Shown here: positions 1-64,000 of the stretch, in pieces
Position numbering within the stretch: the first letter of the stretch is position 1
Layout of the letters: each line of letters opens with the position of its first letter
Source of the DNA: Dictyostelium discoideum
Taxonomy: Eukaryota
Reading direction: 5' to 3'
DNA length: 64,000 nucleotides
Assembly (NCBI GenBank): GCA_000004695.1
Contig: CM000155.2
Span: 2,432,001-2,496,000 of the forward strand
Position numbers and translations under genes: made by a program
The notes under the pieces: model-generated
What the model was told of the DNA's origin: nothing
Databases searched by the model: none
What the model saw: the letters and a program-made list of their open reading frames with translations, nothing else

Positions 1-1958
1 TCATTTTGATGTCTTTGATCAACAGTTGAATTTGATTGTGGAGATGATTTACCAGAGAGATTAATATTGACAAAAAGTAATTCTGAATTAACATCTTGAC
101 GATATTTTGAAAGGATATTACCTCTATGTGGTTCAATATCGAGTTCAATTTCTCTATCACAAAGAATTAAGATATTATCAACTTTTGATTTTGGTAATAA
201 GAATTGATCAATTAAAACATCAGTTGGGAAAGTTGGTGGGTAGGAACTATTTTCTTCACCATAGACTGTTGTGATTGTATTTTTTAAGGATTTCATATTC
301 TCCAAGATTGAATTTGATTGTAACTCTTGAACTTTGAAAAAGGTTTGAGTGTATTCATTTGGTTTGTAACCAACTAAATAGAGATCACATTCCTCACAAA
401 TGTATTTACACATTAAGCTAAGTAATAATGATGACTCTACCATTGTATATTTACCAGTAGTATTTGATTTACAAACTTTATCACTATCACCACTATTTAC
501 ATAACAAAATACAACGGTTTTACCACGAATTGGTTTAACATTATGAATGGTTGATAATTTTACAGAGGTATCCAAAGCTTGTCTATAATTTGCGAATAAA
601 TCTGCTGGTGGGAAATATTGAATCTTTGTTTTCTTCTCTGTAGACCATTTCTTCAACTCTTCAATATCCTTTGGAATAGCATCATAGGCAGCCAAGAATC
701 TAAGTGGGAATTGTTTGGAATGAGCAATGGTTTGGTCATTTGTGAGTTTGGAAATGATTTGTTTATGTATTGATGCTGGTACACCAGTGATAATCATATT
801 ACGAAGATTTCTTAACATTGCCATGAATGGAAGTTTATTATTTGTCATTAATTCCTCCCATGTTTCACTATTGTTACCTTTGGCAGAAACCATTGTTTCC
901 CAAGTCTCTGGAATTGGTAATCTCATACGTTTACCAGCACGTTCTGGTTCAAATTGACCTGGTAATTTATTCTTTATAAATTCCTCATAGGTTTGTGGAT
1001 ACTTTTTACCAAGAATTGACATAATATTATAGGTTGGTGATGAAATATGTAAAACTCTTATCAAATTCTTTAATGATGAACTTTGATTATTCTTTGAGTT
1101 TGTTGTTAATTCTTCCTTTTGTTCTGGATTCTTTTTAATCATATCCTTTAACTTCTTTCTTCTTCTCTTTATCTTTCCTTCAGTATTATATTTACCTAAT
1201 TGATAAGTATCAAATTGTGAAAATTTTTCAACCATAACATTTCTTAATGATTTTGGAATATTGTTTGATCTTAAATAAAAAAAAATAAAAAAAAAAAAAA
1301 GAAATTTTTTTAACTAATATTAGTATTGATATTTTTTTTTTTTTTTTTTTTTTTTTAATAATAAAACTTACTCTGTAATTTTTGATAAAATTGTTGGTAA
1401 TTCTAACCAATCGGATGGAATTTTAATTAAATGATTAAAATAACGTTTTAAGTATGGTTGAGTTGTTGGTATTAATGATGCTAAACAAATGAGATAGTTT
1501 GCAACAGTACGAATACCTAATTCATCACGAGTATAAAGAATTAACTTTAAGATGAATTCTGGATCATAATATGATAGTGTATAAACACTTGTCATAATTG
1601 ATTCCAATGTTGGTGTTAAATAATTAACTCTTGGTTCTTTGATCATTGATGCTGAAACTACATTAATTAAACTTAATTTTAATTGTCTAATTTCTTCTGC
1701 ACCTTTGAAATCGATTGGTGAATCTTTAAGAATTTTAAAAAATTCACTTTGTTTCTTATTATTTGATGGTTGTTTTTCTTCGAAATCATTATTATCGAAA
1801 CTTGATGTTGGTTTTGTTGTTTTAGAAGATTGCGAATCATTTGCTGCTGTTCTTGGTGCCCCTCTAATTGGTGCTCCTCTATTTGATGAACCACCTCTTA
1901 CCATTGGTCTACCTCTAACAGAACTTCCTCTGCCTCTACCACGTGCAATACCACTCAT
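1..1958 (-). CDS. Ro60-like TROVE-domain ribonucleoprotein with a vWA-like C-terminal part. The N-terminus is complete (ATG at 1958) and the 3' end runs off the window start. Two exons, 1372..1958 and 1..1269; the intron at 1270..1371 has donor GTAAGT and acceptor TTTAAG.
   Basis: Minus-strand ORF MSGIARGRGRG... (196 aa) ends exactly at a GTAAGT donor. After a 102-bp AT-rich intron the frame continues open to position 1. Motifs AMLRNLRNMI, FPLRFLAAY, GKTVVFCYVNSGDS, NILILCDRE and LSKYRQDVNSELLFVNINLSG appear in the same order as Ro60 motifs LLRNLGKM, HPFHILIA, GKRFLLAVDVSASM, DVFIVFTDNE and [23 protein letters not shown], recalled from memory. There is an extra N-terminal RG-rich extension of about 100 aa. 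Confidence 0.55.
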
Positions 1959-2757
1959 TGTTGAATTGATAATAAAGTTTTTTTTTTAAGAGAATAAAAT
2001 TTTTTAAAAAAAAATAATATTTATATAAATAAAAAATTGAACTTTTTTTTTTTTTTTTTTTTTCTTTTGCCTAATTGAATATTTAAAGAAAAAAAAATAA
2101 ATAAAATATACAAGTTCAAAATAATTGATAAAATATTATTGGGAAAAAAAAAAAAAAAAAAAAAAAAAATTTAAAATAAAAAACCATTTGAAAAAAAAAA
2201 AAAAATAGAAAAAGATCAGAAAAAATATCTTTTTTTTTTTTGATAAATTTTTCAAAAAAAAAAAAAATAAAAAAAAAAAAAAAAAAAAAAAAAGATATTT
2301 TCATTTCATCATTAATGAAAATTACACAACCATTTAATTTTATTTATTTTTATTTTTAATTTAGTTTATGTAAATTGAAAACTCAATCATTTTTTTTTTT
2401 TTATCCAAAAATTTTATTTTTTAGAATTAGATTATTAGTCATTCATTTTTTATAATTGTTTTTTTTAATTCTGAGAAACAATAACAGGGAATTTTTTTTT
2501 ATACACGAAAAAATAGATTTTAAATAAAAAAAAAAAAAAATTTATTTGGTTGATTTGAAAAATTTTTTTTTATTTTTGGATGTTTGAAAAAATAAAAATA
2601 ATCCAGATTTAAAAAAAATATTAAAAAATAAATAAAATATAAAAAAAAAGGTAATAACTATTTAATAATTAATTAATTTTAGTATTTGTTACAATACTAA
2701 AAGTTTAATTTTTATTTTATTTTTATTTTGTTTTTATTTTTTATTTTTTTATTTATT

Positions 2758-4649
<1,892 letters not shown>

Positions 4650-4965
4650 TTTATTTATCTAATCTTATTTTATTTTATTTTATTTTATTAATTAACTTAT
4701 TAATTTATTTTATTTATTTATTTATTTATTTATTCATTTATTTATTTTTTTTTTTTTACTATGAAAGATAATATAAAATAAAAAAATATAAAATAAAATA
4801 AAAAAATAAAATTAAAATAAAATGCGATAAAAAAAGCTAAGCGTGAAAAAAAGAAAATAAAAAAACGAAAAAATTTAAAAAATAAAAAATATCTTTTTTT
4901 TTTCGCTTAAGCACAAACCGACAAGGGTTTTTTTTTTTAGTTAAAAATTAGTACTAGTTTATTTT

Positions 4966-4997
<32 letters not shown>

Positions 4998-5564
4998 TTT
5001 TTTTTTGTTTATTCATATATCTAAACACAAATATGGGGATGATGATTACTTTGTTACAAATAAAATTTTAATTATATTTTTATATAACATTTATATTTAA
5101 TATTAATAATAATTGGAAAAATAATAAACTTTAAATCCATTTTCTATGGTTTACATTATGAATTTCATTGTTATATTAAATAAAATCAACTATTAATAAC
5201 GGAAATAAATTAATTAAAACAAAAGAAAATAATTATCGAGATCCATAGAGTTATATGATAATGATGATGACTTCCAATTGAAAGTGTAATTTCACATTAT
5301 TACTTTTGAAAAGATAATGATGAAGTTGTAAATTTAGATTAATTTTTCAATTTTAGAAAGAGATGGACATTGTAGAAGAATTGTTGGTATATCTAGAACT
5401 GTTAAGAAATTACCATTAGATTTTAAAAAATAGTTTTTCACCGACAAGGGCTTTTTTTTTTTTTTTTTTTGTTAATAAATAAAAGTTTAGTTTATTATAT
5501 TTTTTATATTATTATTATAATCATTATTATAATTATAATTATTATACTTATTATTATTATTTTT

Positions 5565-5595
<31 letters not shown>

Positions 5596-5666
5596 TTTTC
5601 TTTTTTTTTTTTTTTCTTGGTTATTATTGATAGATTAAACAATAATTTGAGATTGAGTTGATTTTA

Positions 5667-5700
<34 letters not shown>

Positions 5701-5703
5701 ATT

Positions 5704-5734
<31 letters not shown>

Positions 5735-5738
5735 TTAT

Positions 5739-6596
5739 TTAATTTGATGGATCTACAAAAGCTTTAATTGATAAATAAGTACCCAAGATAGTTGCCATAA
5801 TACCAAAGATAGTAATAGTGATATGGAAAACTTTCCAAGGAATAGCTTGTTGAGGGAAAAATCTTAAAGAGAGTAATGGTGGTACAACGAAACCAGCGAC
5901 AGCCAACATTAAAGAACCAATGAGTGAAGTGTAATTACCAAAGTTTGTAACGGCAGAAGCGATACCAGCCAACATACTACAAAAGACGATACGGATTAAA
6001 TAAAATTTCCAATTTCTTGAAAAGAATGGAGTTTTCACAGAAGAACCATCCAATTCTGGGAATGCATTGAAATGATGATGGAAAATTTGAATTGATGAAT
6101 CTACAACATTTAAACCAGCTGCGAAAATCAATGGGAATGAACATGACAATTCCAACACGACGCAAACCTTTACAATATTTGCGAAAATTCCGTTTGGTAA
6201 TACATCGACGATTGCAGATGGAATACCACCAGAAATGAAATTATAATAAAGGTAACATAACACTGCAAATGCAACATTAATCACTGTAATGAAAATCATA
6301 GCAAAATTCAATACATTTGGATATCTCTTATTATCACCACTTGCATGACTAACTGGAATTACAACGATATGATTGCAAAAGAAGAATGCTGCATTTCCAA
6401 ACCATAATGGTATTTGCTTGAAATCAAATGTATAATCTGAAAGTGGATGAACATGGTTATCCTTTATACCATAAATTACAATTGTAAACATTGCTAAAAT
6501 TAATGACAATGCTCCAAAAATTGATGTAAATCCTAAATATTTCCTGAAAAAATTTATTATTAATTATTAATGATAATAATGATGATGATGATGATA

Positions 6597-6658
<62 letters not shown>

Positions 6659-7363
6659 AATGATAATGATGATAATGATGATAATGATAAACTTACATAT
6701 CAGTTAAAAATGTTAATAATAAAATAAAAGGTAAAACAATCCAAATCATTGGAATGTAACCAATTTTTGTAAAATAATCAATATTTTGACCAATTAAAAT
6801 GAGATATGAAACACAAATACTCATTGTAACTAAAAAGTTCATAAAACATACAAATAATTCACCAACTCTTCCAAATGCTCTTTGTGCAATATCTGCATAG
6901 CTTGGTTTCTCTGGCCCAATTCTATCTTGAGTCATTTGAATCGAACATTTTAATAATATATTCATTGTATAATTTGATAATATTGAAATTAATACTAAAC
7001 CAATTGATCCAATCCATAAACCTGCATGTGTCATTGCACCACTATTATTAATTATAAACTATTAGTATATTGGTATACCTAATATATATATGTGATGAGT
7101 GAGTGAGTGAGTGAGTGAATAAGTGATTATTAAATATATACATACGGTAATGCAAAGGAACCAGCACCAGCAAACGCCTTTACTGTATTCCAAAATGATG
7201 GTATTGGTGCATATTTCTTTTCTACTTCGTACGTTTCATTATTTATTAATGGTGTTGATTCTGATGAATGTCTATTTATCACACCATTGTTATTATTGTT
7301 ACCAATAATCATACCTCCGCCCCCTTGGCTATTACTACTACTATTTCTTGAGTTATAAGCCAT
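5739..7363 (-). CDS. Amino-acid transporter of the Aa_trans / AAAP family (SLC36/38-like, vacuolar type). Three exons: 7146..7363, 6697..7041 and 5739..6543.
   Basis: The N-terminal exon (MAYNSRNSS...GAGSFALP) ends at CC|GTATGT and the second exon starts after AATAATAG. The join reproduces the family spacing: LP-GAMTH-AG-LWIG-SIGL compared with SLC36A1 LP-LAVKN-AG-IVMG-PISL, followed by NILLKCS. Exon 2 ends AT|GTAAGT. Intron 2 (6544..6696, containing (GAT)n) ends TTTTTTCAG. Exon 3 encodes multiple TM helices through to a stop at 5739. Confidence 0.8.
6551..6690. repeat. (GAT)n / (GATAAT)n microsatellite in intron 2 of the amino-acid transporter gene.
   Basis: GATGATGATGATAATGAT... over about 140 bp. 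Confidence 0.8.
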
Positions 7364-7683
7364 CCTGTATTATATATACTATATTGTTATATTGTTATTG
7401 TTATATTTCTATATTACTGTGTTTATTGTTACTTTTATTGTCGTTTATTTGATACTAAAAAAAATATCTTTTTTTTTTTTTTTTTTTTTTTCTTTAAAAA
7501 TGTATAGTTTCTATCTATCTATATTATAATCGATTTTTCGCTATAATTTTGAATTTTCTTTTTCTTTGTAACTTTACTACAATTTATTATAATTAAATAA
7601 AAAAAAAAAATAAAAAAAAGAGTTATATGAAAATTAATAAAAAATAAAAATAAAAATTAAAAAAATAAAAAATTTTTATAACA

Positions 7684-7731
<48 letters not shown>

Positions 7732-7948
7732 AAAAAAATAAAAAATAAAAATTTAAAAGATAATAATTATTACATTAATATTTTATTTGTTTTTATTTTT
7801 TTTTTAATTTTAAAATTTAAATTTTTAAAAATTAAAAAAAAAAAAAAAAAAAGAGAGATTTTAAAAAATAATTATGTTTATACATACATGGGGGGGGGAT
7901 TTGTTTGACAATTGAAAAATGATTCCCTGGGAACCGATTTTTTTTTTA

Positions 7949-7990
<42 letters not shown>

Positions 7991-8421
7991 TTTTTTTTTA
8001 TTTTGGTTTCAATTTTAATTGAAGCATTGAAAACTACTTTCTTTTTTCTCAGTTTTTTTTTCATTAAAATTATTTTTTATATTTAGAAAAAAAAAAAAAT
8101 AATTAAAAAAAAAAAAATTTAAGTTATCGGGGTGGTTTGGATTTTAAAGGATACTGAAAATTGTATTGATTTTTCCTGAATTTCCTTATTTTTTATTTTA
8201 AAATAAAAAAAAAAAGATTTTTTTTAAAAAAAAAAAAAAAACTTTAGTTATTTTTCTTAGTTTTTATTTTAATAAAAATTATTTGTTTAAATTAAATAAT
8301 AAACTATTATTAATATTTGAAATTGGTTTATTTTTTATTTTTTATTTTTTTTTTTATTTTCTCAATATCACTAATTAGCACAGCATTATGATAATTCATC
8401 AATATTTTCCAAAATTTAATT

Positions 8422-8457
<36 letters not shown>

Positions 8458-9118
8458 CTTTTAAAAACATTTTTGGAAATAAAAAATAAAAAAAATTATA
8501 AAAATAAAAAAAATAAATTAATAATCAAAAGTCAAAAAGTCATAAAAAAAAAAATTAAAAAAAGGATAACTTTTGGTCATCTGATTTCATTCCTATTTAT
8601 TCAAAAATATGGAAAGGATTTTTTTTTTTTTTTTTTTTTTTATATAATATGAAATAAAAAAATATTGTTAATTTATTTATCCCAATTAAAAATTAATTAA
8701 AAAAAATTTTCTTACTTTTTATAAAAAAAAAAAAAGAAAAAAAAAAAAGGTTAATTTAAAATGGCTTAAAATATGGTTAAATTTCTTTTTACTTAATTAA
8801 AAAAAAAAAAAAAAAAATTCCATAAAAAATATAATAATGGATATTAACTTTATGATTTTTGGTTTAAAATTTAAAATTTAATTATTAAAAATAATTCCTA
8901 AGATGTTATGAGACTTTGCTGATATGATATGAGGTCAATTATGATAAAACTTTGGGTTGGTCTCTTGAAATTTAAATTTAAAAAAAAGAAAAAAAAAAAA
9001 AAAAGAAAAAAAAAACCAATATCGGTGAGTCGTCCGCCCAATAAACAAAATATCTAAATCCACACGTCGTTTCTTAGGACAGTTTTAATTGAAAATGTAT
9101 ATTATATGTCCAAAGAAT

Positions 9119-9152
<34 letters not shown>

Positions 9153-9442
9153 AAAACAAATTAAAATAAAAATAAAAAATAAACAAAAACAATGTTGATT
9201 TATAAATTTTTTTTTTTTAAAAATAGTAATATCACAGAGGATGATGCACTCTTTATTTTTATTTTTATTTTTTTTTATTTTTTTTTATTTTTTTTATTTT
9301 TTTGGGATCACTCGCGGATTATAAGGAAATTAAATAAATTTGCTTTGCAGCGAAAACAAAACTTGTATTTTAAATCTCCAATCAGGGTGGCCAACCCTTA
9401 AATTTTACAAAATGATTAAAAAAAAAAAAAAAAAAAATTTTT

Positions 9443-9494
<52 letters not shown>

Positions 9495-9944
9495 TTGAAA
9501 AATTCTTTTTTTTTTTTTTTTTTTTTTTTTTAATAAAAAAAAAAACACTGACAAAAAATAAAGGTGTAAAAAAGTGATCTTTGTTTTGTTTTTTTTTTTT
9601 TTTTTATTTTTATTTTTCATTTTTTTTTTAAACCTTTTAATAATTTTTATTAGTACATATTTATAATTATCCTATTTTTAGAAACCCAAACAAGAAGATA
9701 AAAAATATTTTTTTTTTTTGAAAAAATTGTACATATAAAAAAAAAAAAAAAAAAAAATTTATTATTTATCAAATCCCCTTTAAATCACTTTGCCTACCTT
9801 TTATTTATTTTTATTTATTCTTAAAAAAAAAAAAAAAAAAAAAACAAAAAAAAAAAACAAAAAGAAAAAAACAAAATAAACAATAATAATAAACTAGTAT
9901 CAGTATAATAATAACAAAAAAAAAAAAAAAAAAAGAAATCGAGA

Positions 9945-10643
9945 ATGAATAATAATGATATGGATCAAAAAGCTAAAGAATTACAAAATGTTCTTGAACA
10001 ATTCTATTTAACAACTGATAATCCAAAACGTAAAGAAATAGGTATGTAATAACTATAATAACTATAATAACTATAATCATTATGAAAATATATATATATA
10101 TATATAATATTATTTTTTGTGTGTATTTTTTTTTTTTTGTTTTTATTATTTTTTTTTTCCTTTTTTTTTTTTTTCCTCTTTAAAAATAATTAAACAATTA
10201 TTTGATAAAAGAGTGGTGGTAGTGGTAGTGTGTCAAAAAAAAAAAGAGAGAGAGGAAACTGTGTTTAGTGGAATTTTTTTTAAAAAAAAAAAAAATTTTT
10301 TAAAAAAAAAAAAAAAATAATGCCAAGGTGCACGAGTTTACTAACTTTAAAAATTTCTTTCAACCATACCAACCATCGATCAACTTATACTCATTATTAT
10401 TTTAGATACCATTTTAAATAATTATAAAGCTCAATCAGATTCATACGAGCATGTACAATATTATTTAGTTCATAGTGATAATCAATATGTAATTTGGTTC
10501 TCATTATCAGTGATTGAAGATAAGGTCAATAAAGCATGGAATAGTATTTCTGCATCAAGTCAAACTCAAACTAAAGGTTTATTACTTGATATATATTTAA
10601 ATAAAACTGGTGCAAATAGTAATAGTACTGTTAAGGTAATTTC

Positions 10644-10699
<56 letters not shown>

Positions 10700-12088
10700 C
10701 TTTATATGTAAACTAATATAAAATTTCCAATTAAAAATAAAATTTTTAAAAAAATAGAATGTATTACCTCAATTTATTATTTCCAAATTAGGACAAGTCA
10801 TAGCTGATATTGGTAGATATGAATTTGAATCAAATCCACAAAGTTATCTTTTAAATATTACAAGTATAGTTAGAGTATGTGTATTTTTTTTTCTTTTTTT
10901 TAATCTATATATATTTTTTTAAACTTTTTTTTTTTTTACTAATAATAATACTTTTTAATAATATAAATAGAATCCATCAACAAGTATTAGAGGTATAAAT
11001 TTATTACAATGTATTTCAGATTCATTTACAACTAATAAAAAGGTGATTTCACAACAAAAAAAGACAACATTAAAGAAATTATTACATCAAAATTCACCAA
11101 TCATCATTCAAGTTCTTGTTGATTGTCTTGGTCAATTATTTGATCAAAATGCAGAGAAAAAGTTTAAACATGCTAATTTATTGGCTTTTCATGTTGGTTC
11201 ACCAGATACAAATACATACACAGCCTCATTCAATGCAGAATCAAAGAATTTAACCAAAGCAGTATTTGGTAAGTGTTTTTTTTTTTTTTTTTTTTTTAAT
11301 AATACCACACTCCACTCCACACACTTTTTTTTATTTTTTTTTTTATTTTTATTAATTATTTATTTATTTATTTATTAAAATATAGATGCATTATTAAGTT
11401 ATTTTACATGGGTACCATTAAGTGATTTATTAGTACCAAGTTTATTTGATATTTTATTTAAATATTTAAGATTGGATAAGAATAGTATACCAGCATTAGA
11501 ATGTTTAAATGAAATAGTATCAAAGAATTTAGTACCAAAAGGATTTGAATCATTTTTGATGCGTATATTCCATCAAGTTTATTCATTGTTAACTGATATA
11601 GTATCGAATGGTGGTCAACAAATCAATCAATATCATCCAGAGTTTTTAAATAAGTTCACTCAATTCATTCAAATCTTTATCAATAATCATTTGGGTAGAA
11701 TTGAAACCAATCCAAACTTTCCAATACCAGATTTCCTTGGATTGTTATTCCAATATAGTTTTTTCCAAACACAACCAGAATCATTTTTACAATGTATTGA
11801 TATTTGGTCAACATTTTTAGATTATCTCATAAATTTATCCCAAGAGAATGGTACACCACCACCCTCAAAATATACAGATGGTCTCTTATTGTTCCAATCG
11901 GAATTGGTTAAAAGAATTTTATATATTTTTAATAATAATACCCTCTCAGAGTTGGATGATGAAGATAAAGAAATCAATGAAAATGGTATCTCTGAAACTC
12001 AATTAGAATCTTATATTAAAAAATCAATTGAAGTAGTTGCAAAAGTAACTGAATTATATCCTGAAAAAAGTTTAGAAAATTTAGTATG

Positions 12089-12119
<31 letters not shown>

Positions 12120-14355
12120 TTATTTTGTTTCAACAATATACTCATTCTATCAAATCATCTATATATTATGTATACTAACTCAATTTTATTTTATAATTTT
12201 TTTAGTATCCATTATTTACACAAAATGTAACATCATTCTTTTGTAAAGCTGAAGAATCAATTAAACAAGGTGTTTCAATGGAGAATGAACAACAATTTCA
12301 ATATTTGGTAAAGGATGTAACAACAATTCTTCATCTCTTTGGAAGACTTGCTGACCAATTTGTTGTTTCATTTGCTCAAACTTTTACTGCTGCAAACTTT
12401 ATATTTCAAAAATTATTGGATATGTGTTTATTCTCTGTAAATCAATACATTTATAAATTTGGTAGTGATTGGGAAAAATTGTATTGTATCATTTTTTTTA
12501 TTTTTTTTATTTTTTTTATTTTTTTTATTTTTTTTTTTTTTGAAAATACTAACATTTTTATTATTATTATTACAGACAAATCGAATTATTATGTACAATT
12601 AGATCATTTTGTTTTTGGTTAGCAGAATATGGTAATCAAGTTAGAGCAATAGTTGGTCAACAACCAGATTTCGATAGTAATATCACCAAATTAATTAGTA
12701 TCATAGTACCATTATTTGAACGTAATGCACCAGAGAGTATTTTAAGCTCTGCTGGTAAATTATTAATGTCATTGGCTACAATTTCAAAACCCTTAAATTT
12801 ATTCACTCAAATGGATATGTTAATTAGTAATATTCATAACATTTGTGCTCCATTATCTCCATCAATTCAATCTATATTATATCCAGCTATATCCTGTACA
12901 ATTTTATTACCACCTTCAAATGTTAATTTATCACAACAAGTAAGTTTTGTTTTTTTTTTTTTTTTTTTAAAAAAAATACAATTAACTAATCAATTTATAA
13001 AAAAAAAAAAAAAAAAAATTAATTATAGTGGGATCAAAGAAGACCAAAATATTCACCATTTATTAAAGGTATTACAGCATCATTTTTAGAGATTCCACAA
13101 ATTCCAAATTTTGTTGAAGGTAAAATATTTTGTAAAGAAGAGTTGATTCAAAGAGTATTAAGAGTTTTAAAGGTTGTTACTGCAATCATTAGGACTGTAC
13201 CAGAAGTTACTCAAGCAAAGAGTATTTTACATGATGGTATTCAAGATACCTTAAAAGTTACTTTAGGTTTATTTAGAGTTTATATTAGTTATCCAAGTAT
13301 GTACATTATATAATAATAATTATTTTATTTTCTAAAAAAAAATATTTATTAATTCTAAATTTTTTTTTTTTCATAATAATAATAGTCGTATTGGAAGCTA
13401 TTTTAGACTTTTTCTTTGTATTGTTTGAATTTTTAAAAGCACAAGTTGGTGTTGTTTTTACCCAACAAACAATTTCGTATGTATTTACATTTATTTTTAT
13501 GAATGATGAAAAAGAAAATATATTAATAATTTTTTTTTTATTTAATTTAAACAGAACATTTTTAGATATTTTAGGAGGTGATAATTTAAATCAATTATTA
13601 AGTAGTGGTAATGATACAGGTATTTCAATTATAAAGAAATTAATAGAGATTCTTACATTTATAGTTCAACAACCAGGTAATAGTTTTGAAAGTTTATTAG
13701 GATCAACAATCGAATTTTCAATGGAGAAATTATATCCAATGATTGCAAATACCTCATCAGTATTAAGATCACCATTTTTCACATTACTTTATAGCATATT
13801 GGATAATCATTGGAAACAATGTCAACAAATTCAAATCAATAGTATATTAACATCATTCCAATCAATTTTCAAACAAAATGATGTAAATTTATTCAAACAA
13901 AACTTGGATCATTTTGAAAAATTAAATTCAAAATTAAAACTCTATGAAAAGATCTCTTCAATGGAACCTGTCTTTGGTTGTTCTTTCATTAGTATGTTTT
14001 TCGATGTTTTAATCTCTGATACTCAATCAGTACACACTGATGATATCATTGTCACAATTTATAGATTCGCTTCTCTAAACTTTGATAAATTCTTTAATGA
14101 GGTAAGTAGTATTTTTTAAAATTAAAAAAAAATATAAAATAAAAAAATATTCAAAGGTATTAATTCATTTATTTATTTTTTTTAACAATAATTTAGTTTT
14201 TCACAACATTTTTGGTTCAAAAGAATCAATTATCAAATGAACAAAAACAAATTTTAAGATCAAATTTTTCAAATGCAATAGATCAACCAACCTTTTCAAC
14301 AAATATGACACAATTTATTAATGATTTTTCATATTTTTCTTTTATCAACAGTTAA
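9945..14355 (+). CDS. Exportin of the importin-beta superfamily, most likely exportin-6, with 11 exons. Exons: 9945..10041, 10406..10635, 10758..10874, 10971..11268, 11386..12083, 12206..12480, 12576..12939, 13029..13296, 13386..13476, 13555..14101 and 14197..14355. Predicted length is about 1,047 aa.
   Basis: All introns have GTATGT/GTAAGT/GTAATT donors and AT-rich ...AG acceptors, and the phases are consistent across every junction. The N-terminus (LEQFYLTTDNPKRKEIDTILNNYKAQSDSYEHVQYYLVHSDNQYVIWFSLSVIEDKVNKAW ... IISKLGQVIADIGRYEFE) matches the importin-N signature. It is close to human XPO6 as recalled (TTNERKREIEELLNNF ... NDYVMMYSLTVFENLINKMW ... IRNKLCKVIVDIGRQDWP). The ORF-track fragments 11472.., 12278.., 12766.. 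and 13391.. are internal exons of this gene. Confidence 0.75.
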
Positions 14356-14844
14356 ATATTCATGGTAAATAATAAACATCATCACGCCACTAATAAAAAT
14401 AATAATAAAAAAATAATAATAATAATAATAGTATACATCATCCAAATTATCTAAAAATTCGTAAATATAACCAACCCTCTGTCAATTATAATATCCAATT
14501 AAAAAAAAAAAAAAAAGAAAGAAAAAAAAAAAAAAAGAAAAAAAAAAGAAAAAAAAAATAATAATAATTATACATATATATATCATGCAAATACAAAAAT
14601 GAATGAATTCAAAAAAACAAAAAAACAAAAAAACATAAAAAAAAAAAAAATACCATAAAAATAGGGATCTTTAAATAAAATCCTCAAATCATTTCAAATA
14701 ATATACAAATAAAAAAAAAAAAAAAATAAAATAAAAAAAAACAAAAATAAAGAATAAAAAAAAAAAGATAAACAAAAAAAACAAAAAAAAAAAATTATAA
14801 ATCTTATATATAACATTTATAAATTTTAATTTTAATTTATTTTA

Positions 14845-15502
14845 TTATTGCATAAGTTTATGTTTATTTAATTCTACATTCTTTGAATACCTAAAACTAT
14901 AAAATTTATAAGTTTCTGGTCTCTGTTTTGTTCCATAATTTCCTAAAAATTGTTGATCAACTGGAACAATATGATTCTCAAATCCTCTTTTTGTCATTTC
15001 ATCAATAAAATATGAGACACCCTAATTAAAACAAACAATAAAATAAAATTAGAAATTAGAAATTAGAAATTAGAAATTAGAAATTAGAAATTAGTTATAC
15101 ACTTTTGTATTTCCAGGTTTTCTTTTTTTTTTTTTTTTTTTTTTTAAAAAAATAATAATTACATCTCTGTCATCTGATAAAATTTCATAAAAAATACCAT
15201 CCTCTTTTAAAAACTTTTGAATAACTTTAATTAAATTGCCAACACTTAACATTGAATAAGTTAATTCACTTCCAAAAATAATATCATATTTTGTATCATC
15301 TGTATTTGTATCAATTTCATCCCAATTTAAATTAATAACTTTAGTTTTATTTCTTATATTTTCTAAATCTAATGATTTATCAACACTATTTGCTTCTTCA
15401 TCATCACTATCAAATCCATCTTGTTGTTTTGCATTTAATTCAATATTATATTTTAAATTTTCAACTAACTAATAATAATAATAATTAAATAAATAAACAA
15501 AT

Positions 15503-15549
<47 letters not shown>

Positions 15550-15915
15550 TACTAAGAATGATTTAAGTCTTACAGGATTCAAATAATCAGATAATGTAAC
15601 ATTTTTTGAATAATAAGCAGAAAGGATACCTGGTAAACCTGTACCACTACCTAATTCTAAAACTGTTTTATCTGTAAATGCATCTTGATTCTTATAAACC
15701 CATCTTGATAAAATAATTGCTGCATCCCATGTAGAACAACCAATACCACCTTCAATGATTGACATTTCCCTTAAGAAGATCTCCTTTTCCCATTCTCTTT
15801 CTTTTTTATCATATTTACCGAATCCAACAGTTCTTCTTTTATAATGATTGGCTCCTAATGCATATTCTTTCCAATCAATACCTAAATTACCCATTTTTTC
15901 TCTTCCGTTTAACAT
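14845..15915 (-). CDS. Methyltransf_16-family (METTL21/EEF2KMT-like) protein-lysine methyltransferase, about 274 aa. Three exons: 15574..15915, 15163..15468 and 14845..15021.
   Basis: Exon 1 contains CSTWDAAIILSRWVYKNQDAFTDKTVLELGSGTGLPGILSAYY (SAM motif I) and ends CCT|GTAAGA. Exon 2 (LVENLKYNIELNAKQQ ... YDIIFGSELTYS ... EILSDDRD) ends GAT|GTAATT. Intron 2 contains a (GAAATTA)x7 repeat. Exon 3 runs to TAA. Confidence 0.75.
15047..15104. repeat. (GAAATTA)x7 heptanucleotide tandem repeat, intronic in the methyltransferase gene.
   Basis: The sequence AAATTAGAAATTAGAAATTAG... is seen directly. Confidence 0.8.
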
Positions 15916-16064
15916 TTTTTACTTTAGTTTTTTAATTGTTTGTAAACAATTTTAATTAAAAAAAAAATAAAATAAAAAAAAAAATTAAAAAAAAAAAATA
16001 TCGTTTTTTTGAAAAATAAAAATAAAAAAAAAAAAAATAAAAAATGAAAAAACGAAATTTATTT

Positions 16065-17662
16065 TTATCTTTTTTCAATCAGAACTGATGATTGTAAATT
16101 ATCATCAAATACATTAAAATTATAATGATTTTTAACAGCTGTTATTTTAAAATTTAATAAAATATTTGAAATTGCAATATAAATCTCATCACTTGAAAAA
16201 TTACAAGAGTTGCTTTTAAAAAAGAAAAAAAAAAAGTTAGTATTTGGTTGATAATTTTTTTTTTCTTTTTTTTTATTACTTACAAATTAATTGATTGGTT
16301 ATTATAATTTAAAAATCTTTTTGGATTAAAATTAAATGGATCATTAAAATATTTTTCATTTAAATTCATTGACTTATGATTTATAATTATTTGGGAATCT
16401 TTTGGAATAAAATAACCATTTACCAAACTATCTTTTTTACAAGTAATTGGTGACGATAATTGATCCACTGGATTTAACCTTAAAACTTCTTTACAAATAG
16501 AATTTGTAATGGGTGTATATGATTTATCAGATAGTTTTATAATATTTTCCCCAACACCATTATATAAAAGTTTTGTATTAATAACGGATTTCAATTCATT
16601 AAAAGCTAAATATTGATAGTCTTGATCTTGTGCAATTAATACAAAAAAATTTTCAATAACTTTTGATATACTTTCGGATTTATTTAAAATATAGTCTGTA
16701 CATTTATAAACTACTTGTTTTTTAATTTTTTCTTTTGTTTCAAAACTATTTTCTTTATAAATAATAATATCCATAAAATCTTTTAAACTAATTTAAATTA
16801 AAGTATAAATTGTAAATAATATTATTTATTATTAAATTATAAAAAAAAAAAAAATCAACTAACCTTTGATCAATATTTGATATATGGTAATAAAATTGAT
16901 TTTCAATAAAATTAGTTATTGAATTTAAATCACTAGAATTTGACTTTTCTTTATTCTTATTAATTTCATTCACCAATTTCATTATTTTTTTTATTTCTTT
17001 ATAATTTTCATTCTTTAAATCAATATTAAATAATAATTTAAAGATAATGGAAAATGAAAAAATTGAACATAATAATTTTGGTTCAAACTGTAATAAATAG
17101 TTGTTAATAATAATTTCCGTAAACTAATAATAATAATATTATTATATTATAAAAATTACCTCTTTATTGTTTTTTATACTACAATTCATTGACTGAATTA
17201 AATTAATTGTACTTTCATTAAAAACCAAATTTATTAAATTTGATTTTAAATTTAAAATAAAAATATCTCTTTTAATATATTTAGGTTTTTCTTTTATAGT
17301 TTTTTTCATTTCTTTTTCAATTAAAGGATCACTAATTATTACTGTAAATACTTCACCTATCCAAACTCTAAAAATTCCTTTTTTAAAATAATTTTCTAAT
17401 TTGTGAAAATATAAAATTTTATTTTTACCAATTTGTAAATTATTTCCAAAGAATGGTATAGGAAAACTTGGACCATCTAATTCATTTTTAAATTTTGGTC
17501 TATACAATATATACTTATTATTTAAAAAAAAATATTAAAAATTTGATTAATTCTTTTTTTTTTTTTTTTTTTTTATAAACAATTTTCAATAATAATTACA
17601 CATTTAATAAAAAATTGAAACATTAATATTGAAATAAATATAAAAACAAAAGTTTCAATCAT
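16065..17662 (-). CDS. Cytochrome P450-like gene, divergent and possibly a pseudogene. Putative exons: 17600..17662 (TM anchor), 17160..17513, 16864..17123, 16284..16787 and 16065..16212.
   Basis: P450 landmarks occur in canonical order. The anchor is MIETFVFIFISILMFQFFIKC. The Pro-rich hinge is LDGPSFPIPFFGNNLQIG. ExxR is present as EVLRLNPV, and PERF as FNPKRF. The C-terminal AISNILLNFKI resembles the L-helix. The I-helix AGxDTT and the haem loop FxxGxRxCxG are both degenerate; the loop reads NFNSCNFSS. The gap between putative exons 2 and 3 is only about 36 nt and would otherwise give an in-frame TAA. Confidence 0.5.
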
Positions 17663-18059
17663 TTTTCTCTATAAAAAAATTTTAGTTAATTTATATGATA
17701 ATATTTCTTTTAATAATAGTTAGTTTAAAAAAATAAAAAAAAAAAAAAAACTTTTATAATTAATTATTTTATTTTTTTTATTTATTTTATTTTTATTTTT
17801 AAAGATTAATATCTTGGTTAAATTTTCCTAATAACATTTTTTTTTCAATTTCAATGGAATGTTTTATTACTACGGGTCAAATAGTTATTTATCTACTAAA
17901 TCTTTATTTTATGTGTGGTTAATTTTTTTTTTTTTTTTTTAATAAAATTCAGAACCACAATTTAAAAAAAAAAATTTTAAAATTTTTTTTTTTTTATGTC
18001 TATTTTCTTAATAATATTTATTTATTTATTTATTTATTTTTTATTTTTTAAAAAAAAAA

Positions 18060-19353
18060 TTAAGAAATATTATTATTGTTATTGCATGAGAGATATAATG
18101 AATAGATTCTATCACATTGCTTTAGGTGTTCTATTGTTTCAACTACGCAATTTTTCATAGAACATGACCTTTTATTTAAGTTGGGATATTCTTCACCATT
18201 CAAAAATGCACATTTATTTGAAACATAACAAAAATTTCTAGATTTTTCACTTTCTTTACAAAGAGGAGTCATTATTAAATCTTTTGTAACACATCTATTT
18301 GTTGAACCATCACAAATTTCATCATCATACAAGCAACCATCGTATCTACAATTAAAGGTTTTAGTTTCATTTCTTGGTAGACATTTAAATTCATTTAAAT
18401 TTGGTTTCACTTGTTTACACTAAAATAAAATTATTATTATTATTTAAATTAAAATTAGTTGTTTGTAAATAAAAATTATTAAAATATTAAAATTTTAAAA
18501 AAAATAATTACAACTAAAGATTTTGAAATATCGCATTGATCATTTGGTGTAGAATCATGACCAAAACAAGTTTGACCCCTTTGTAAACTATACTTTTCAA
18601 TACACTTACCACCTGCACAAACAGTACTTAATGGACATTCAAAATTAAACGAACAAGTGGAACCAATGGTTTTAACTGGAACACATCTTGCATTTGGACA
18701 TCCGTTCTGACTGTAGTTTAAACCACAAATTGAAATTGCATTACAATAAAATTCACTTGGACAATCATATTTATCTATACATTCTTGTGTAGTATTTGTG
18801 CATATTGAATCTTGGCATTTTAATGACCCAACACATTGGTGATTAAATTCACACGGCTTATAGATTATTAAATAAATAAAATAACCTTATATAATGTTAG
18901 AGTACTAATTTTTTAAATAAATAAATATTATTATAAATAATTGTTTTATAAAAAACAAAAACATACCTCACCATAATAAGAAAATTTATAATCAATACAA
19001 TATTGTTCTTTATCATTTCCACTTGGAGAAAAACAACTTAATCCTTGTTTACAATCACTATTAAAAATACAAGGTTCTCCTAGACTTTTTCTATTTTTGC
19101 AAACATAAACTAAATCATCATCACTATCAGAATCTTGCAATTGATCTGCCATTGTTTCATTTTGTAATTGACAAGAATGACCCATTGAACATGGTCTTTC
19201 TAAGTGTTCATCAACACATTCTTCACCTGGTCTAATACATTCTAATATTTTGGGTTTATAAAGATGAAAATCATTTAGTAGTGGTAAATTATTTGATTTT
19301 ACCAAATTTAATAATGCAATAATAATTATTAATAGTAGAAATAATATTTTCAT
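18060..19353 (-). CDS. Secreted cysteine-rich repeat protein of about 363 aa with a signal peptide. Three exons: about 18967..19353, 18512..18856 and 18060..18419.
   Basis: It starts MKILFLLLIIIIALLNLVKS (signal peptide). This is followed by repeated CxxxxC / CxDxxDC units, for example ECIRPGEECVDEHLERPC, PCEFNHQCVGSLKCQDSIC and GCPNARCVPVKTIGSTCSFNFEC. The donors are GAG|GTATGT and GTT|GTAATT, and the acceptors are TCTATAAG and TTTTATTTTAG, all phase 0. The track's 'M' at 18410 is GTG. Confidence 0.65.
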
Positions 19354-20127
19354 TTTTTTTTTTTTTTTTTTTTGAATACAATTTTTTTATATTTATTTAT
19401 TTAATTAATTTTTTGTTGTTGTTGCTTTTTTAAAATAATTTATTAAAACCAAATATTGGCATTATATATTTATATATATATATAATATAATATATGGTTA
19501 TAAAAAAAAAAAAAAATTAAAAAAAAAATAAAAAAAAAAATAAATAAATTAAAATTATAAAAAAATTATATAAATAATTAAACAACATAACCTACAATTA
19601 TTTGCTGATTATTTTTAAACAGAAACCTATTAAAAAAAAAAAAAGAAACAATACAAAACTAAACATCGCATTACTAAACAATTTAAAATAAACACCACAA
19701 TACACACATATTTTACTTATTATTTTTTTATTTATTTACAAATCTATAGATTAAATAAAAAAAAAAATAAAAAAAAAAAAATCAATGTTCTTTTTATTTA
19801 AATATTTATTTTTTTATTATTTTTTTTTTATGAATAAATAAATAATTGTTGTAATTATTTTTTTTTTTTTTTTTTTTTTTTGATTTTAATTTTTATCTAT
19901 CTCTATTAATATTTTTTTTTTTTATTTTAATTTATATCTTATTAATTTTTTTTAATTATTTTTTTTTTTTTTTTTTTTATAAAAAAAATATTATTATTAT
20001 TTATTTATTATTATTTATTTATTATTATTTATTATTATTTAATATTATTATAATTTTATTTATTTATTATTTATTATTATTATTTTTTTTTATTATTTAT
20101 TATTTATTATAATTATAATAATTTTAT

Positions 20128-23100
20128 TTAAAAATCATCATAATCATTACCTAATTTTACATATTCTTGAAGTTTCTTTCTGAAATTATCATAACCACTA
20201 TCTAATTGTTTTTGTAATTCAGCACCATCTTCTTTTGTGAGGGAAGCATTAAATTTCAAACCGAAATCCAAAGTTTTAGAGAATTCTTTAATGACTTCAC
20301 TAAGTTTTTGAATGTGTTCAGCATTATGATTTTGATATTGACCTTCAGCAAGGAAAGAGGAACAAATTGCCAATGGACCAGCGTTAACTTGTAAGAGTAA
20401 ACAACCTTGTAAATGAATTTGAAGGGTTTTAGTATTTGCAGGACGAGAATTTAATTCAGCCTTTAAGATGGTCACTTTCTTTTGAATCAATTCGATTGAA
20501 GCTTCGATTGGAGTTAATTCGATCTCTTCTTTCTTTACGATTGGTAATCTCTTTTTCAAGTAAGGGAAATAGTTTGGAGTGGTTAAAATGATTTTCTTTT
20601 TCCATTGTTCAGTTACGTTCTCGCTGTATTGAGTTTTACCATTCTTTGTGAAAGGAATTTCAAAGATGAATTTATTAAGATGAGTATTTTGTTGGAAAGG
20701 TGTAGTTCTCTCTTTTAATTCCTCTGGTAAGAGATAAGGATCCACTGAAATGATTTGAATGTAAATATGTTTAACATCTAAACTTGATAGATCCACTGGT
20801 TTATTATTTGGTAAGAGATGGAATTTATCTTCACCAAATTTATCACAATATTGTTTCTTTAAACGTTCGGATAAATCAGAAAGACGGACATAGTTATTCT
20901 CTTTGTAAACAAATTCTTTACCATGTAAATCTGGAATTAAATCTTGACAATAGAAAGCCACACGATAATAATTTGAAAAGATTCTTTGATTTACAACATT
21001 CTCACTAATGATTTGATTACAAAGTAAGACCAACTCTTGATAGGCATCTCTTTGTTTGGTCCAATCTTTTTGATGTTGATAAGTTGGTAATAAGAGACGA
21101 TAGGTTTCAGCTGCGGATTCAAAGTAACCAGATTTTTGAATTTGAATTGCATCCTTTAGAAGATTAATGAAACCAGTATCGGTGAAATGATCCAATTTAC
21201 AAATTTCACCTTCAACATCCTCCAACAATGATAGATCTGGTAGAGTTAATTCGTTGGCAACATTTGGTGAAACTGTAGTGAAATCGGTGGCTAATAACTC
21301 CTTTGGGAAACGATTTAATAATTTTAGATAACCACTAACCAATGCTGCTGCAATGATTGAAACTTGTGCAGCTTCTTCCATTGACTTTTGTTGTTTTAAA
21401 AATTCTTTAAAACTCTTTAACAAAGTGATACGAAGATCAGGACTTTCAATAAAGGTATTTGATAGATTATAGTATAGATCAGCTTTCATCTCTGGATCAT
21501 AGGAATGTTGCATAATCTTTACATTATTTTTAATTACACCGAATAAACGTTCTTTTAATTCATCTATTTGTTGAGCTATAGTTGGTTGAGTACGAGTAGC
21601 ACCATTTGATGATTGTTGAGAACCAATTGATGGTCTTGATGTCGATGTTGTTGTTGTTGTTGATTTAACATTACCTGATGAAACGCTTGTAGAGTATGAA
21701 GTTTTCAATAAAGAGTTATTACAATTTTGTTTAACAAACTTTGCAATTGAATCTAAACATGCATAGAGATAAGAGAATACGATTTCAACTGATTCAGTTT
21801 GAACATTCTTTTCAACAATTTCATTAAGAATTTGAGAGATTGCAACGGTTGAATGTAATTTCATACGTGAGAAATGACCCATCTCTTTCAAATTATTATA
21901 AATCATTAAATAGATTAAAGTGGTAGCATATTGTCTACTTGGTGAATGTCTACTACAACAATATTTGAAAACCAATTGAGTTAAATTTTCACAGATTGAA
22001 TTATTTTGTTTGAATAAAACATGTTTGAATTCACCAACCAATGTTGCCAATACACTAAACACAGGTTTAATTACAGAGAATGAAAGATCCTGTTTCAATA
22101 ATTGTAAAATGACACGGAATAGAATATGATCGGTATAAGCTACTGTAGTACCTTTTAAAAGATCCGATTTAAATTCTCTAATGAAAACAGTGAAAGCATT
22201 CAAAACGGTTAAAGTTACCTCTTGACAAAGATTACCATACATCATTTGAATTGTTTCTTGAGTAGTTGATCCTTGAGTGAAATCAACAGTTAAGAAAGTT
22301 ACACTACTTGCAAATGCACGTAATCCAGGATTTGGTGATTGTTGAGAATAAGCAGAACCAGTTGACTGACCTAAAACATTTGATGTATCTTTATTTACAT
22401 TTAATAGAGGTGATTGACTACCATTAATTGAATTTGAATTTGCATTTAAATTGCCAATATTTTCTTTATTATTTGAAGTTTGTGATGGTGAATTCATACT
22501 ATTTTTCATACCAGTTGAAGATGCTAATTGTTGTTCAATCATTTGTTTTGCTTTATCAGGTTTAATATTTGAAACATTTTGTTTTACACTACTTTTACTT
22601 GGTTTTTCTTTCTTTTTACCAGGTGAATCAGTATTGGCATCCAATGAAAGATTTGATTGATGAGTTTGAATTGATTTTGAACTACTTTCTAAATCGTCAT
22701 CTTTTTGATTGTATTCTTTTGCATAATCGAAAATTGATAAACAATTTGTAAGAATTTGGAAAAAGATAACATTATTTCTTGGAGTTTCTTTCTTCCACCA
22801 ATCAGAGATCGTATTGGTATTATTTAAATTCTTTACGATATAAATGAAACAAGTTAACCAAGAACGTTGTTCCTCTTGATCGAATTTACTAATGTAGGCA
22901 TCATAATGATAGACAATGATTGGAAGCAATGGGAAGAACAATGCTGCTATTCTTTCTCTCATCGCTGGTGAATTGTAGAGTGGATTTGTATCGATTTTCG
23001 ATATTATCTCACGAAGTGTATTGATTACTTTTAATCTCATCTCTTTATCACGAGCTGGTATCACTGCCGAGACCTCTTGTAACATTAAACCAATTATAAA

Positions 23101-24727
23101 ATGTTTTCTATAGAATACTTGGAATAAATCTTGAATCGATGGGAATGGTGATATTGGTGCGGGTGAATTCAATGCAATAAAAGAGTCATTTGATGCGAGT
23201 ACTCTGAAAAGACGTGATTTCAATTCGGTTAATTCCATAACGGTATTGGAACAATCTAAACCTGCAATATAATTTCTAATGATACGGAATACGAAACCAC
23301 GTGACATTATATCCAATAGATCATTGATAAAATGACCAATATTAACAATGAGTACTTTTGCAACCAATTGTTTTGCACCCTTTAATTGAACTAATAATTG
23401 ATCGAATAAAAAGCTAAATCTATTTAAAATCTCTTCACTAAATCTATTGGTACGATTACGACCTGATTTTAATTGATCACGATTTTGAATATCAGCAATC
23501 ATTGATTTCTTTATTATACCAAATAAAAACCATGAATATTGAATTGATAATAATATTAAATCATCTTGTCTTAATTGATTTGGATTTGGTATTGTTTGAG
23601 TTGTTGATGATGATGATGATGATGATGATGGTGTTGGTGTTGGTGTTGGTGGAGTTAAATTAGTAGTTGAAGAATTTTGTAATGATGATGACGATGTTGA
23701 TGATGCTGGTGGAGGTGATTGAACTATTGGTGTTGTAGTAATTGTTATAGTTGAGGATGAAGTGGTTGAAGCACTATTACCTTCTAATAATTGATTCCAA
23801 ACTTGAATAATATTATCATACAATGAAAAGGAGTGAGAATTTTCACTATTAAATACATAGGTTATATATGAAGTTAAAACATCCTCTGGTACAGAATCTA
23901 ATAGATTCAATAAGACATTAAAAGAATTTGCAGATACTTCAGCAGATAAACTTGTAATTGATTTAAATAATAAACGAATGATTGATGGGAAGAATTGAGT
24001 TTTTAAAGTATTTGGTACAGAAGGTAACTTTTTAATATTTTCATTTAAAAGTGTATGATTTGATTCAATCGATTCCTTTAAGAGATAAGCCAATGTTGGA
24101 TCTTGAGGATAAAGTGAAGAGATAACTCTAGTTTTGAAAGAGAATACCGGTTTTTTATTATCGACCCAAATCTTATGATTGATGGTATCCTTTGAATCCT
24201 TGATATCCTTTGCCTCTTGAGCTAAATAACGTGGGGGAAATACAGTGCCAACTGGTCTCTTATATTTACCATCGCAAATGATACGATCTTGTTCAAACAA
24301 TCTAACCACACTATAACCCAATGGAGTATGCATTGGATTCTCGGATTTCTTTGATTTCTTACAACCTAAATGATAAAATGTCACCAAAAGATGATGATTA
24401 GCCGTTAAATTGGATGGTAAATTAATTTTAATTTCATCAGAGAATTTTGGTTTCTTATTATGATAAACTACAGAGGTCAAGAATGAACAAGTCAATAAAG
24501 GTGTTGTACTTGTACCATGTGTATTCTTCATACCAATGGCTGTGACACTACTATCATCCTCCATCAATTTCACTTCTAAGAATATATTTCTAGCACTTCC
24601 TCTGTCACTTTTAAAATTGGTTAAATTTACACTCTTTGGATAAAAATACAAAACATTTGAAAATGTTAAATGTGGTTCTTTTGATTTTAATATTAATTCT
24701 TCATTACAACTATTATCTGTATGATGA

Positions 24728-24758
<31 letters not shown>

Positions 24759-25644
24759 TATTATTACTATTATTATGATGATAATCAATACCATTACTAC
24801 TATTATTATTTACTCCACTATTATTATTACTACTACCACCACCATTAGTATTATTACCACCACCACCACCAATTGAATTTGAGATTGAATTATTTGTAAA
24901 ATCATTTTTATCACCATCTCTATCTTTTAAAATTAAACTATCACCAGATGCGCTACAAGATATTTTTGAATTGAAATGAAGTATTTCTTTAATGATACCT
25001 TTACCATCTTGACCACTTTGAATTTGTGGTGGTAGAGTGTTTGGTATTTTAGTACGTAATAAATAATCGACTCTACCATTTACATTTTCATTATATAAAT
25101 ATTTATCATCACCAATCGATGATGAAACTTGTAAGATCTTTAAAATACATTCAAATAATGGATCTTTTGATGCTGCGCTACTACTAGATTTCTTCTCTTT
25201 ACTAACGAATGAATAGAGTTGATCAGATTTTGCTTTTATGAAATTGGTAACTCTAATTTCTGCTTCACCTTGATCGAAATTGAATTTTCTATTTTGGTCA
25301 AACAATTCCACACAACCCCAAATGAATGGTTGTTTAAATTTACCTAATCTTGAAACTCCTTCCTTCACCTCTGATTGAATCTTTGTTAATTCCTTTGCTT
25401 TTGGTGGATTAAAATAATGTTTTGTAGTTTCTTCTGGATCACCCAATATCACCTTATCAAAACAAATCACTAAATATAAATCTGAACTCTTTTCACATGA
25501 AAAAATACATTTTTGAATCTTTGTTGGTAATTGATTATCTAATGGATTAATTTGATTTAATGAATTAACTTGTGACTTTTTTTTTAAAAAAAAAAAAAAA
25601 AGAATATATATTAATAAAAATTTTAATATGATTTTTGTATTTTG

Positions 25645-25687
<43 letters not shown>

Positions 25688-26783
25688 ATAATTACATTTT
25701 TTGGTAATAAATCTAAATTTGTACCTAAATCAAAATGAAATTCTTCAGAAATAATACCAACTTCAGGTGATTTAGAATCGGAATCATCTACTTTATTTGC
25801 ATCAAATATAAACATTCTACCAAAAAATGGTTCAAAATTACCAATTTGTGGTTTAAAATCTGTACATTCTACTTTAAATTGAAATTCACTTTTTTTTTTT
25901 TTTTTTTTTTTTTTTTTATTAGTTTATATTTAATTTATATATATATACATATACATATAAATAATAATAATAATACTTACATATTTTCTAAAATTTTTTT
26001 ACCAACTTTTGGTGGATTAATAGTTGGTGATTCATCATTAATATAACAAGTTTGAAATAATGGAATTCTATTTGGAGATTTCATAAATTCAATTGATTTT
26101 TGATCAGGAGTTGGTTGAGTTGAGATTGCAATGATATCAGGATTTAAATCTTTTACAGAATCAGTTGGTGAGATTGAATCGAATTCACCATCTACTGAAT
26201 AGTTTTGAGATTGTAGTGGTTTTAAAGGTTGTGAATTCGATGGTGGTGGTAATGGATCACGAGTGACAACCGTCCAATCTTGGTTAAAGATATTCAATGA
26301 TTCTTGAACACCTTTGGGTAGTTTATCCATAATTGATGTAACCTCTGTTGGCACATTATTACCAACCAAATTTGTAACCCTTTTCTCTGTTGTCAATGAT
26401 AACAGGTCTGGTATTACTGATATCTTTAATGGGTCATTTATAATTGCTTTAGTAAAGAACGAATCTTCATAATCTTCAAATTTATATTCAATATCGATTC
26501 TACTCTTTTTTTTATCTGTATTATTACTTGATGGTGTAATTGGTGATACATTTACATTATTTGATGTATTACTTAAAATTGGTGTGCTGCCTGATGTTGG
26601 GTTATTATTATTACTATTTGGATTTGGTGAGGTTATTGGTTGTCCAAATTGTTGGCTTGCTCCAATTGGTGATTGCGACACTGACACTGAGGATGTAGAA
26701 TTATTGGTAGTAGATCCTACCATTTTTGATGTTGTTGCTGCTGATGTTGAATGACTATTGTTACTCATGGATGATGTATCCAT
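20128..26783 (-). CDS. DOCK-family Rho/Rac guanine-nucleotide exchange factor with DHR-1 (C2-like) and DHR-2 domains, about 2,120 aa. Three exons: 25981..26783, 25696..25816 and 20128..25575.
   Basis: The C-terminal DHR-2 motifs are VKHIYIQIISVDPYL, IFEIPFTKNGKT and LQGCLLLQVNAGPLAICSSFL. The DHR-1 region is RNIFLEVKLMEDDSS ... VVYHNKKPKFSDEIKINLP ... HLLVTFYHLG. The 1895-aa track ORF reads through intron 2 at 25576..25695, which is the poly-F stretch. The frame is open upstream of its 'M', and the true N-terminal exon is the 268-aa ORF 25977..26783, joined via AT|GTAAGT ... TTTTGGTAG. Confidence 0.8.
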
Positions 26784-27074
26784 ACCTATTATTTTTTAAA
26801 AAAAAAATATAAAAAAATAAAAAAATAAAAATAAAAGTAAAAAATTAATATTTTTTTTTTTTTTGTTTTTTTCTTTTTTTTTTTTTTCTTTCTTTTTTTT
26901 TTTTTTTTCTTTTTTTTTTTCTTTTTTTATTTTTTTTATATTTTTTTTTTTTCTTTTTTTTATTTTTTTTTTTTTCTTTTTTTTCTTTTTTTTATTTTTT
27001 CTTTGTAAATCTTTCTTACAAAGGAAAAATATTTTTTATAATGCTATTGTATTTTGAAAAAAAAAAAAAGAACA

Positions 27075-27106
<32 letters not shown>

Positions 27107-27346
27107 ATAAAAAAAAAGAAAAAAAAAATAAAAAAATTATAATAGGGTTATAAAAATACAAAAAAAAAAAAAAAAAACACACACACTTACACAAATAAAG
27201 GTGGTGTTATTGTTATTTTGTGATGAAAGATAATTTAATTATATCTATCTTTTTTATTATTATTATTATTATTTTTTTAATTATTAATAATAAATATATT
27301 ATTAATTTTTATTTTTTTTTTAAAATAATTTTTTTTTGAAAAATTG

Positions 27347-27378
<32 letters not shown>

Positions 27379-27733
27379 CACAACAGTTAAAAAAAAAAAA
27401 AAAAAATTTTTAATTTAAATAATTTTCAAATAAAAAAAACATTTCTTGATCAAATTGGGTGCCTATAGGCAAAAAAAAAATAAAAATAAAAATAAAAAAA
27501 AAAATAAAAAAAAAAATAAATTTTTTAAAAAATAAAAAAAAAAAGATTATGGAACCTATAACCTTTTGGATAGGGTCATATCGACTAACTAAGGTTTCAT
27601 GGTATTTAAACAAATAATAAATTAAAAAAAATAAATAAAAAATAAAAAATAAAAAAACAGAAACATTCAAAACAAAATGATTACATTTTTATACTTTTTT
27701 CCAATTATGTTAAAAAAGGTTATATTAATAACG

Positions 27734-27764
<31 letters not shown>

Positions 27765-27802
27765 TAAAATAAAAAAAAAAAAAAAAAAATTATTTTCAAA
27801 GA

Positions 27803-27844
<42 letters not shown>

Positions 27845-28016
27845 ATTTAACCCTTTTTTTTTTTTTTTTTATTTTTATATCAACATAATAATAATGATGA
27901 CTATTTCATTAAATATTTATATTTATTTATATTTGTTTTCTTTATTTTTTGTTTCATGTGTATATGCTTACAAAATTTTAACACTTGTTTGATCAAACAC
28001 CTCTGTCGATAAAACG

Positions 28017-28047
<31 letters not shown>

Positions 28048-28150
28048 CTTTTTTTTTTTTTTTCAATTTTTTTTTTTTATTTTTATTTTTTAATTAAAAA
28101 AAAAAAAATTATAAAAAAATTAATTTGGAATTTCACACATAAATAAATAA

Positions 28151-28692
28151 ATGGATGAAACAGTATATCAAATTAAAGCAATTATAGTATTGGATAATAA
28201 TGGTAAAAGATTATGTAGTTGTTTCTATGATCCACCCGGCACCCCAATAACTCCACTCACTGAAAAGGATAAATTTGAGAAATTAATATTTGAAAAGTGT
28301 AAAACATCGAATTGTAAGTAAAAATTTATAAATTAATTAATAATTTTTTTTTTTTTCCCATTTTTAATTTTTATTTTTTTTATTTTTTATACTTTTTAGG
28401 TGAATTAGAAATAATAGATAATAAAGTTGTTATTGGATCAAAACAAAGTGATGTTTGGATATTTGTTGTTGGAAATTCATTAAATTCAAATGAATTAGCA
28501 TTATTGGACGTTTTAAATACATTAATATCATTATTTAAAAAGGCATGTGCAACTGATGAATCAATTATGATAACCAAAAAAACATTTTTAGAAAATTATG
28601 CTTTAATTAGATTATATATTGATGAAATTGTTAGTGATGGGTAAATATTATTTTATTTTTATTTTTATTTTAATATTACAAATTTAAATCTA

Positions 28693-28740
<48 letters not shown>

Positions 28741-28883
28741 ATATTTACAGAATTATTTTTGAAGTAGATGAAGAAACAATTTTAAATAGAGTTCCAATTG
28801 CTGATAATGCAGCCCAATCACTTAATGAAGCAATTGAAATGGCAAAAGAAAAGGCAAAAGGATTTGGATTTGGATTCTTGTAA
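28151..28883 (+). CDS. Coatomer zeta subunit (zeta-COP), a longin-like sigma-adaptin fold protein of about 178 aa. Three exons: 28151..28313, 28400..28640 and 28751..28883.
   Basis: The join reads MDETVYQIKAIIVLDNNGKRLCSCFYDPP ... EKLIFEKCKTSN-C-ELEIIDNKVVIGSKQSDVWIFVVGNSLNSNELALLDVLNTLISLF ... RLYIDEIVSDG-GIIFEVDEETILNRVP. This resembles zeta-COP sequences ([20 protein letters not shown] ... DEIVDGGVILESD). The donors are GTAAGT and GTAAAT, and the phases are consistent. Confidence 0.8.
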
Positions 28884-29178
28884 ATAATATAAAATATAAA
28901 ATATAGATAATTTTTTTTTTTTTTTTTTCCCCAAACTTAATTATTTTTTTCCAAAAAAAAGATAGAAATTTTAAAAAGATCAATTTCCAAAGAATGTAAA
29001 TAAATAAATAAATATTAAAAATTGTATATAAAATATAATAATATATAAATATTTTTTTTTTTTTTGGTTTTTTTTTTTTTTTTTTTTTGTTTTTTTTTAT
29101 TTATTTATATTGGTAATTTAAAATAAAATCAAGTGAGGTGGTGGTGATGTGGTTAAGAAAATATTAATATATTTTTTT

Positions 29179-29209
<31 letters not shown>

Positions 29210-29260
29210 TTTCCAATGACAATTATTATATGTTATTATTATTGTTATTATTTATTTAAT

Positions 29261-30497
29261 TTAGTTTGATTTTTTAGTTGAGGTAGTTTGAGATTGTGGA
29301 ATGAGAGAGTGGAGTTTTGAAAGTGGTTCTTTGGCAAGAGCACATACTTTAGAGAATTGTTGGTCAATAACTTCTTTCTTTTCAACGTAGAGTCTTGGAA
29401 CAACAAAGGAAACGAGGAAACCAAAGTAGAGGATGGCAGTATTTGATAAACATTTGCTTAAACAACCGATTAAATAAAAAACGATGGCAAATTGAGCAGA
29501 GAGATAAACACTCTTGCAACCAAATACGTCCTTTGCAATACTTAAAACAGTGTTGATTAATTCAGCAACATTATTAACTTGTTTTTCAATGACAGCATCA
29601 TGAATATGGAAACTGAGAGTTTTTAATTGATCACTAAAAATTTGAGTATTTTATAATTTATAAAGTTAATGTTTGTGTGTGTGTGTAAGTATAATGTATA
29701 TATATATATAAATTGTAAATAAATTGAAGAAAATTACTTACGTGAATTGATTATTTAAAGATACACCTTGAACATATTTTGATAAAATTAAAGAGATTAA
29801 ATGGAAAAGTATAGAGGTGATAGTTACAGTGAAAGCTGTATAACCAAAGAGTGAAATTAAGCTATAGTTACAGAAAGAGATGAGAATAAAGACGAGGTTT
29901 ATAATTGCAAAGAGGATACCGGTTTGAACGATATCTTCCCACAAAACGATCTTCTTAACACATTCGAATGATGGATTCTTTTGAACTACTTTGCTGACTT
30001 TGCAAACTTGGCTACACATTGAGAATTCACCATTCATAGAGTATGGACAACCAGAATTACCAGATACAACTTGTTTGACGCCATCCTTAATATCATTAAT
30101 GGTGGCCTTTGCTGATGATGTGGTTGCTTCAATCTTTGATGAGACTACATTACTAACGTTCTCTGCGACTCCCTTTACATCATTCTTTAATTTATTGATA
30201 TCTTCTTTAACTTCTTCAATTGCTGCTTCAACTTTCTCTGTTGCTTCTTCTTTAACTTTTTCAACAGTTTCTTCAACTTGTTGTTCAACTTGTTCAATTT
30301 GTTCTATTTTTTTTTTAATATTATAATTATTAATTATTAATTTAAAGATTAAAATAAATTAAAATAAAAAAATAATTTTATAATGGTAATGATGTTCACC
30401 ATTTCGCACATCAAAAAAAAAAAAAAAAAAAAAAAAAAAACAAATAAATAAATAATTAAAAAAAAAATAGAAAATATTTACCTTGTGTGTCTTCCAT
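29261..30497 (-). CDS. Reticulon-like protein with a reticulon-homology domain, about 316 aa. Three exons: 30482..30497, 29742..30303 and 29261..29633.
   Basis: The tiny exon 1 (MEDTQ) ends at a GTAAAT donor. Exon 2 has an acidic coiled-coil followed by KKIVLWEDIVQTGILFAIINLVFILISFCNYSLISLFGYTAFTVTITSILFHLI, which is the first long hydrophobic hairpin of the RHD. Exon 3 has the second hairpin (YLSAQFAIVFYLIGCLSK ... ILYFGFLVSFVVPRLY). Confidence 0.7.
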
Positions 30498-31700
30498 TTT
30501 TAATTATGTGATTGATTTTAAAACAATAAACCAAAAGTTTTTTTTTTTTTTTGTAAATGCTGAGTGTGTGTTGGTTTTGTATAAAATTAAAAAAAAAAAA
30601 AAAAAAAAAAGAAATTTTTAAATTAAAAATTTTTTTTTTTTTTTTTTTTATTTTTTTTTTTAATTTTCTCTTTTTTTTTTTTTTTATTGTGAATGGTACA
30701 ATTGAAGTAATTGTAAAGCAACCAAAAAAAAAATTTTTTCTTAATTACTTTTTTTTTTTATTTTTTATTTTTTTTATTTTTTTTTTTTTTTTAATATTAA
30801 ATTTTTTTCTTGAATTTTAATTACAAATATTTTCATCTAATATTTTATTATTCTTATTCTCATCTCTTTTTTTATTTGAATTTTTTTTTATTTTTATTTT
30901 TTTTTATTTTATTTTACTTTTTTTATTTTACTTTTTTTAATTTTTATTTTTTATTTTTCTTTTTATTTTTTTTTTTATTATTTTTTTTATTTATTATTTT
31001 TCAATTATTTATTTTCATTTTTAATTATTATTTTTTGATCTTTAATTATTATTTTTTGAAACTTGAAACTTTTTTTTTAAAAATTTTGTTTATGAATTCC
31101 TAGTTAAAGCAACATGATAATAGTTTAATTTTTGTGTGTAATATTAAAGGAAAATAATAAATTAAAATATAGAAAAAAAAAAAAAATAAAAAAAAAATAA
31201 AAAAAATAAATAAATGGCACATACAAATAATTATTTATTTTCTTTTTATTTTTTAATAATTAAAAAAAAAAAATGAATTTAAAATTTTAATATTTGTAAT
31301 TTTTTTTTTATAAAAAAAATAAAAATGGAAATAATTATTATAACAATTATTTCATTTTTATTTTTTTATTTTTTTTTCATATTTTTTTTTTTTGATCATA
31401 AACCCAGAAACTTCATTTTTTTCATCAATTTTATTTTTTTTTAATTTTTTTTTTTTTTCATTTTATTTTTTATAAATTTTTTTTTTTTTTTTTCATTTTA
31501 TTTTTTTTTTCAATTTTTTTGATCATTTTTTTTTTTTTCGTTTTTTTTTTCATTTTTTCACATAAACTACAAAAAAAACATTTATTTGTTTTTTTTTTAT
31601 TTATTTTTATTTTTTTTTTTTTAAATATATATATTTATTTTTTTAGAAAAAAAAAAAAAAAAAAAAAAAAAATCAAAAAATTTAAAAAAGAAAAAATAAA

Positions 31701-34700
31701 ATGTCATACCAAATTACTAAAATCACTTCAGGTGAATTGAGAAATGGTATTGTCAAAGGTATAAAAACATCAGGTGTTATCAACAATTCATTTGGTGCTG
31801 TAAACTACACAATCAATACTAGTAACACTAGTAATAATATAAGTAATGGAAGAAGATCATATTCAAGCTCACTTTTTGAAGGTGAAGCAATGGGCGGTGG
31901 CGATAACAACCAACCAATAACAAAGAAAGCAAGATCACAAATCATTAGAGAAAAGAAACAAGCTGAACAGATTGAAACACAAAAAGCACAAGTGTTAGGG
32001 GAAGCATTAGATAAAGAATACGATGAAAAAGTATACGCCGGTCATTACAATGATAAAATACGTGCAAAATACACATCACAATATAGTGGTAGAGATTTAC
32101 CATACATTCACAGCACATTGGAGATGTTGACCAGTGGTAGAGCAATCGAAGAGAAAATGATATATCCAAAAAGTACATTTAAAATCGTAAAAGATAGACA
32201 TGGAAAAGAGATATACGTGAAGACAAATAAAGAGGATCTAGATGATTTCCTTGGGAGTGGTAGAAAAGGAGCACAAGTAAATTTGGATAATATTAGATTT
32301 GAGTTTGTACCAAAATACGAGCATGTACTTCATCCAGAAATCGCAAGATTATCCAAACCAAATCAACAACAATTCATTAGAATGGTGGAGACCATCTCTA
32401 GAGTTTTCTCCCAACTCGATCAATATTTAGAGAATTATCGTGAACAATTCACAAACAATGAATTGACCTACTTTGAAACCGCTTTGAAAATTTTACGTGA
32501 AGAGTATTTGACAAATCCAGAATTTAGAAAGTCATTCGCCAAAGATCAAGCCGCTGATGCCGCCGCTGCCGCTGCTACTTCCACTGCCGCTGCTAATTCC
32601 TCCTCCTCACCCTCATCATCATCATCTATAATTGGTTTAACAGAGTCAGAAGTTCAACAAGCAAATAGAGATGTTGAAATTTTATTAACCAATTTATTAA
32701 AGGATTTACATACTAAAAAGATGAAAGCAGGTATTAACTATGAGATTAAACGTTCAATGAAAAGTTTTACACTCACACCAGAGGACAGAGATATTATAGA
32801 GGAGGGAGCCTATCAAGAGAATCCAGATGCCACCTATGATCAAGCTGCTGCCGATGCATTAGGCGAAGAAATCGATGAGATTGATCTCGAGATTTTCGAA
32901 GATGATACATTGGAACGTGGTCGTTATTTAGAGTTTGATATGATGGCTTATCTCAAACAAATCGAATCCACTCAAGCAACACTCTACCTTCACTTAAAAT
33001 CACTTCCAACCGTAGAGGAGAGAAAAGCAGTGATCAAAGATTTCTCTCAATTTAAAAACATTAGAGATTCAATTAGAAATCAAAGATTCGTCACATCAAA
33101 AGAGTCTGGTCAATCATTGAATGATTTGATCACCTCTCATATGACATTCATGAACACTCATGAATCTATCGTTCAAAAATTAACAGAATTGGAAACAATC
33201 GTTGAAGATCCAGAAATGGTTCAAACTAAATTAAATCTTGTTGAAGCTATTAAATTAAATACAACTCTTTCACCATTGCAATTATTTGAAAAATATATTG
33301 CGCCAGGTGCATCAAGGGAAGATATTGCCATGGAATTTGGTGAAAAATTTGTTAACGATAAAAATAATGATAATAATGAAAGTCGTCAAGTTGAAATCGA
33401 TGAATTGGAGAGTTCAGAATTTAAAAATAAACTTGAACAATTAAAAGCAGCAAAACAAAAAGAAGAACCAAAAAAAGTTTTAAATCAATTAGAACAAGAA
33501 TTAGAGAATAAAGATAAAGAATCAGGTGAAGGTGCTGAAGTTGATGCTGCTGCTGATACTCAAGGTGTAATTGAATTACCATCAATTGATGAATTATCAA
33601 AATCACCAGAGTTAATTGGTTATTTGGAAGAGCTCAACCAAAACATTGGAAAGTCTAATTATCCAATGTATGAAAAACATAGAACCTATCTTTTAAGAGA
33701 ATTAGAGAGACTCAACGCCGATAGAGATGCCAAAGTAAACACATGGGAGTTTGGTTCACTCACTGAACAATTGAAACAACTTTTAATTAAAAATGGTGCC
33801 GCCTTTGAAGACCTTGGTAATAGATTCGATGAGTTGACCACAAACGTTGTCAATTCACCATTTTCCGCTAAATACCTTCCATTGACTCCAGAGGCATTGG
33901 TAGAGAAAGAGAAACAATTGGACAATCTCAAACAATTACTCGAGGCTAGAATTAAATCAAACTATACTTTAAAGAAGGGTGAGGAGGTTGAACAAATGAT
34001 TAGATTACGTGAAGGTATTCAAATGTTTAGAGAGATGGGTTTAGACACCGATATGGAACTCATTGAAAAGACTATCTTTGAAGATGGTGAGCTCGATACA
34101 CCAAGCGTCAATTCCATTAGAGAGTCTGATATCTTTGAGCCAGTTCAATTGATAAAATCCCTCTACAAATTAGGTCCACATAGATTCGAAAATGCCGTTC
34201 AAAGTCTCAAGAGATTACCATCCATGGTTTACTATTGTCAATACATTAACGATCGTTTCTTAAATACAAATGATACCTTTATCGCTCCACTCGATATCAA
34301 TGAGCCAACCTTTGAAAAATTCCCTCCACTTTTAAATTATAATGATGATTATGTCGAAGGTTTGGAGTATGCAATTCCAATTTTAAATTATGATGGTCCT
34401 AAAACACTTTTAAAATTAGGTACTGTTGAACATGAAGAACTTACCTTTGATCATGAAAAGGCAGGTGTTGAATTAGCAGATCAAGAAGAAGAAGAAGGAT
34501 TTTTTGATGTAGAAAAAATACAAGAAGAAATGAAAGGCCAAGAAAAAGAACAACACCAACAACAACATCAACAACAACAACAACAAGAGGAAGATGAAGA
34601 AGAATATGAAAAAGAAGGATATGAAGAGGAAGATGTAGAAGGACATGAGGAGGAAAAAACCACTAAAATTCTCGGACTTGATCCAGTAAGAAGGTTCGAT

Positions 34701-37700
34701 GAAGACTATGCTGAAGAATCAGAAATATTATCTCAATTTAGCAAGAAAAATAGAACCTTTTTAGGAGAAGGTAGTTTAAATCAATTGGGTGACGTTTATC
34801 AAGATCCACTCGAACTTATCCAAGATGATAATGTTGTTGACCCTGGTGATGTTCAATTATTCGATAAAAAGATCGACCAATTAATCTCTAGTAGAGAAGC
34901 GGCTAATATTGTCACAGAATCTGAAGTTCCTATTACTGATCCAACTCAATTTATTAAATATCATCCAAAAGCCAGAGGAGAATTGGTCAGTAAAGACGAT
35001 GAAGAATGGGTCGATAAAATGCAGCAAAAACTATCATCAGGCAATGAGAGGGATGACGACGAAGAATATGATTATGATGATTTTGCAGAGGTAGAAGATA
35101 AAGATCCAGTCAGCTTGGAGGAATACATGAAAATCGATGAAAAGCAAAATCAAATTTATGAAAAATACCACAGTTCACTTTCTCTTAATAAAATGAAAGT
35201 TCGTGAAGAATTCATTGATCAAATTCATCTCAATAGAATGAATCAAATATTAAATGGTAAAGATTATAAAAATGGTTTAATCAATTTGGATGAAATGATC
35301 AAAGAATCAATCGTTGAACAAAGACAAAAACAACAACAACCACCATTATCACCAGAAGATTTAAAACTATTAAAAGATGGTTTACGTGATGAATTTGAAT
35401 CCATTCAAAAAGATATTGATCAAGTTATCCTTGAAGCTAAAAATATTAATGAACTCTCTAAAATGATGGAATCTCTTAAAAAATCTGAACTTCTCCAAGC
35501 TGAAAAAGAAAGTAAACTTGAAGAAGAAGAAGATGACGAAGAAGAAGAAGAAGAAGAGGACAATCAAGAATTAGAACAACAAAAAGAAGAATATAGTCAA
35601 GAAGAAGAATACGATCAAGAAGAATATGAACAACAAGAAAAAGATATGGAAGATAACGAATCAAAACTTCAAAAAGAAATAAGTGATCAATTGGAACAAG
35701 AAGAACTTAAAGAAATAGAAGCTTTAAAAACGAAAAGAGATTTAATAGATGATGATGTAATCACACTCGAGAATAGATTTAGTGAATGGATAAATGCTGA
35801 TAATTTAGGTGTAAATGAAAATGAACTCAAAAAATTAGAAAGTAATATTAAAAATCCTGAAGAATTAAACTTTCCAGAATTGTTAGATGACCGAAAGATT
35901 ATAGTCAAAGATCCAAAATCAATCTTAAAAATGAAAGAAGGAGCACTCAAACAATTAAAAGATAATTGGAATAAAGATGTACTCGTGTTGGAAGCTGATG
36001 AATTAGTTAATCCAAAAACCGTAAGAGCAGAGGACACTGAATCTATCCCAGATGATCTTACTCTTACCGATGAAGATGATCAAAATTTAGATGTTGAAGA
36101 TGCTGGTGACGTTGATTTTGATGTTGAAGAAAATAAAACCGATACAAAACTATTCATCAAAGGTGATGATATCCTTGCTTCTCAAAAAGTCGTAGAAGAT
36201 CAAGATATTGATGTTCTCCTCAATAGAGATAACCATACTGAAGTTAGTGAAGACAAAGAAGAAGAAGATGATGATGATGATGATATAGATAACATTGGAA
36301 TCTCAAATTTGGATGAAAATTCCGGTTCAGCCATTGATGCCTTTAAAAATCCAATTTTATCTGTTTCAGAAGAATCAATTTCAGAATTCAAGCCACCATC
36401 AACATCAGAAGTTACCCGTACAGAATCTGAAACATTAACATTCACCTTGAAGGAATTAAGTGAATATGAAGAGGTGATTCATCAACGTAAACTTTTAAGA
36501 ATTTATCGTTCATTCCCAAACTTTGGTATTTCTGATGAGTCACAGTTCAAAACTGATGAACTCATTTACGATGAAGATGGTGATAACGATTTCGCTGATA
36601 AATTATTCCTCATGGAAGTTAATACACTCTTAAACAAAGGTAATATCATGGATCAAGCAAGCAGACCAATCTTTGAAAATCAAAATGATGATCGTTTCAA
36701 TAATGTTGGTGCAGATGAAAGATTGGCCCAAGAGATGGGTTATGACAAAGATGACCTTTACGATGAAGATGAATCCCAAATGACTGAAGTCGAACAAGTA
36801 TTGCCACAAGTTCCAAATTCCGAAAATGATATGGCAGCCGCAAGAGCCTTTGAACTTGAAATGCAAACTAAAGAAATTCAACAATGGCGTGACGTTCCTC
36901 GTCTTGAAAATGCAAAGATTGTCGATATCTCTCGTCATGTTAAAGTAACCACAGCCGGTCGTGTTCAATCTTTTTCAGTAACCATTTTCAATGGTGATGG
37001 TAATGGTACCGCTGGTATGGGTTATGGTAAAGGTGATAGTGCATCATCTGCCTTAAGAAGAGCTTTCAAAGATTCCGAAAGAAACGCCTTCAGTTTGGAT
37101 AGATACAACCATCTCACTCTTCCATCTGGTTTAGATTTCAAATATAGAAGTACCAAAGTTAAATTCATCAAGAGTAGACCAATGGATTTTATGGATCATC
37201 GTGGTATTAAACCAAGTCTCATCTTACCAACTATCGGTCTTCATGGTGTCACCTTTAGAACCTATGGTAAGAAAGATTGGAACTCTGTCTTATTAGCCAT
37301 CCAAAAATGTCTACCACATTATACAAATCCTCAAGAAGCTGCTCGTATCATGGGTAAGAAATTCGTAACTCCAAATAGAGAAAAAGCTCAAAACAAAACT
37401 CTTCATCAATTATTAAAATCTAAACTCGAAACCAGAAATAATGATCCTTACAATTTAGGTATGGTTAGTAAATTCCTCTTTGATGTCGAAGATAAACCAG
37501 ATATCAATGAAATTAAAGAACGTAGATATCAAGAAGAAATTGATCAATTATTCGAACGTTATCCAATCGCTCCTTCAACACCTTTCTTGGGTGATAATGT
37601 TGAAGATTTTAAATTTAAAGGTATTAATATTAATGGTAATGGTAATGGTAATGGTAATCGTAAACATATTGATAAAATGCATCAAAAAGGTAGAAAACAT

Positions 37701-37724
37701 GGACGTAATACAAGAAATTTATAA
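31701..37724 (+). CDS. Giant 2,007-aa acidic, coiled-coil-rich protein with a C-terminal ribosomal protein uS5 (S5) domain. It is a candidate mitochondrial-ribosome uS5 with an N-terminal extension of about 1,700 aa. It is a single exon.
   Basis: A 6-kb stop-free ORF in a 78% AT genome. Around residues 1740-1900 the sequence IVDISRHVKVTTAGRVQSFSVTIFNGDGNGTAGMGYGKGDSASSALRRAFKDSERNAFSL ... GLHGVTFRTYGKKDWNSVLLAIQKCL aligns with E. coli S5, recalled as [60 protein letters not shown] ... GSTNPINVVRATIDGL. The remainder is E/D/K/Q-rich low complexity. Confidence 0.7.
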   Translation: MSYQITKITSGELRNGIVKGIKTSGVINNSFGAVNYTINTSNTSNNISNGRRSYSSSLFEGEAMGGGDNNQPITKKARSQIIREKKQAEQIETQKAQVLGEALDKEYDEKVYAGHYNDKIRAKYTSQYSGRDLPYIHSTLEMLTSGRAIEEKMIYPKSTFKIVKDRHGKEIYVKTNKEDLDDFLGSGRKGAQVNLDNIRFEFVPKYEHVLHPEIARLSKPNQQQFIRMVETISRVFSQLDQYLENYREQFTNNELTYFETALKILREEYLTNPEFRKSFAKDQAADAAAAAATSTAAANSSSSPSSSSSIIGLTESEVQQANRDVEILLTNLLKDLHTKKMKAGINYEIKRSMKSFTLTPEDRDIIEEGAYQENPDATYDQAAADALGEEIDEIDLEIFEDDTLERGRYLEFDMMAYLKQIESTQATLYLHLKSLPTVEERKAVIKDFSQFKNIRDSIRNQRFVTSKESGQSLNDLITSHMTFMNTHESIVQKLTELETIVEDPEMVQTKLNLVEAIKLNTTLSPLQLFEKYIAPGASREDIAMEFGEKFVNDKNNDNNESRQVEIDELESSEFKNKLEQLKAAKQKEEPKKVLNQLEQELENKDKESGEGAEVDAAADTQGVIELPSIDELSKSPELIGYLEELNQNIGKSNYPMYEKHRTYLLRELERLNADRDAKVNTWEFGSLTEQLKQLLIKNGAAFEDLGNRFDELTTNVVNSPFSAKYLPLTPEALVEKEKQLDNLKQLLEARIKSNYTLKKGEEVEQMIRLREGIQMFREMGLDTDMELIEKTIFEDGELDTPSVNSIRESDIFEPVQLIKSLYKLGPHRFENAVQSLKRLPSMVYYCQYINDRFLNTNDTFIAPLDINEPTFEKFPPLLNYNDDYVEGLEYAIPILNYDGPKTLLKLGTVEHEELTFDHEKAGVELADQEEEEGFFDVEKIQEEMKGQEKEQHQQQHQQQQQQEEDEEEYEKEGYEEEDVEGHEEEKTTKILGLDPVRRFDEDYAEESEILSQFSKKNRTFLGEGSLNQLGDVYQDPLELIQDDNVVDPGDVQLFDKKIDQLISSREAANIVTESEVPITDPTQFIKYHPKARGELVSKDDEEWVDKMQQKLSSGNERDDDEEYDYDDFAEVEDKDPVSLEEYMKIDEKQNQIYEKYHSSLSLNKMKVREEFIDQIHLNRMNQILNGKDYKNGLINLDEMIKESIVEQRQKQQQPPLSPEDLKLLKDGLRDEFESIQKDIDQVILEAKNINELSKMMESLKKSELLQAEKESKLEEEEDDEEEEEEEDNQELEQQKEEYSQEEEYDQEEYEQQEKDMEDNESKLQKEISDQLEQEELKEIEALKTKRDLIDDDVITLENRFSEWINADNLGVNENELKKLESNIKNPEELNFPELLDDRKIIVKDPKSILKMKEGALKQLKDNWNKDVLVLEADELVNPKTVRAEDTESIPDDLTLTDEDDQNLDVEDAGDVDFDVEENKTDTKLFIKGDDILASQKVVEDQDIDVLLNRDNHTEVSEDKEEEDDDDDDIDNIGISNLDENSGSAIDAFKNPILSVSEESISEFKPPSTSEVTRTESETLTFTLKELSEYEEVIHQRKLLRIYRSFPNFGISDESQFKTDELIYDEDGDNDFADKLFLMEVNTLLNKGNIMDQASRPIFENQNDDRFNNVGADERLAQEMGYDKDDLYDEDESQMTEVEQVLPQVPNSENDMAAARAFELEMQTKEIQQWRDVPRLENAKIVDISRHVKVTTAGRVQSFSVTIFNGDGNGTAGMGYGKGDSASSALRRAFKDSERNAFSLDRYNHLTLPSGLDFKYRSTKVKFIKSRPMDFMDHRGIKPSLILPTIGLHGVTFRTYGKKDWNSVLLAIQKCLPHYTNPQEAARIMGKKFVTPNREKAQNKTLHQLLKSKLETRNNDPYNLGMVSKFLFDVEDKPDINEIKERRYQEEIDQLFERYPIAPSTPFLGDNVEDFKFKGININGNGNGNGNRKHIDKMHQKGRKHGRNTRNL

Positions 37725-38029
37725 ATAAAAAAAAAAAAAAAATAATAATAATATAATTTAATTCATTTACTTCTTTTTTAAAAAAAAAAAAAATAATAAT
37801 ACAAACTCATATATTAAAAAAAAAAAAAAAAAACAATAATAAATAAAATCATTAATTAAAAAAAAAAAAAAAACCATTTAGTTTACACTTGTTATTTTGG
37901 AAAAAAAAAAAAACTTTCCCAAATCTTGAGTTTTACTTTTTTTTTTTTTTTATGTTTTTTTTTTTTTTAATTTTATATTTGTGTTTGTGTGTTATAAGAT
38001 TTAAAATTTTCATAAAAAATAATAATAAA

Positions 38030-40785
<2,756 letters not shown>

Positions 40786-41464
40786 TTGATTGATTCATCA
40801 CTCTATTCAAATATAAAGGATCACCCAAACTAATTCTATTTTTAATATTAAAAGATTTTTATTACCAATAAAACCAATAAATAAAAAATAAAAAAAAAAA
40901 AAAAAAAATAAGATTTGTTTTAATTTATCACTAATTGTGTACCTCTTTAACTTTATTTATTTTTTTATAATTTTTTTAAAATTTATTTTAAATAAATAAA
41001 AAAAAAAAATTGTTGAAATTAATAATGGTTATTTAAAAGCAAAATTTTAATCATTTCCAATTAAAATTTTTTTTTATCTCTTTATTTATTTTCTATCCAT
41101 TTTTAATTTATCAAAATAAAATTCCAAATAAAAAAAAAAAAAGAAATATGTTTAAATTTAATTTTTAAATTACCAACCAAACAAGATTTTCAAATTAATA
41201 TTAATAAAATTATTATCAATTTTTGTTTAAATTTCTAAAATAAAATAAATTAATGTAATGTTATTAAATATAATTCAAAAATTTCCTAATGTATCTAAAT
41301 AAAAAAAAAAAAATAAAAAAATTATACACCTTTTTAATTTATTTTTGTTTTTATTTTTATTACACTTTTTTTTTATTTTTTTTTTGTTGTTTTTTCACAT
41401 TTTTTTTTTTGTTTTTTCATTTTCTTTTTTTCATTTTCTTAATTCCATTTTTTTAATTTCCACA

Positions 41465-41597
41465 ATGAATTTGGCTAATATCTTAGATAAAGCTTTAGAA
41501 GAGCTTCGGGAGAAGGAATTAACTGATAGTTTGACACAACACGTTAATAATAATAATACTAATAATATTATTAATAGTAATAATAATAATAATAATA

Positions 41598-41659
<62 letters not shown>

Positions 41660-41864
41660 TCTGTGGAGGAATTTAGTTTTAAAAAACATTCTAAATATTT
41701 AAACAATTTTGAAGAATCAAAAATAAATGGGTCAACAGTAAAACAGTTTGAATTCTTTATGAAAAGTGTTTATTTTCACGAATTTGAACTCTCAAAAGAA
41801 GATTTAAATATCGTTTTTAAGTAATTATCATATATACAGTTTTAAGTTTCAAATCAAATACTAA

Positions 41865-41910
<46 letters not shown>

Positions 41911-43089
41911 TATTTCAAAATTTAAAAAATTCTATACTAAAATAGGCTATTATAAATGGGAGAGTTATATAGCTTGTAGATATCCAAAATATTTTTCATA
42001 TTTTCATAAACCAACTCGAATTAATGATATTATAGATTCAATTGTAAAAGCTATATTGCTTTCAAAACCATGTAAAGGATCATATAAATTTTTATTAGAA
42101 TTTATTGAAAGTGTTAATGATTATATATGTACAGTATGTATAATACTTAACAACATTCACATACACACACACACCACTCTCTCTTCACTTTAATAATATT
42201 TTAACATATTTTATTTTTTTTTTTAAAAAATAAAAAAAAAAAATAAAAAAATAATAAGAAAGTTGCAGATAAAATTTATGCAATTATTTTAGATAATAAT
42301 TATGAAGTACTTGGTTTTGATCATTATAATTTATTTTTTATATTGATAATAATAGCTGATAAAATTAGTGCAAATCCACAGGGTATTATAGGATATTTTA
42401 TTAATATTAGCATTTTAGAGATTCCTAATGAAAAAAAACATATGGAATATTTGTTAAAATTCAAAAATTTTATTGTCTATTATTACAAAAAAAATACACA
42501 AGAAGTTTTGAACCAAGAGTTATTTTCATTTCTTGCAGCATTTCATGGACCAGATTTACAAAAACAAAACCAACAATATTTATTAGATTTGGTTTATGAT
42601 ATTAAAAGTTTTCCAGGAAAAGAATACTTGGTTAAAGAACTACTTTCACATGGTTATTACGATTTATTTTTAATGGAATATGCAGAAACAAAAAAACCAG
42701 CTTTTCATTTCTTTTTGTTGAACCATTTACCATTTAATGAATTTCTCAATCTTTCAAAGAATTTCTATTATCATAGTTTTAGAAAATTTTTTAAGAGATC
42801 ACCACCATGGAATTCTGATGCATTCTTAAGAGCATTGTTTCATTCTAATCAGGTACTTTTAAATCCAACTAAAACTGAATACATTTTCAAAATGGTTGAA
42901 GCTTCAACATCTTTATCAACAAATAATATTAAATCATTATATGATGCAGCTTTTCAATTTTCATTAAAATCATCATCATCATCACATTTCTCATCTACTG
43001 TATCAACTTGTTCACCATCTTTATCACCAATATCAACTTTATTTAAATCACATAAATTTTTATCAGAATTATTTGATGAAACTCTATCA

Positions 43090-43130
<41 letters not shown>

Positions 43131-43297
43131 AGTAAAAAAATTATTCTTAACAAATAATTTAGAATTCTTTTTAAAAGTATTAACTATTGATAATATTGAT
43201 AAATATTTATTACAAATTTTTGGTAAAAATAAATTATTATCTTCAAAAATTTATATTGATAAAATCAATTCTAAATTTAATAGTAATAATAATAATG

Positions 43298-43350
<53 letters not shown>

Positions 43351-44936
43351 CAAAAATTTATAAATTATTTACCATTATCAACAGAATTTAAAGAAAGAAT
43401 TTTATATATGTTAAGTTGTGATAAATCAATTGCACAATTTCAAAGATTAAATATAGTTATGGTTTGCAAACATTTCTTTTCTACATTTAGTAAACTTATT
43501 AATAATTCAACGATTGTACCAATCATTTTAAGTTATAATCAATTTAGTAATCTTATTAGTAATTCATTTAAAAATTTTAGATCAAATTCAATGATTTCAT
43601 TTCAAAAAGTGAAATATTTAAAGATCTTTAACGATAGAATTCCAAAACTAACAAACACTGAAAAAATTGAAGAATCAAAATTATCATTAAGATCAAAACA
43701 ATTGAAAAATATATTATCACCACCACCACCACCAATGACAACTAAATTATTTACATCAACAATGTTAACCCATGAAAGTTTTTTTGGTTCAATCTATTTT
43801 TCAATTGACTTTTTCACTGGATTAGAAATTCTTGAAATTGATCAACTCATTGAATTTCATCAAGTTTTATTACTCAAATCACTAAAAAAGATAATATTAC
43901 ATCTTGAACAAAGTGAAGGTTCATCATTTGGTCCTGAAGATAAAGAGAAAATCGATCTTTTAGTAAATGGTGGTATTTTCAATGATTTTACAACTGATGG
44001 ATATATTGTTGAATTACATTTCAAACATTATAAAAATAAAAATCATGGTATAGATATGTCATTAGTGAAATCAGTTTCAATGGGATTATCGAAATTCTTT
44101 GATTTATTCGATGATGATATGGCATCAATACCAATACTTTATTTAGATTTAAATGATTCTCCAACAAGAAATTCACTAGAAACCTTTAAAAAATATTTAA
44201 AATCATCTCCAAAGAAATTATTATTAAATGAATTACATTTACATTTTTCAGTTCATAGTAGTAGCATAATAGGTAATAATAATAATAATAATAATAATAT
44301 TTTAAGTATTGAAAATATTTTAGAGAATTTCAAATCATTCAGTAAAATTCAAACATTATATTTCCATATTACATCCAATGAAATACCAATACCATCTAAA
44401 GTAACCATACAATCAGTTATTAAATCAACACTCGAATTTATTTTATCAAACTTCAAAATGGTCAACAAAGTTTTATTCATCGATGAATATGGTCTTCCAT
44501 TGAATATTGATTGGTATCATATTTTAAATATATTACCTAAAGTGAATATAAATACTTTTGATTTCATAGGGTTTCATATTGATAACCAACCTGATATCAC
44601 AAAGGCTATTGAAGGAAATAATAAAAATAATTTATCAATTAACCAACAACAAAAAGAACAACCAACAAAAACAACAACAACATCAACAAAAACAACAACA
44701 ATAACACCGACAGTAGCAGAAACAAAACAACCAAAAGCAGCAAAAACATCAGAAACAAGACAACCAACACCAATAAAAACAAAACAAACAACAACAACAC
44801 CAACACCAACACCAATAAAAACAACACCAACACCAACACCAACAACAACACCAACACCAACACCAACAACAAAAATACCAACACCAACACCAACAACCAC
44901 AAAAACAACAACAACACCAACACCAACAACAACACC

Positions 44937-44982
<46 letters not shown>

Positions 44983-45486
44983 CCAACACCAACAACAACA
45001 CCAACACCAACAACAACACCAACAACCTCAAAACAACCTCAAAAACCTAAAGAACAATCGCATGAAAACATTGCTTTTACAGATTTTTATGGTTTTAATG
45101 AAAAGAATAGTGAAAAAGATAGCGAAGATGAAGATGAAGATGAAGATGAAGATGAAGATGAAGATGAAGATGAAGATGAAGATGAAGATGATGAGGATAA
45201 GTTTTCGGATGATTGTAGTTCTGACTCATTTTATTTTAGAGAGTACTCTGATAAAAGAGAACTTGGTCAAACTGATGATGGACAATTCACTCCATCAAAA
45301 TATTCCAGAACGAGACATATGTATCATGGTGGTGGTGGTGATGATTCTGATGATTCTGATGATGGCTCAGACTCTGATGAAGCCGCTAACTTTTTTGCTC
45401 ATCAATTAGCAAGAGCTTCATTACATGGAATGTTGGGTGCTTTAGGTTTTCTTGATAATTCCGATAGTGACGATGATTCTGATTGA
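41465..45486 (+). CDS. Lineage-specific protein (copy B, intact) of about 1,250 aa with poly-Asn tracts, a Thr/Pro-rich mucin-like segment and an acidic (ED)n tail. Inferred 3 exons: 41465..41820, 41907..~42137 and ~42292..45486.
   Basis: Exon 1 is MNLANILDKALEELREKEL ... KSVYFHEFELSKEDLNIVFK, ending at AA|GTAATT. Exon 2 (acceptor A(n)AG) is KIISKFKKFYTKIGYYKWESYIACRYPKYF ... ESVNDYICTV, ending at a conserved CAGTAT|GTAT donor also seen in copy A. Exon 3 carries the 1,047-aa track ORF, whose 'M' is TTG and whose frame is open upstream to a TTTTAG acceptor. A hand-count frame inconsistency of 1 nt in exon 2 means the junctions need RNA evidence. Confidence 0.5.
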
Positions 45487-46473
45487 TCAACCTATTCCAA
45501 TAAAAATAATCATCCAAATTAACTCTATTATTAAGATTACCAAAAAAACTAATAAAAAACAAATAAATAAATAAATAAATAAATAAAAATAAAATATAAA
45601 TAAAAAATAAAAAATATGTCTTTTTAATTCTGAAAGTTTGAAATTTTTAAATTTGTTTATATATTTTAGATTAAATAATTTATTTTATAGTTTGAAAATA
45701 AAATTAAATGATTAAATAATTTTTTTTTTTTTTTTTTTTTTAATATTTATTAATCAGTATTAAATAGATAAATATAATAATAAAATTGTAATTGATTGGA
45801 TGGTCGAAGGAGATAAGATTTGGAAGCACTGATTCCGGAATACAATATTGCAAGTTATTTTTCTTAATTAAATTATTTATTTATGGCAATTGTTTGGGGC
45901 TTTTAATTTTAGGCCGTTATACAATTGATTGCAGATTTTAATCATTAATTCCATTATGTTTCTATATGCGAAGTGTAATAAAATGTATTGCCTATATTTA
46001 CCAATAGAACAATAAAGAATATGTGTGAAATTTTAATTACTATTGTACACAAATATTAGTAGTAATAATATTATTAATTCTTTATTATTCCTTATATTTA
46101 TACTTTAACACTAATAATATTATATCTTTTACAAATTATGATTAAAACACCAATGATTTTTATTTATTTTAATTTGGCTTTTTATACTGAATTATTATTC
46201 TTAGAAGCCTGGGAAGGATTTAACGGCAATTTGTTATTCTGAGTAACTTCATTTCGGTTATAGATTGTATATGGAAATGGATCTTTGGAAAAAAACTTAT
46301 AATAATGATTCTATAATTAAAGCTGCTATTCGTTTGTGATTATTAAAGTTTGTGAATAGGTCGTAGTTTACATCTTTTATATTTATTAGAACTATAGGTG
46401 TAATTCTGTTTGTAAATTTATTTTTGGATTCAATATTTCTTTGATGTTGTCAATTTTTTAAAAGAAACTATCC

Positions 46474-46485
46474 AGGACATCGAAC
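46474..46485 (-). promoter_or_regulatory. Extra B box (ex-B, GGTTCGATGTCC), a Pol III TFIIIC-binding element, about 31 bp downstream of tRNA-Glu.
   Basis: The sequence CAGG TTCGATG TCCTG forms a T-arm-like hairpin with no D or anticodon arm, flanked by AAACTA/TAGTTT. Dictyostelium tRNA genes commonly carry such downstream ex-B boxes. Confidence 0.5.
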
Positions 46486-46515
46486 CTGCGATCTGATTAA
46501 TTTAGTTTGAAAAGA

Positions 46516-46587
46516 GCTCCCCATCCGGGAATCGAACCCGGGGTACCAGTGTGAGAGACTAGAGTGTTACCGACTACACCAATGAGG
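46516..46587 (-). tRNA. tRNA-Glu (anticodon CUC), 72 nt.
   Basis: The minus-strand sequence is TCCTCAT TG GTGT AGTCGGTA ACAC T CTAGT CTCTCAC ACTGG TACC CCGGG TTCGATT CCCGG ATGGGGA G. The acceptor stem is 7 bp with one G-U pair. The D stem is GTGT/ACAC. The anticodon stem is CTAGT/ACTGG, and the loop CTCTCAC gives anticodon CTC. The T arm is GGTTCGATTCC. Confidence 0.85.
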
Positions 46588-46756
46588 AATTGGATGAAAT
46601 TTGTAATAAAGTTCCTCTATAAAATTAATAGATAATAAATATGCATTCACATTACTAATTGTGTGACACACATTTAAATAATATAATAATAATAATACTG
46701 TCAACTCATTATAAATAATATAAATACTAAAGAATAATTTTATTAACAAAATTGGT

Positions 46757-46833
46757 AATTTAGAAACAATCTAAATTAAATAAAAAACCTCAATTTGTAA
46801 TGAAGGTTTTTTATTTAATTTAGATTGTTTCTA
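46757..46833. repeat. Perfect palindrome with roughly 30-bp arms and a 13-nt loop.
   Basis: TAATTTAGAAACAATCTAAATTAAATAAAAAACC-tcaatttgtaatgaa-GGTTTTTTATTTAATTTAGATTGTTTCTAA. It lies between tRNA-Glu and the first TRE5 module. Confidence 0.8.
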
Positions 46834-46870
46834 ACGATTAAAATGAGATATCTAAAGAAGCAACTAAAAA

Positions 46871-47132
46871 TTGCGTTATTCGAAAAAAACAAACAACAAC
46901 AACAACAACAACAATCTCTTTTTTTGATTATTTCATTTTTCATATAAAAAGACATAAAACAAATAAATAAATAAAAAAAATAAACTATTTTAAAAAGCCA
47001 TCTTTTTACTTTATTGTAATTTATTATTTGTTTCGTTTTGAAAAAAAAAAATGAAAAAAATAATCAGATCGAAAAAAACAAACAACAACAACAATCTCTT
47101 TTTTTGATTATTTCATTTTTCATATAAAAAGA

Positions 47133-47168
<36 letters not shown>

Positions 47169-47459
47169 GAACCCAAGTTAATCAGAAAATTTCCAGATTT
47201 TTAACTTTTCAAAGTAAAATAAAAAAATTAGAAAGAAAATAAGATGAAAATTACAAACAACACCACAAATATTAAGCGACACAAATGCCTACGAAAAATA
47301 AGCGAAATTGTGAATAAAACTCAATTAAAAAAAAAACAATTCAAATACGTCATAAACATCAATCACGAACCAGACGATAAAATAAAAAAAGATTTAGAAA
47401 AAAGTTTGGACAAAAAAGATGTTTTAATCAAAAGTAATAATACAATTCAAAATTTGAAA

Positions 47460-47514
<55 letters not shown>

Positions 47515-47597
47515 CCCCTCTTTTAGAGACCCTGTAAAAAACTACAAATAAAATGAGATCTAGCATCTCAAGGAGAAGCAACTAATAATTGCGACTT
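46871..47597 (+). mobile_element. TRE5-A-family element, a short derivative made of two A-module units, a B-module with the first 66 codons of ORF1, poly(A) and a C-module. Its 3' end lies about 80 bp downstream of tRNA-Ala.
   Basis: It has the same module sequences as the full copies. These are GATCGAAAAAAACAAACAACAACAA...CATATAAAAAGAC (A-module), ACCCAAGTTAATCAGAAAATTTCCAGATTTTTAAC...ATG AAA ATT ACA AAC AAC ACC (B-module with ORF1 start, ORF 47244..47513), then A40, then ...GAGACCCTGTAAAAAACTACAAATAAAATGAGATCTAGCATCTCAAGGAGAAGCAACTAATAATTGCG (C-module). It is preceded at 46843..46870 by a further C-module 3' fragment. Confidence 0.6.
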
Positions 47598-47675
47598 CAT
47601 CTCTGATTTCTATTGAGATTAGTGATGAAGAATAAAAAAAAATCATTACAACATTTTTATTATTATTTTAAAAAA

Positions 47676-47748
47676 TGGAGAAGAAGGGTATCGATCCCTT
47701 TACCTCTCGCATGCTAAGCGAGCGCTCTACCATCTGAGCTACATCCCC
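47676..47748 (-). tRNA. tRNA-Ala (anticodon AGC), 73 nt.
   Basis: The minus-strand sequence is GGGGATGTAGCTCAGATGGTAGAGCGCTCGCTTAGCATGCGAGAGGTAAAGGGATCGATACCCTTCTTCTCCA. The anticodon loop TTAGCAT gives AGC. The G3-U70 Ala identity pair is present. There is one T-T mismatch in the acceptor stem at 6:67. Confidence 0.8.
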
Positions 47749-47798
47749 TTTGATGGAAAGTATTTTTTATTAGAAATACTCGTACGTTATTATCTGAG

Positions 47799-47864
47799 AT
47801 CGAAAAAAACAAACAACAACAACAATCTCTTTTTTTGATTATTTCATTTTTCATATAAAAAAGA

Positions 47865-47909
<45 letters not shown>

Positions 47910-49615
47910 GGAACCAAGTTAATTAGAAAATTTCCAGATTTTTAACTTTTTAAAGAAAAATAAAAAAGATAGAAAGAAAATAAAATGAAAATCACAAACA
48001 ACACCACAAATATTAAGCAACACAAATGCCTACAAAAAATAAGCGAAATTGTGGATAAAACTCAATTAAAAAAAAAACAATTCAAATACGTCATAAACAT
48101 CAATCACGAACCAGACGATAAAATAAAAAAAGATTTAGAAAAAAGTTTGGACAAAAAAGATGTTTTAATCAAAAGTAATAATACATTCAAAATTCTCACA
48201 GACAGTATTAGTACAGTAATCTATTTTGTAAATATGTTTGATGCAGAATTAAAAGGACAATTTATAACCACTATAAGACCAAAAAATATGTATACAGATT
48301 TTGATTGGTATAAATCACTCACAGAAATAGAATGGGTAATAGAAAATGAAGGATGTAAACTAATTAAATCAGAAATTAAAGGCGAAACTCTAATTATCAA
48401 AACAGTGAAAAGAGTCGTAGAAGAATTTGACACTATCATTGAACTAGACAATCTAACATTAATTGGACACTCCAACAAAGGATGGAGAGATCAAACCTCA
48501 TTACCAGAAAATCAAGAAGAAAACAAAAATAAAAAACAATCAGATGAACAACAACCACAATCTACATCAGAACAAATACCAAAACAAGGAAAAAGAACAA
48601 TCATTATCCCACCAATCACATCCTCATCTAATGATAAAACATTTATGGCCCTAGATGATACAGCTCAAAAGGTAATAGATGCATCACTAGAAAACGTAGA
48701 TGAACTAACAAGAATAGAGAATGAGATCAATACACAATCGATAAACAATCAAGAAATTAAAACAAAATCAGAAAAACCTATCGAACCACCATCTCCATAC
48801 AATACACCAATAAAACAACACGGCGAAACAAAGAGACTAACAACGGAAGAAAAACTTAGAGAGGTAAATGATATCTTCGACTTCACCAGCCCAAACACTG
48901 ATGCAATAAGAAAAATAGAATTCCCACTTTCAATCCCTTCAAATCAATGGTTCTTCTCCTCTCCAATAAAACATATCATGAGTTTCAGCCCAACCTATGG
49001 TACACCATCGAAAATTATCGATTCACCAAGTAAATTGTTAAACACACCAAAAAACAAACAACAAGACAAAACAAACAGGACCAACAAAACACCAGTCAAA
49101 CCAAAATTGGGTGAATATGGACAAAAAAGCATAAAAACAAAAATGGATGAAGATATAGACAACTTCAACAAGGAAATTCTAAAACAAATCAGTAAATCAA
49201 AAAACCCCACAAACACACAAGACCAACAACACAATGAACAAAGTAAAGATCAGTTAGAAGACAAAATAAACCAGAAACTTCAAAAGGTAGATAAAAATCT
49301 ACCCCAAATAAAACTATAAAGAAAAACACAATAAGAATAGGTGTTTGGAACGTCCAAGGATCCAATACCATCCAATCTGCCAGCATAATAAACACCGTTT
49401 TAGACAACAACAAGCTGGACGCAGCACTTCTAACTGAAACAAATATAAAAACAAATAAAATTTACTCAATAAATCAACAATATAAAAACAAAATAACACA
49501 CCACGCACCAATTGATAAAACAGGACAAGGGGTGTCACAAATCATCATCAACACCCGCAATAGAACTTCCTAAACATCTCAAAAAATACAATAATTCACT
49601 CAGTACTTTCTATAA

Positions 49616-49657
<42 letters not shown>

Positions 49658-49981
49658 CAAGTTAATCAGAAAAATAAAAAAGATAGAAAGAAAATAAAAT
49701 GAAAATCACAAACAACACCACAAATATTAAGCAACACAAATGCCTACAAAAAATAAGCGAAATTGTGGATAAAACTCAATTAAAAAAAAAACAATTCAAA
49801 TACGTCATAAACATCAATCACGAACCAGACGATAAAATAAAAAAAGATTTAGAAAAAAGTTTGGACAAAAAAGATGTTTTAATCAAAAAGACCCTGTAAA
49901 AAAAAAAAAAAAATAAAATGAGATCTAGCATCTCAAGGAGAAGCAAATAATAATTGCGTTATCCAATTCAAAAAAAAAAAA
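47799..49981 (+). mobile_element. TRE5-A.2-like tRNA-gene-targeted non-LTR retrotransposon, copy 1. It consists of an A-module, B-module, intact ORF1, a roughly 80-codon ORF2 stub, poly(A), a second B-module, a C-module and oligo(A).
   Basis: The A-module begins about 50 bp upstream of the tRNA-Ala 5' end, which is the known TRE5 integration distance. ORF1 is 47985..49319. An ORF2 N-terminal APE-like stub (RIGVWNVQGSNTIQSASIINTVLDNNKLDAALLTETN) runs to a stop at about 49573, followed by A38. A second B-module with the ORF1 start lies at 49699..49899, and a C-module at about 49900..49966. The structure matches what I recall of the ORF2-deleted TRE5-A.2 class. Confidence 0.65.
47985..49319 (+). 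CDS. TRE5-A ORF1 protein, 444 aa, intact.
   Basis: Track ORF MKITNNTTNIKQHKCLQKISEIVDKTQLKKKQFKYVININHEPDD... The same N-terminus is repeated at 47244, 49699, 50983 and 52725. It is followed immediately by the ORF2 APE-domain start, and it is a near-identical duplicate of 50983..52317. Confidence 0.65.
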   Translation: MKITNNTTNIKQHKCLQKISEIVDKTQLKKKQFKYVININHEPDDKIKKDLEKSLDKKDVLIKSNNTFKILTDSISTVIYFVNMFDAELKGQFITTIRPKNMYTDFDWYKSLTEIEWVIENEGCKLIKSEIKGETLIIKTVKRVVEEFDTIIELDNLTLIGHSNKGWRDQTSLPENQEENKNKKQSDEQQPQSTSEQIPKQGKRTIIIPPITSSSNDKTFMALDDTAQKVIDASLENVDELTRIENEINTQSINNQEIKTKSEKPIEPPSPYNTPIKQHGETKRLTTEEKLREVNDIFDFTSPNTDAIRKIEFPLSIPSNQWFFSSPIKHIMSFSPTYGTPSKIIDSPSKLLNTPKNKQQDKTNRTNKTPVKPKLGEYGQKSIKTKMDEDIDNFNKEILKQISKSKNPTNTQDQQHNEQSKDQLEDKINQKLQKVDKNLPQIKL

Positions 49982-49998
49982 AGTACGTTATTATCTAG

Positions 49999-50862
49999 AG
50001 ATCGAAAAAAACAAACAACAACAACAATCTCTTTTTTTGATTATTTCATTTTTCATATAAAAAAGACTTAAAAAACAAATAAATAAATAAATAAACTATT
50101 TTAAAAAGCCATCTTTTTACTTTATTGTAATTTATTATTTGTTTCGTTTTGAGAATTTTGCGTAGCAAAATTTTCAAAAAAAAAGCAAAAAATAATCAGA
50201 TCGAAAAAAACAAACAACAACAACAATCTCTTTTTTTGATTATTTCATTTTTCATATAAAAAAGACTTAAAAAACAAATAAATAAATAAATAAACTATTT
50301 TAAAAAGCCATCTTTTTACTTTATTGTAATTTATTATTTGTTTCGTTTTGAGAATTTTGCGTAGCAAAATTTTCAAAAAAAAAGCAAAAAATAATCAGAT
50401 CGAAAAAAACAAACAACAACAACAATCTCTTTTTTTGATTATTTCATTTTTCATATAAAAAAGACTTAAAAAACAAATAAATAAATAAATAAACTATTTT
50501 AAAAAGCCATCTTTTTACTTTATTGTAATTTATTATTTGTTTCGTTTTGAGAATTTTGCGTAGCAAAATTTTCAAAAAAAAAGCAAAAAATAATCAGATC
50601 GAAAAAAACAAACAACAACAACAATCTCTTTTTTTGATTATTTCATTTTTCATATAAAAAAGACTTAAAAAACAAATAAATAAATAAATAAACTATTTTA
50701 AAAAGCCATCTTTTTACTTTATTGTAATTTATTATTTGTTTCGTTTTGAGAATTTTGCGTAGCAAAATTTTCAAAAAAAAAGCAAAAAATAATCAGATCG
50801 AAAAAAACAAACAACAACAACAATCTCTTTTTTTGATTATTTCATTTTTCATATAAAAAAGA

Positions 50863-50880
<18 letters not shown>
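49999..50880 (+). repeat. Tandem array of about 4.4 copies of a 199-bp unit equal to the TRE5-A A-module plus a flanking segment.
   Basis: The unit GATCGAAAAAAACAAACAACAACAACAATCTCTTTTTTTGATTATTTCATTTTTCATATAAAAAAGACTTAAAAAACAAATAAATAAATAAATAAACTATTTTAAAAAGCCATCTTTTTACTTTATTGTAATTTATTATTTGTTTCGTTTTGAGAATTTTGCGTAGCAAAATTTTCAAAAAAAAAGCAAAAAATAATCA starts at about 49999, 50198, 50398, 50597 and 50796. The last copy runs into poly(A) and the B-module/ORF1 of the next element. A single diverged copy of the same unit occurs at 46871..47071. Confidence 0.7.
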
Positions 50881-50907
<27 letters not shown>

Positions 50908-52613
50908 GGAACCAAGTTAATTAGAAAATTTCCAGATTTTTAACTTTTTAAAGAAAAATAAAAAAGATAGAAAGAAAATAAAATGAAAATCACAAACAAC
51001 ACCACAAATATTAAGCAACACAAATGCCTACAAAAAATAAGCGAAATTGTGGATAAAACTCAATTAAAAAAAAAACAATTCAAATACGTCATAAACATCA
51101 ATCACGAACCAGACGATAAAATAAAAAAAGATTTAGAAAAAAGTTTGGACAAAAAAGATGTTTTAATCAAAAGTAATAATACATTCAAAATTCTCACAGA
51201 CAGTATTAGTACAGTAATCTATTTTGTAAATATGTTTGATGCAGAATTAAAAGGACAATTTATAACCACTATAAGACCAAAAAATATGTATACAGATTTT
51301 GATTGGTATAAATCACTCACAGAAATAGAATGGGTAATAGAAAATGAAGGATGTAAACTAATTAAATCAGAAATTAAAGGCGAAACTCTAATTATCAAAA
51401 CAGTGAAAAGAGTCGTAGAAGAATTTGACACTATCATTGAACTAGACAATCTAACATTAATTGGACACTCCAACAAAGGATGGAGAGATCAAACCTCATT
51501 ACCAGAAAATCAAGAAGAAAACAAAAATAAAAAACAATCAGATGAACAACAACCACAATCTACATCAGAACAAATACCAAAACAAGGAAAAAGAACAATC
51601 ATTATCCCACCAATCACCTCCTCATCTAATGATAAAACATTTATGGCCCTAGATGATACAGCTCAAAAGGTAATAGAAGCATCACTAGAAAACGTAGATG
51701 AACTAACAAGAATAGAGAATGAGATCAATACACAATCGATAAACAATCAAGAAATTAAAACAAAATCAGAAAAACCTATCGAACCACCATCTCCATACAA
51801 TACACCAATAAAACAACACGGCGAAACAAAGGGACTAACAACGGAAGAAAAACTTAGAGAGGCAAATGATATCTTCGACTTCACCAGCCCAAACACTGAT
51901 GCAATAAGAAAAATAGAATTCCCACTTTCAATCCCTTCAAATCAATGGTTCTTCTCCTCTCCAATAAAACATATCATGAGTTTCAGCCCAACCTATGGTA
52001 CACCATCGAAAATTATCGATTCACCAAGTAAATTGTTAAACACACCAAAAAAGAAACAACAAGACAAAACAAACAAGACCAACAAAACACCAGTCAAACC
52101 AAAATTGGGTGAATATGGACAAAAAAGCATAAAAACAAAAATGGATGAAGATATAGACAACTTCAACAAGGAAATTCTAAAACAAATCAATAAATCAAAA
52201 AACCCCACAAACACACAAGACCAACAACACAATGAACAAAGTAAAGATCAGTTAGAAGACAAAATAAACCAGAAACTTCAAAAGGTAGATAAAAATCTAC
52301 CCCAAATAAAACTATAAAGAAAAACACAATAAGAATAGGTGTTTGGAACGTCCAAGGATCCAACACCATCCAATCTGCCAGCATAATAAACACCGTTTTA
52401 GACAACAACAAGCTGGACGCAGCACTTCTAACTGAAACAAATATAAAAACAAATAAAATTTACTCAATAAATCAACAATATAAAAACAAAATAACACACC
52501 ACGCACCAATTGATAAAACAGGACAAGGGGTGTCACAAATCATCATCAACACCCGCAATAGAACTTCCTAAACATCTCAAAAAATACAATAATTCACTCA
52601 GTACTTTCTATAA

Positions 52614-52683
<70 letters not shown>

Positions 52684-52990
52684 CAAGTTAATCAGAAAAA
52701 TAAAAAAGATAGAAAGAAAATAAAATGAAAATCACAAACAACACCACAAATATTAAGCAACACAAATGCCTACAAAAAATAAGCGAAATTGTGGATAAAA
52801 CTCAATTAAAAAAAAAACAATTCAAATACGTCATAAACATCAATCACGAACCAGACGATAAAATAAAAAAAGATTTAGAAAAAAGTTTGGACAAAAAAGA
52901 TGTTTTAATCAAAAAGACCCTGTAAAAAAAAAAAAAAAATAAAATGAGATCTAGCATCTCAAGGAGAAGCAAATAATAATTGCGTTATCC
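50796..52990 (+). mobile_element. TRE5-A.2-like element copy 2, a near-identical tandem duplicate of copy 1. It has an intact ORF1 at 50983..52317, an ORF2 stub, poly(A), a B-module at 52725..52925 and a C-module.
   Basis: It is collinear with 47799..49981, with only a handful of substitutions. ORF1 differences are D/E, R/G, V/A, N/K, R/K and S/N. The ORF2 stub has Y/C. The poly(A) is longer, at about A65. Confidence 0.65.
50983..52317 (+). CDS. TRE5-A ORF1 protein, 444 aa, second intact copy.
   Basis: Track ORF. It is about 98.5% identical to the ORF at 47985..49319, with 6 substitutions over 444 aa. Confidence 0.65.
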   Translation: MKITNNTTNIKQHKCLQKISEIVDKTQLKKKQFKYVININHEPDDKIKKDLEKSLDKKDVLIKSNNTFKILTDSISTVIYFVNMFDAELKGQFITTIRPKNMYTDFDWYKSLTEIEWVIENEGCKLIKSEIKGETLIIKTVKRVVEEFDTIIELDNLTLIGHSNKGWRDQTSLPENQEENKNKKQSDEQQPQSTSEQIPKQGKRTIIIPPITSSSNDKTFMALDDTAQKVIEASLENVDELTRIENEINTQSINNQEIKTKSEKPIEPPSPYNTPIKQHGETKGLTTEEKLREANDIFDFTSPNTDAIRKIEFPLSIPSNQWFFSSPIKHIMSFSPTYGTPSKIIDSPSKLLNTPKKKQQDKTNKTNKTPVKPKLGEYGQKSIKTKMDEDIDNFNKEILKQINKSKNPTNTQDQQHNEQSKDQLEDKINQKLQKVDKNLPQIKL

Positions 52991-53037
52991 AATTCAAAAA
53001 AAAAAGTACGTTATTATCTACAATTCAAAATTCGAAA

Positions 53038-53077
<40 letters not shown>

Positions 53078-53085
53078 TAAACCAA

Positions 53086-53270
53086 CCCCTCTTTTAGAGA
53101 CCCTGTAAAAAAAAAAAAATTAAAATAAAATAAAATGAGATCTAGCATCTCAAGGAGAAGCAAATAATAATTGCGTTATCCAATTCAAAAAAAAAAAGTA
53201 CGTTAATTTCTTATCTTTTCTCAAGGAGAAGCAACTAATAATTGCGTTATCCAATTCAAAAAAAAATTCT
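53086..53270 (+). mobile_element. Two additional solo TRE5 C-module 3' ends, each followed by oligo(A).
   Basis: CCCCTCTTTTAGAGACCCTGTAAAAAAA...AAATGAGATCTAGCATCTCAAGGAGAAGCAAATAATAATTGCGTTATCCAATTC A(n), then a second, shorter CTCAAGGAGAAGCAACTAATAATTGCGTTATCCAATTC A(n). Both match the C-modules at 47509..47597, 49900..49966 and 52925..52990. Confidence 0.55.
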
Positions 53271-53588
53271 ACGTTATTTCCAATCATGAAAAATCTGAAA
53301 TTTTTTAGCCACATTAGGAACTCATCTCTGATGAAAACCTATGTACAAGAACATTTAACTCATTACAGCTCATTCATTACAACTATATAAATTCAAATAA
53401 AACAATCAATAATAAAACTTATAAGAAACTAAATAAACTAGGACACACCTAAAATTGGGATTAAGATATTGAAAAAAAAAAAAAAAAAAAAACCCACTAT
53501 TATCATTACTCAAAAGGAATCTTCGATAATTTCTCACACATAATTTCCTTATCCAATTCCCCTTTTATTCTTTCATTTTAATTACATT

Positions 53589-53657
<69 letters not shown>

Positions 53658-53737
53658 ATACTAATAAAATTAAATTTTAATAATTAAAATTTTAAAACTT
53701 ATATTTAATTAAATTTTATTTTAAATTCGTATTCTAA

Positions 53738-53820
53738 TTGTCGTAACAAATATAAAATTATAGAATAGAATGACTTAAATGAATTATACGTATTCTATAA
53801 TTTTATATTTGTAACGACAA
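53738..53820. repeat. Perfect palindrome with 30-bp arms and a 23-nt loop.
   Basis: TTGTCGTAACAAATATAAAATTATAGAATA-gaatgacttaaatgaattatacg-TATTCTATAATTTTATATTTGTAACGACAA. It lies just beyond the last TRE5 fragment and before the 7TM-receptor gene. A smaller palindrome, GATAAGTTT-T(n)-GATTGTG-AAACTTATC, follows at 53851..53888. Confidence 0.8.
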
Positions 53821-53970
53821 ATTTTTAAAAAAAATATCAAATTATCGATAAGTTTTTTTTTTTTTTTTTTGATTGTGAAACTTATCTAAAAGTCTGATTG
53901 TTTTTTTTTAAAAAAAAATCAATTTTTTTTTTTTTTTTTCATTTTAATATTTATATCCCAATTAAAAACA

Positions 53971-56900
53971 ATGAATAAAAATTTTCAACTAATTTTATTT
54001 ATCATTTTGATTAACTTAAAGTTTTTCATTGGTAATGTTAATTTTTTAAAAAATTGATTAAAAAAATTGAAAATATATTAATTTAAATTATTATTTTTAG
54101 ATGGATTAAAGGTTTTAAATTCAACATTAACATTAAAAGATGGGACAAATGTTTTCGGGGCTGTATTATATTTTGCAGTTATAGAGTTGGAACTTGATTC
54201 TTATATTTATAAATATGATGCATTGGCATGCCCAAATTATCAATGTTCAACAGTTAATACAACCAAAGATTGTTCATGTGATTATACAAATTTTAGTGAT
54301 TGCCCAAAGACAGCGAATCGAGATCCAAGCTGTTCAACATGCCCAATTCCAACCGTTGAGTATTGTCCATCAATTAATAATTGGGTTACAGTTGAAAAAG
54401 ATATCGATTACATCTTTGAAACCAATCAAACAATGTACCTACGTTACAAAGGAAATTCATCAATATGTGAAGGTATAATGGCAAGATCATATCCAATTAA
54501 AGGTTTTCATAATTTAAAAGGTGGATCATCACCATTAGAATATTTACAAAGAAGTCTATCCAATTATAGACCACAAATCTATGGTGTAATGAATTTATGC
54601 CCAAGTGATATTGATAGTTCAGGTATGAAATCATGGACCCAAGATACATTTTTTTTTACAATTAAACCATTTGGAAATACTGATGGAAGAAATGTAAGCC
54701 TTTCTTTTAGAATAACTTCAAAAGAGGTTTCAAGTGAACCAATTATTACCGATTCATGTACTTCTCCATTTCCAGCAACTCACAGATGTATTTATGATGG
54801 CGAATTTATAAATGAAAAAAGTGAAGCAAGTAGTTATCACTTTTTTGTTTTCAATGCAACAAAATCTGCAATCTATACTATAAGAGCACCACAATTTGAA
54901 CAACCTGTTAGAATTTATGCAAGTATTAATACTCAATACCCAAAGTTAAATGGTTATGGTAATGAAAGGGCAGAATATTCATCAATTGACGAATTTGAAA
55001 ATTCAATTACTATCTATTTAAACAAATCAACTATTTTATATATTTCAATTGAAATTACATATAAAACAAACTATAGTTTAAGTATTACATCTCAAGGATA
55101 TTACTTACCTGTTAATGTATCATCATTACCTCCCAAAGCTGGTGCATATGCTTTGGTAAAATCTTCACAAATAGATTTTGGAAAAGGAGTTACTTATGAT
55201 TGTGATTCTTGGGATACTTGTCAAAGGTTCTCAGTTAATTATCCATTCACTGATAGTAATCCATTGAATCCAATACCATCAGGACTCTATTCAATTCCAA
55301 ACTTTTATTTACCACCCTATCCATTGTTAGACTATGATGAAGAATTATTTTTAGCAAATCCTGTAAAACCAAAATCATTTACAATGTCAGTCCTAGTTGC
55401 CTATAAGTTAGGCAGCAATGCAGTTACAAATTTGGATTATTTAAGTGAAATATCTGCATCACTTGTTAGATTTAAATCAAATATCTTTGATCAAGATGGA
55501 AATGCAATAAATAATGTGGCATCTTTAACTCATTATGATTTACCATGCGATTATGAAGAGTTTTCAATAATTAATAATGCAATTTTAAAAGGAGATAAAC
55601 TATTATACGATGTCACCGATATTAATACTATCAATAGATATAGCTATATGTTAGACTCTTTAACAATTCGTAATAGTTGGATTGGATGTAATGCAAAAGC
55701 AAATTCATTATTTGAACTTAATTTTAAAATAACAAATTACACTATGATTATATGTGACAAAAATGCTTCAACACCAGAGTTTAATGAAGATCCTTGTTGT
55801 AATCCAAATCAAAAATACTTTCAATGTTGTAACCCAAAACCAAAAGAAGTAAATACTGTGGAATTAAGTGGTCTATCATATGAAACAATACAAAGTAAAT
55901 GTTCTTTTCCATCATGTACTGAATCAGTTTTATCACAATTTAATTCAACCTATGTAACTTTAGATTTTTGTGCACTTGATAATGGTATTTATGATCAACT
56001 AAGAACTAATTTAATACAAGTAGTAAGATCATGTAAAGAAAATTCTAGTCCAATTTGTATAAAAGATAGTGATTGTATTGACTACGCTGGTCCTGATGCA
56101 GTTTGTGATTTAATGGGTCATACTTGTATACCAAATTATAAATTTACAGATTATAAATATTTGAAATGTGTATTTAGTCAATTGGATCAAGTTACCACCT
56201 ACAATCTATTACACAAACCATTTTCATTTAATAGTAAAATCATTGATGAAATTTATGAAAAATATCAAAAACAAGATTGTATTACAGAGGGTACATTTTT
56301 ATCACAAAGACTACAATATCGTTGGGATTCAATTGATGCAAGACTTCAAGATCCAAATAAGTTTTATCCATCAAGTTATGGTTTAGATGATAGTCATCCA
56401 ATAATTCATGATACAATGTATGATAAATTATTTGATAATTTCAAAAGAACCTATTCTTGGTCCTATTTTGATTATTGCACAAATTTTTCAATTTGTCCAT
56501 GGGTATACCAAAATGATTATTACTATGGTTTTTCAAATGATCCAAACTCAAAACCAATAATGGATTATTGTAATCAAATTAGTGGTTTTTGTGGTGATTG
56601 TGCAAATGGTTTAAAAAGTTTTTGTAATACTTTTGGCTATAGTGATCAAAATATTTGTGAACAAACAGATTATTGTGTATTAGGTGGAAATTATTTAATG
56701 TCCCAATTGAATATGACACAACAACAATGTGAATCATATGGTATGTGTTCAGTTAATTGTGGTTATCAATGTTCATTTTCAAATCCAACAACCTATCAAT
56801 CAAATTGTTTTGTTTTAAATGTAAATCAAACTCAATGTACCTCAATGACATATACTTGGGATTCCAATTTATCCGCATGTATTGATACAATGGCAACTTC

Positions 56901-59208
56901 AAAATCTCAATGTACAAATCATCATTGGTTAAATTGTACAGAAAAACCAATCGATGAATGTACTGGACCATTTGGAACATTATTTAATTATTGTTCATTA
57001 CAACCAATTGTTTGTTCAACTAAAGAAGAATGTGAAAATGCAGGAGTTTGTTCAGATTCTTATTTCTTTAATCCAACCAATACTCAAGCCTATCCATTTA
57101 ATTTAGGAAAATGTGTACATGGCCATGAAACCTATAGACAATATCCTTCATGTGAATATAATATTGACGGATATATTGAAAATGATAGTCCAATGGGTTG
57201 TTTCTCTTATACTCCTCAAGTATTAACAAAATCAGATTGTGAATCATTGGGTTCAAATTATACATGGTGGCCACCTGCAACAAATAAAAAAGATTGTTTA
57301 AAGAATATGGGATGTAAAGTTTATGCAACAACTACTAAAACTGATATGTTACCATACAATATCATTTTTAATCAAATGAATCAAGATGAATGTTTAGGTT
57401 GTTATGGTTCTCAAAATGAATATACAAATAAATTTGAATGGACACCAGCAACTTGGTTACCAGCTGCATTAGTTAAAGGAAAATGGTATACACCAGATCC
57501 AATCACCAATCAATTTTGGACACCAATTAATAATTTAACAACAACACTTGATTATGGAAAACTTTATGATGATTTAGTTTTGGCAGTAGATTCTCATATG
57601 ACAGATCAAATTCGTTCATCATACTTTTGTAGAACTCAACGTTTTAGAGATAATTTAGATTCAATTGCATGTAGTTGTGCTGATACTGGTGGTTATCGTA
57701 ATTCAACATGTTTCAAGGATTCAGCATTGCTATTTGGTCAAGTGAAACCATGTTCATCAAAGTCTGAAACATTTAATTTCCCAAATGGTTATATTGAGAT
57801 TTCAAATTCATCAGTAGAGGTTGGTTGTGGTGATATGTTGATCTTTCAACTATCTAGAGAAATTTTCATTTCAACAGAAGGTCAATCATTCCCATCCAAT
57901 TTTGTATCATATCCAAAACCTGATAATTTTGGTTTATTTAATAATAATAGTGCAATTGTTGGTACAATCATTGGTGATGGGTTAACAATTGAATCGAAAT
58001 CAATCAATCGGATTTTATTATGTTTCCTTTATTCAGGTAATCCAGATGAAAAGAAATATCCAATTTTAGATTTTGGATGTCAAGATCAAGATACAGGTAT
58101 ACTTCATCCAATGGGATTAAATGTATTTATAGAAACTCAACAAAACCTTGATTTCCTTTGCTCAAATATAACTCATTTAGATTCAAAACAAAATTATTTC
58201 CCAATTAATCGTATTGGTAATGAAGATTGGAGAAATGTTGAAAAGAAATATTTTGATCAAAAAACACTTGGACTACTTTATACATTGGCAGCAATTTATT
58301 TGGTGGTTTTAGTATATGGATTCTATCAATTGATAATAGTTGCAATTATTAGATTTAAAAAAATAATTCATAGATTTGAATTGGTTCATTTGTTATTGTT
58401 TATGATTTTTGTATTCCTTTTGGTTAGAACCATTTATTTCTTTTTATTACCAAGTGGAAAACTTTCAAATAGTGCAGTTGCAGATTATATTTTAGTGGTT
58501 TTACCAACATTCTTTTATTTCAGTTGTTTCACAATCATTATTGTTCTTTGGTATGTTATTGTAGTATTGGTATTAAAGAATAATTCAGCATCAAATTTTT
58601 CCAATAGATTATTCTCAATGGTTGGTTTGGTTAATTTTATAATCTATTTATTATTGGTTGCCATTGTTTTAGTATTCCAATATACCAAAGATTCACCACA
58701 TGAATTTTGTGGTTCCAGAATTATTTTCCATGTATCTACAAATAAAAGTCAAAAAACAGTCTCCATACTTTATGCGGTTATTCAAGCTGTAATTTCTTTA
58801 GTGCTCGGTGTTGCATTCATTTATTTAGGCGGTAGTCTTTATAGAGCAATGAGAGCCGCAAGTCAAGGTGCTAAAAAAGGAGGTTTAGATATAAAGAAAG
58901 CTCACTCTAGAGAATTAAAAATATTTTTATTAACTACAATTTGTAGTACTGGTTTCTTACTTCATTGTTTATTCATTATCATTTTAGTTGCATTAAATGA
59001 ACCTTCAATAGTTTTCAGTTTTATTGGTTTAATAATTACTGAAATAATACCTTCAATAACAATTCTATATTGTTATGATCAAAGAACTAGTTTATCATTA
59101 GATATCACTTTATCTTCAAAATCTTCAAAATCTTTTTCATCAACTGATACAAAATTACAAACTGTTTCTGAAACAATTACTTTTAGTCAAAATTTATCTT
59201 CAGAATAG
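53971..59208 (+). CDS. Seven-transmembrane receptor-like protein with a cysteine-rich extracellular domain of about 1,300 aa, about 1,722 aa in total. Two exons: 53971..54031 (signal peptide) and 54101..59208.
   Basis: Exon 1 is MNKNFQLILFIILINLKFFI-G, ending at a GTAATG donor. The TTATTTTTAG acceptor joins in frame to DGLKVLNSTL ... IELELDSYIYK, where the track's 'M' is TTG. The ectodomain has many Cys (CxxC, CCNP, CGDC patterns) and N-glycosylation sites. The C-terminus has 7 hydrophobic helices (LLYTLAAIYLVVLVYGFYQLIIVAII, LVHLLLFMIFVFLLVRTIYFFLL, ILVVLPTFFYFSCFTIIIVLWYVIVV, LVNFIIYLLLVAIVLVF, VSILYAVIQAVISLVLGVAFIYLG, IFLLTTICSTGFLLHCLFIIILVAL, IVFSFIGLIITEIIPSITILYCY), followed by a Ser-rich tail. 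Confidence 0.7.
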
Positions 59209-59222
59209 TTAATTAATTAATT

Positions 59223-59254
<32 letters not shown>

Positions 59255-59650
59255 TCTATTAATAGTAATAATAATTATAATTATAATTGTAATAATAAAA
59301 AAAAATATCTTGTATTTTTAATAAATTTATTATTTTTTTCTTTTTTTATAATTAATCAATTATCTGTATCTGTCTTATGTTTTTTTTTTTTTTTTCAAAT
59401 TTCAGGTTTATTTTTTATTTTTTATTTTTTATTTTTTATTTTTTATTTTTTTTTTTAAATTTTTTTATTTTTTAATTATTTATTCTGCAGACATCTGTTT
59501 TTTTTTATTTTTATGATCACAAAAAAAAAAAACCAAAAAAAATAAAGGTTACCACTCTTTTTTATTTTTTTTTTTTCAATTTTTTATGATTTTTTTTTAC
59601 TTTCATTTCCATCAAAAAATTAAAAAAAAAATAACGATACTTATTCCAAA

Positions 59651-59843
59651 ATGAGTGAAACGGATATCATTGAAACTATTAATCAATTAGTATCAAAAGA
59701 ATTTTTAGATATTAATGATATAAATGAATTAATAGATCAAATTAAACAATTAAATTTTGATACTGCTTTAAATCAAATATCAAATAATAATTATCATTTA
59801 ATTAAATTATTATGTAATGAAGCTAAAAAAGTAAAATAATAAT

Positions 59844-59907
<64 letters not shown>

Positions 59908-60318
59908 TAATAATAATAATAATAGTAATTCTATTTTTAAATATTTACAATAAAACTAATTTAAAAAAATAATAATAAATAAATAATAAATAAAAAATAA
60001 TAAAAGAGTATTGATTCAAATTTAGTTACAGAAATTATTAAATTTATAAATGTTATCGCAAATGAAGATAAAAATATAGTTTCAATTTTAATTGAAATGG
60101 AATCGTTTAATTGGATAATACCAAACTGTTTTATAGTTGAAGAGACACTTTCTATTAATTACCTTACAACTTTAAATTTAATATTTTCAAACTTTGATAA
60201 TTTACCAAAAAAAGAACTTTTAAAATTAGATGATTCATTCTTGGATTCATTAATTGAATTAGCATTACAATTTAAAGATTATTATGAAACAAATTTTATT
60301 CATTCATTATATTATACA

Positions 60319-60377
<59 letters not shown>

Positions 60378-61008
60378 CAAAAAAATAATAAATAATAAAT
60401 GAAAATAATAATAAATAATTTTTATTAATTTTTCAATTTAAAAATTTTAAAAGTTTGGATATCAAAAGAATATAATTAGTGATGGATATTCACCATTGAT
60501 ATTAAAATTATATTCAATTAAAGAAGCACCAGAGATTGGACCAGAAATGATATCATTATTAAATAGAAGTAATTTAGAGTATAATATGTTACCACAATGT
60601 TTATCATTAATAAATGATTTATTCACATATAGTACAGAACATGAAATACCATGTTTCTTTTTCACATTAGATATTAAAGTTTTAATTGATATAATAATTA
60701 GGGAAATTAATAATTTAGACGAATTAGATCCATCAAGATGGCAATTTTTAGAGGTATTAAGTACAATCATTGATCATAGTGAATATTCTTCTCCAAATTT
60801 TAATAATGATAGTAAAGATAATAATAATAATCAAAACAATAATTATAATGATGAAGAAATAATATCATTTTATAAAATTGATGATATTAAAAATGTTTTA
60901 TCTATATTAAATGAAGATAGAAATTCTGAAAAAGATCCACAATCATCAATCTTATCAAAATCAATTTTAAAAAAATTAAATAAATTACAACAACAAAAAA
61001 AAAGATAA
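59651..61008 (+). CDS. Hypothetical protein of about 350 aa with no recognised domain. Three exons: 59651..59830, 60007..60321 and 60454..61008.
   Basis: Three track ORFs (59651.., 60097.. and 60496..) share orientation and join in phase 0 via AAA|GTAAAA...AAAAG and ATG|GTAAGA...TTAAAAG. The 'M's of the 2nd and 3rd ORFs are internal or TTG. Intron 1 contains (AAT)n. Confidence 0.45.
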
Positions 61009-61171
61009 TTAAATAATAAAATTATGACTAAAAAAAAAAGATGGAAAATTTGTTTTTTTTTTTTTATTTTTTTTTTTATTTATTTATTTTTAATAGATAT
61101 AATGATACATTTAAAAAAAGAGATGAGTCAAATTATTTAATTTTTTTTTTTTTTTTTTTGATTATTATTAT

Positions 61172-61217
<46 letters not shown>

Positions 61218-61283
61218 TAATATTATTTTTAAATAGAAAATAATTCTATTTTAATTATTATTATTGTTTATAATTTTATAATT

Positions 61284-63171
61284 TTATAATTTAACAATTG
61301 GACTTAAACTATTTGAACTATTACTATTATTGTTACTACTTGAACCAGTAATATTATTTGAATCTCTATTTGAATTATTTAATTCTCTGGCACTACCTAA
61401 ATTGATTGAACTTGAAGAACCAGTAGTACCAATTAAACTTGGTTGATAAACACCAGCCAAAGGACTATTGACTTGAGATTGTAAAGATTCGGACAATAGA
61501 TTCAAATCGTATTCAGAGTATTTTGGTAATTTGTTTACAAAGGTAGCAACTTGATGAACGATTTGAAGATTGTAAGGGAATTGATAATGACCAATCTTTG
61601 AGAGGATTTCATAGAGATTTTGTCTCTTTGTGAAATTGATTAAATTGTTCATATTTGAAGGTTGATCTCTTTCGATTTGAGCAAAGTCCTCACGAATAAT
61701 ATCGATCCAAGGAACGCAAGCTGGTTGAGATCTAGCCAAAGCTTCACGATACAATTTGTAATTATCAATTTTTGAGAATAACATCTCATGATCGGCAATG
61801 ATTTCACGATGACGTGGTGTGAATAAATCTGGACGCGATAAAAGTAATGGATGTTGAAGACCTTGAAGTACTGAATGTAAAGTTTGGAAATTATTCAATT
61901 GTCTAAGACATTCGGTTGTCTTTATGAATTTATCCAACATTTTCATTTTGTTCTTTTTATCACGACTTTCATTTAGTACGGTATGGACGATCCAACGTGA
62001 AACATCGGTGGCACGATTAACAAATGTCATAAGATTTGGAGAGGTGGCCATATTATATTGAAACTCACCATAGCCAATTACACGTACCATAAACTCTGGT
62101 GGTGGAATGGCACCAAACAATTTCGATTCTACAAGTGTCATTTGTCTTGCAATTTCCAACTCATCGATATGAGCCAAAGTAAGTTGAGGTGAGAAAATAT
62201 TCTTTGGTACTTTTGGTTCGGGTGGTGGTTCACTGTAGGGTCTAACATCCTCATGTTGAAGTTTCTTTTTAAGTTCTCTCAATTTCTTAATGTTTGAATT
62301 ACCATCACGAGTCAATGAACCATCGATGAAATTATTGAGTGTGGCAACCAAAACCGAAGAGGTCGGACCTGCATTGAAATCCCATGGACATTTATCTACC
62401 CAATATTTCAATACATCAACAACACGTTGACGAACTGGTTCAACCACTTCACTCTTATATTTTGGTTCGTTTGCATTTGAATTTGGTACTTGATAACGTT
62501 GAATCAATTTCTTTAACAATTTCTCAGATGTTGTGAATGATGAATGAGTGTAGAGGAAAACCTTGAGGAAATTTGGATCGAATGCTTTCTCCTTTGGTGC
62601 GAGATAATGAATCAATTTATTGAATGTTGCCGCTTTGATTTGAACTTTATTATTATCGGTTTCAACTTTTCTAATATTTCTATTGTTATCTTCACCCTCC
62701 TCCCAAACGTTGATATCCTCTTCCTCGTCGAAATGACGATAGTCGTGATAGAGATGATCTACCACTGCCACCTCTGGATCATTACCTTCCTCTTTGGAGA
62801 ATAGTGATAAATCTGTATCGAAAACATTCTTATTTCTTAAACGTGGTTTAACTAAACGTAACAATGAAACCAAACGACTCTCTCCAGATTCAGTTGGTTG
62901 ATGTAATACACCAGACTCTTTTTGAATGGCTGCAATCACTTTATGATATGTATTTCTCTCCAAATATTCCATAATTAATTGAAGTACAAATTGATGTGAC
63001 AATGCTAATCTATTCTCTGAAAATGATGGTGTTGCCAAAGTTTTTGCAAATGATTTACTACCTGTAAATGCTAATGTCTTTTCTCTTAATTCTAAAATTT
63101 CTGGATGTTTTTTCATTAATGATGCTTCCCATAATTCTTTTGGTATATTTTGAACTCTATTTGATTCATAA

Positions 63172-63217
<46 letters not shown>

Positions 63218-63531
63218 ATTAATAAATAATTTAAATATAATTTCCTATTTAATATATATATTTATATTTATATTAACTTACCATCTTGATAATCTTCTTC
63301 AAATTCATCTTTACCAAATGAGAAATAATCAAATGAATTATCTGTACAACCACCCCAAAATAATATAGAATTTCCTTTAACAACTGATGAATGTGAAATA
63401 CGATTTTGGACAATTGTTGATGATGATATTTTAAAACATTTCTTTTGATCTAAAATTTAAGAAATAAAAATACATAAAAAAAAATAAAAAAAAGGTTAAT
63501 TATTATTTATGTTTTATTATATTTATTTATA

Positions 63532-63616
<85 letters not shown>

Positions 63617-64000
63617 TATTATAAATATTTAATAACTTACATAAATCATATTCATAAATTTCTAAATTTTGAGAAGTTTGTGATTTTGAACTACCACCAG
63701 AAATGAAAATACTATCTTGAAAGAGTACAGCGGAATGATCGGAACGTGGTGTCATTGAGGAACCTTCGAATTGAATTGATTTCCAAGAATTACTTGCCCA
63801 AGTATAACAATGAACTATATCCTCAACTTGATTCGATTGTTGATCTTGACCACCAAATACATACATATTACCTTTGTGCATTGTTGCTGTATGATGTGTT
63901 CTTGGTGATGGTGGACATGTTGACAAGACTTGACTCCATTGTTTAGTATCTAAATTTAATGAAAAAATATCATTGTTTACTGTTTGTTGTTTGGTTGTTT
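61284..64000 (-). CDS. RasGEF (CDC25-homology) protein with N-terminal kelch repeats, a LisH motif and a RasGEF-N (REM) domain. Its 5' end runs off the window end. Exons in the window: 63641..64000 (partial), 63282..63449 and 61284..63172.
   Basis: The kelch motifs are LDTKQW..PPSPRTHHTATMHKGNMYVFGG and ILFWGGCTDNSFDYFSFG. LisH is FVLQLIMEYLERNTYHKVIAAIQKESG. REM is VQIKAATFNKLIHYLAPKEKAFDPNFLKVFLYTHSSFTTSEKLLKKLIQRY. CDC25 is LAHIDELEIARQMTLVESKLFGAIPPPEF ... QTLHSVLQGLQHP ... FPYNLQIVHQVATFV. The donors are T|GTAAGT and G|GTAAGT. The introns contain (ATT)n and poly(T). The track ORF's M at 63116 is internal, and the frame is open upstream to the acceptor at 63173. Confidence 0.75.

What the first reader, a model, noticed from the sequence alone, without database searches (positions are those of the whole stretch)
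31701..37724. 2,007-aa protein ending in a bona fide ribosomal uS5 domain
A single 6-kb exon encodes a huge acidic, coiled-coil protein whose last 250 residues carry both halves of the uS5 (S5) fold. The dsRBD-like half contains TIFNGDGNGTAGMGYGKG and the C-terminal half contains GLHGVTFRTYGKKDWNSVLLAIQKCL, with convincing alignment to bacterial S5. Cytosolic uS5 (RPS2) is about 270 aa. Mitochondrial MRPS5 is 300-430 aa in yeast and human. A uS5 fused to a low-complexity extension of about 1,700 aa is therefore exceptional. It suggests either a massively expanded Dictyostelium mitoribosomal protein or a moonlighting fusion. The N-terminus is basic and hydroxylated with few acidic residues, which is compatible with a mitochondrial presequence.
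Basis: partly seen in the sequence, partly recalled or inferred. Interest (0 to 1): 0.6.

Follow-up and report, generated by a model that had tools for sequence, protein, structure and literature searches.

The report
Giant mitochondrial ribosomal protein uS5m
This Dictyostelium gene encodes the mitochondrial version of ribosomal protein S5 carrying an unusually long (~1,700-residue) N-terminal extension, which would make it one of the largest ribosomal proteins known, although the database entry already exists and giant mitoribosomal proteins are a trend in this group of amoebae.

Summary
The 2,007-codon ORF at 31701-37724 (+) is real; the chance of such an open frame is about 1e-73. It is D. 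discoideum DDB_G0293090 (Q54CA5), annotated only as "hypothetical / S5 DRBM domain-containing". Residues 1738-1888 are a bacterial-type S5 core. The N-half passes Pfam (52.6 bits against a cut-off of 27.1). The C-half is missed by Pfam S5_C and is significant only in a targeted alignment (z 6-11).

It is the only non-cytosolic S5-type protein listed for the genome, and dictyostelid mtDNA has no rps5. Published phosphopeptides from purified mitochondria map inside the extension. So it is very probably the mitoribosomal uS5m.

The extension is not all low complexity. Residues ~90-900 are a conserved, sequence-orphan, probably helical module (dN/dS 0.43). Residues ~900-1600 are a fast-evolving polyacidic linker (dN/dS 0.74). 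A 60-residue post-S5 tail is the most constrained part (0.21).

Open questions: whether the extension stays attached in the mature ribosome, and how far it extends beyond D. discoideum and D. citrinum. It is best described as a new variant of a known kind, of moderate interest.

The parts
31380..31700 (+). AT-rich 5' flank and putative promoter (poly-T tracts, then a poly-A run up to the ATG)
   Evidence: Read directly from the sequence. GC is about 10% over 30500-31499. No coding potential upstream of the ATG.
31701..37724 (+). Complete CDS of DDB_G0293090 (Q54CA5): 2,007 aa, about 231 kDa, pI 4.6, single exon
   Evidence: ORF listing. 100% identical to XP_629314.1. Chance of an open frame this long is about 1e-73. 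The D. citrinum orthologue is a single exon in conserved synteny.
31701..31862 (+). Putative mitochondrial presequence, aa 1-54, with a conserved NGRRS[Y/F]|S candidate MPP R-3 cleavage site
   Evidence: One acidic residue in aa 1-54, and rich in S, T, N and K/R. The motif is conserved in D. citrinum. The cleavage site is inferred from the textbook R-x-[FYL]|[SA] rule, and amphipathicity is only weak. No targeting predictor was available.
31968..34400 (+). Conserved N-terminal module, aa ~90-900; a sequence orphan, probably alpha-helical
   Evidence: 70-88% identical to D. citrinum in most 50-aa blocks, with dN/dS 0.43. The only hit among 1.84 billion representatives is D. citrinum. No Pfam or PDB match. 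The AF2 model is unusable (pLDDT 34.8), with mostly helices by DSSP. The phosphopeptide at aa 791-807 maps here.
34401..36497 (+). Polyacidic, fast-evolving, phosphorylated linker, aa 901-1599
   Evidence: 30% D+E and net charge -127. 14-58% identity with indels between species. dN/dS 0.74. Within D. citrinum, 9.3% substitutions and 26 indel columns. Phosphopeptides at aa 906-920, 998-1015 and 1585-1596 map here.
36498..36911 (+). Pre-S5 segment, aa 1600-1737: a conserved patch at aa 1600-1650, then an acidic stretch
   Evidence: 76% identity over aa 1601-1650. dN/dS 0.75 for the whole segment. No PDB match.
36912..37100 (+). uS5 N-terminal dsRBD-like domain, aa 1738-1800
   Evidence: PF00333 scores 52.6-55.9 bits against a cut-off of 27.1. 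Aligns to bacterial and mitochondrial uS5 chains in PDB. Targeted alignment gives z of about 19.
37101..37364 (+). Diverged uS5 C-terminal domain, aa 1801-1888
   Evidence: Covered by TIGR01021 up to position 148 of 156 and by PDB S5 alignments up to residue ~159. A gap-free 46-aa local alignment at aa ~1840-1886 gives z 6-11 with 0 of 2000 shuffles. However, PF03719 is not detected and the domain alone gets no PDB hit. The bacterial GTGxxAGG loop is replaced by SRPMDFMDHRGIKPS (alignments).
37365..37550 (+). Post-S5 tail, aa 1889-1950; the most constrained segment of the protein
   Evidence: 84-90% identity. dN/dS 0.21. 0 of 62 differences within D. citrinum. Not covered by the alignments to solved uS5 chains, which end at about aa 1885-1891.
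37551..37724 (+). Variable basic C-terminal end, aa 1951-2007 (with a GN repeat), plus the TAA stop
   Evidence: 52-57% identity with indels. dN/dS 0.86. The stop codon and A-rich 3' flank are visible in the sequence.

Best explanation
This is the nuclear gene for the D. discoideum mitochondrial small-subunit ribosomal protein uS5m. It carries a lineage-specific N-terminal extension of about 1,680 residues and a 119-residue C-terminal tail.

Shown:
- The ORF is real and under purifying selection.
- It contains a bacterial-type S5 core.
- Peptides from the extension occur in purified mitochondria.

Inferred:
- The ~231-kDa precursor is made in the cytosol and imported through a presequence of about 54 residues (candidate MPP site RRSY|S).
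- The S5 core (aa 1738-1888) takes the canonical uS5 position next to uS3m and uS4m at the mRNA entry channel of the mitochondrial small subunit.
- The constrained tail (aa 1889-1950) makes lineage-specific contacts there.
- The extension projects from the solvent side. It consists of a flexible, phosphorylated polyacidic tether (aa ~900-1600) carrying a conserved helical module of about 800 residues (aa ~90-900).
- That module most plausibly serves as extra structural shell or as a docking platform near the mRNA entrance, alongside the similarly enlarged mtDNA-encoded uS3m and uS11m of dictyostelids.

I put the identification as uS5m at about 0.85. I put at about 0.5-0.6 the further claim that the whole extension remains covalently attached in the assembled ribosome.
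For: - ORF and chance.
- S5 N-domain above the Pfam cut-off.
- Full-length collinear alignment to bacterial S5, and to the uS5m chains of Tetrahymena (6z1p_Bf), Arabidopsis (6xyw_Bd), yeast (5mrc_EE, 8d8j_E) and Neurospora (6yw5_EE).
- Bacterial-type model scores above the eukaryotic/archaeal model.
- C-half significant in a targeted test.
- Only two S5-type dsRBD proteins are listed for the genome, the other being cytosolic rps2: PMC4894637.
- No rps5 in the dictyostelid mtDNA ribosomal-protein cluster: PMC13583974.
- Four phosphopeptides from sucrose-gradient-purified mitochondria map within the extension, and the authors label the protein 'mitochondrial small ribosomal subunit': PMC8584165.
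- Same architecture, single exon and conserved synteny in D. citrinum. The frame is open in three independent assemblies.
- Selection gradient: S5 core 0.28, tail 0.21, N module 0.43, linker 0.74. The same gradient appears within D. citrinum.
- Dictyostelid mtDNA encodes giant rps3 and rps11 ORFs.
Against: - There is no direct evidence that the protein is in the mitoribosome, or that the extension and the S5 core are on one mature polypeptide.
- The protein falls far below the NCBIfam equivalog cut-offs (41.4 against 164).
- Pfam S5_C is not detected.
- The mitochondrial fraction in PMC8584165 also contained proteins such as GSK3, Rab1A and LAMTOR1, so its purity is imperfect.
- The presequence has only weak amphipathicity.
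- All reported peptides come from the extension and none from the S5 core. That fits equally well with a cleaved product.
- The position on the ribosome and the role of the extension are inferred from textbook 30S architecture. They were not tested.
Confidence: 0.8

Rival explanations
1. Polyprotein precursor. The 231-kDa product is imported and then cleaved in or near the acidic linker. This releases a normal-sized uS5m (about 300-400 aa), which enters the ribosome, and a separate N-module protein of about 90 kDa with its own mitochondrial function.
For: The linker and the pre-S5 segment evolve almost neutrally (dN/dS 0.74-0.75) and tolerate indels even within a species, as a spacer would. 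The N module and the S5 core are separately constrained. All published peptides come from upstream of the S5 core. Mitochondrial precursors that are cleaved into two proteins are known, for example yeast Arg5,6 (from my own knowledge, not checked here).
Against: No cleavage site or processing evidence is available. The phosphopeptides are spread through the linker up to aa 1596, so the linker itself persists in mitochondria rather than being degraded. Long attached extensions are the rule for mitoribosomal proteins, and dictyostelid uS3m and uS11m ORFs are also giant.
Confidence: 0.2
2. Moonlighting, non-ribosomal protein. The S5-like dsRBD module has been co-opted as an RNA-binding domain in a large mitochondrial (or other) scaffold, and the true uS5m is encoded elsewhere or has been lost.
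For: The C-half of the S5 core has diverged: no PF03719 hit and the GTGxxAGG loop is lost. Even the S5 core is only about 80% identical between species whose neighbouring genes are 89-96% identical. The score is far below the equivalog cut-offs.
Against: No other candidate uS5m appears in the InterPro census of the genome or in dictyostelid mtDNA. As far as I know, uS5 is present in every mitoribosome structure solved so far. Both S5 halves are collinear with bacterial S5 over essentially its full length. Within the protein, the S5 core and tail are the most constrained parts. Fast evolution is typical of mitoribosomal proteins.
Confidence: 0.05
3. Artefact. The long ORF would be a mis-assembly or a spurious fusion of two adjacent genes, an upstream acidic protein and a small uS5m gene.
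For: None was found beyond the a-priori oddity of the size.
Against: The frame is open for 2,007 codons in AT-rich DNA (about 1e-73 by chance). The same continuous ORF occurs in two independent D. citrinum assemblies (1,973 and 1,980 aa). No AT-rich, intergenic-like dip occurs inside the ORF. The internal Met residues just before the S5 core are not conserved in D. citrinum. Peptides confirm that the upstream part is translated.
Confidence: 0.02

Closest known systems
Mitochondrial ribosomal protein uS5m (MRPS5 in human; Mrps5 in yeast; At1g64880 in Arabidopsis)
   Same: It has a bacterial-type S5 core (dsRBD-like N-domain plus C-domain) near the C-terminus, preceded by a mitochondrion-specific N-terminal extension. 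It is nuclear-encoded and has an N-terminal targeting region. The core aligns collinearly with solved uS5m chains.
   Different: The extension is about 1,680 aa, whereas whole solved uS5m chains are 293-515 aa and Andalucia uS5m is 187 aa. The extension contains an orphan conserved module of about 800 aa and a polyacidic linker of about 700 aa. There is an extra, constrained 60-aa post-S5 tail. The S5 C-domain has diverged beyond Pfam detection.
Bacterial ribosomal protein S5 (RpsE, TIGR01021)
   Same: These are the best sequence matches, with E about 1e-10 over residues 13-159 of chains about 165 aa long. The domain order is the same, and the GDGNG...G.GKG motif of the N-domain is conserved.
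   Different: The score is far below the equivalog cut-off (41 against 164 bits). The GTGxxAGG loop of the C-domain is replaced. This protein is twelve times longer, eukaryotic and nuclear-encoded.
Giant lineage-specific mitoribosomal proteins: kinetoplastid mS48 (1,788 aa) and mS49 (1,181 aa), and the dictyostelid mtDNA-encoded rps3.1/rps3.2 and rps11.2 ORFs
   Same: These are very large small-subunit proteins that add lineage-specific protein mass to the mitoribosome (PMC8998825; PMC13583974). uS3 is the textbook neighbour of uS5 at the mRNA entry site.
   Different: mS48 and mS49 are wholly mitochondrion-specific proteins with no bacterial core. Here the mass is an extension of a universal protein. 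At 2,007 aa the precursor is longer than mS48, which a 2022 review called the largest. No structure exists for any amoebozoan mitoribosome, so the comparison is by size only.

Membership tests
uS5 family (Ribosomal_S5, PF00333 + PF03719) | S5 N-terminal dsRBD-like domain above the Pfam gathering score | tested here: met
   PF00333 scores 52.6 bits against a cut-off of 27.1, at aa 1739-1797 and profile positions 4-62 of 65. It scores 55.9 bits on the sub-sequence and 59.6 bits in D. citrinum.
uS5 family (Ribosomal_S5, PF00333 + PF03719) | S5 C-terminal domain (PF03719) present directly after the N-domain | tested here: inconclusive
   PF03719 is not reported even at E<=10, and the C-half alone gets no PDB hit at E<=1. 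On the other side, the TIGR01021 alignment runs to position 148 of 156, the PDB S5 alignments run to residue ~159, and a targeted gap-free alignment of aa ~1840-1886 gives z 6-11 with 0 of 2000 shuffles. The AF2 model is too poor to test the fold (pLDDT 35.0).
Bacterial-type (organellar) uS5, as opposed to cytosolic eukaryotic/archaeal uS5 | Better match to the bacterial S5 model than to the eukaryotic/archaeal model, with a separate cytosolic uS5 gene in the genome | tested here: met
   TIGR01021 gives 41.4 bits over 143 positions. TIGR01020 gives 29.6 bits over the N-domain only. Cytosolic rps2 is a different gene, DDB_G0293742 (PMC4894637). Both scores are below the equivalog cut-offs, so the assignment rests on their ranking and on coverage.
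NCBIfam equivalog rpsE_bact (TIGR01021) | Whole-protein score at or above the curated cut-off (164.05 bits) | tested here: not met
   The score is 41.4 bits. This is expected for a diverged mitochondrial orthologue, and I do not file the protein as a bacterial equivalog.
Mitoribosomal uS5m | Mitochondrial localisation | tested here: met
   This rests on the literature plus a mapping done here. Four phosphopeptides from sucrose-gradient-purified mitochondria (PMC8584165) map exactly to aa 791-807, 906-920, 998-1015 and 1585-1596 of this ORF. Caveat: that fraction also held some non-mitochondrial proteins.
Mitoribosomal uS5m | No alternative uS5m gene (mtDNA-encoded rps5 or a nuclear paralogue) | tested here: met
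   The dictyostelid mtDNA ribosomal cluster goes from rpl6 to rps13 with no rps5 (PMC13583974 Table 1). The InterPro census lists only rps2 and this gene as ribosomal dsRBD proteins (PMC4894637 Table 1). I did not scan the whole D. discoideum genome myself.
Mitoribosomal uS5m | Physical incorporation into the mitochondrial small subunit at the uS5 position | not testable with these tools
   No amoebozoan mitoribosome structure or purified-mitoribosome proteome was found in the library.
Mitoribosomal uS5m | Cleavable N-terminal mitochondrial presequence | tested here: inconclusive
   aa 1-54 contain one acidic residue and are rich in S, T, N and K/R. An RRS[Y/F]|S motif is conserved. The hydrophobic moment is only 0.27-0.33, and no dedicated predictor was available.

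The most novel reading that the evidence does not exclude
The full 2,007-aa chain, less its presequence, is a stoichiometric subunit of the dictyostelid mitoribosome. That would make it the largest ribosomal protein described so far. Its orphan helical module, held on a phosphorylated polyacidic tether, would form a new lineage-specific functional platform at the mRNA entry site together with the giant uS3m and uS11m. One possible role is mRNA or translational-activator recruitment, regulated by phosphorylation.
Probability: 0.3. Interest if true: 0.65.

Novelty: new variant of a known kind. Interest (0 to 1): 0.45.

Why it matters
Mitoribosomes are a textbook case of lineage-specific protein accretion, yet no structure exists for any member of Amoebozoa. 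If the intact 225-kDa chain is assembled, a universal core protein (uS5) would carry more added mass than any solved mitoribosomal protein. That mass would sit next to the decoding and mRNA-entry region, in an organism whose mtDNA-encoded uS3m and uS11m are also gigantic. This points to an unusually protein-rich entry side of the dictyostelid small subunit, and it gives a concrete reason to solve that structure in a genetically tractable model. The phosphosites in the extension also offer a possible route for regulating mitochondrial translation. On the modest side, the gene is already in the databases, its mitoribosomal nature has already been assumed in one paper, and long fast-evolving extensions are common both in Dictyostelium proteins and in mitoribosomal proteins.

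Tried and rejected
1. The search for homologous proteins on sub-regions aa 90-900 and aa 1597-2007 returned nothing, not even the self-hit. The frames were correct, so this is a limit of the word prefilter and says nothing about absence.
2. An exhaustive phmmer of aa 90-900 against 1.84 billion representatives found only D. citrinum. I do not read this as absence in other dictyostelids. The gene evolves very fast: 54% identity overall, against 89-96% for neighbouring genes.
3. Two metagenome scans with the S5 core plus tail found no relatives. I could therefore not determine how far the extension reaches phylogenetically.
4. AF2 on the N module (pLDDT 34.8) and on the S5 core plus tail (pLDDT 35.0) gave unusable models from 2-sequence alignments. 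I ran no fold searches because the matches would be meaningless.
5. PDB sequence and profile searches of the extension hit only polyubiquitin chains. Those scores come from summing one weak ~34-aa match over tandem repeats. No single stretch passes, mono-ubiquitin is not hit, and the match crosses a ubiquitin-ubiquitin junction. I rejected this as an artefact.
6. Weak Pfam hits to UBA_2 and UCR_14kD in the pre-S5 segment (E 0.01-0.04, below their cut-offs) were rejected.
7. Self-BLAST found no internal repeats.
8. An internal start giving a short S5-only isoform is not supported. Met1711 (MAAARAF...) and the nearby Met residues are not conserved in D. citrinum, and there is no AT-rich dip inside the ORF.
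9. The supplementary tables of the Dictyostelium and Acanthamoeba mitochondrial proteome papers are not held.
10. Literature searches for the gene ID, the UniProt ID, mrps5 plus Dictyostelium, and amoebozoan mitoribosome cryo-EM found no description of the giant architecture.

Full report
**Observation.** The window has the composition of Dictyostelium DNA: coding regions are 30-39% GC and intergenic DNA is 10-19% GC. A single ORF runs from 31701 to 37724 on the + strand and encodes 2,007 aa. With the ORF's own base composition a stop is expected in 8% of codons, so an open frame of 2,007 codons has a chance probability of about 1e-73. The other five frames of the same stretch carry 98-302 stops. 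The ATG is preceded by poly-T tracts and a long poly-A run in DNA of about 10% GC. The TAA is followed by A-rich sequence. The protein is 100% identical to D. discoideum AX4 DDB_G0293090, also known as XP_629314.1 and UniProt Q54CA5. It is named only "hypothetical protein" or "S5 DRBM domain-containing protein".

**The S5 core.**
- Pfam reports exactly one family on the whole protein: Ribosomal_S5 (N-terminal domain, PF00333) at aa 1739-1797, scoring 52.6 bits against a gathering score of 27.1.
- NCBIfam's bacterial S5 model aligns aa 1738-1882 to positions 6-148 of 156 (41.4 bits). The eukaryotic/archaeal model covers only the N-domain (29.6 bits). Both are far below the equivalog cut-offs.
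- Against PDB sequences, the best matches are bacterial S5 chains aligned over residues ~13-159 (E about 1e-10). Mitochondrial uS5m chains of Tetrahymena, Arabidopsis, yeast and Neurospora follow.
Pfam S5_C (PF03719) is not detected in either species even at E<=10. The C-half alone finds nothing in PDB at E<=1.
- A targeted local alignment of aa 1803-1890 against the C-halves of the three bacterial chains printed gives a collinear, gap-free 46-residue match (aa ~1840-1886). Its z-score is 6-11, and 0 of 2000 shuffles reach the observed score.
- So the C-domain is present but strongly diverged. The bacterial GTGxxAGG loop is replaced by SRPMDFMDHRGIKPS (alignments).
- The protein does not end in S5. 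A 119-residue tail follows the core.

**Why this is the mitochondrial uS5m.**
- An InterPro census of dsRBD proteins in D. discoideum lists only two ribosomal S5-type entries: cytosolic rps2 (DDB_G0293742) and this gene (PMC4894637 Table 1).
- The dictyostelid mitochondrial ribosomal-protein cluster runs ...rps8, rpl6, rps13, rps11..., with no rps5 (PMC13583974 Table 1). uS5m must therefore be nuclear-encoded.
- A phosphoproteome of sucrose-gradient-purified D. discoideum mitochondria lists Q54CA5 as "mitochondrial small ribosomal subunit", with sites S802, S805, T915, S1006 and S1587 (PMC8584165).
- I mapped the four peptides to aa 791-807, 906-920, 998-1015 and 1585-1596 of this ORF. Each is preceded by K or R. 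The extension is therefore translated and found in the mitochondrial fraction.
- Two caveats apply. That fraction also contained some non-mitochondrial proteins. And none of the reported peptides comes from the S5 core.
- The first 54 residues have one acidic residue and are rich in S, T, N and K/R. They end in RRSY|S, which is RRSF|S in D. citrinum. This fits the textbook R-3 MPP cleavage motif, but amphipathicity is weak. The presequence is therefore plausible but not shown.

**Anatomy of the extension.** The D. citrinum orthologue has the same architecture. It is 1,973 aa in one assembly and 1,980 aa in a second. It is a single exon in conserved synteny: DOCK gene, AP sigma subunit, a 320-aa gene, this gene, a 1,193-aa gene, then a THH1/TOM1 gene. 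Conservation along the length is strongly modular, and Nei-Gojobori dN/dS follows it.

| Region (aa) | Identity to D. citrinum | dN/dS | Within D. citrinum |
|---|---|---|---|
| N module, ~90-900 | 70-88% in most blocks | 0.43 | 2.8% substitutions |
| Acidic linker, ~900-1600 | 14-58%, with indels | 0.74 | 9.3% substitutions, 26 indel columns |
| Pre-S5 segment, 1600-1737 | 76% in the 1601-1650 patch | 0.75 | 4.4% substitutions |
| S5 core, 1738-1888 | about 80% | 0.28 | 0 of 151 |
| Post-S5 tail, 1889-1950 | 84-90% | 0.21 | 0 of 62 |

- The linker is 30% D+E with a net charge of -127.
- The extension is therefore not simply low complexity. It is a conserved module of about 800 residues, carried on a polyacidic, phosphorylated, indel-tolerant tether of about 700 residues.
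- The N module is a sequence orphan. An exhaustive phmmer against 1.84 billion representatives finds only D. citrinum. Pfam, NCBIfam and PDB searches find nothing real. There are no internal repeats.
- AlphaFold2 with the two available sequences gave unusable models (pLDDT 34.8 and 35.0). They suggest only that the N module is mostly helical and that the S5 N-half has a beta-beta-beta-alpha order. I ran no fold search.

**How fast it evolves, and what that implies.** Neighbouring genes are 89-96% identical at protein level between D. discoideum and D. citrinum. This gene is 54% identical overall and about 80% even in the S5 core. The failure to find the N module in more distant species therefore cannot be read as absence. 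Two word-index searches failed technically, with no self-hit, and two metagenome scans were empty. I could not determine whether other dictyostelids or other Amoebozoa share the extension.

**How it most likely works.**
- Shown: the ORF is real and under selection, it has a bacterial-type S5 core, and its extension is translated and present in mitochondrial preparations.
- Inferred from textbook 30S and mitoribosome architecture: after import, the S5 core sits with uS3m and uS4m at the mRNA entry channel on the solvent side of the small subunit. The constrained tail makes lineage-specific contacts there.
- Also inferred: the N-terminal extension projects outward. Its acidic tether carries a helical module that acts as extra shell or as a docking platform near the mRNA entrance.
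- The dictyostelid mtDNA-encoded rps3 (two ORFs of 2,481 and 3,048 bp) and rps11.2 (4,311 bp) are also gigantic. Another probable mitochondrial small-subunit protein, DDB_G0279527, is at least 846 aa long. The giant uS5m therefore fits a lineage-wide enlargement of the small subunit rather than being an isolated curiosity.

**Rivals.**
- The main rival, at about 0.2, is that the precursor is a polyprotein cleaved in the near-neutral linker into a normal-sized uS5m and a separate N-module protein. Nothing here excludes it, and all published peptides lie upstream of the core.
- A non-ribosomal moonlighting role (about 0.05) is disfavoured because no other uS5m candidate exists, and because the S5 core and tail are the most constrained parts of the protein.
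- An assembly or annotation artefact (about 0.02) is excluded by three independent assemblies and by the peptides.

**Comparison with what is known.** Solved uS5m chains are 293-515 aa, and Andalucia uS5m is 187 aa. A 2022 review names kinetoplastid mS48 (1,788 aa) as the largest mitoribosomal protein and states that no amoebozoan mitoribosome structure exists (PMC8998825). I found none published later. At 2,007 aa this precursor exceeds mS48. It is unusual because the extra mass is an extension of a universal core protein, not a new mitochondrion-specific subunit.

**Novelty and verdict.** The database entry exists, and one paper already labels it a mitochondrial small-subunit protein. No paper in the searchable library discusses its size or architecture. 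I classify it as a new variant of a known kind: uS5m with an exceptional modular extension. Interest is moderate at 0.45. It would be striking for mitoribosome specialists if the intact chain is assembled, but it fits known trends, and for now it lacks direct ribosome-level evidence.

Noticed in passing
window 47985-49319 (+) and 50983-52317 (+): Two 444-aa ORFs are 99% identical (438/444) and lie about 3 kb apart, with no Pfam match. At the syntenic position in D. citrinum, the gap between the 1,193-aa gene and the THH1/TOM1 gene is only about 1.7 kb. These ORFs therefore look like a recent D. discoideum-specific insertion and tandem duplication.
   Followed up: partly
window 38031-40640 and 42019-45486 (+), compared with L001 12248-16161: The single D. 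citrinum 1,193-aa gene downstream of the uS5m gene matches two separate stretches of the window by tblastx. This suggests tandem paralogues in D. discoideum. The first copy contains a long poly-Asn tract.
   Followed up: no
window aa 744-778 of the ORF (about 33930-34034): The segment ...IKSNYTLKKGEEVEQMIRLREGIQMFRE... weakly resembles the end of one ubiquitin unit plus the start of the next (LRLRGG|MQIF). It therefore scores against polyubiquitin chains only. I judged this a repeat-summing artefact, but the resemblance across a unit junction is curious.
   Followed up: partly
PMC13583974 Table 1 (Cavenderia pseudoaureostipes mtDNA); PMC8584165 Table: Dictyostelid mtDNA encodes very large uS3m ORFs (2,481 + 3,048 bp) and a very large uS11m ORF (4,311 bp). 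Another probable nuclear-encoded mitochondrial small-subunit protein, DDB_G0279527, is at least 846 aa long. The whole dictyostelid mitochondrial small subunit may be unusually protein-rich.
   Followed up: partly
window 20128-25815 (-), 54187-59208 (+), 61284-63116 (-): The neighbouring genes are a DOCK/zizimin-family GEF, a large THH1/TOM1-3 domain protein and a RasGEF. They are ordinary and unrelated to the finding.
   Followed up: yes

Follow-up and report, generated by a model that had tools for sequence, protein, structure and literature searches.

[quoted passage not shown] The locus described here resembles these systems in that tRNA gene flanks offer the elements of a compact genome a safe haven and the same gene is hit repeatedly, and it differs from them in element class and in distance, with DGLT-A found 13-33 bp upstream and TRE3 about 100 bp downstream of their targets.

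The non-LTR retrotransposon TRE5-A.1 and its non-autonomous derivative TRE5-A.2 (formerly DRE) are the closest described elements. Published TRE5-A sequences contain A (about 200 bp), B (290 bp) and C (134-137 bp) modules, and TRE5-A.2 has the order AB-ORF1-BC, a 72-bp BC deletion that leaves 87 bp of C, and its 5' end towards the tRNA gene. In the literature, the ORF1 protein binds TFIIIB on the tRNA gene, TRE5-A.1 provides TRE5-A.2 in trans with an ORF2 endonuclease and reverse transcriptase, and integration proceeds by a nick about 47 bp upstream (primary insertion site 47+/-3 bp) and target-primed reverse transcription, so that the element acquires a poly(A) tail and a target-site duplication (TSD) of 10-16 bp. 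TRE5-A is active in laboratory strains, so presence or absence differences at individual loci are expected. Pile-ups of such elements upstream of a single tRNA gene are also known, having been described for the D. discoideum reference genome as 'TRE-TRE tandems' (Spaller et al., 2017; PMC5391098), in which the newcomer inserts at about -47 and leaves the resident element intact, an outcome demonstrated experimentally at 91 of 98 occupied tRNA genes.

A TRE5-A stack upstream of a tRNA-Ala gene

The DNA analysed is a 64-kb window of the D. discoideum AX4 reference genome (coordinates below are positions in this window), in which DNA homologous to TRE5-A is confined to 46891-53266. The two minus-strand tRNA genes of the original prediction were recovered by both ARAGORN and Rfam: tRNA-Glu (anticodon CUC, 46516..46588; RF00005, 55.6 bits) and tRNA-Ala (anticodon AGC, 47676..47748; 58.1 bits), the latter being the target gene of the stack. 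TRE5-A material flanks both genes and all of it lies on the plus strand. It is very probable that TRE5-A elements inserted here several times independently, each time targeted to a tRNA gene, and so built up a stack. The locus would be a natural four-layer example of a TRE-TRE tandem that shows no material difference from the published ones and in which the same target bases were re-duplicated each time.

The two near-identical TRE5-A.2-like elements that had been predicted in the same orientation were delimited by sequence, by alignment to each other and by mapping of modules and A-runs. Copy 1 (2,187 bp, 47796..49982, plus strand) begins with GAGATCG and an A unit cut off after its first ~76 nt (47796-47868), followed by an A-run (47869-47905) and a 290-bp B-module (47906-48195). 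Its intact 444-aa ORF1 (47985..49319) encodes a protein 100% identical to DDB_G0293142 and overlaps an ORF2 stub of 84 codons plus stop (49319..49573; open frame 49319-49570), whose first 78 codons are identical at 78/78 positions to the N-terminus of full-length TRE5-A.1 ORF2. An ORF2 3' remnant (49556-49617), an internal A-run (49618-49655), B' (49656-49888), C' (49889-49969) and an A13 tail (49970-49982) complete the element.

Copy 2 (3,008 bp, 49998..53005, plus strand) starts with an array of four full 199-bp A units and a 76-nt partial unit (49998-50865), which repeat mapping places at 49999-50891 with 4.5 units. Then come an A-run (50866-50903), the B-module (50904-51193), an equally intact 444-aa ORF1 (50983..52317), an 84-codon ORF2 stub plus stop (52317..52571; an 84-aa translation without stops), an internal A-run (52616-52681), B' (52682-52914), C' (52915-52995) and an A10 tail (52996-53005). 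The reduction of ORF2 to about 80 codons was correctly anticipated, as was the description of these elements as non-autonomous but potentially trans-mobilisable; TRE5-A.2 elements are known from the literature to be mobilised in trans. The A-array that had been proposed to separate the two copies is present, but it is the 5' UTR of copy 2 and not a spacer.

ORF1 is annotated in databases as 'hypothetical protein' and no comparison sequence was explicitly labelled 'TRE5-A'. The elements are assigned to the family by their architecture, by agreement with measurements and four nucleotide positions from the literature, and by linkage to an ORF2 with an RVT_1 domain; the family and subtype first proposed are correct. 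The measured A unit (199 bp), B-module (290 bp), ORF2 deletion (3,134 bp in copy 1, relative to a full-length element at locus L012) and BC deletion (~69 bp, with 81-87 nt of C left) fit a TRE5-A.2 element, with its intact ORF1 and both diagnostic deletions, and the published positions of C-module mutations (T15, C26, A35 and C38) are each matched and lie within predicted stems, the predicted C-module stem-loop being intact. Both copies share the A, B and C modules and ORF1 with full-length TRE5-A.1 at about 99% identity over common parts; unlike TRE5-A.1, which has a 1,144-codon ORF2 frame with an RVT_1 domain, they lack 3,134 bp of ORF2. A typical TRE5-A.2 has one full and one partial A unit, whereas in copy 1 the A-module is reduced to the first ~76 nt of a unit and copy 2 has an expanded array; copy 1 also departs from TRE5-A.2 in carrying ancestral, A.1-type residues at six ORF1 sites.

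Target-site duplications and an empty site

Between the tRNA-Ala 5' end and the start of copy 1 there are 47 nt of upstream flank, close to the ~50 bp first estimated and at the typical TRE5 distance, and the 5' end of copy 1 is towards the tRNA. It is preceded by the 14-bp sequence GTACGTTATTATCT (47782..47795, 34-47 nt upstream of tRNA-Ala), which has exact matches in the window only at 47782, 49983 and 53006, the three junctions of the two copies. The middle one is shared (49983..49997), the right TSD of copy 1 being 49983-49996 and the left TSD of copy 2 being 49983-49997; the latter, GTACGTTATTATCTA, is one A longer (15 bp) and recurs as a motif match at the right end of copy 2 (53006..53020). 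Both lengths are within the published range. At the junction between the copies, the order is a complete 3' end (C-module), the A13 tail, the TSD and a complete 5' end, a structure that rules out recombination between internal modules as its source. The elements run head to tail and, contrary to what had been supposed, are not nested.

Unlinked TRE5-A.2 copies share the GAGATCG 5' end of the window copies and each has a private TSD of 13-15 bp. At another locus (L021), two insertions are stacked with a TSD, TATACCGATTGA, common to both.

In a near-identical independent assembly (GCA_054883475.1; orthologous loci L006/L020), copy 1 is absent and copy 2 is present alone. Here the tRNA-Ala flank joins GTACGTTATTATCTA and the GAGATCG of copy 2 directly, and flanking DNA differs from the window by 1 mismatch in 7.4 kb. 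This allele is an exact empty site for copy 1, although deletion between ~90-bp direct repeats (the TSD plus the first A-unit segment) could also account for the absence of this copy.

The two copies belong to different ORF1 lineages

When copy 1 (47796-49982) was aligned to the corresponding part of copy 2 (50794-53005), the two were 99.6% identical, with 9 internal substitutions. ORF1 accounts for 7 of these (6 non-synonymous, 1 synonymous) and the ORF2 stub for 1, and the remaining 1 is at the edge of an A-run. These values match exactly the count given earlier (6 amino acids over ORF1 plus 1 difference in the ORF2 stub). The copies also differ in internal poly(A) length (38 nt in copy 1, 66 nt in copy 2, 28 nt longer), terminal tails (13 and 10 nt) and A-unit number (0.4 and 4.4).

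At the six variable ORF1 sites, copy 1 has the haplotype DRVNRS, the state found at 8/8 full-length TRE5-A.1 loci sampled, and copy 2 has EGAKKN, the state found at 9/9 TRE5-A.2 loci sampled. DRVNRS is also present in the proteins P0009, P0010 and P0020, and EGAKKN in eight others, with a protein identical to that of copy 2 encoded at several other loci. The copy 1 protein is 2 residues from P0010 and 6 from copy 2; copy 2 shows 1-3 mismatches per 2-3 kb to unlinked TRE5-A.2 copies and 9 to copy 1. Intermediate haplotypes (DRVKKN and ERAKKN) exist at other loci. The six amino-acid differences are inherited lineage variants and not new mutations.

Origin of the stack

The anatomy, the TSDs, the haplotypes and the empty-site allele are observed; the order of events we infer from the way such insertions are expected to behave. 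If every insertion restores the target on its tRNA side through the TSD, and the tRNA gene is the point from which the distance is set, successive elements would enter at identical bases, each on the tRNA side of its predecessor and without disrupting it. The oldest layer upstream of tRNA-Ala would then be the C-module fragment at 53219-53266, followed by the 5'-truncated, A.1-type 3' end at 53021-53197, by copy 2 (15-bp TSD), which belongs to the modern consensus lineage of TRE5-A.2, and by copy 1 (14-bp TSD), whose TRE5-A.2 sub-lineage has kept the ancestral A.1-type residues in ORF1, as the youngest and nearest to the tRNA. This order would make the copy with the ancestral-looking ORF1 the youngest, and would require its sub-lineage to be still active, as is suggested by the occurrence of P0010 at four AX4 accessions.

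The original prediction was that unequal recombination between modules had, very recently, turned a single TRE5-A.2 insertion into a tandem pair, with the differences arising later. The copies are indeed 99.6% identical, adjacent, in one orientation and flanked by the same target sequence, and the repeated A and B modules are suitable substrates, with A-array unit number being seen to vary. Such a duplication is nevertheless very improbable: 6 of the 9 differences are states that separate two pre-existing lineages, and chance is not a credible source of six parallel hits; copy 2 resembles unlinked copies more closely than its neighbour; and an exchange between B or A modules predicts a hybrid junction where complete ends, a tail and a TSD are observed. 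The unequal TSDs, poly(A) runs, tails and A-unit numbers, and the existence of an empty-site allele, also contradict it. Adding gene conversion of copy 1 by a TRE5-A.1 from elsewhere, after the duplication, would bring in the six A.1-type bases, five of which (48834-49192) are contiguous as to diagnostic sites; however, the A.1-state sites are broken up by A.2-state sites at 48734, 48746 and 48782, which calls for at least two separate tracts, and the intermediate haplotypes fit stepwise lineage evolution instead. With the tail-TSD-5' end junction, the 14- and 15-bp TSDs and the empty-site allele left unexplained, we consider this combination very improbable as well.

It is also unlikely, if less so, that copy 1 is an artefact of a Sanger-era AX4 reference in which, for example, reads of another TRE5-A.2 were misplaced, or an A-array was collapsed, to give a false tandem. 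The independent assembly has near-identical flanks and only copy 2, its 21.5 A units (4.5 in the window) form the type of array that short-read or Sanger assemblies collapse, and the left end of copy 1 (flank, 76 nt of A, A-run and B) resembles a fully collapsed array. Against this, copy 1 carries its own haplotype, its left junction differs from that of copy 2 in being shorter by 1 nt, its right junction (C-module, A13, TSD and 5' end of copy 2) is not derivable from a single-copy allele and looks like a real insertion, and a presence or absence difference is what activity in laboratory strains leads one to expect.

Independent insertion leaves unequal exchange a smaller part at this locus, plausibly limited to the 199-bp A-module array. 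The copy 2 orthologue in L006 differs from the window by 1 mismatch, yet has 21.5 A units, and we infer that unit number plausibly changes by unequal exchange or slippage; collapse in the reference could explain part of the gap.

Probable older insertions and remnants

The C-module DNA beyond copy 2, described earlier as solo C-modules, consists of remnants of 5'-truncated insertions, each of which has an A-tail of its own. The first (53021..53197, plus strand; homology interval 53019-53197) contains the last B bases, an A-run (53039-53075), a full-length C-module and an A11 tail; its C-module is free of the BC deletion typical of A.2, the match being to the A.1 BC junction at L012, and it is followed by GTACGTTAATTTC, a diverged target copy. 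The oldest remnant (53219..53266, plus strand), defined by sequence and by tandem-repeat and homology mapping, consists of the last 39 nt of a C-module and an A-run, and precedes another diverged target copy, CTACGTTATTTCC. A repeat of 71-nt period (1.9 copies, 53148-53280) spans this region. The remnant is either an insertion with severe 5' truncation or the product of a local duplication of 71 bp. The history of these two remnants is less certain because their TSDs have diverged (12/15 matches).

The predicted short A-A-B-C derivative was also found, and lies between the two tRNA genes (46880..47603, plus strand), 291 bp upstream of tRNA-Glu and 72 bp downstream of tRNA-Ala. Module motifs, A-runs and homology identify an A unit (46880-47066), a partial A unit (47067-47133), an A-run (47134-47163), a B-module with the ORF1 start (47164-47457), a second A-run (47461-47509) and a C-module with a variant 3' end (47510-47593/47603). 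Homology to TRE5-A.1 extends across 46891-47593, and the B-An-C junction is that of the 3' BC of full-length TRE5-A.1. Adjoining it is a diverged C-module-like fragment (46839..46879, plus strand) with a ~80-85% match to C-modules elsewhere, which may be what is left of the 3' end of some older TRE5 element. This short element and the other debris between the tRNA genes would represent older insertions upstream of tRNA-Glu, a gene that is conserved at four orthologous loci. In one isolate (L018), the Glu-Ala spacer is just 74 bp and empty.

Locus composition and family identity

In the window, which is from D. discoideum AX4, two tRNA genes on the minus strand, tRNA-Glu(CUC) at 46516-46588 and tRNA-Ala(AGC) at 47676-47748, were called by both ARAGORN and Rfam, and DNA homologous to full-length TRE5-A.1 lies at 46891-47593, 47797-53005, 53019-53197 and 53219-53266. 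Intact 444-aa ORFs are found at 47985-49319 and 50983-52317, one in each of two adjacent plus-strand elements, copy 1 (47796-49982) and copy 2 (49998-53005), and the ORF1 of copy 1 is 100% identical to DDB_G0293142. The tRNA genes, intact ORF1s and TRE5-A DNA described in the original prediction were thus all confirmed. Elsewhere in the 64-kb window, where G+C is 13-36%, there is no further real homology to full-length TRE5-A.1, and a 57-bp BLAST match to 'TRE5-A' at 29053-29109 was rejected as poly-T only. Publications already cover TRE5-A.2, the way it targets tRNA genes and how TRE-TRE tandems form; the feature is of a well-known kind and has little importance beyond good annotation in the reference genome of a model organism.

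In published descriptions of TRE5-A, the A-module measures ~200 bp, the 290-bp B-module holds the start of ORF1 and recurs in the 3' UTR, and the C-module is 134-137 bp long. The 5' A-module repeat unit measured here is 199 bp, with four full units plus a 76-nt partial unit in copy 2 and the 76-nt part only in copy 1. The B-module of copy 1 spans 47906-48195 (290 bp) and contains the ORF1 ATG at 47985, and its second B copy, in the 3' UTR, is at 49656-49888. TRE5-A.2 is described as AB-ORF1-BC, with a large part of ORF2 deleted and a second deletion, of 72 bp in BC, that spares the final 87 bp of C. Both deletions are present in the window elements, and the TRE5-A.2 assignment that had been made from the sequence is right. 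Relative to L012, a full-length TRE5-A.1 locus, 3,134 bp of ORF2 are deleted, leaving a 78-codon N-terminal piece and ~62 nt of the 3' end; the first 78 codons of the 84-codon ORF2 stub match the start of the open ORF2 frame in full-length elements. The BC deletion comprises ~69 bp (L012 9086-9154) and a further gap of 5 nt, its exact size varying with A-run length, and 81-87 nt of C are retained (81 nt as counted, about 86 nt in A.1 numbering).

A search of the literature for published TRE5-A primer sequences to match to the window found none, and the mutated positions of a published C-module study were used for the identity check in their place. That study, in which the stem-loop was required for retrotransposition, altered T15, C26, A35 and C38 (counted from the 3' end). 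All four match the window C-module and all lie inside stems predicted for its last 54 nt (-11.3 kcal/mol, z -3.1; chance of the match about 0.003). The A, B and C modules, the tRNA-directed position, and the poly(A) tail and target-site duplication (TSD) signs of TRE5-A are all matched by the window elements, the family being placed through published descriptions rather than by alignment to a TRE5-A-labelled sequence.

Eight loci elsewhere carry the same ORF1, with 4-10 aa differences, ahead of an ORF2 of 1,047-1,144 codons with RVT_1 (E = 2.9e-33). Pfam called no endonuclease domain, even in full-length ORF2, and no domain in ORF1 or in the 84-aa ORF2 stub; the APE domain of TRE5-A ORF2 is taken from the literature alone. 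At one full-length locus (L010 5335-8766, corresponding to window 49319 onward), the ORF2 frame starts on the final base of the stop codon of ORF1 and stays open for 1,144 codons; gene callers place the ORF2 start at an ATG 97 codons further into the frame.

Elements upstream of tRNA-Ala

Copy 1, which begins at 47796, lies head to head with tRNA-Ala on the opposite strand, and 47 nt separate it from the tRNA 5' end at 47748; the published primary integration position is 47+/-3 bp upstream of a tRNA gene (PMC5391098). The window holds exactly three occurrences of the 14-mer GTACGTTATTATCT: the one at 47782 marks the left edge of copy 1, the one at 49983 the copy 1/copy 2 junction, and the one at 53006 the right edge of copy 2. 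Copy 2 has a 15-bp TSD, GTACGTTATTATCTA, and copy 1 a 14-bp TSD of the same bases (published range 10-16 bp; PMC9012585). With poly(A) tails of A13 on copy 1 and A10 on copy 2, both elements bear the signs of target-primed reverse transcription. Unlinked TRE5-A.2 copies each have a private 13-15-bp duplication and the 5' start GAGATCG.

Two older pieces lie beyond copy 2: a 5'-truncated A.1-type 3' end without the BC deletion (53021-53197) and a C-module end of 48 bp (53219-53266). After each comes a diverged copy of the target (GTACGTTAATTTC and CTACGTTATTTCC, in that order). The cluster had been called nested, but each element is contiguous, none is interrupted by another, and every junction runs from tail to duplication to 5' end. 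Further out, the downstream gene DDB_G0293176 (PF06454) is preceded by AT-rich DNA holding an ~83-bp inverted repeat (53738-53820), which is partly conserved in the divergent D. discoideum isolate L018.

Origin of the two full copies

Copy 1 and copy 2 differ at seven nucleotides in ORF1, six of them non-synonymous, and at one in the ORF2 stub, in agreement with the six ORF1 substitutions plus one in the stub counted in the original prediction. That count had been attributed to a very recent tandem duplication in place, presumably by unequal recombination, a reading with which the haplotypes, the distances, the junctions and the empty site all disagree. These four lines of evidence concur: the two full copies were not duplicated in place. 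Local tandem duplication was rejected because the copies are not each other's closest relatives and six of their nine differences are shared lineage states. At the six differing ORF1 residues (232, 284, 294, 357, 365 and 403; window 48678-49193), copy 1 reads DRVNRS and copy 2 EGAKKN, haplotypes common to three and eight ORF1 proteins from other loci, respectively. The ORF1 protein of copy 1 is two residues from one of those encoded elsewhere (P0010, from DDB_G0269058 and DDB_G0279391) and six from copy 2, and several other loci encode a protein identical to that of copy 2. Copy 2 has 1-3 mismatches per 2-3 kb to unlinked A.2 copies and nine to copy 1.

At the DNA level, the DRVNRS-type ORF1s belong to full-length TRE5-A.1 (eight loci, with an RVT_1 ORF2 at each). 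Copy 1 has the A.1 state (8/8 loci) at precisely the six sites; its other diagnostic sites are in the A.2 state. Copy 2 has the A.2 state, as in 9/9 A.2 loci. Gene conversion might have brought the six A.1-type bases into copy 1, an event to which we assign low probability. Instead, because the A.1 state is confined to these six sites and intermediate haplotypes (DRVKKN, ERAKKN) exist elsewhere, copy 1 seems to belong to an A.2 sub-lineage that branched early. The haplotypes can be arranged as a stepwise series from DRVNRS (TRE5-A.1 and copy 1) through DRVKKN and ERAKKN to EGAKKN (common TRE5-A.2 and copy 2).

Where copy 1 meets copy 2, a complete C-module is followed by A13, the duplication and a 5' end, a structure that cannot be produced by exchange between internal A or B modules. 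In addition, copy 1 and copy 2 differ in the lengths of the TSD (14 and 15 bp), internal A-run (38 and 66), tail (13 and 10) and A array (0.4 and 4.4 units). The independent assembly GCA_054883475.1 (L006, L020) matches the flanks with one mismatch in 7.4 kb and lacks copy 1, its tRNA-Ala flank joining GTACGTTATTATCTA-GAGATCG of copy 2 directly, which constitutes an empty site for copy 1. The reference differs from this assembly by one whole element, through either a gain of copy 1 in AX4 or, as may be, its loss in the GCA_054883475.1 lineage. A mis-assembly of the Sanger-era AX4 reference at the tandem would also account for the difference, and the A-array, at 4.5 units in the window versus 21.5 in GCA_054883475.1, may itself reflect a collapse of the reference; however, copy 1 has a private haplotype and two proper insertion junctions, which argue that it is real at this locus, and such an artefact has a low probability. 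More generally, when adjacent copies from an active retrotransposon family are near-identical, a comparison with unlinked copies is needed before they are taken as a local duplication.

Probable insertion mechanism and layer order

The best explanation for the locus is the published mechanism of tRNA-targeted insertion. By this mechanism, the ORF1 protein recognizes TFIIIB at the tRNA gene, the TRE5-A.1 ORF2 protein works in trans on A.2 RNA, and target-primed reverse transcription at about -47 yields the tail and the duplication. The duplication would re-form the target beside the tRNA gene, with distance counted from the tRNA. Since the target would be restored and the distance set in this way, the next element would hit the same bases and displace older ones outward, and we infer a layer order in which the youngest element is closest to the tRNA gene. 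As a natural example, the locus cleanly illustrates how integration at a fixed position remakes its own target and builds an ordered stack.

Variation of the A-module array

The same orthologous A-array has 4.4-4.5 units in the window (49998-50865) and 21.5 units in GCA_054883475.1 (L006 628-4905, also L020), where it extends over 4.3 kb and is 99% identical; A units at other TRE5-A.2 loci number 2, at least 8, or 9. The difference reflects either collapse of the reference, which may under-represent the A-array here, or a fast change in unit number. It is possible, if rather doubtful, that the array is truly hypervariable between near-identical strains and copy 1 strain-specific, with an old A.2 sub-lineage still active. 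If so, arrays of the TRE5-A promoter (the A-module) would grow and shrink on laboratory timescales and could tune transcription.

The interval between the two tRNA genes

In the divergent isolate L018, tRNA-Glu and tRNA-Ala are 74 bp apart; therefore, all of window 46589-47675 was added upstream of tRNA-Glu. The added DNA includes a short A-A'-B-C element (46880-47603, plus strand) in which the B-An-C part is the same as the 3' BC of a full-length element. Its C-module does not have the usual TTATCCAATTC plus tail, and runs on through 47604-47650 as ACTTCATCTCTGATTTCTATTGAGATTAGTGATGAAGAAT and then A9. This variant end is common to the D. discoideum isolate locus L019 (~82% identity) and not to L021, from D. 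cf. discoideum, where the end is normal. At L019 (GCA_054859385.1, 5897-8265), tRNA-Ala and the short ABC-type element next to it lie the other way round with respect to tRNA-Glu, and pieces of A-module occur nearby in both orientations, an arrangement that looks like a transposon-associated inversion.

A ~240-bp segment (46601-46838) starts 13-14 bp upstream of tRNA-Glu, precisely where homology to L018 stops, and a near-perfect 75-nt hairpin occupies 46760-46834 (-37.7 kcal/mol, z = -11.9). When 46589-46838 was considered as a possible repeat family, no second copy was present among the loci compared. The segment at 46601-46838 might be LTR debris of DGLT-A, because published DGLT-A insertions fall 13-33 bp upstream of tRNA genes and the segment starts within that range; TRE5-C debris is another candidate origin.

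The spacer of L021 (6267-7983) is an independent example of the stacking process. Two stacked 5'-truncated TRE5-A-like insertions lie between its tRNA-Glu and tRNA-Ala genes, with TATACCGATTGA(C) as the flanking duplication of each, and the first begins ~54 bp upstream of tRNA-Glu. On the other side of tRNA-Glu in the window, 28 bp downstream, there is a B-box-like motif, GGTTCGATGTCC (46472-46488, minus strand), which is probably the 'external B box' of Dictyostelium tRNA genes and which is conserved in L018 (7153-7170).
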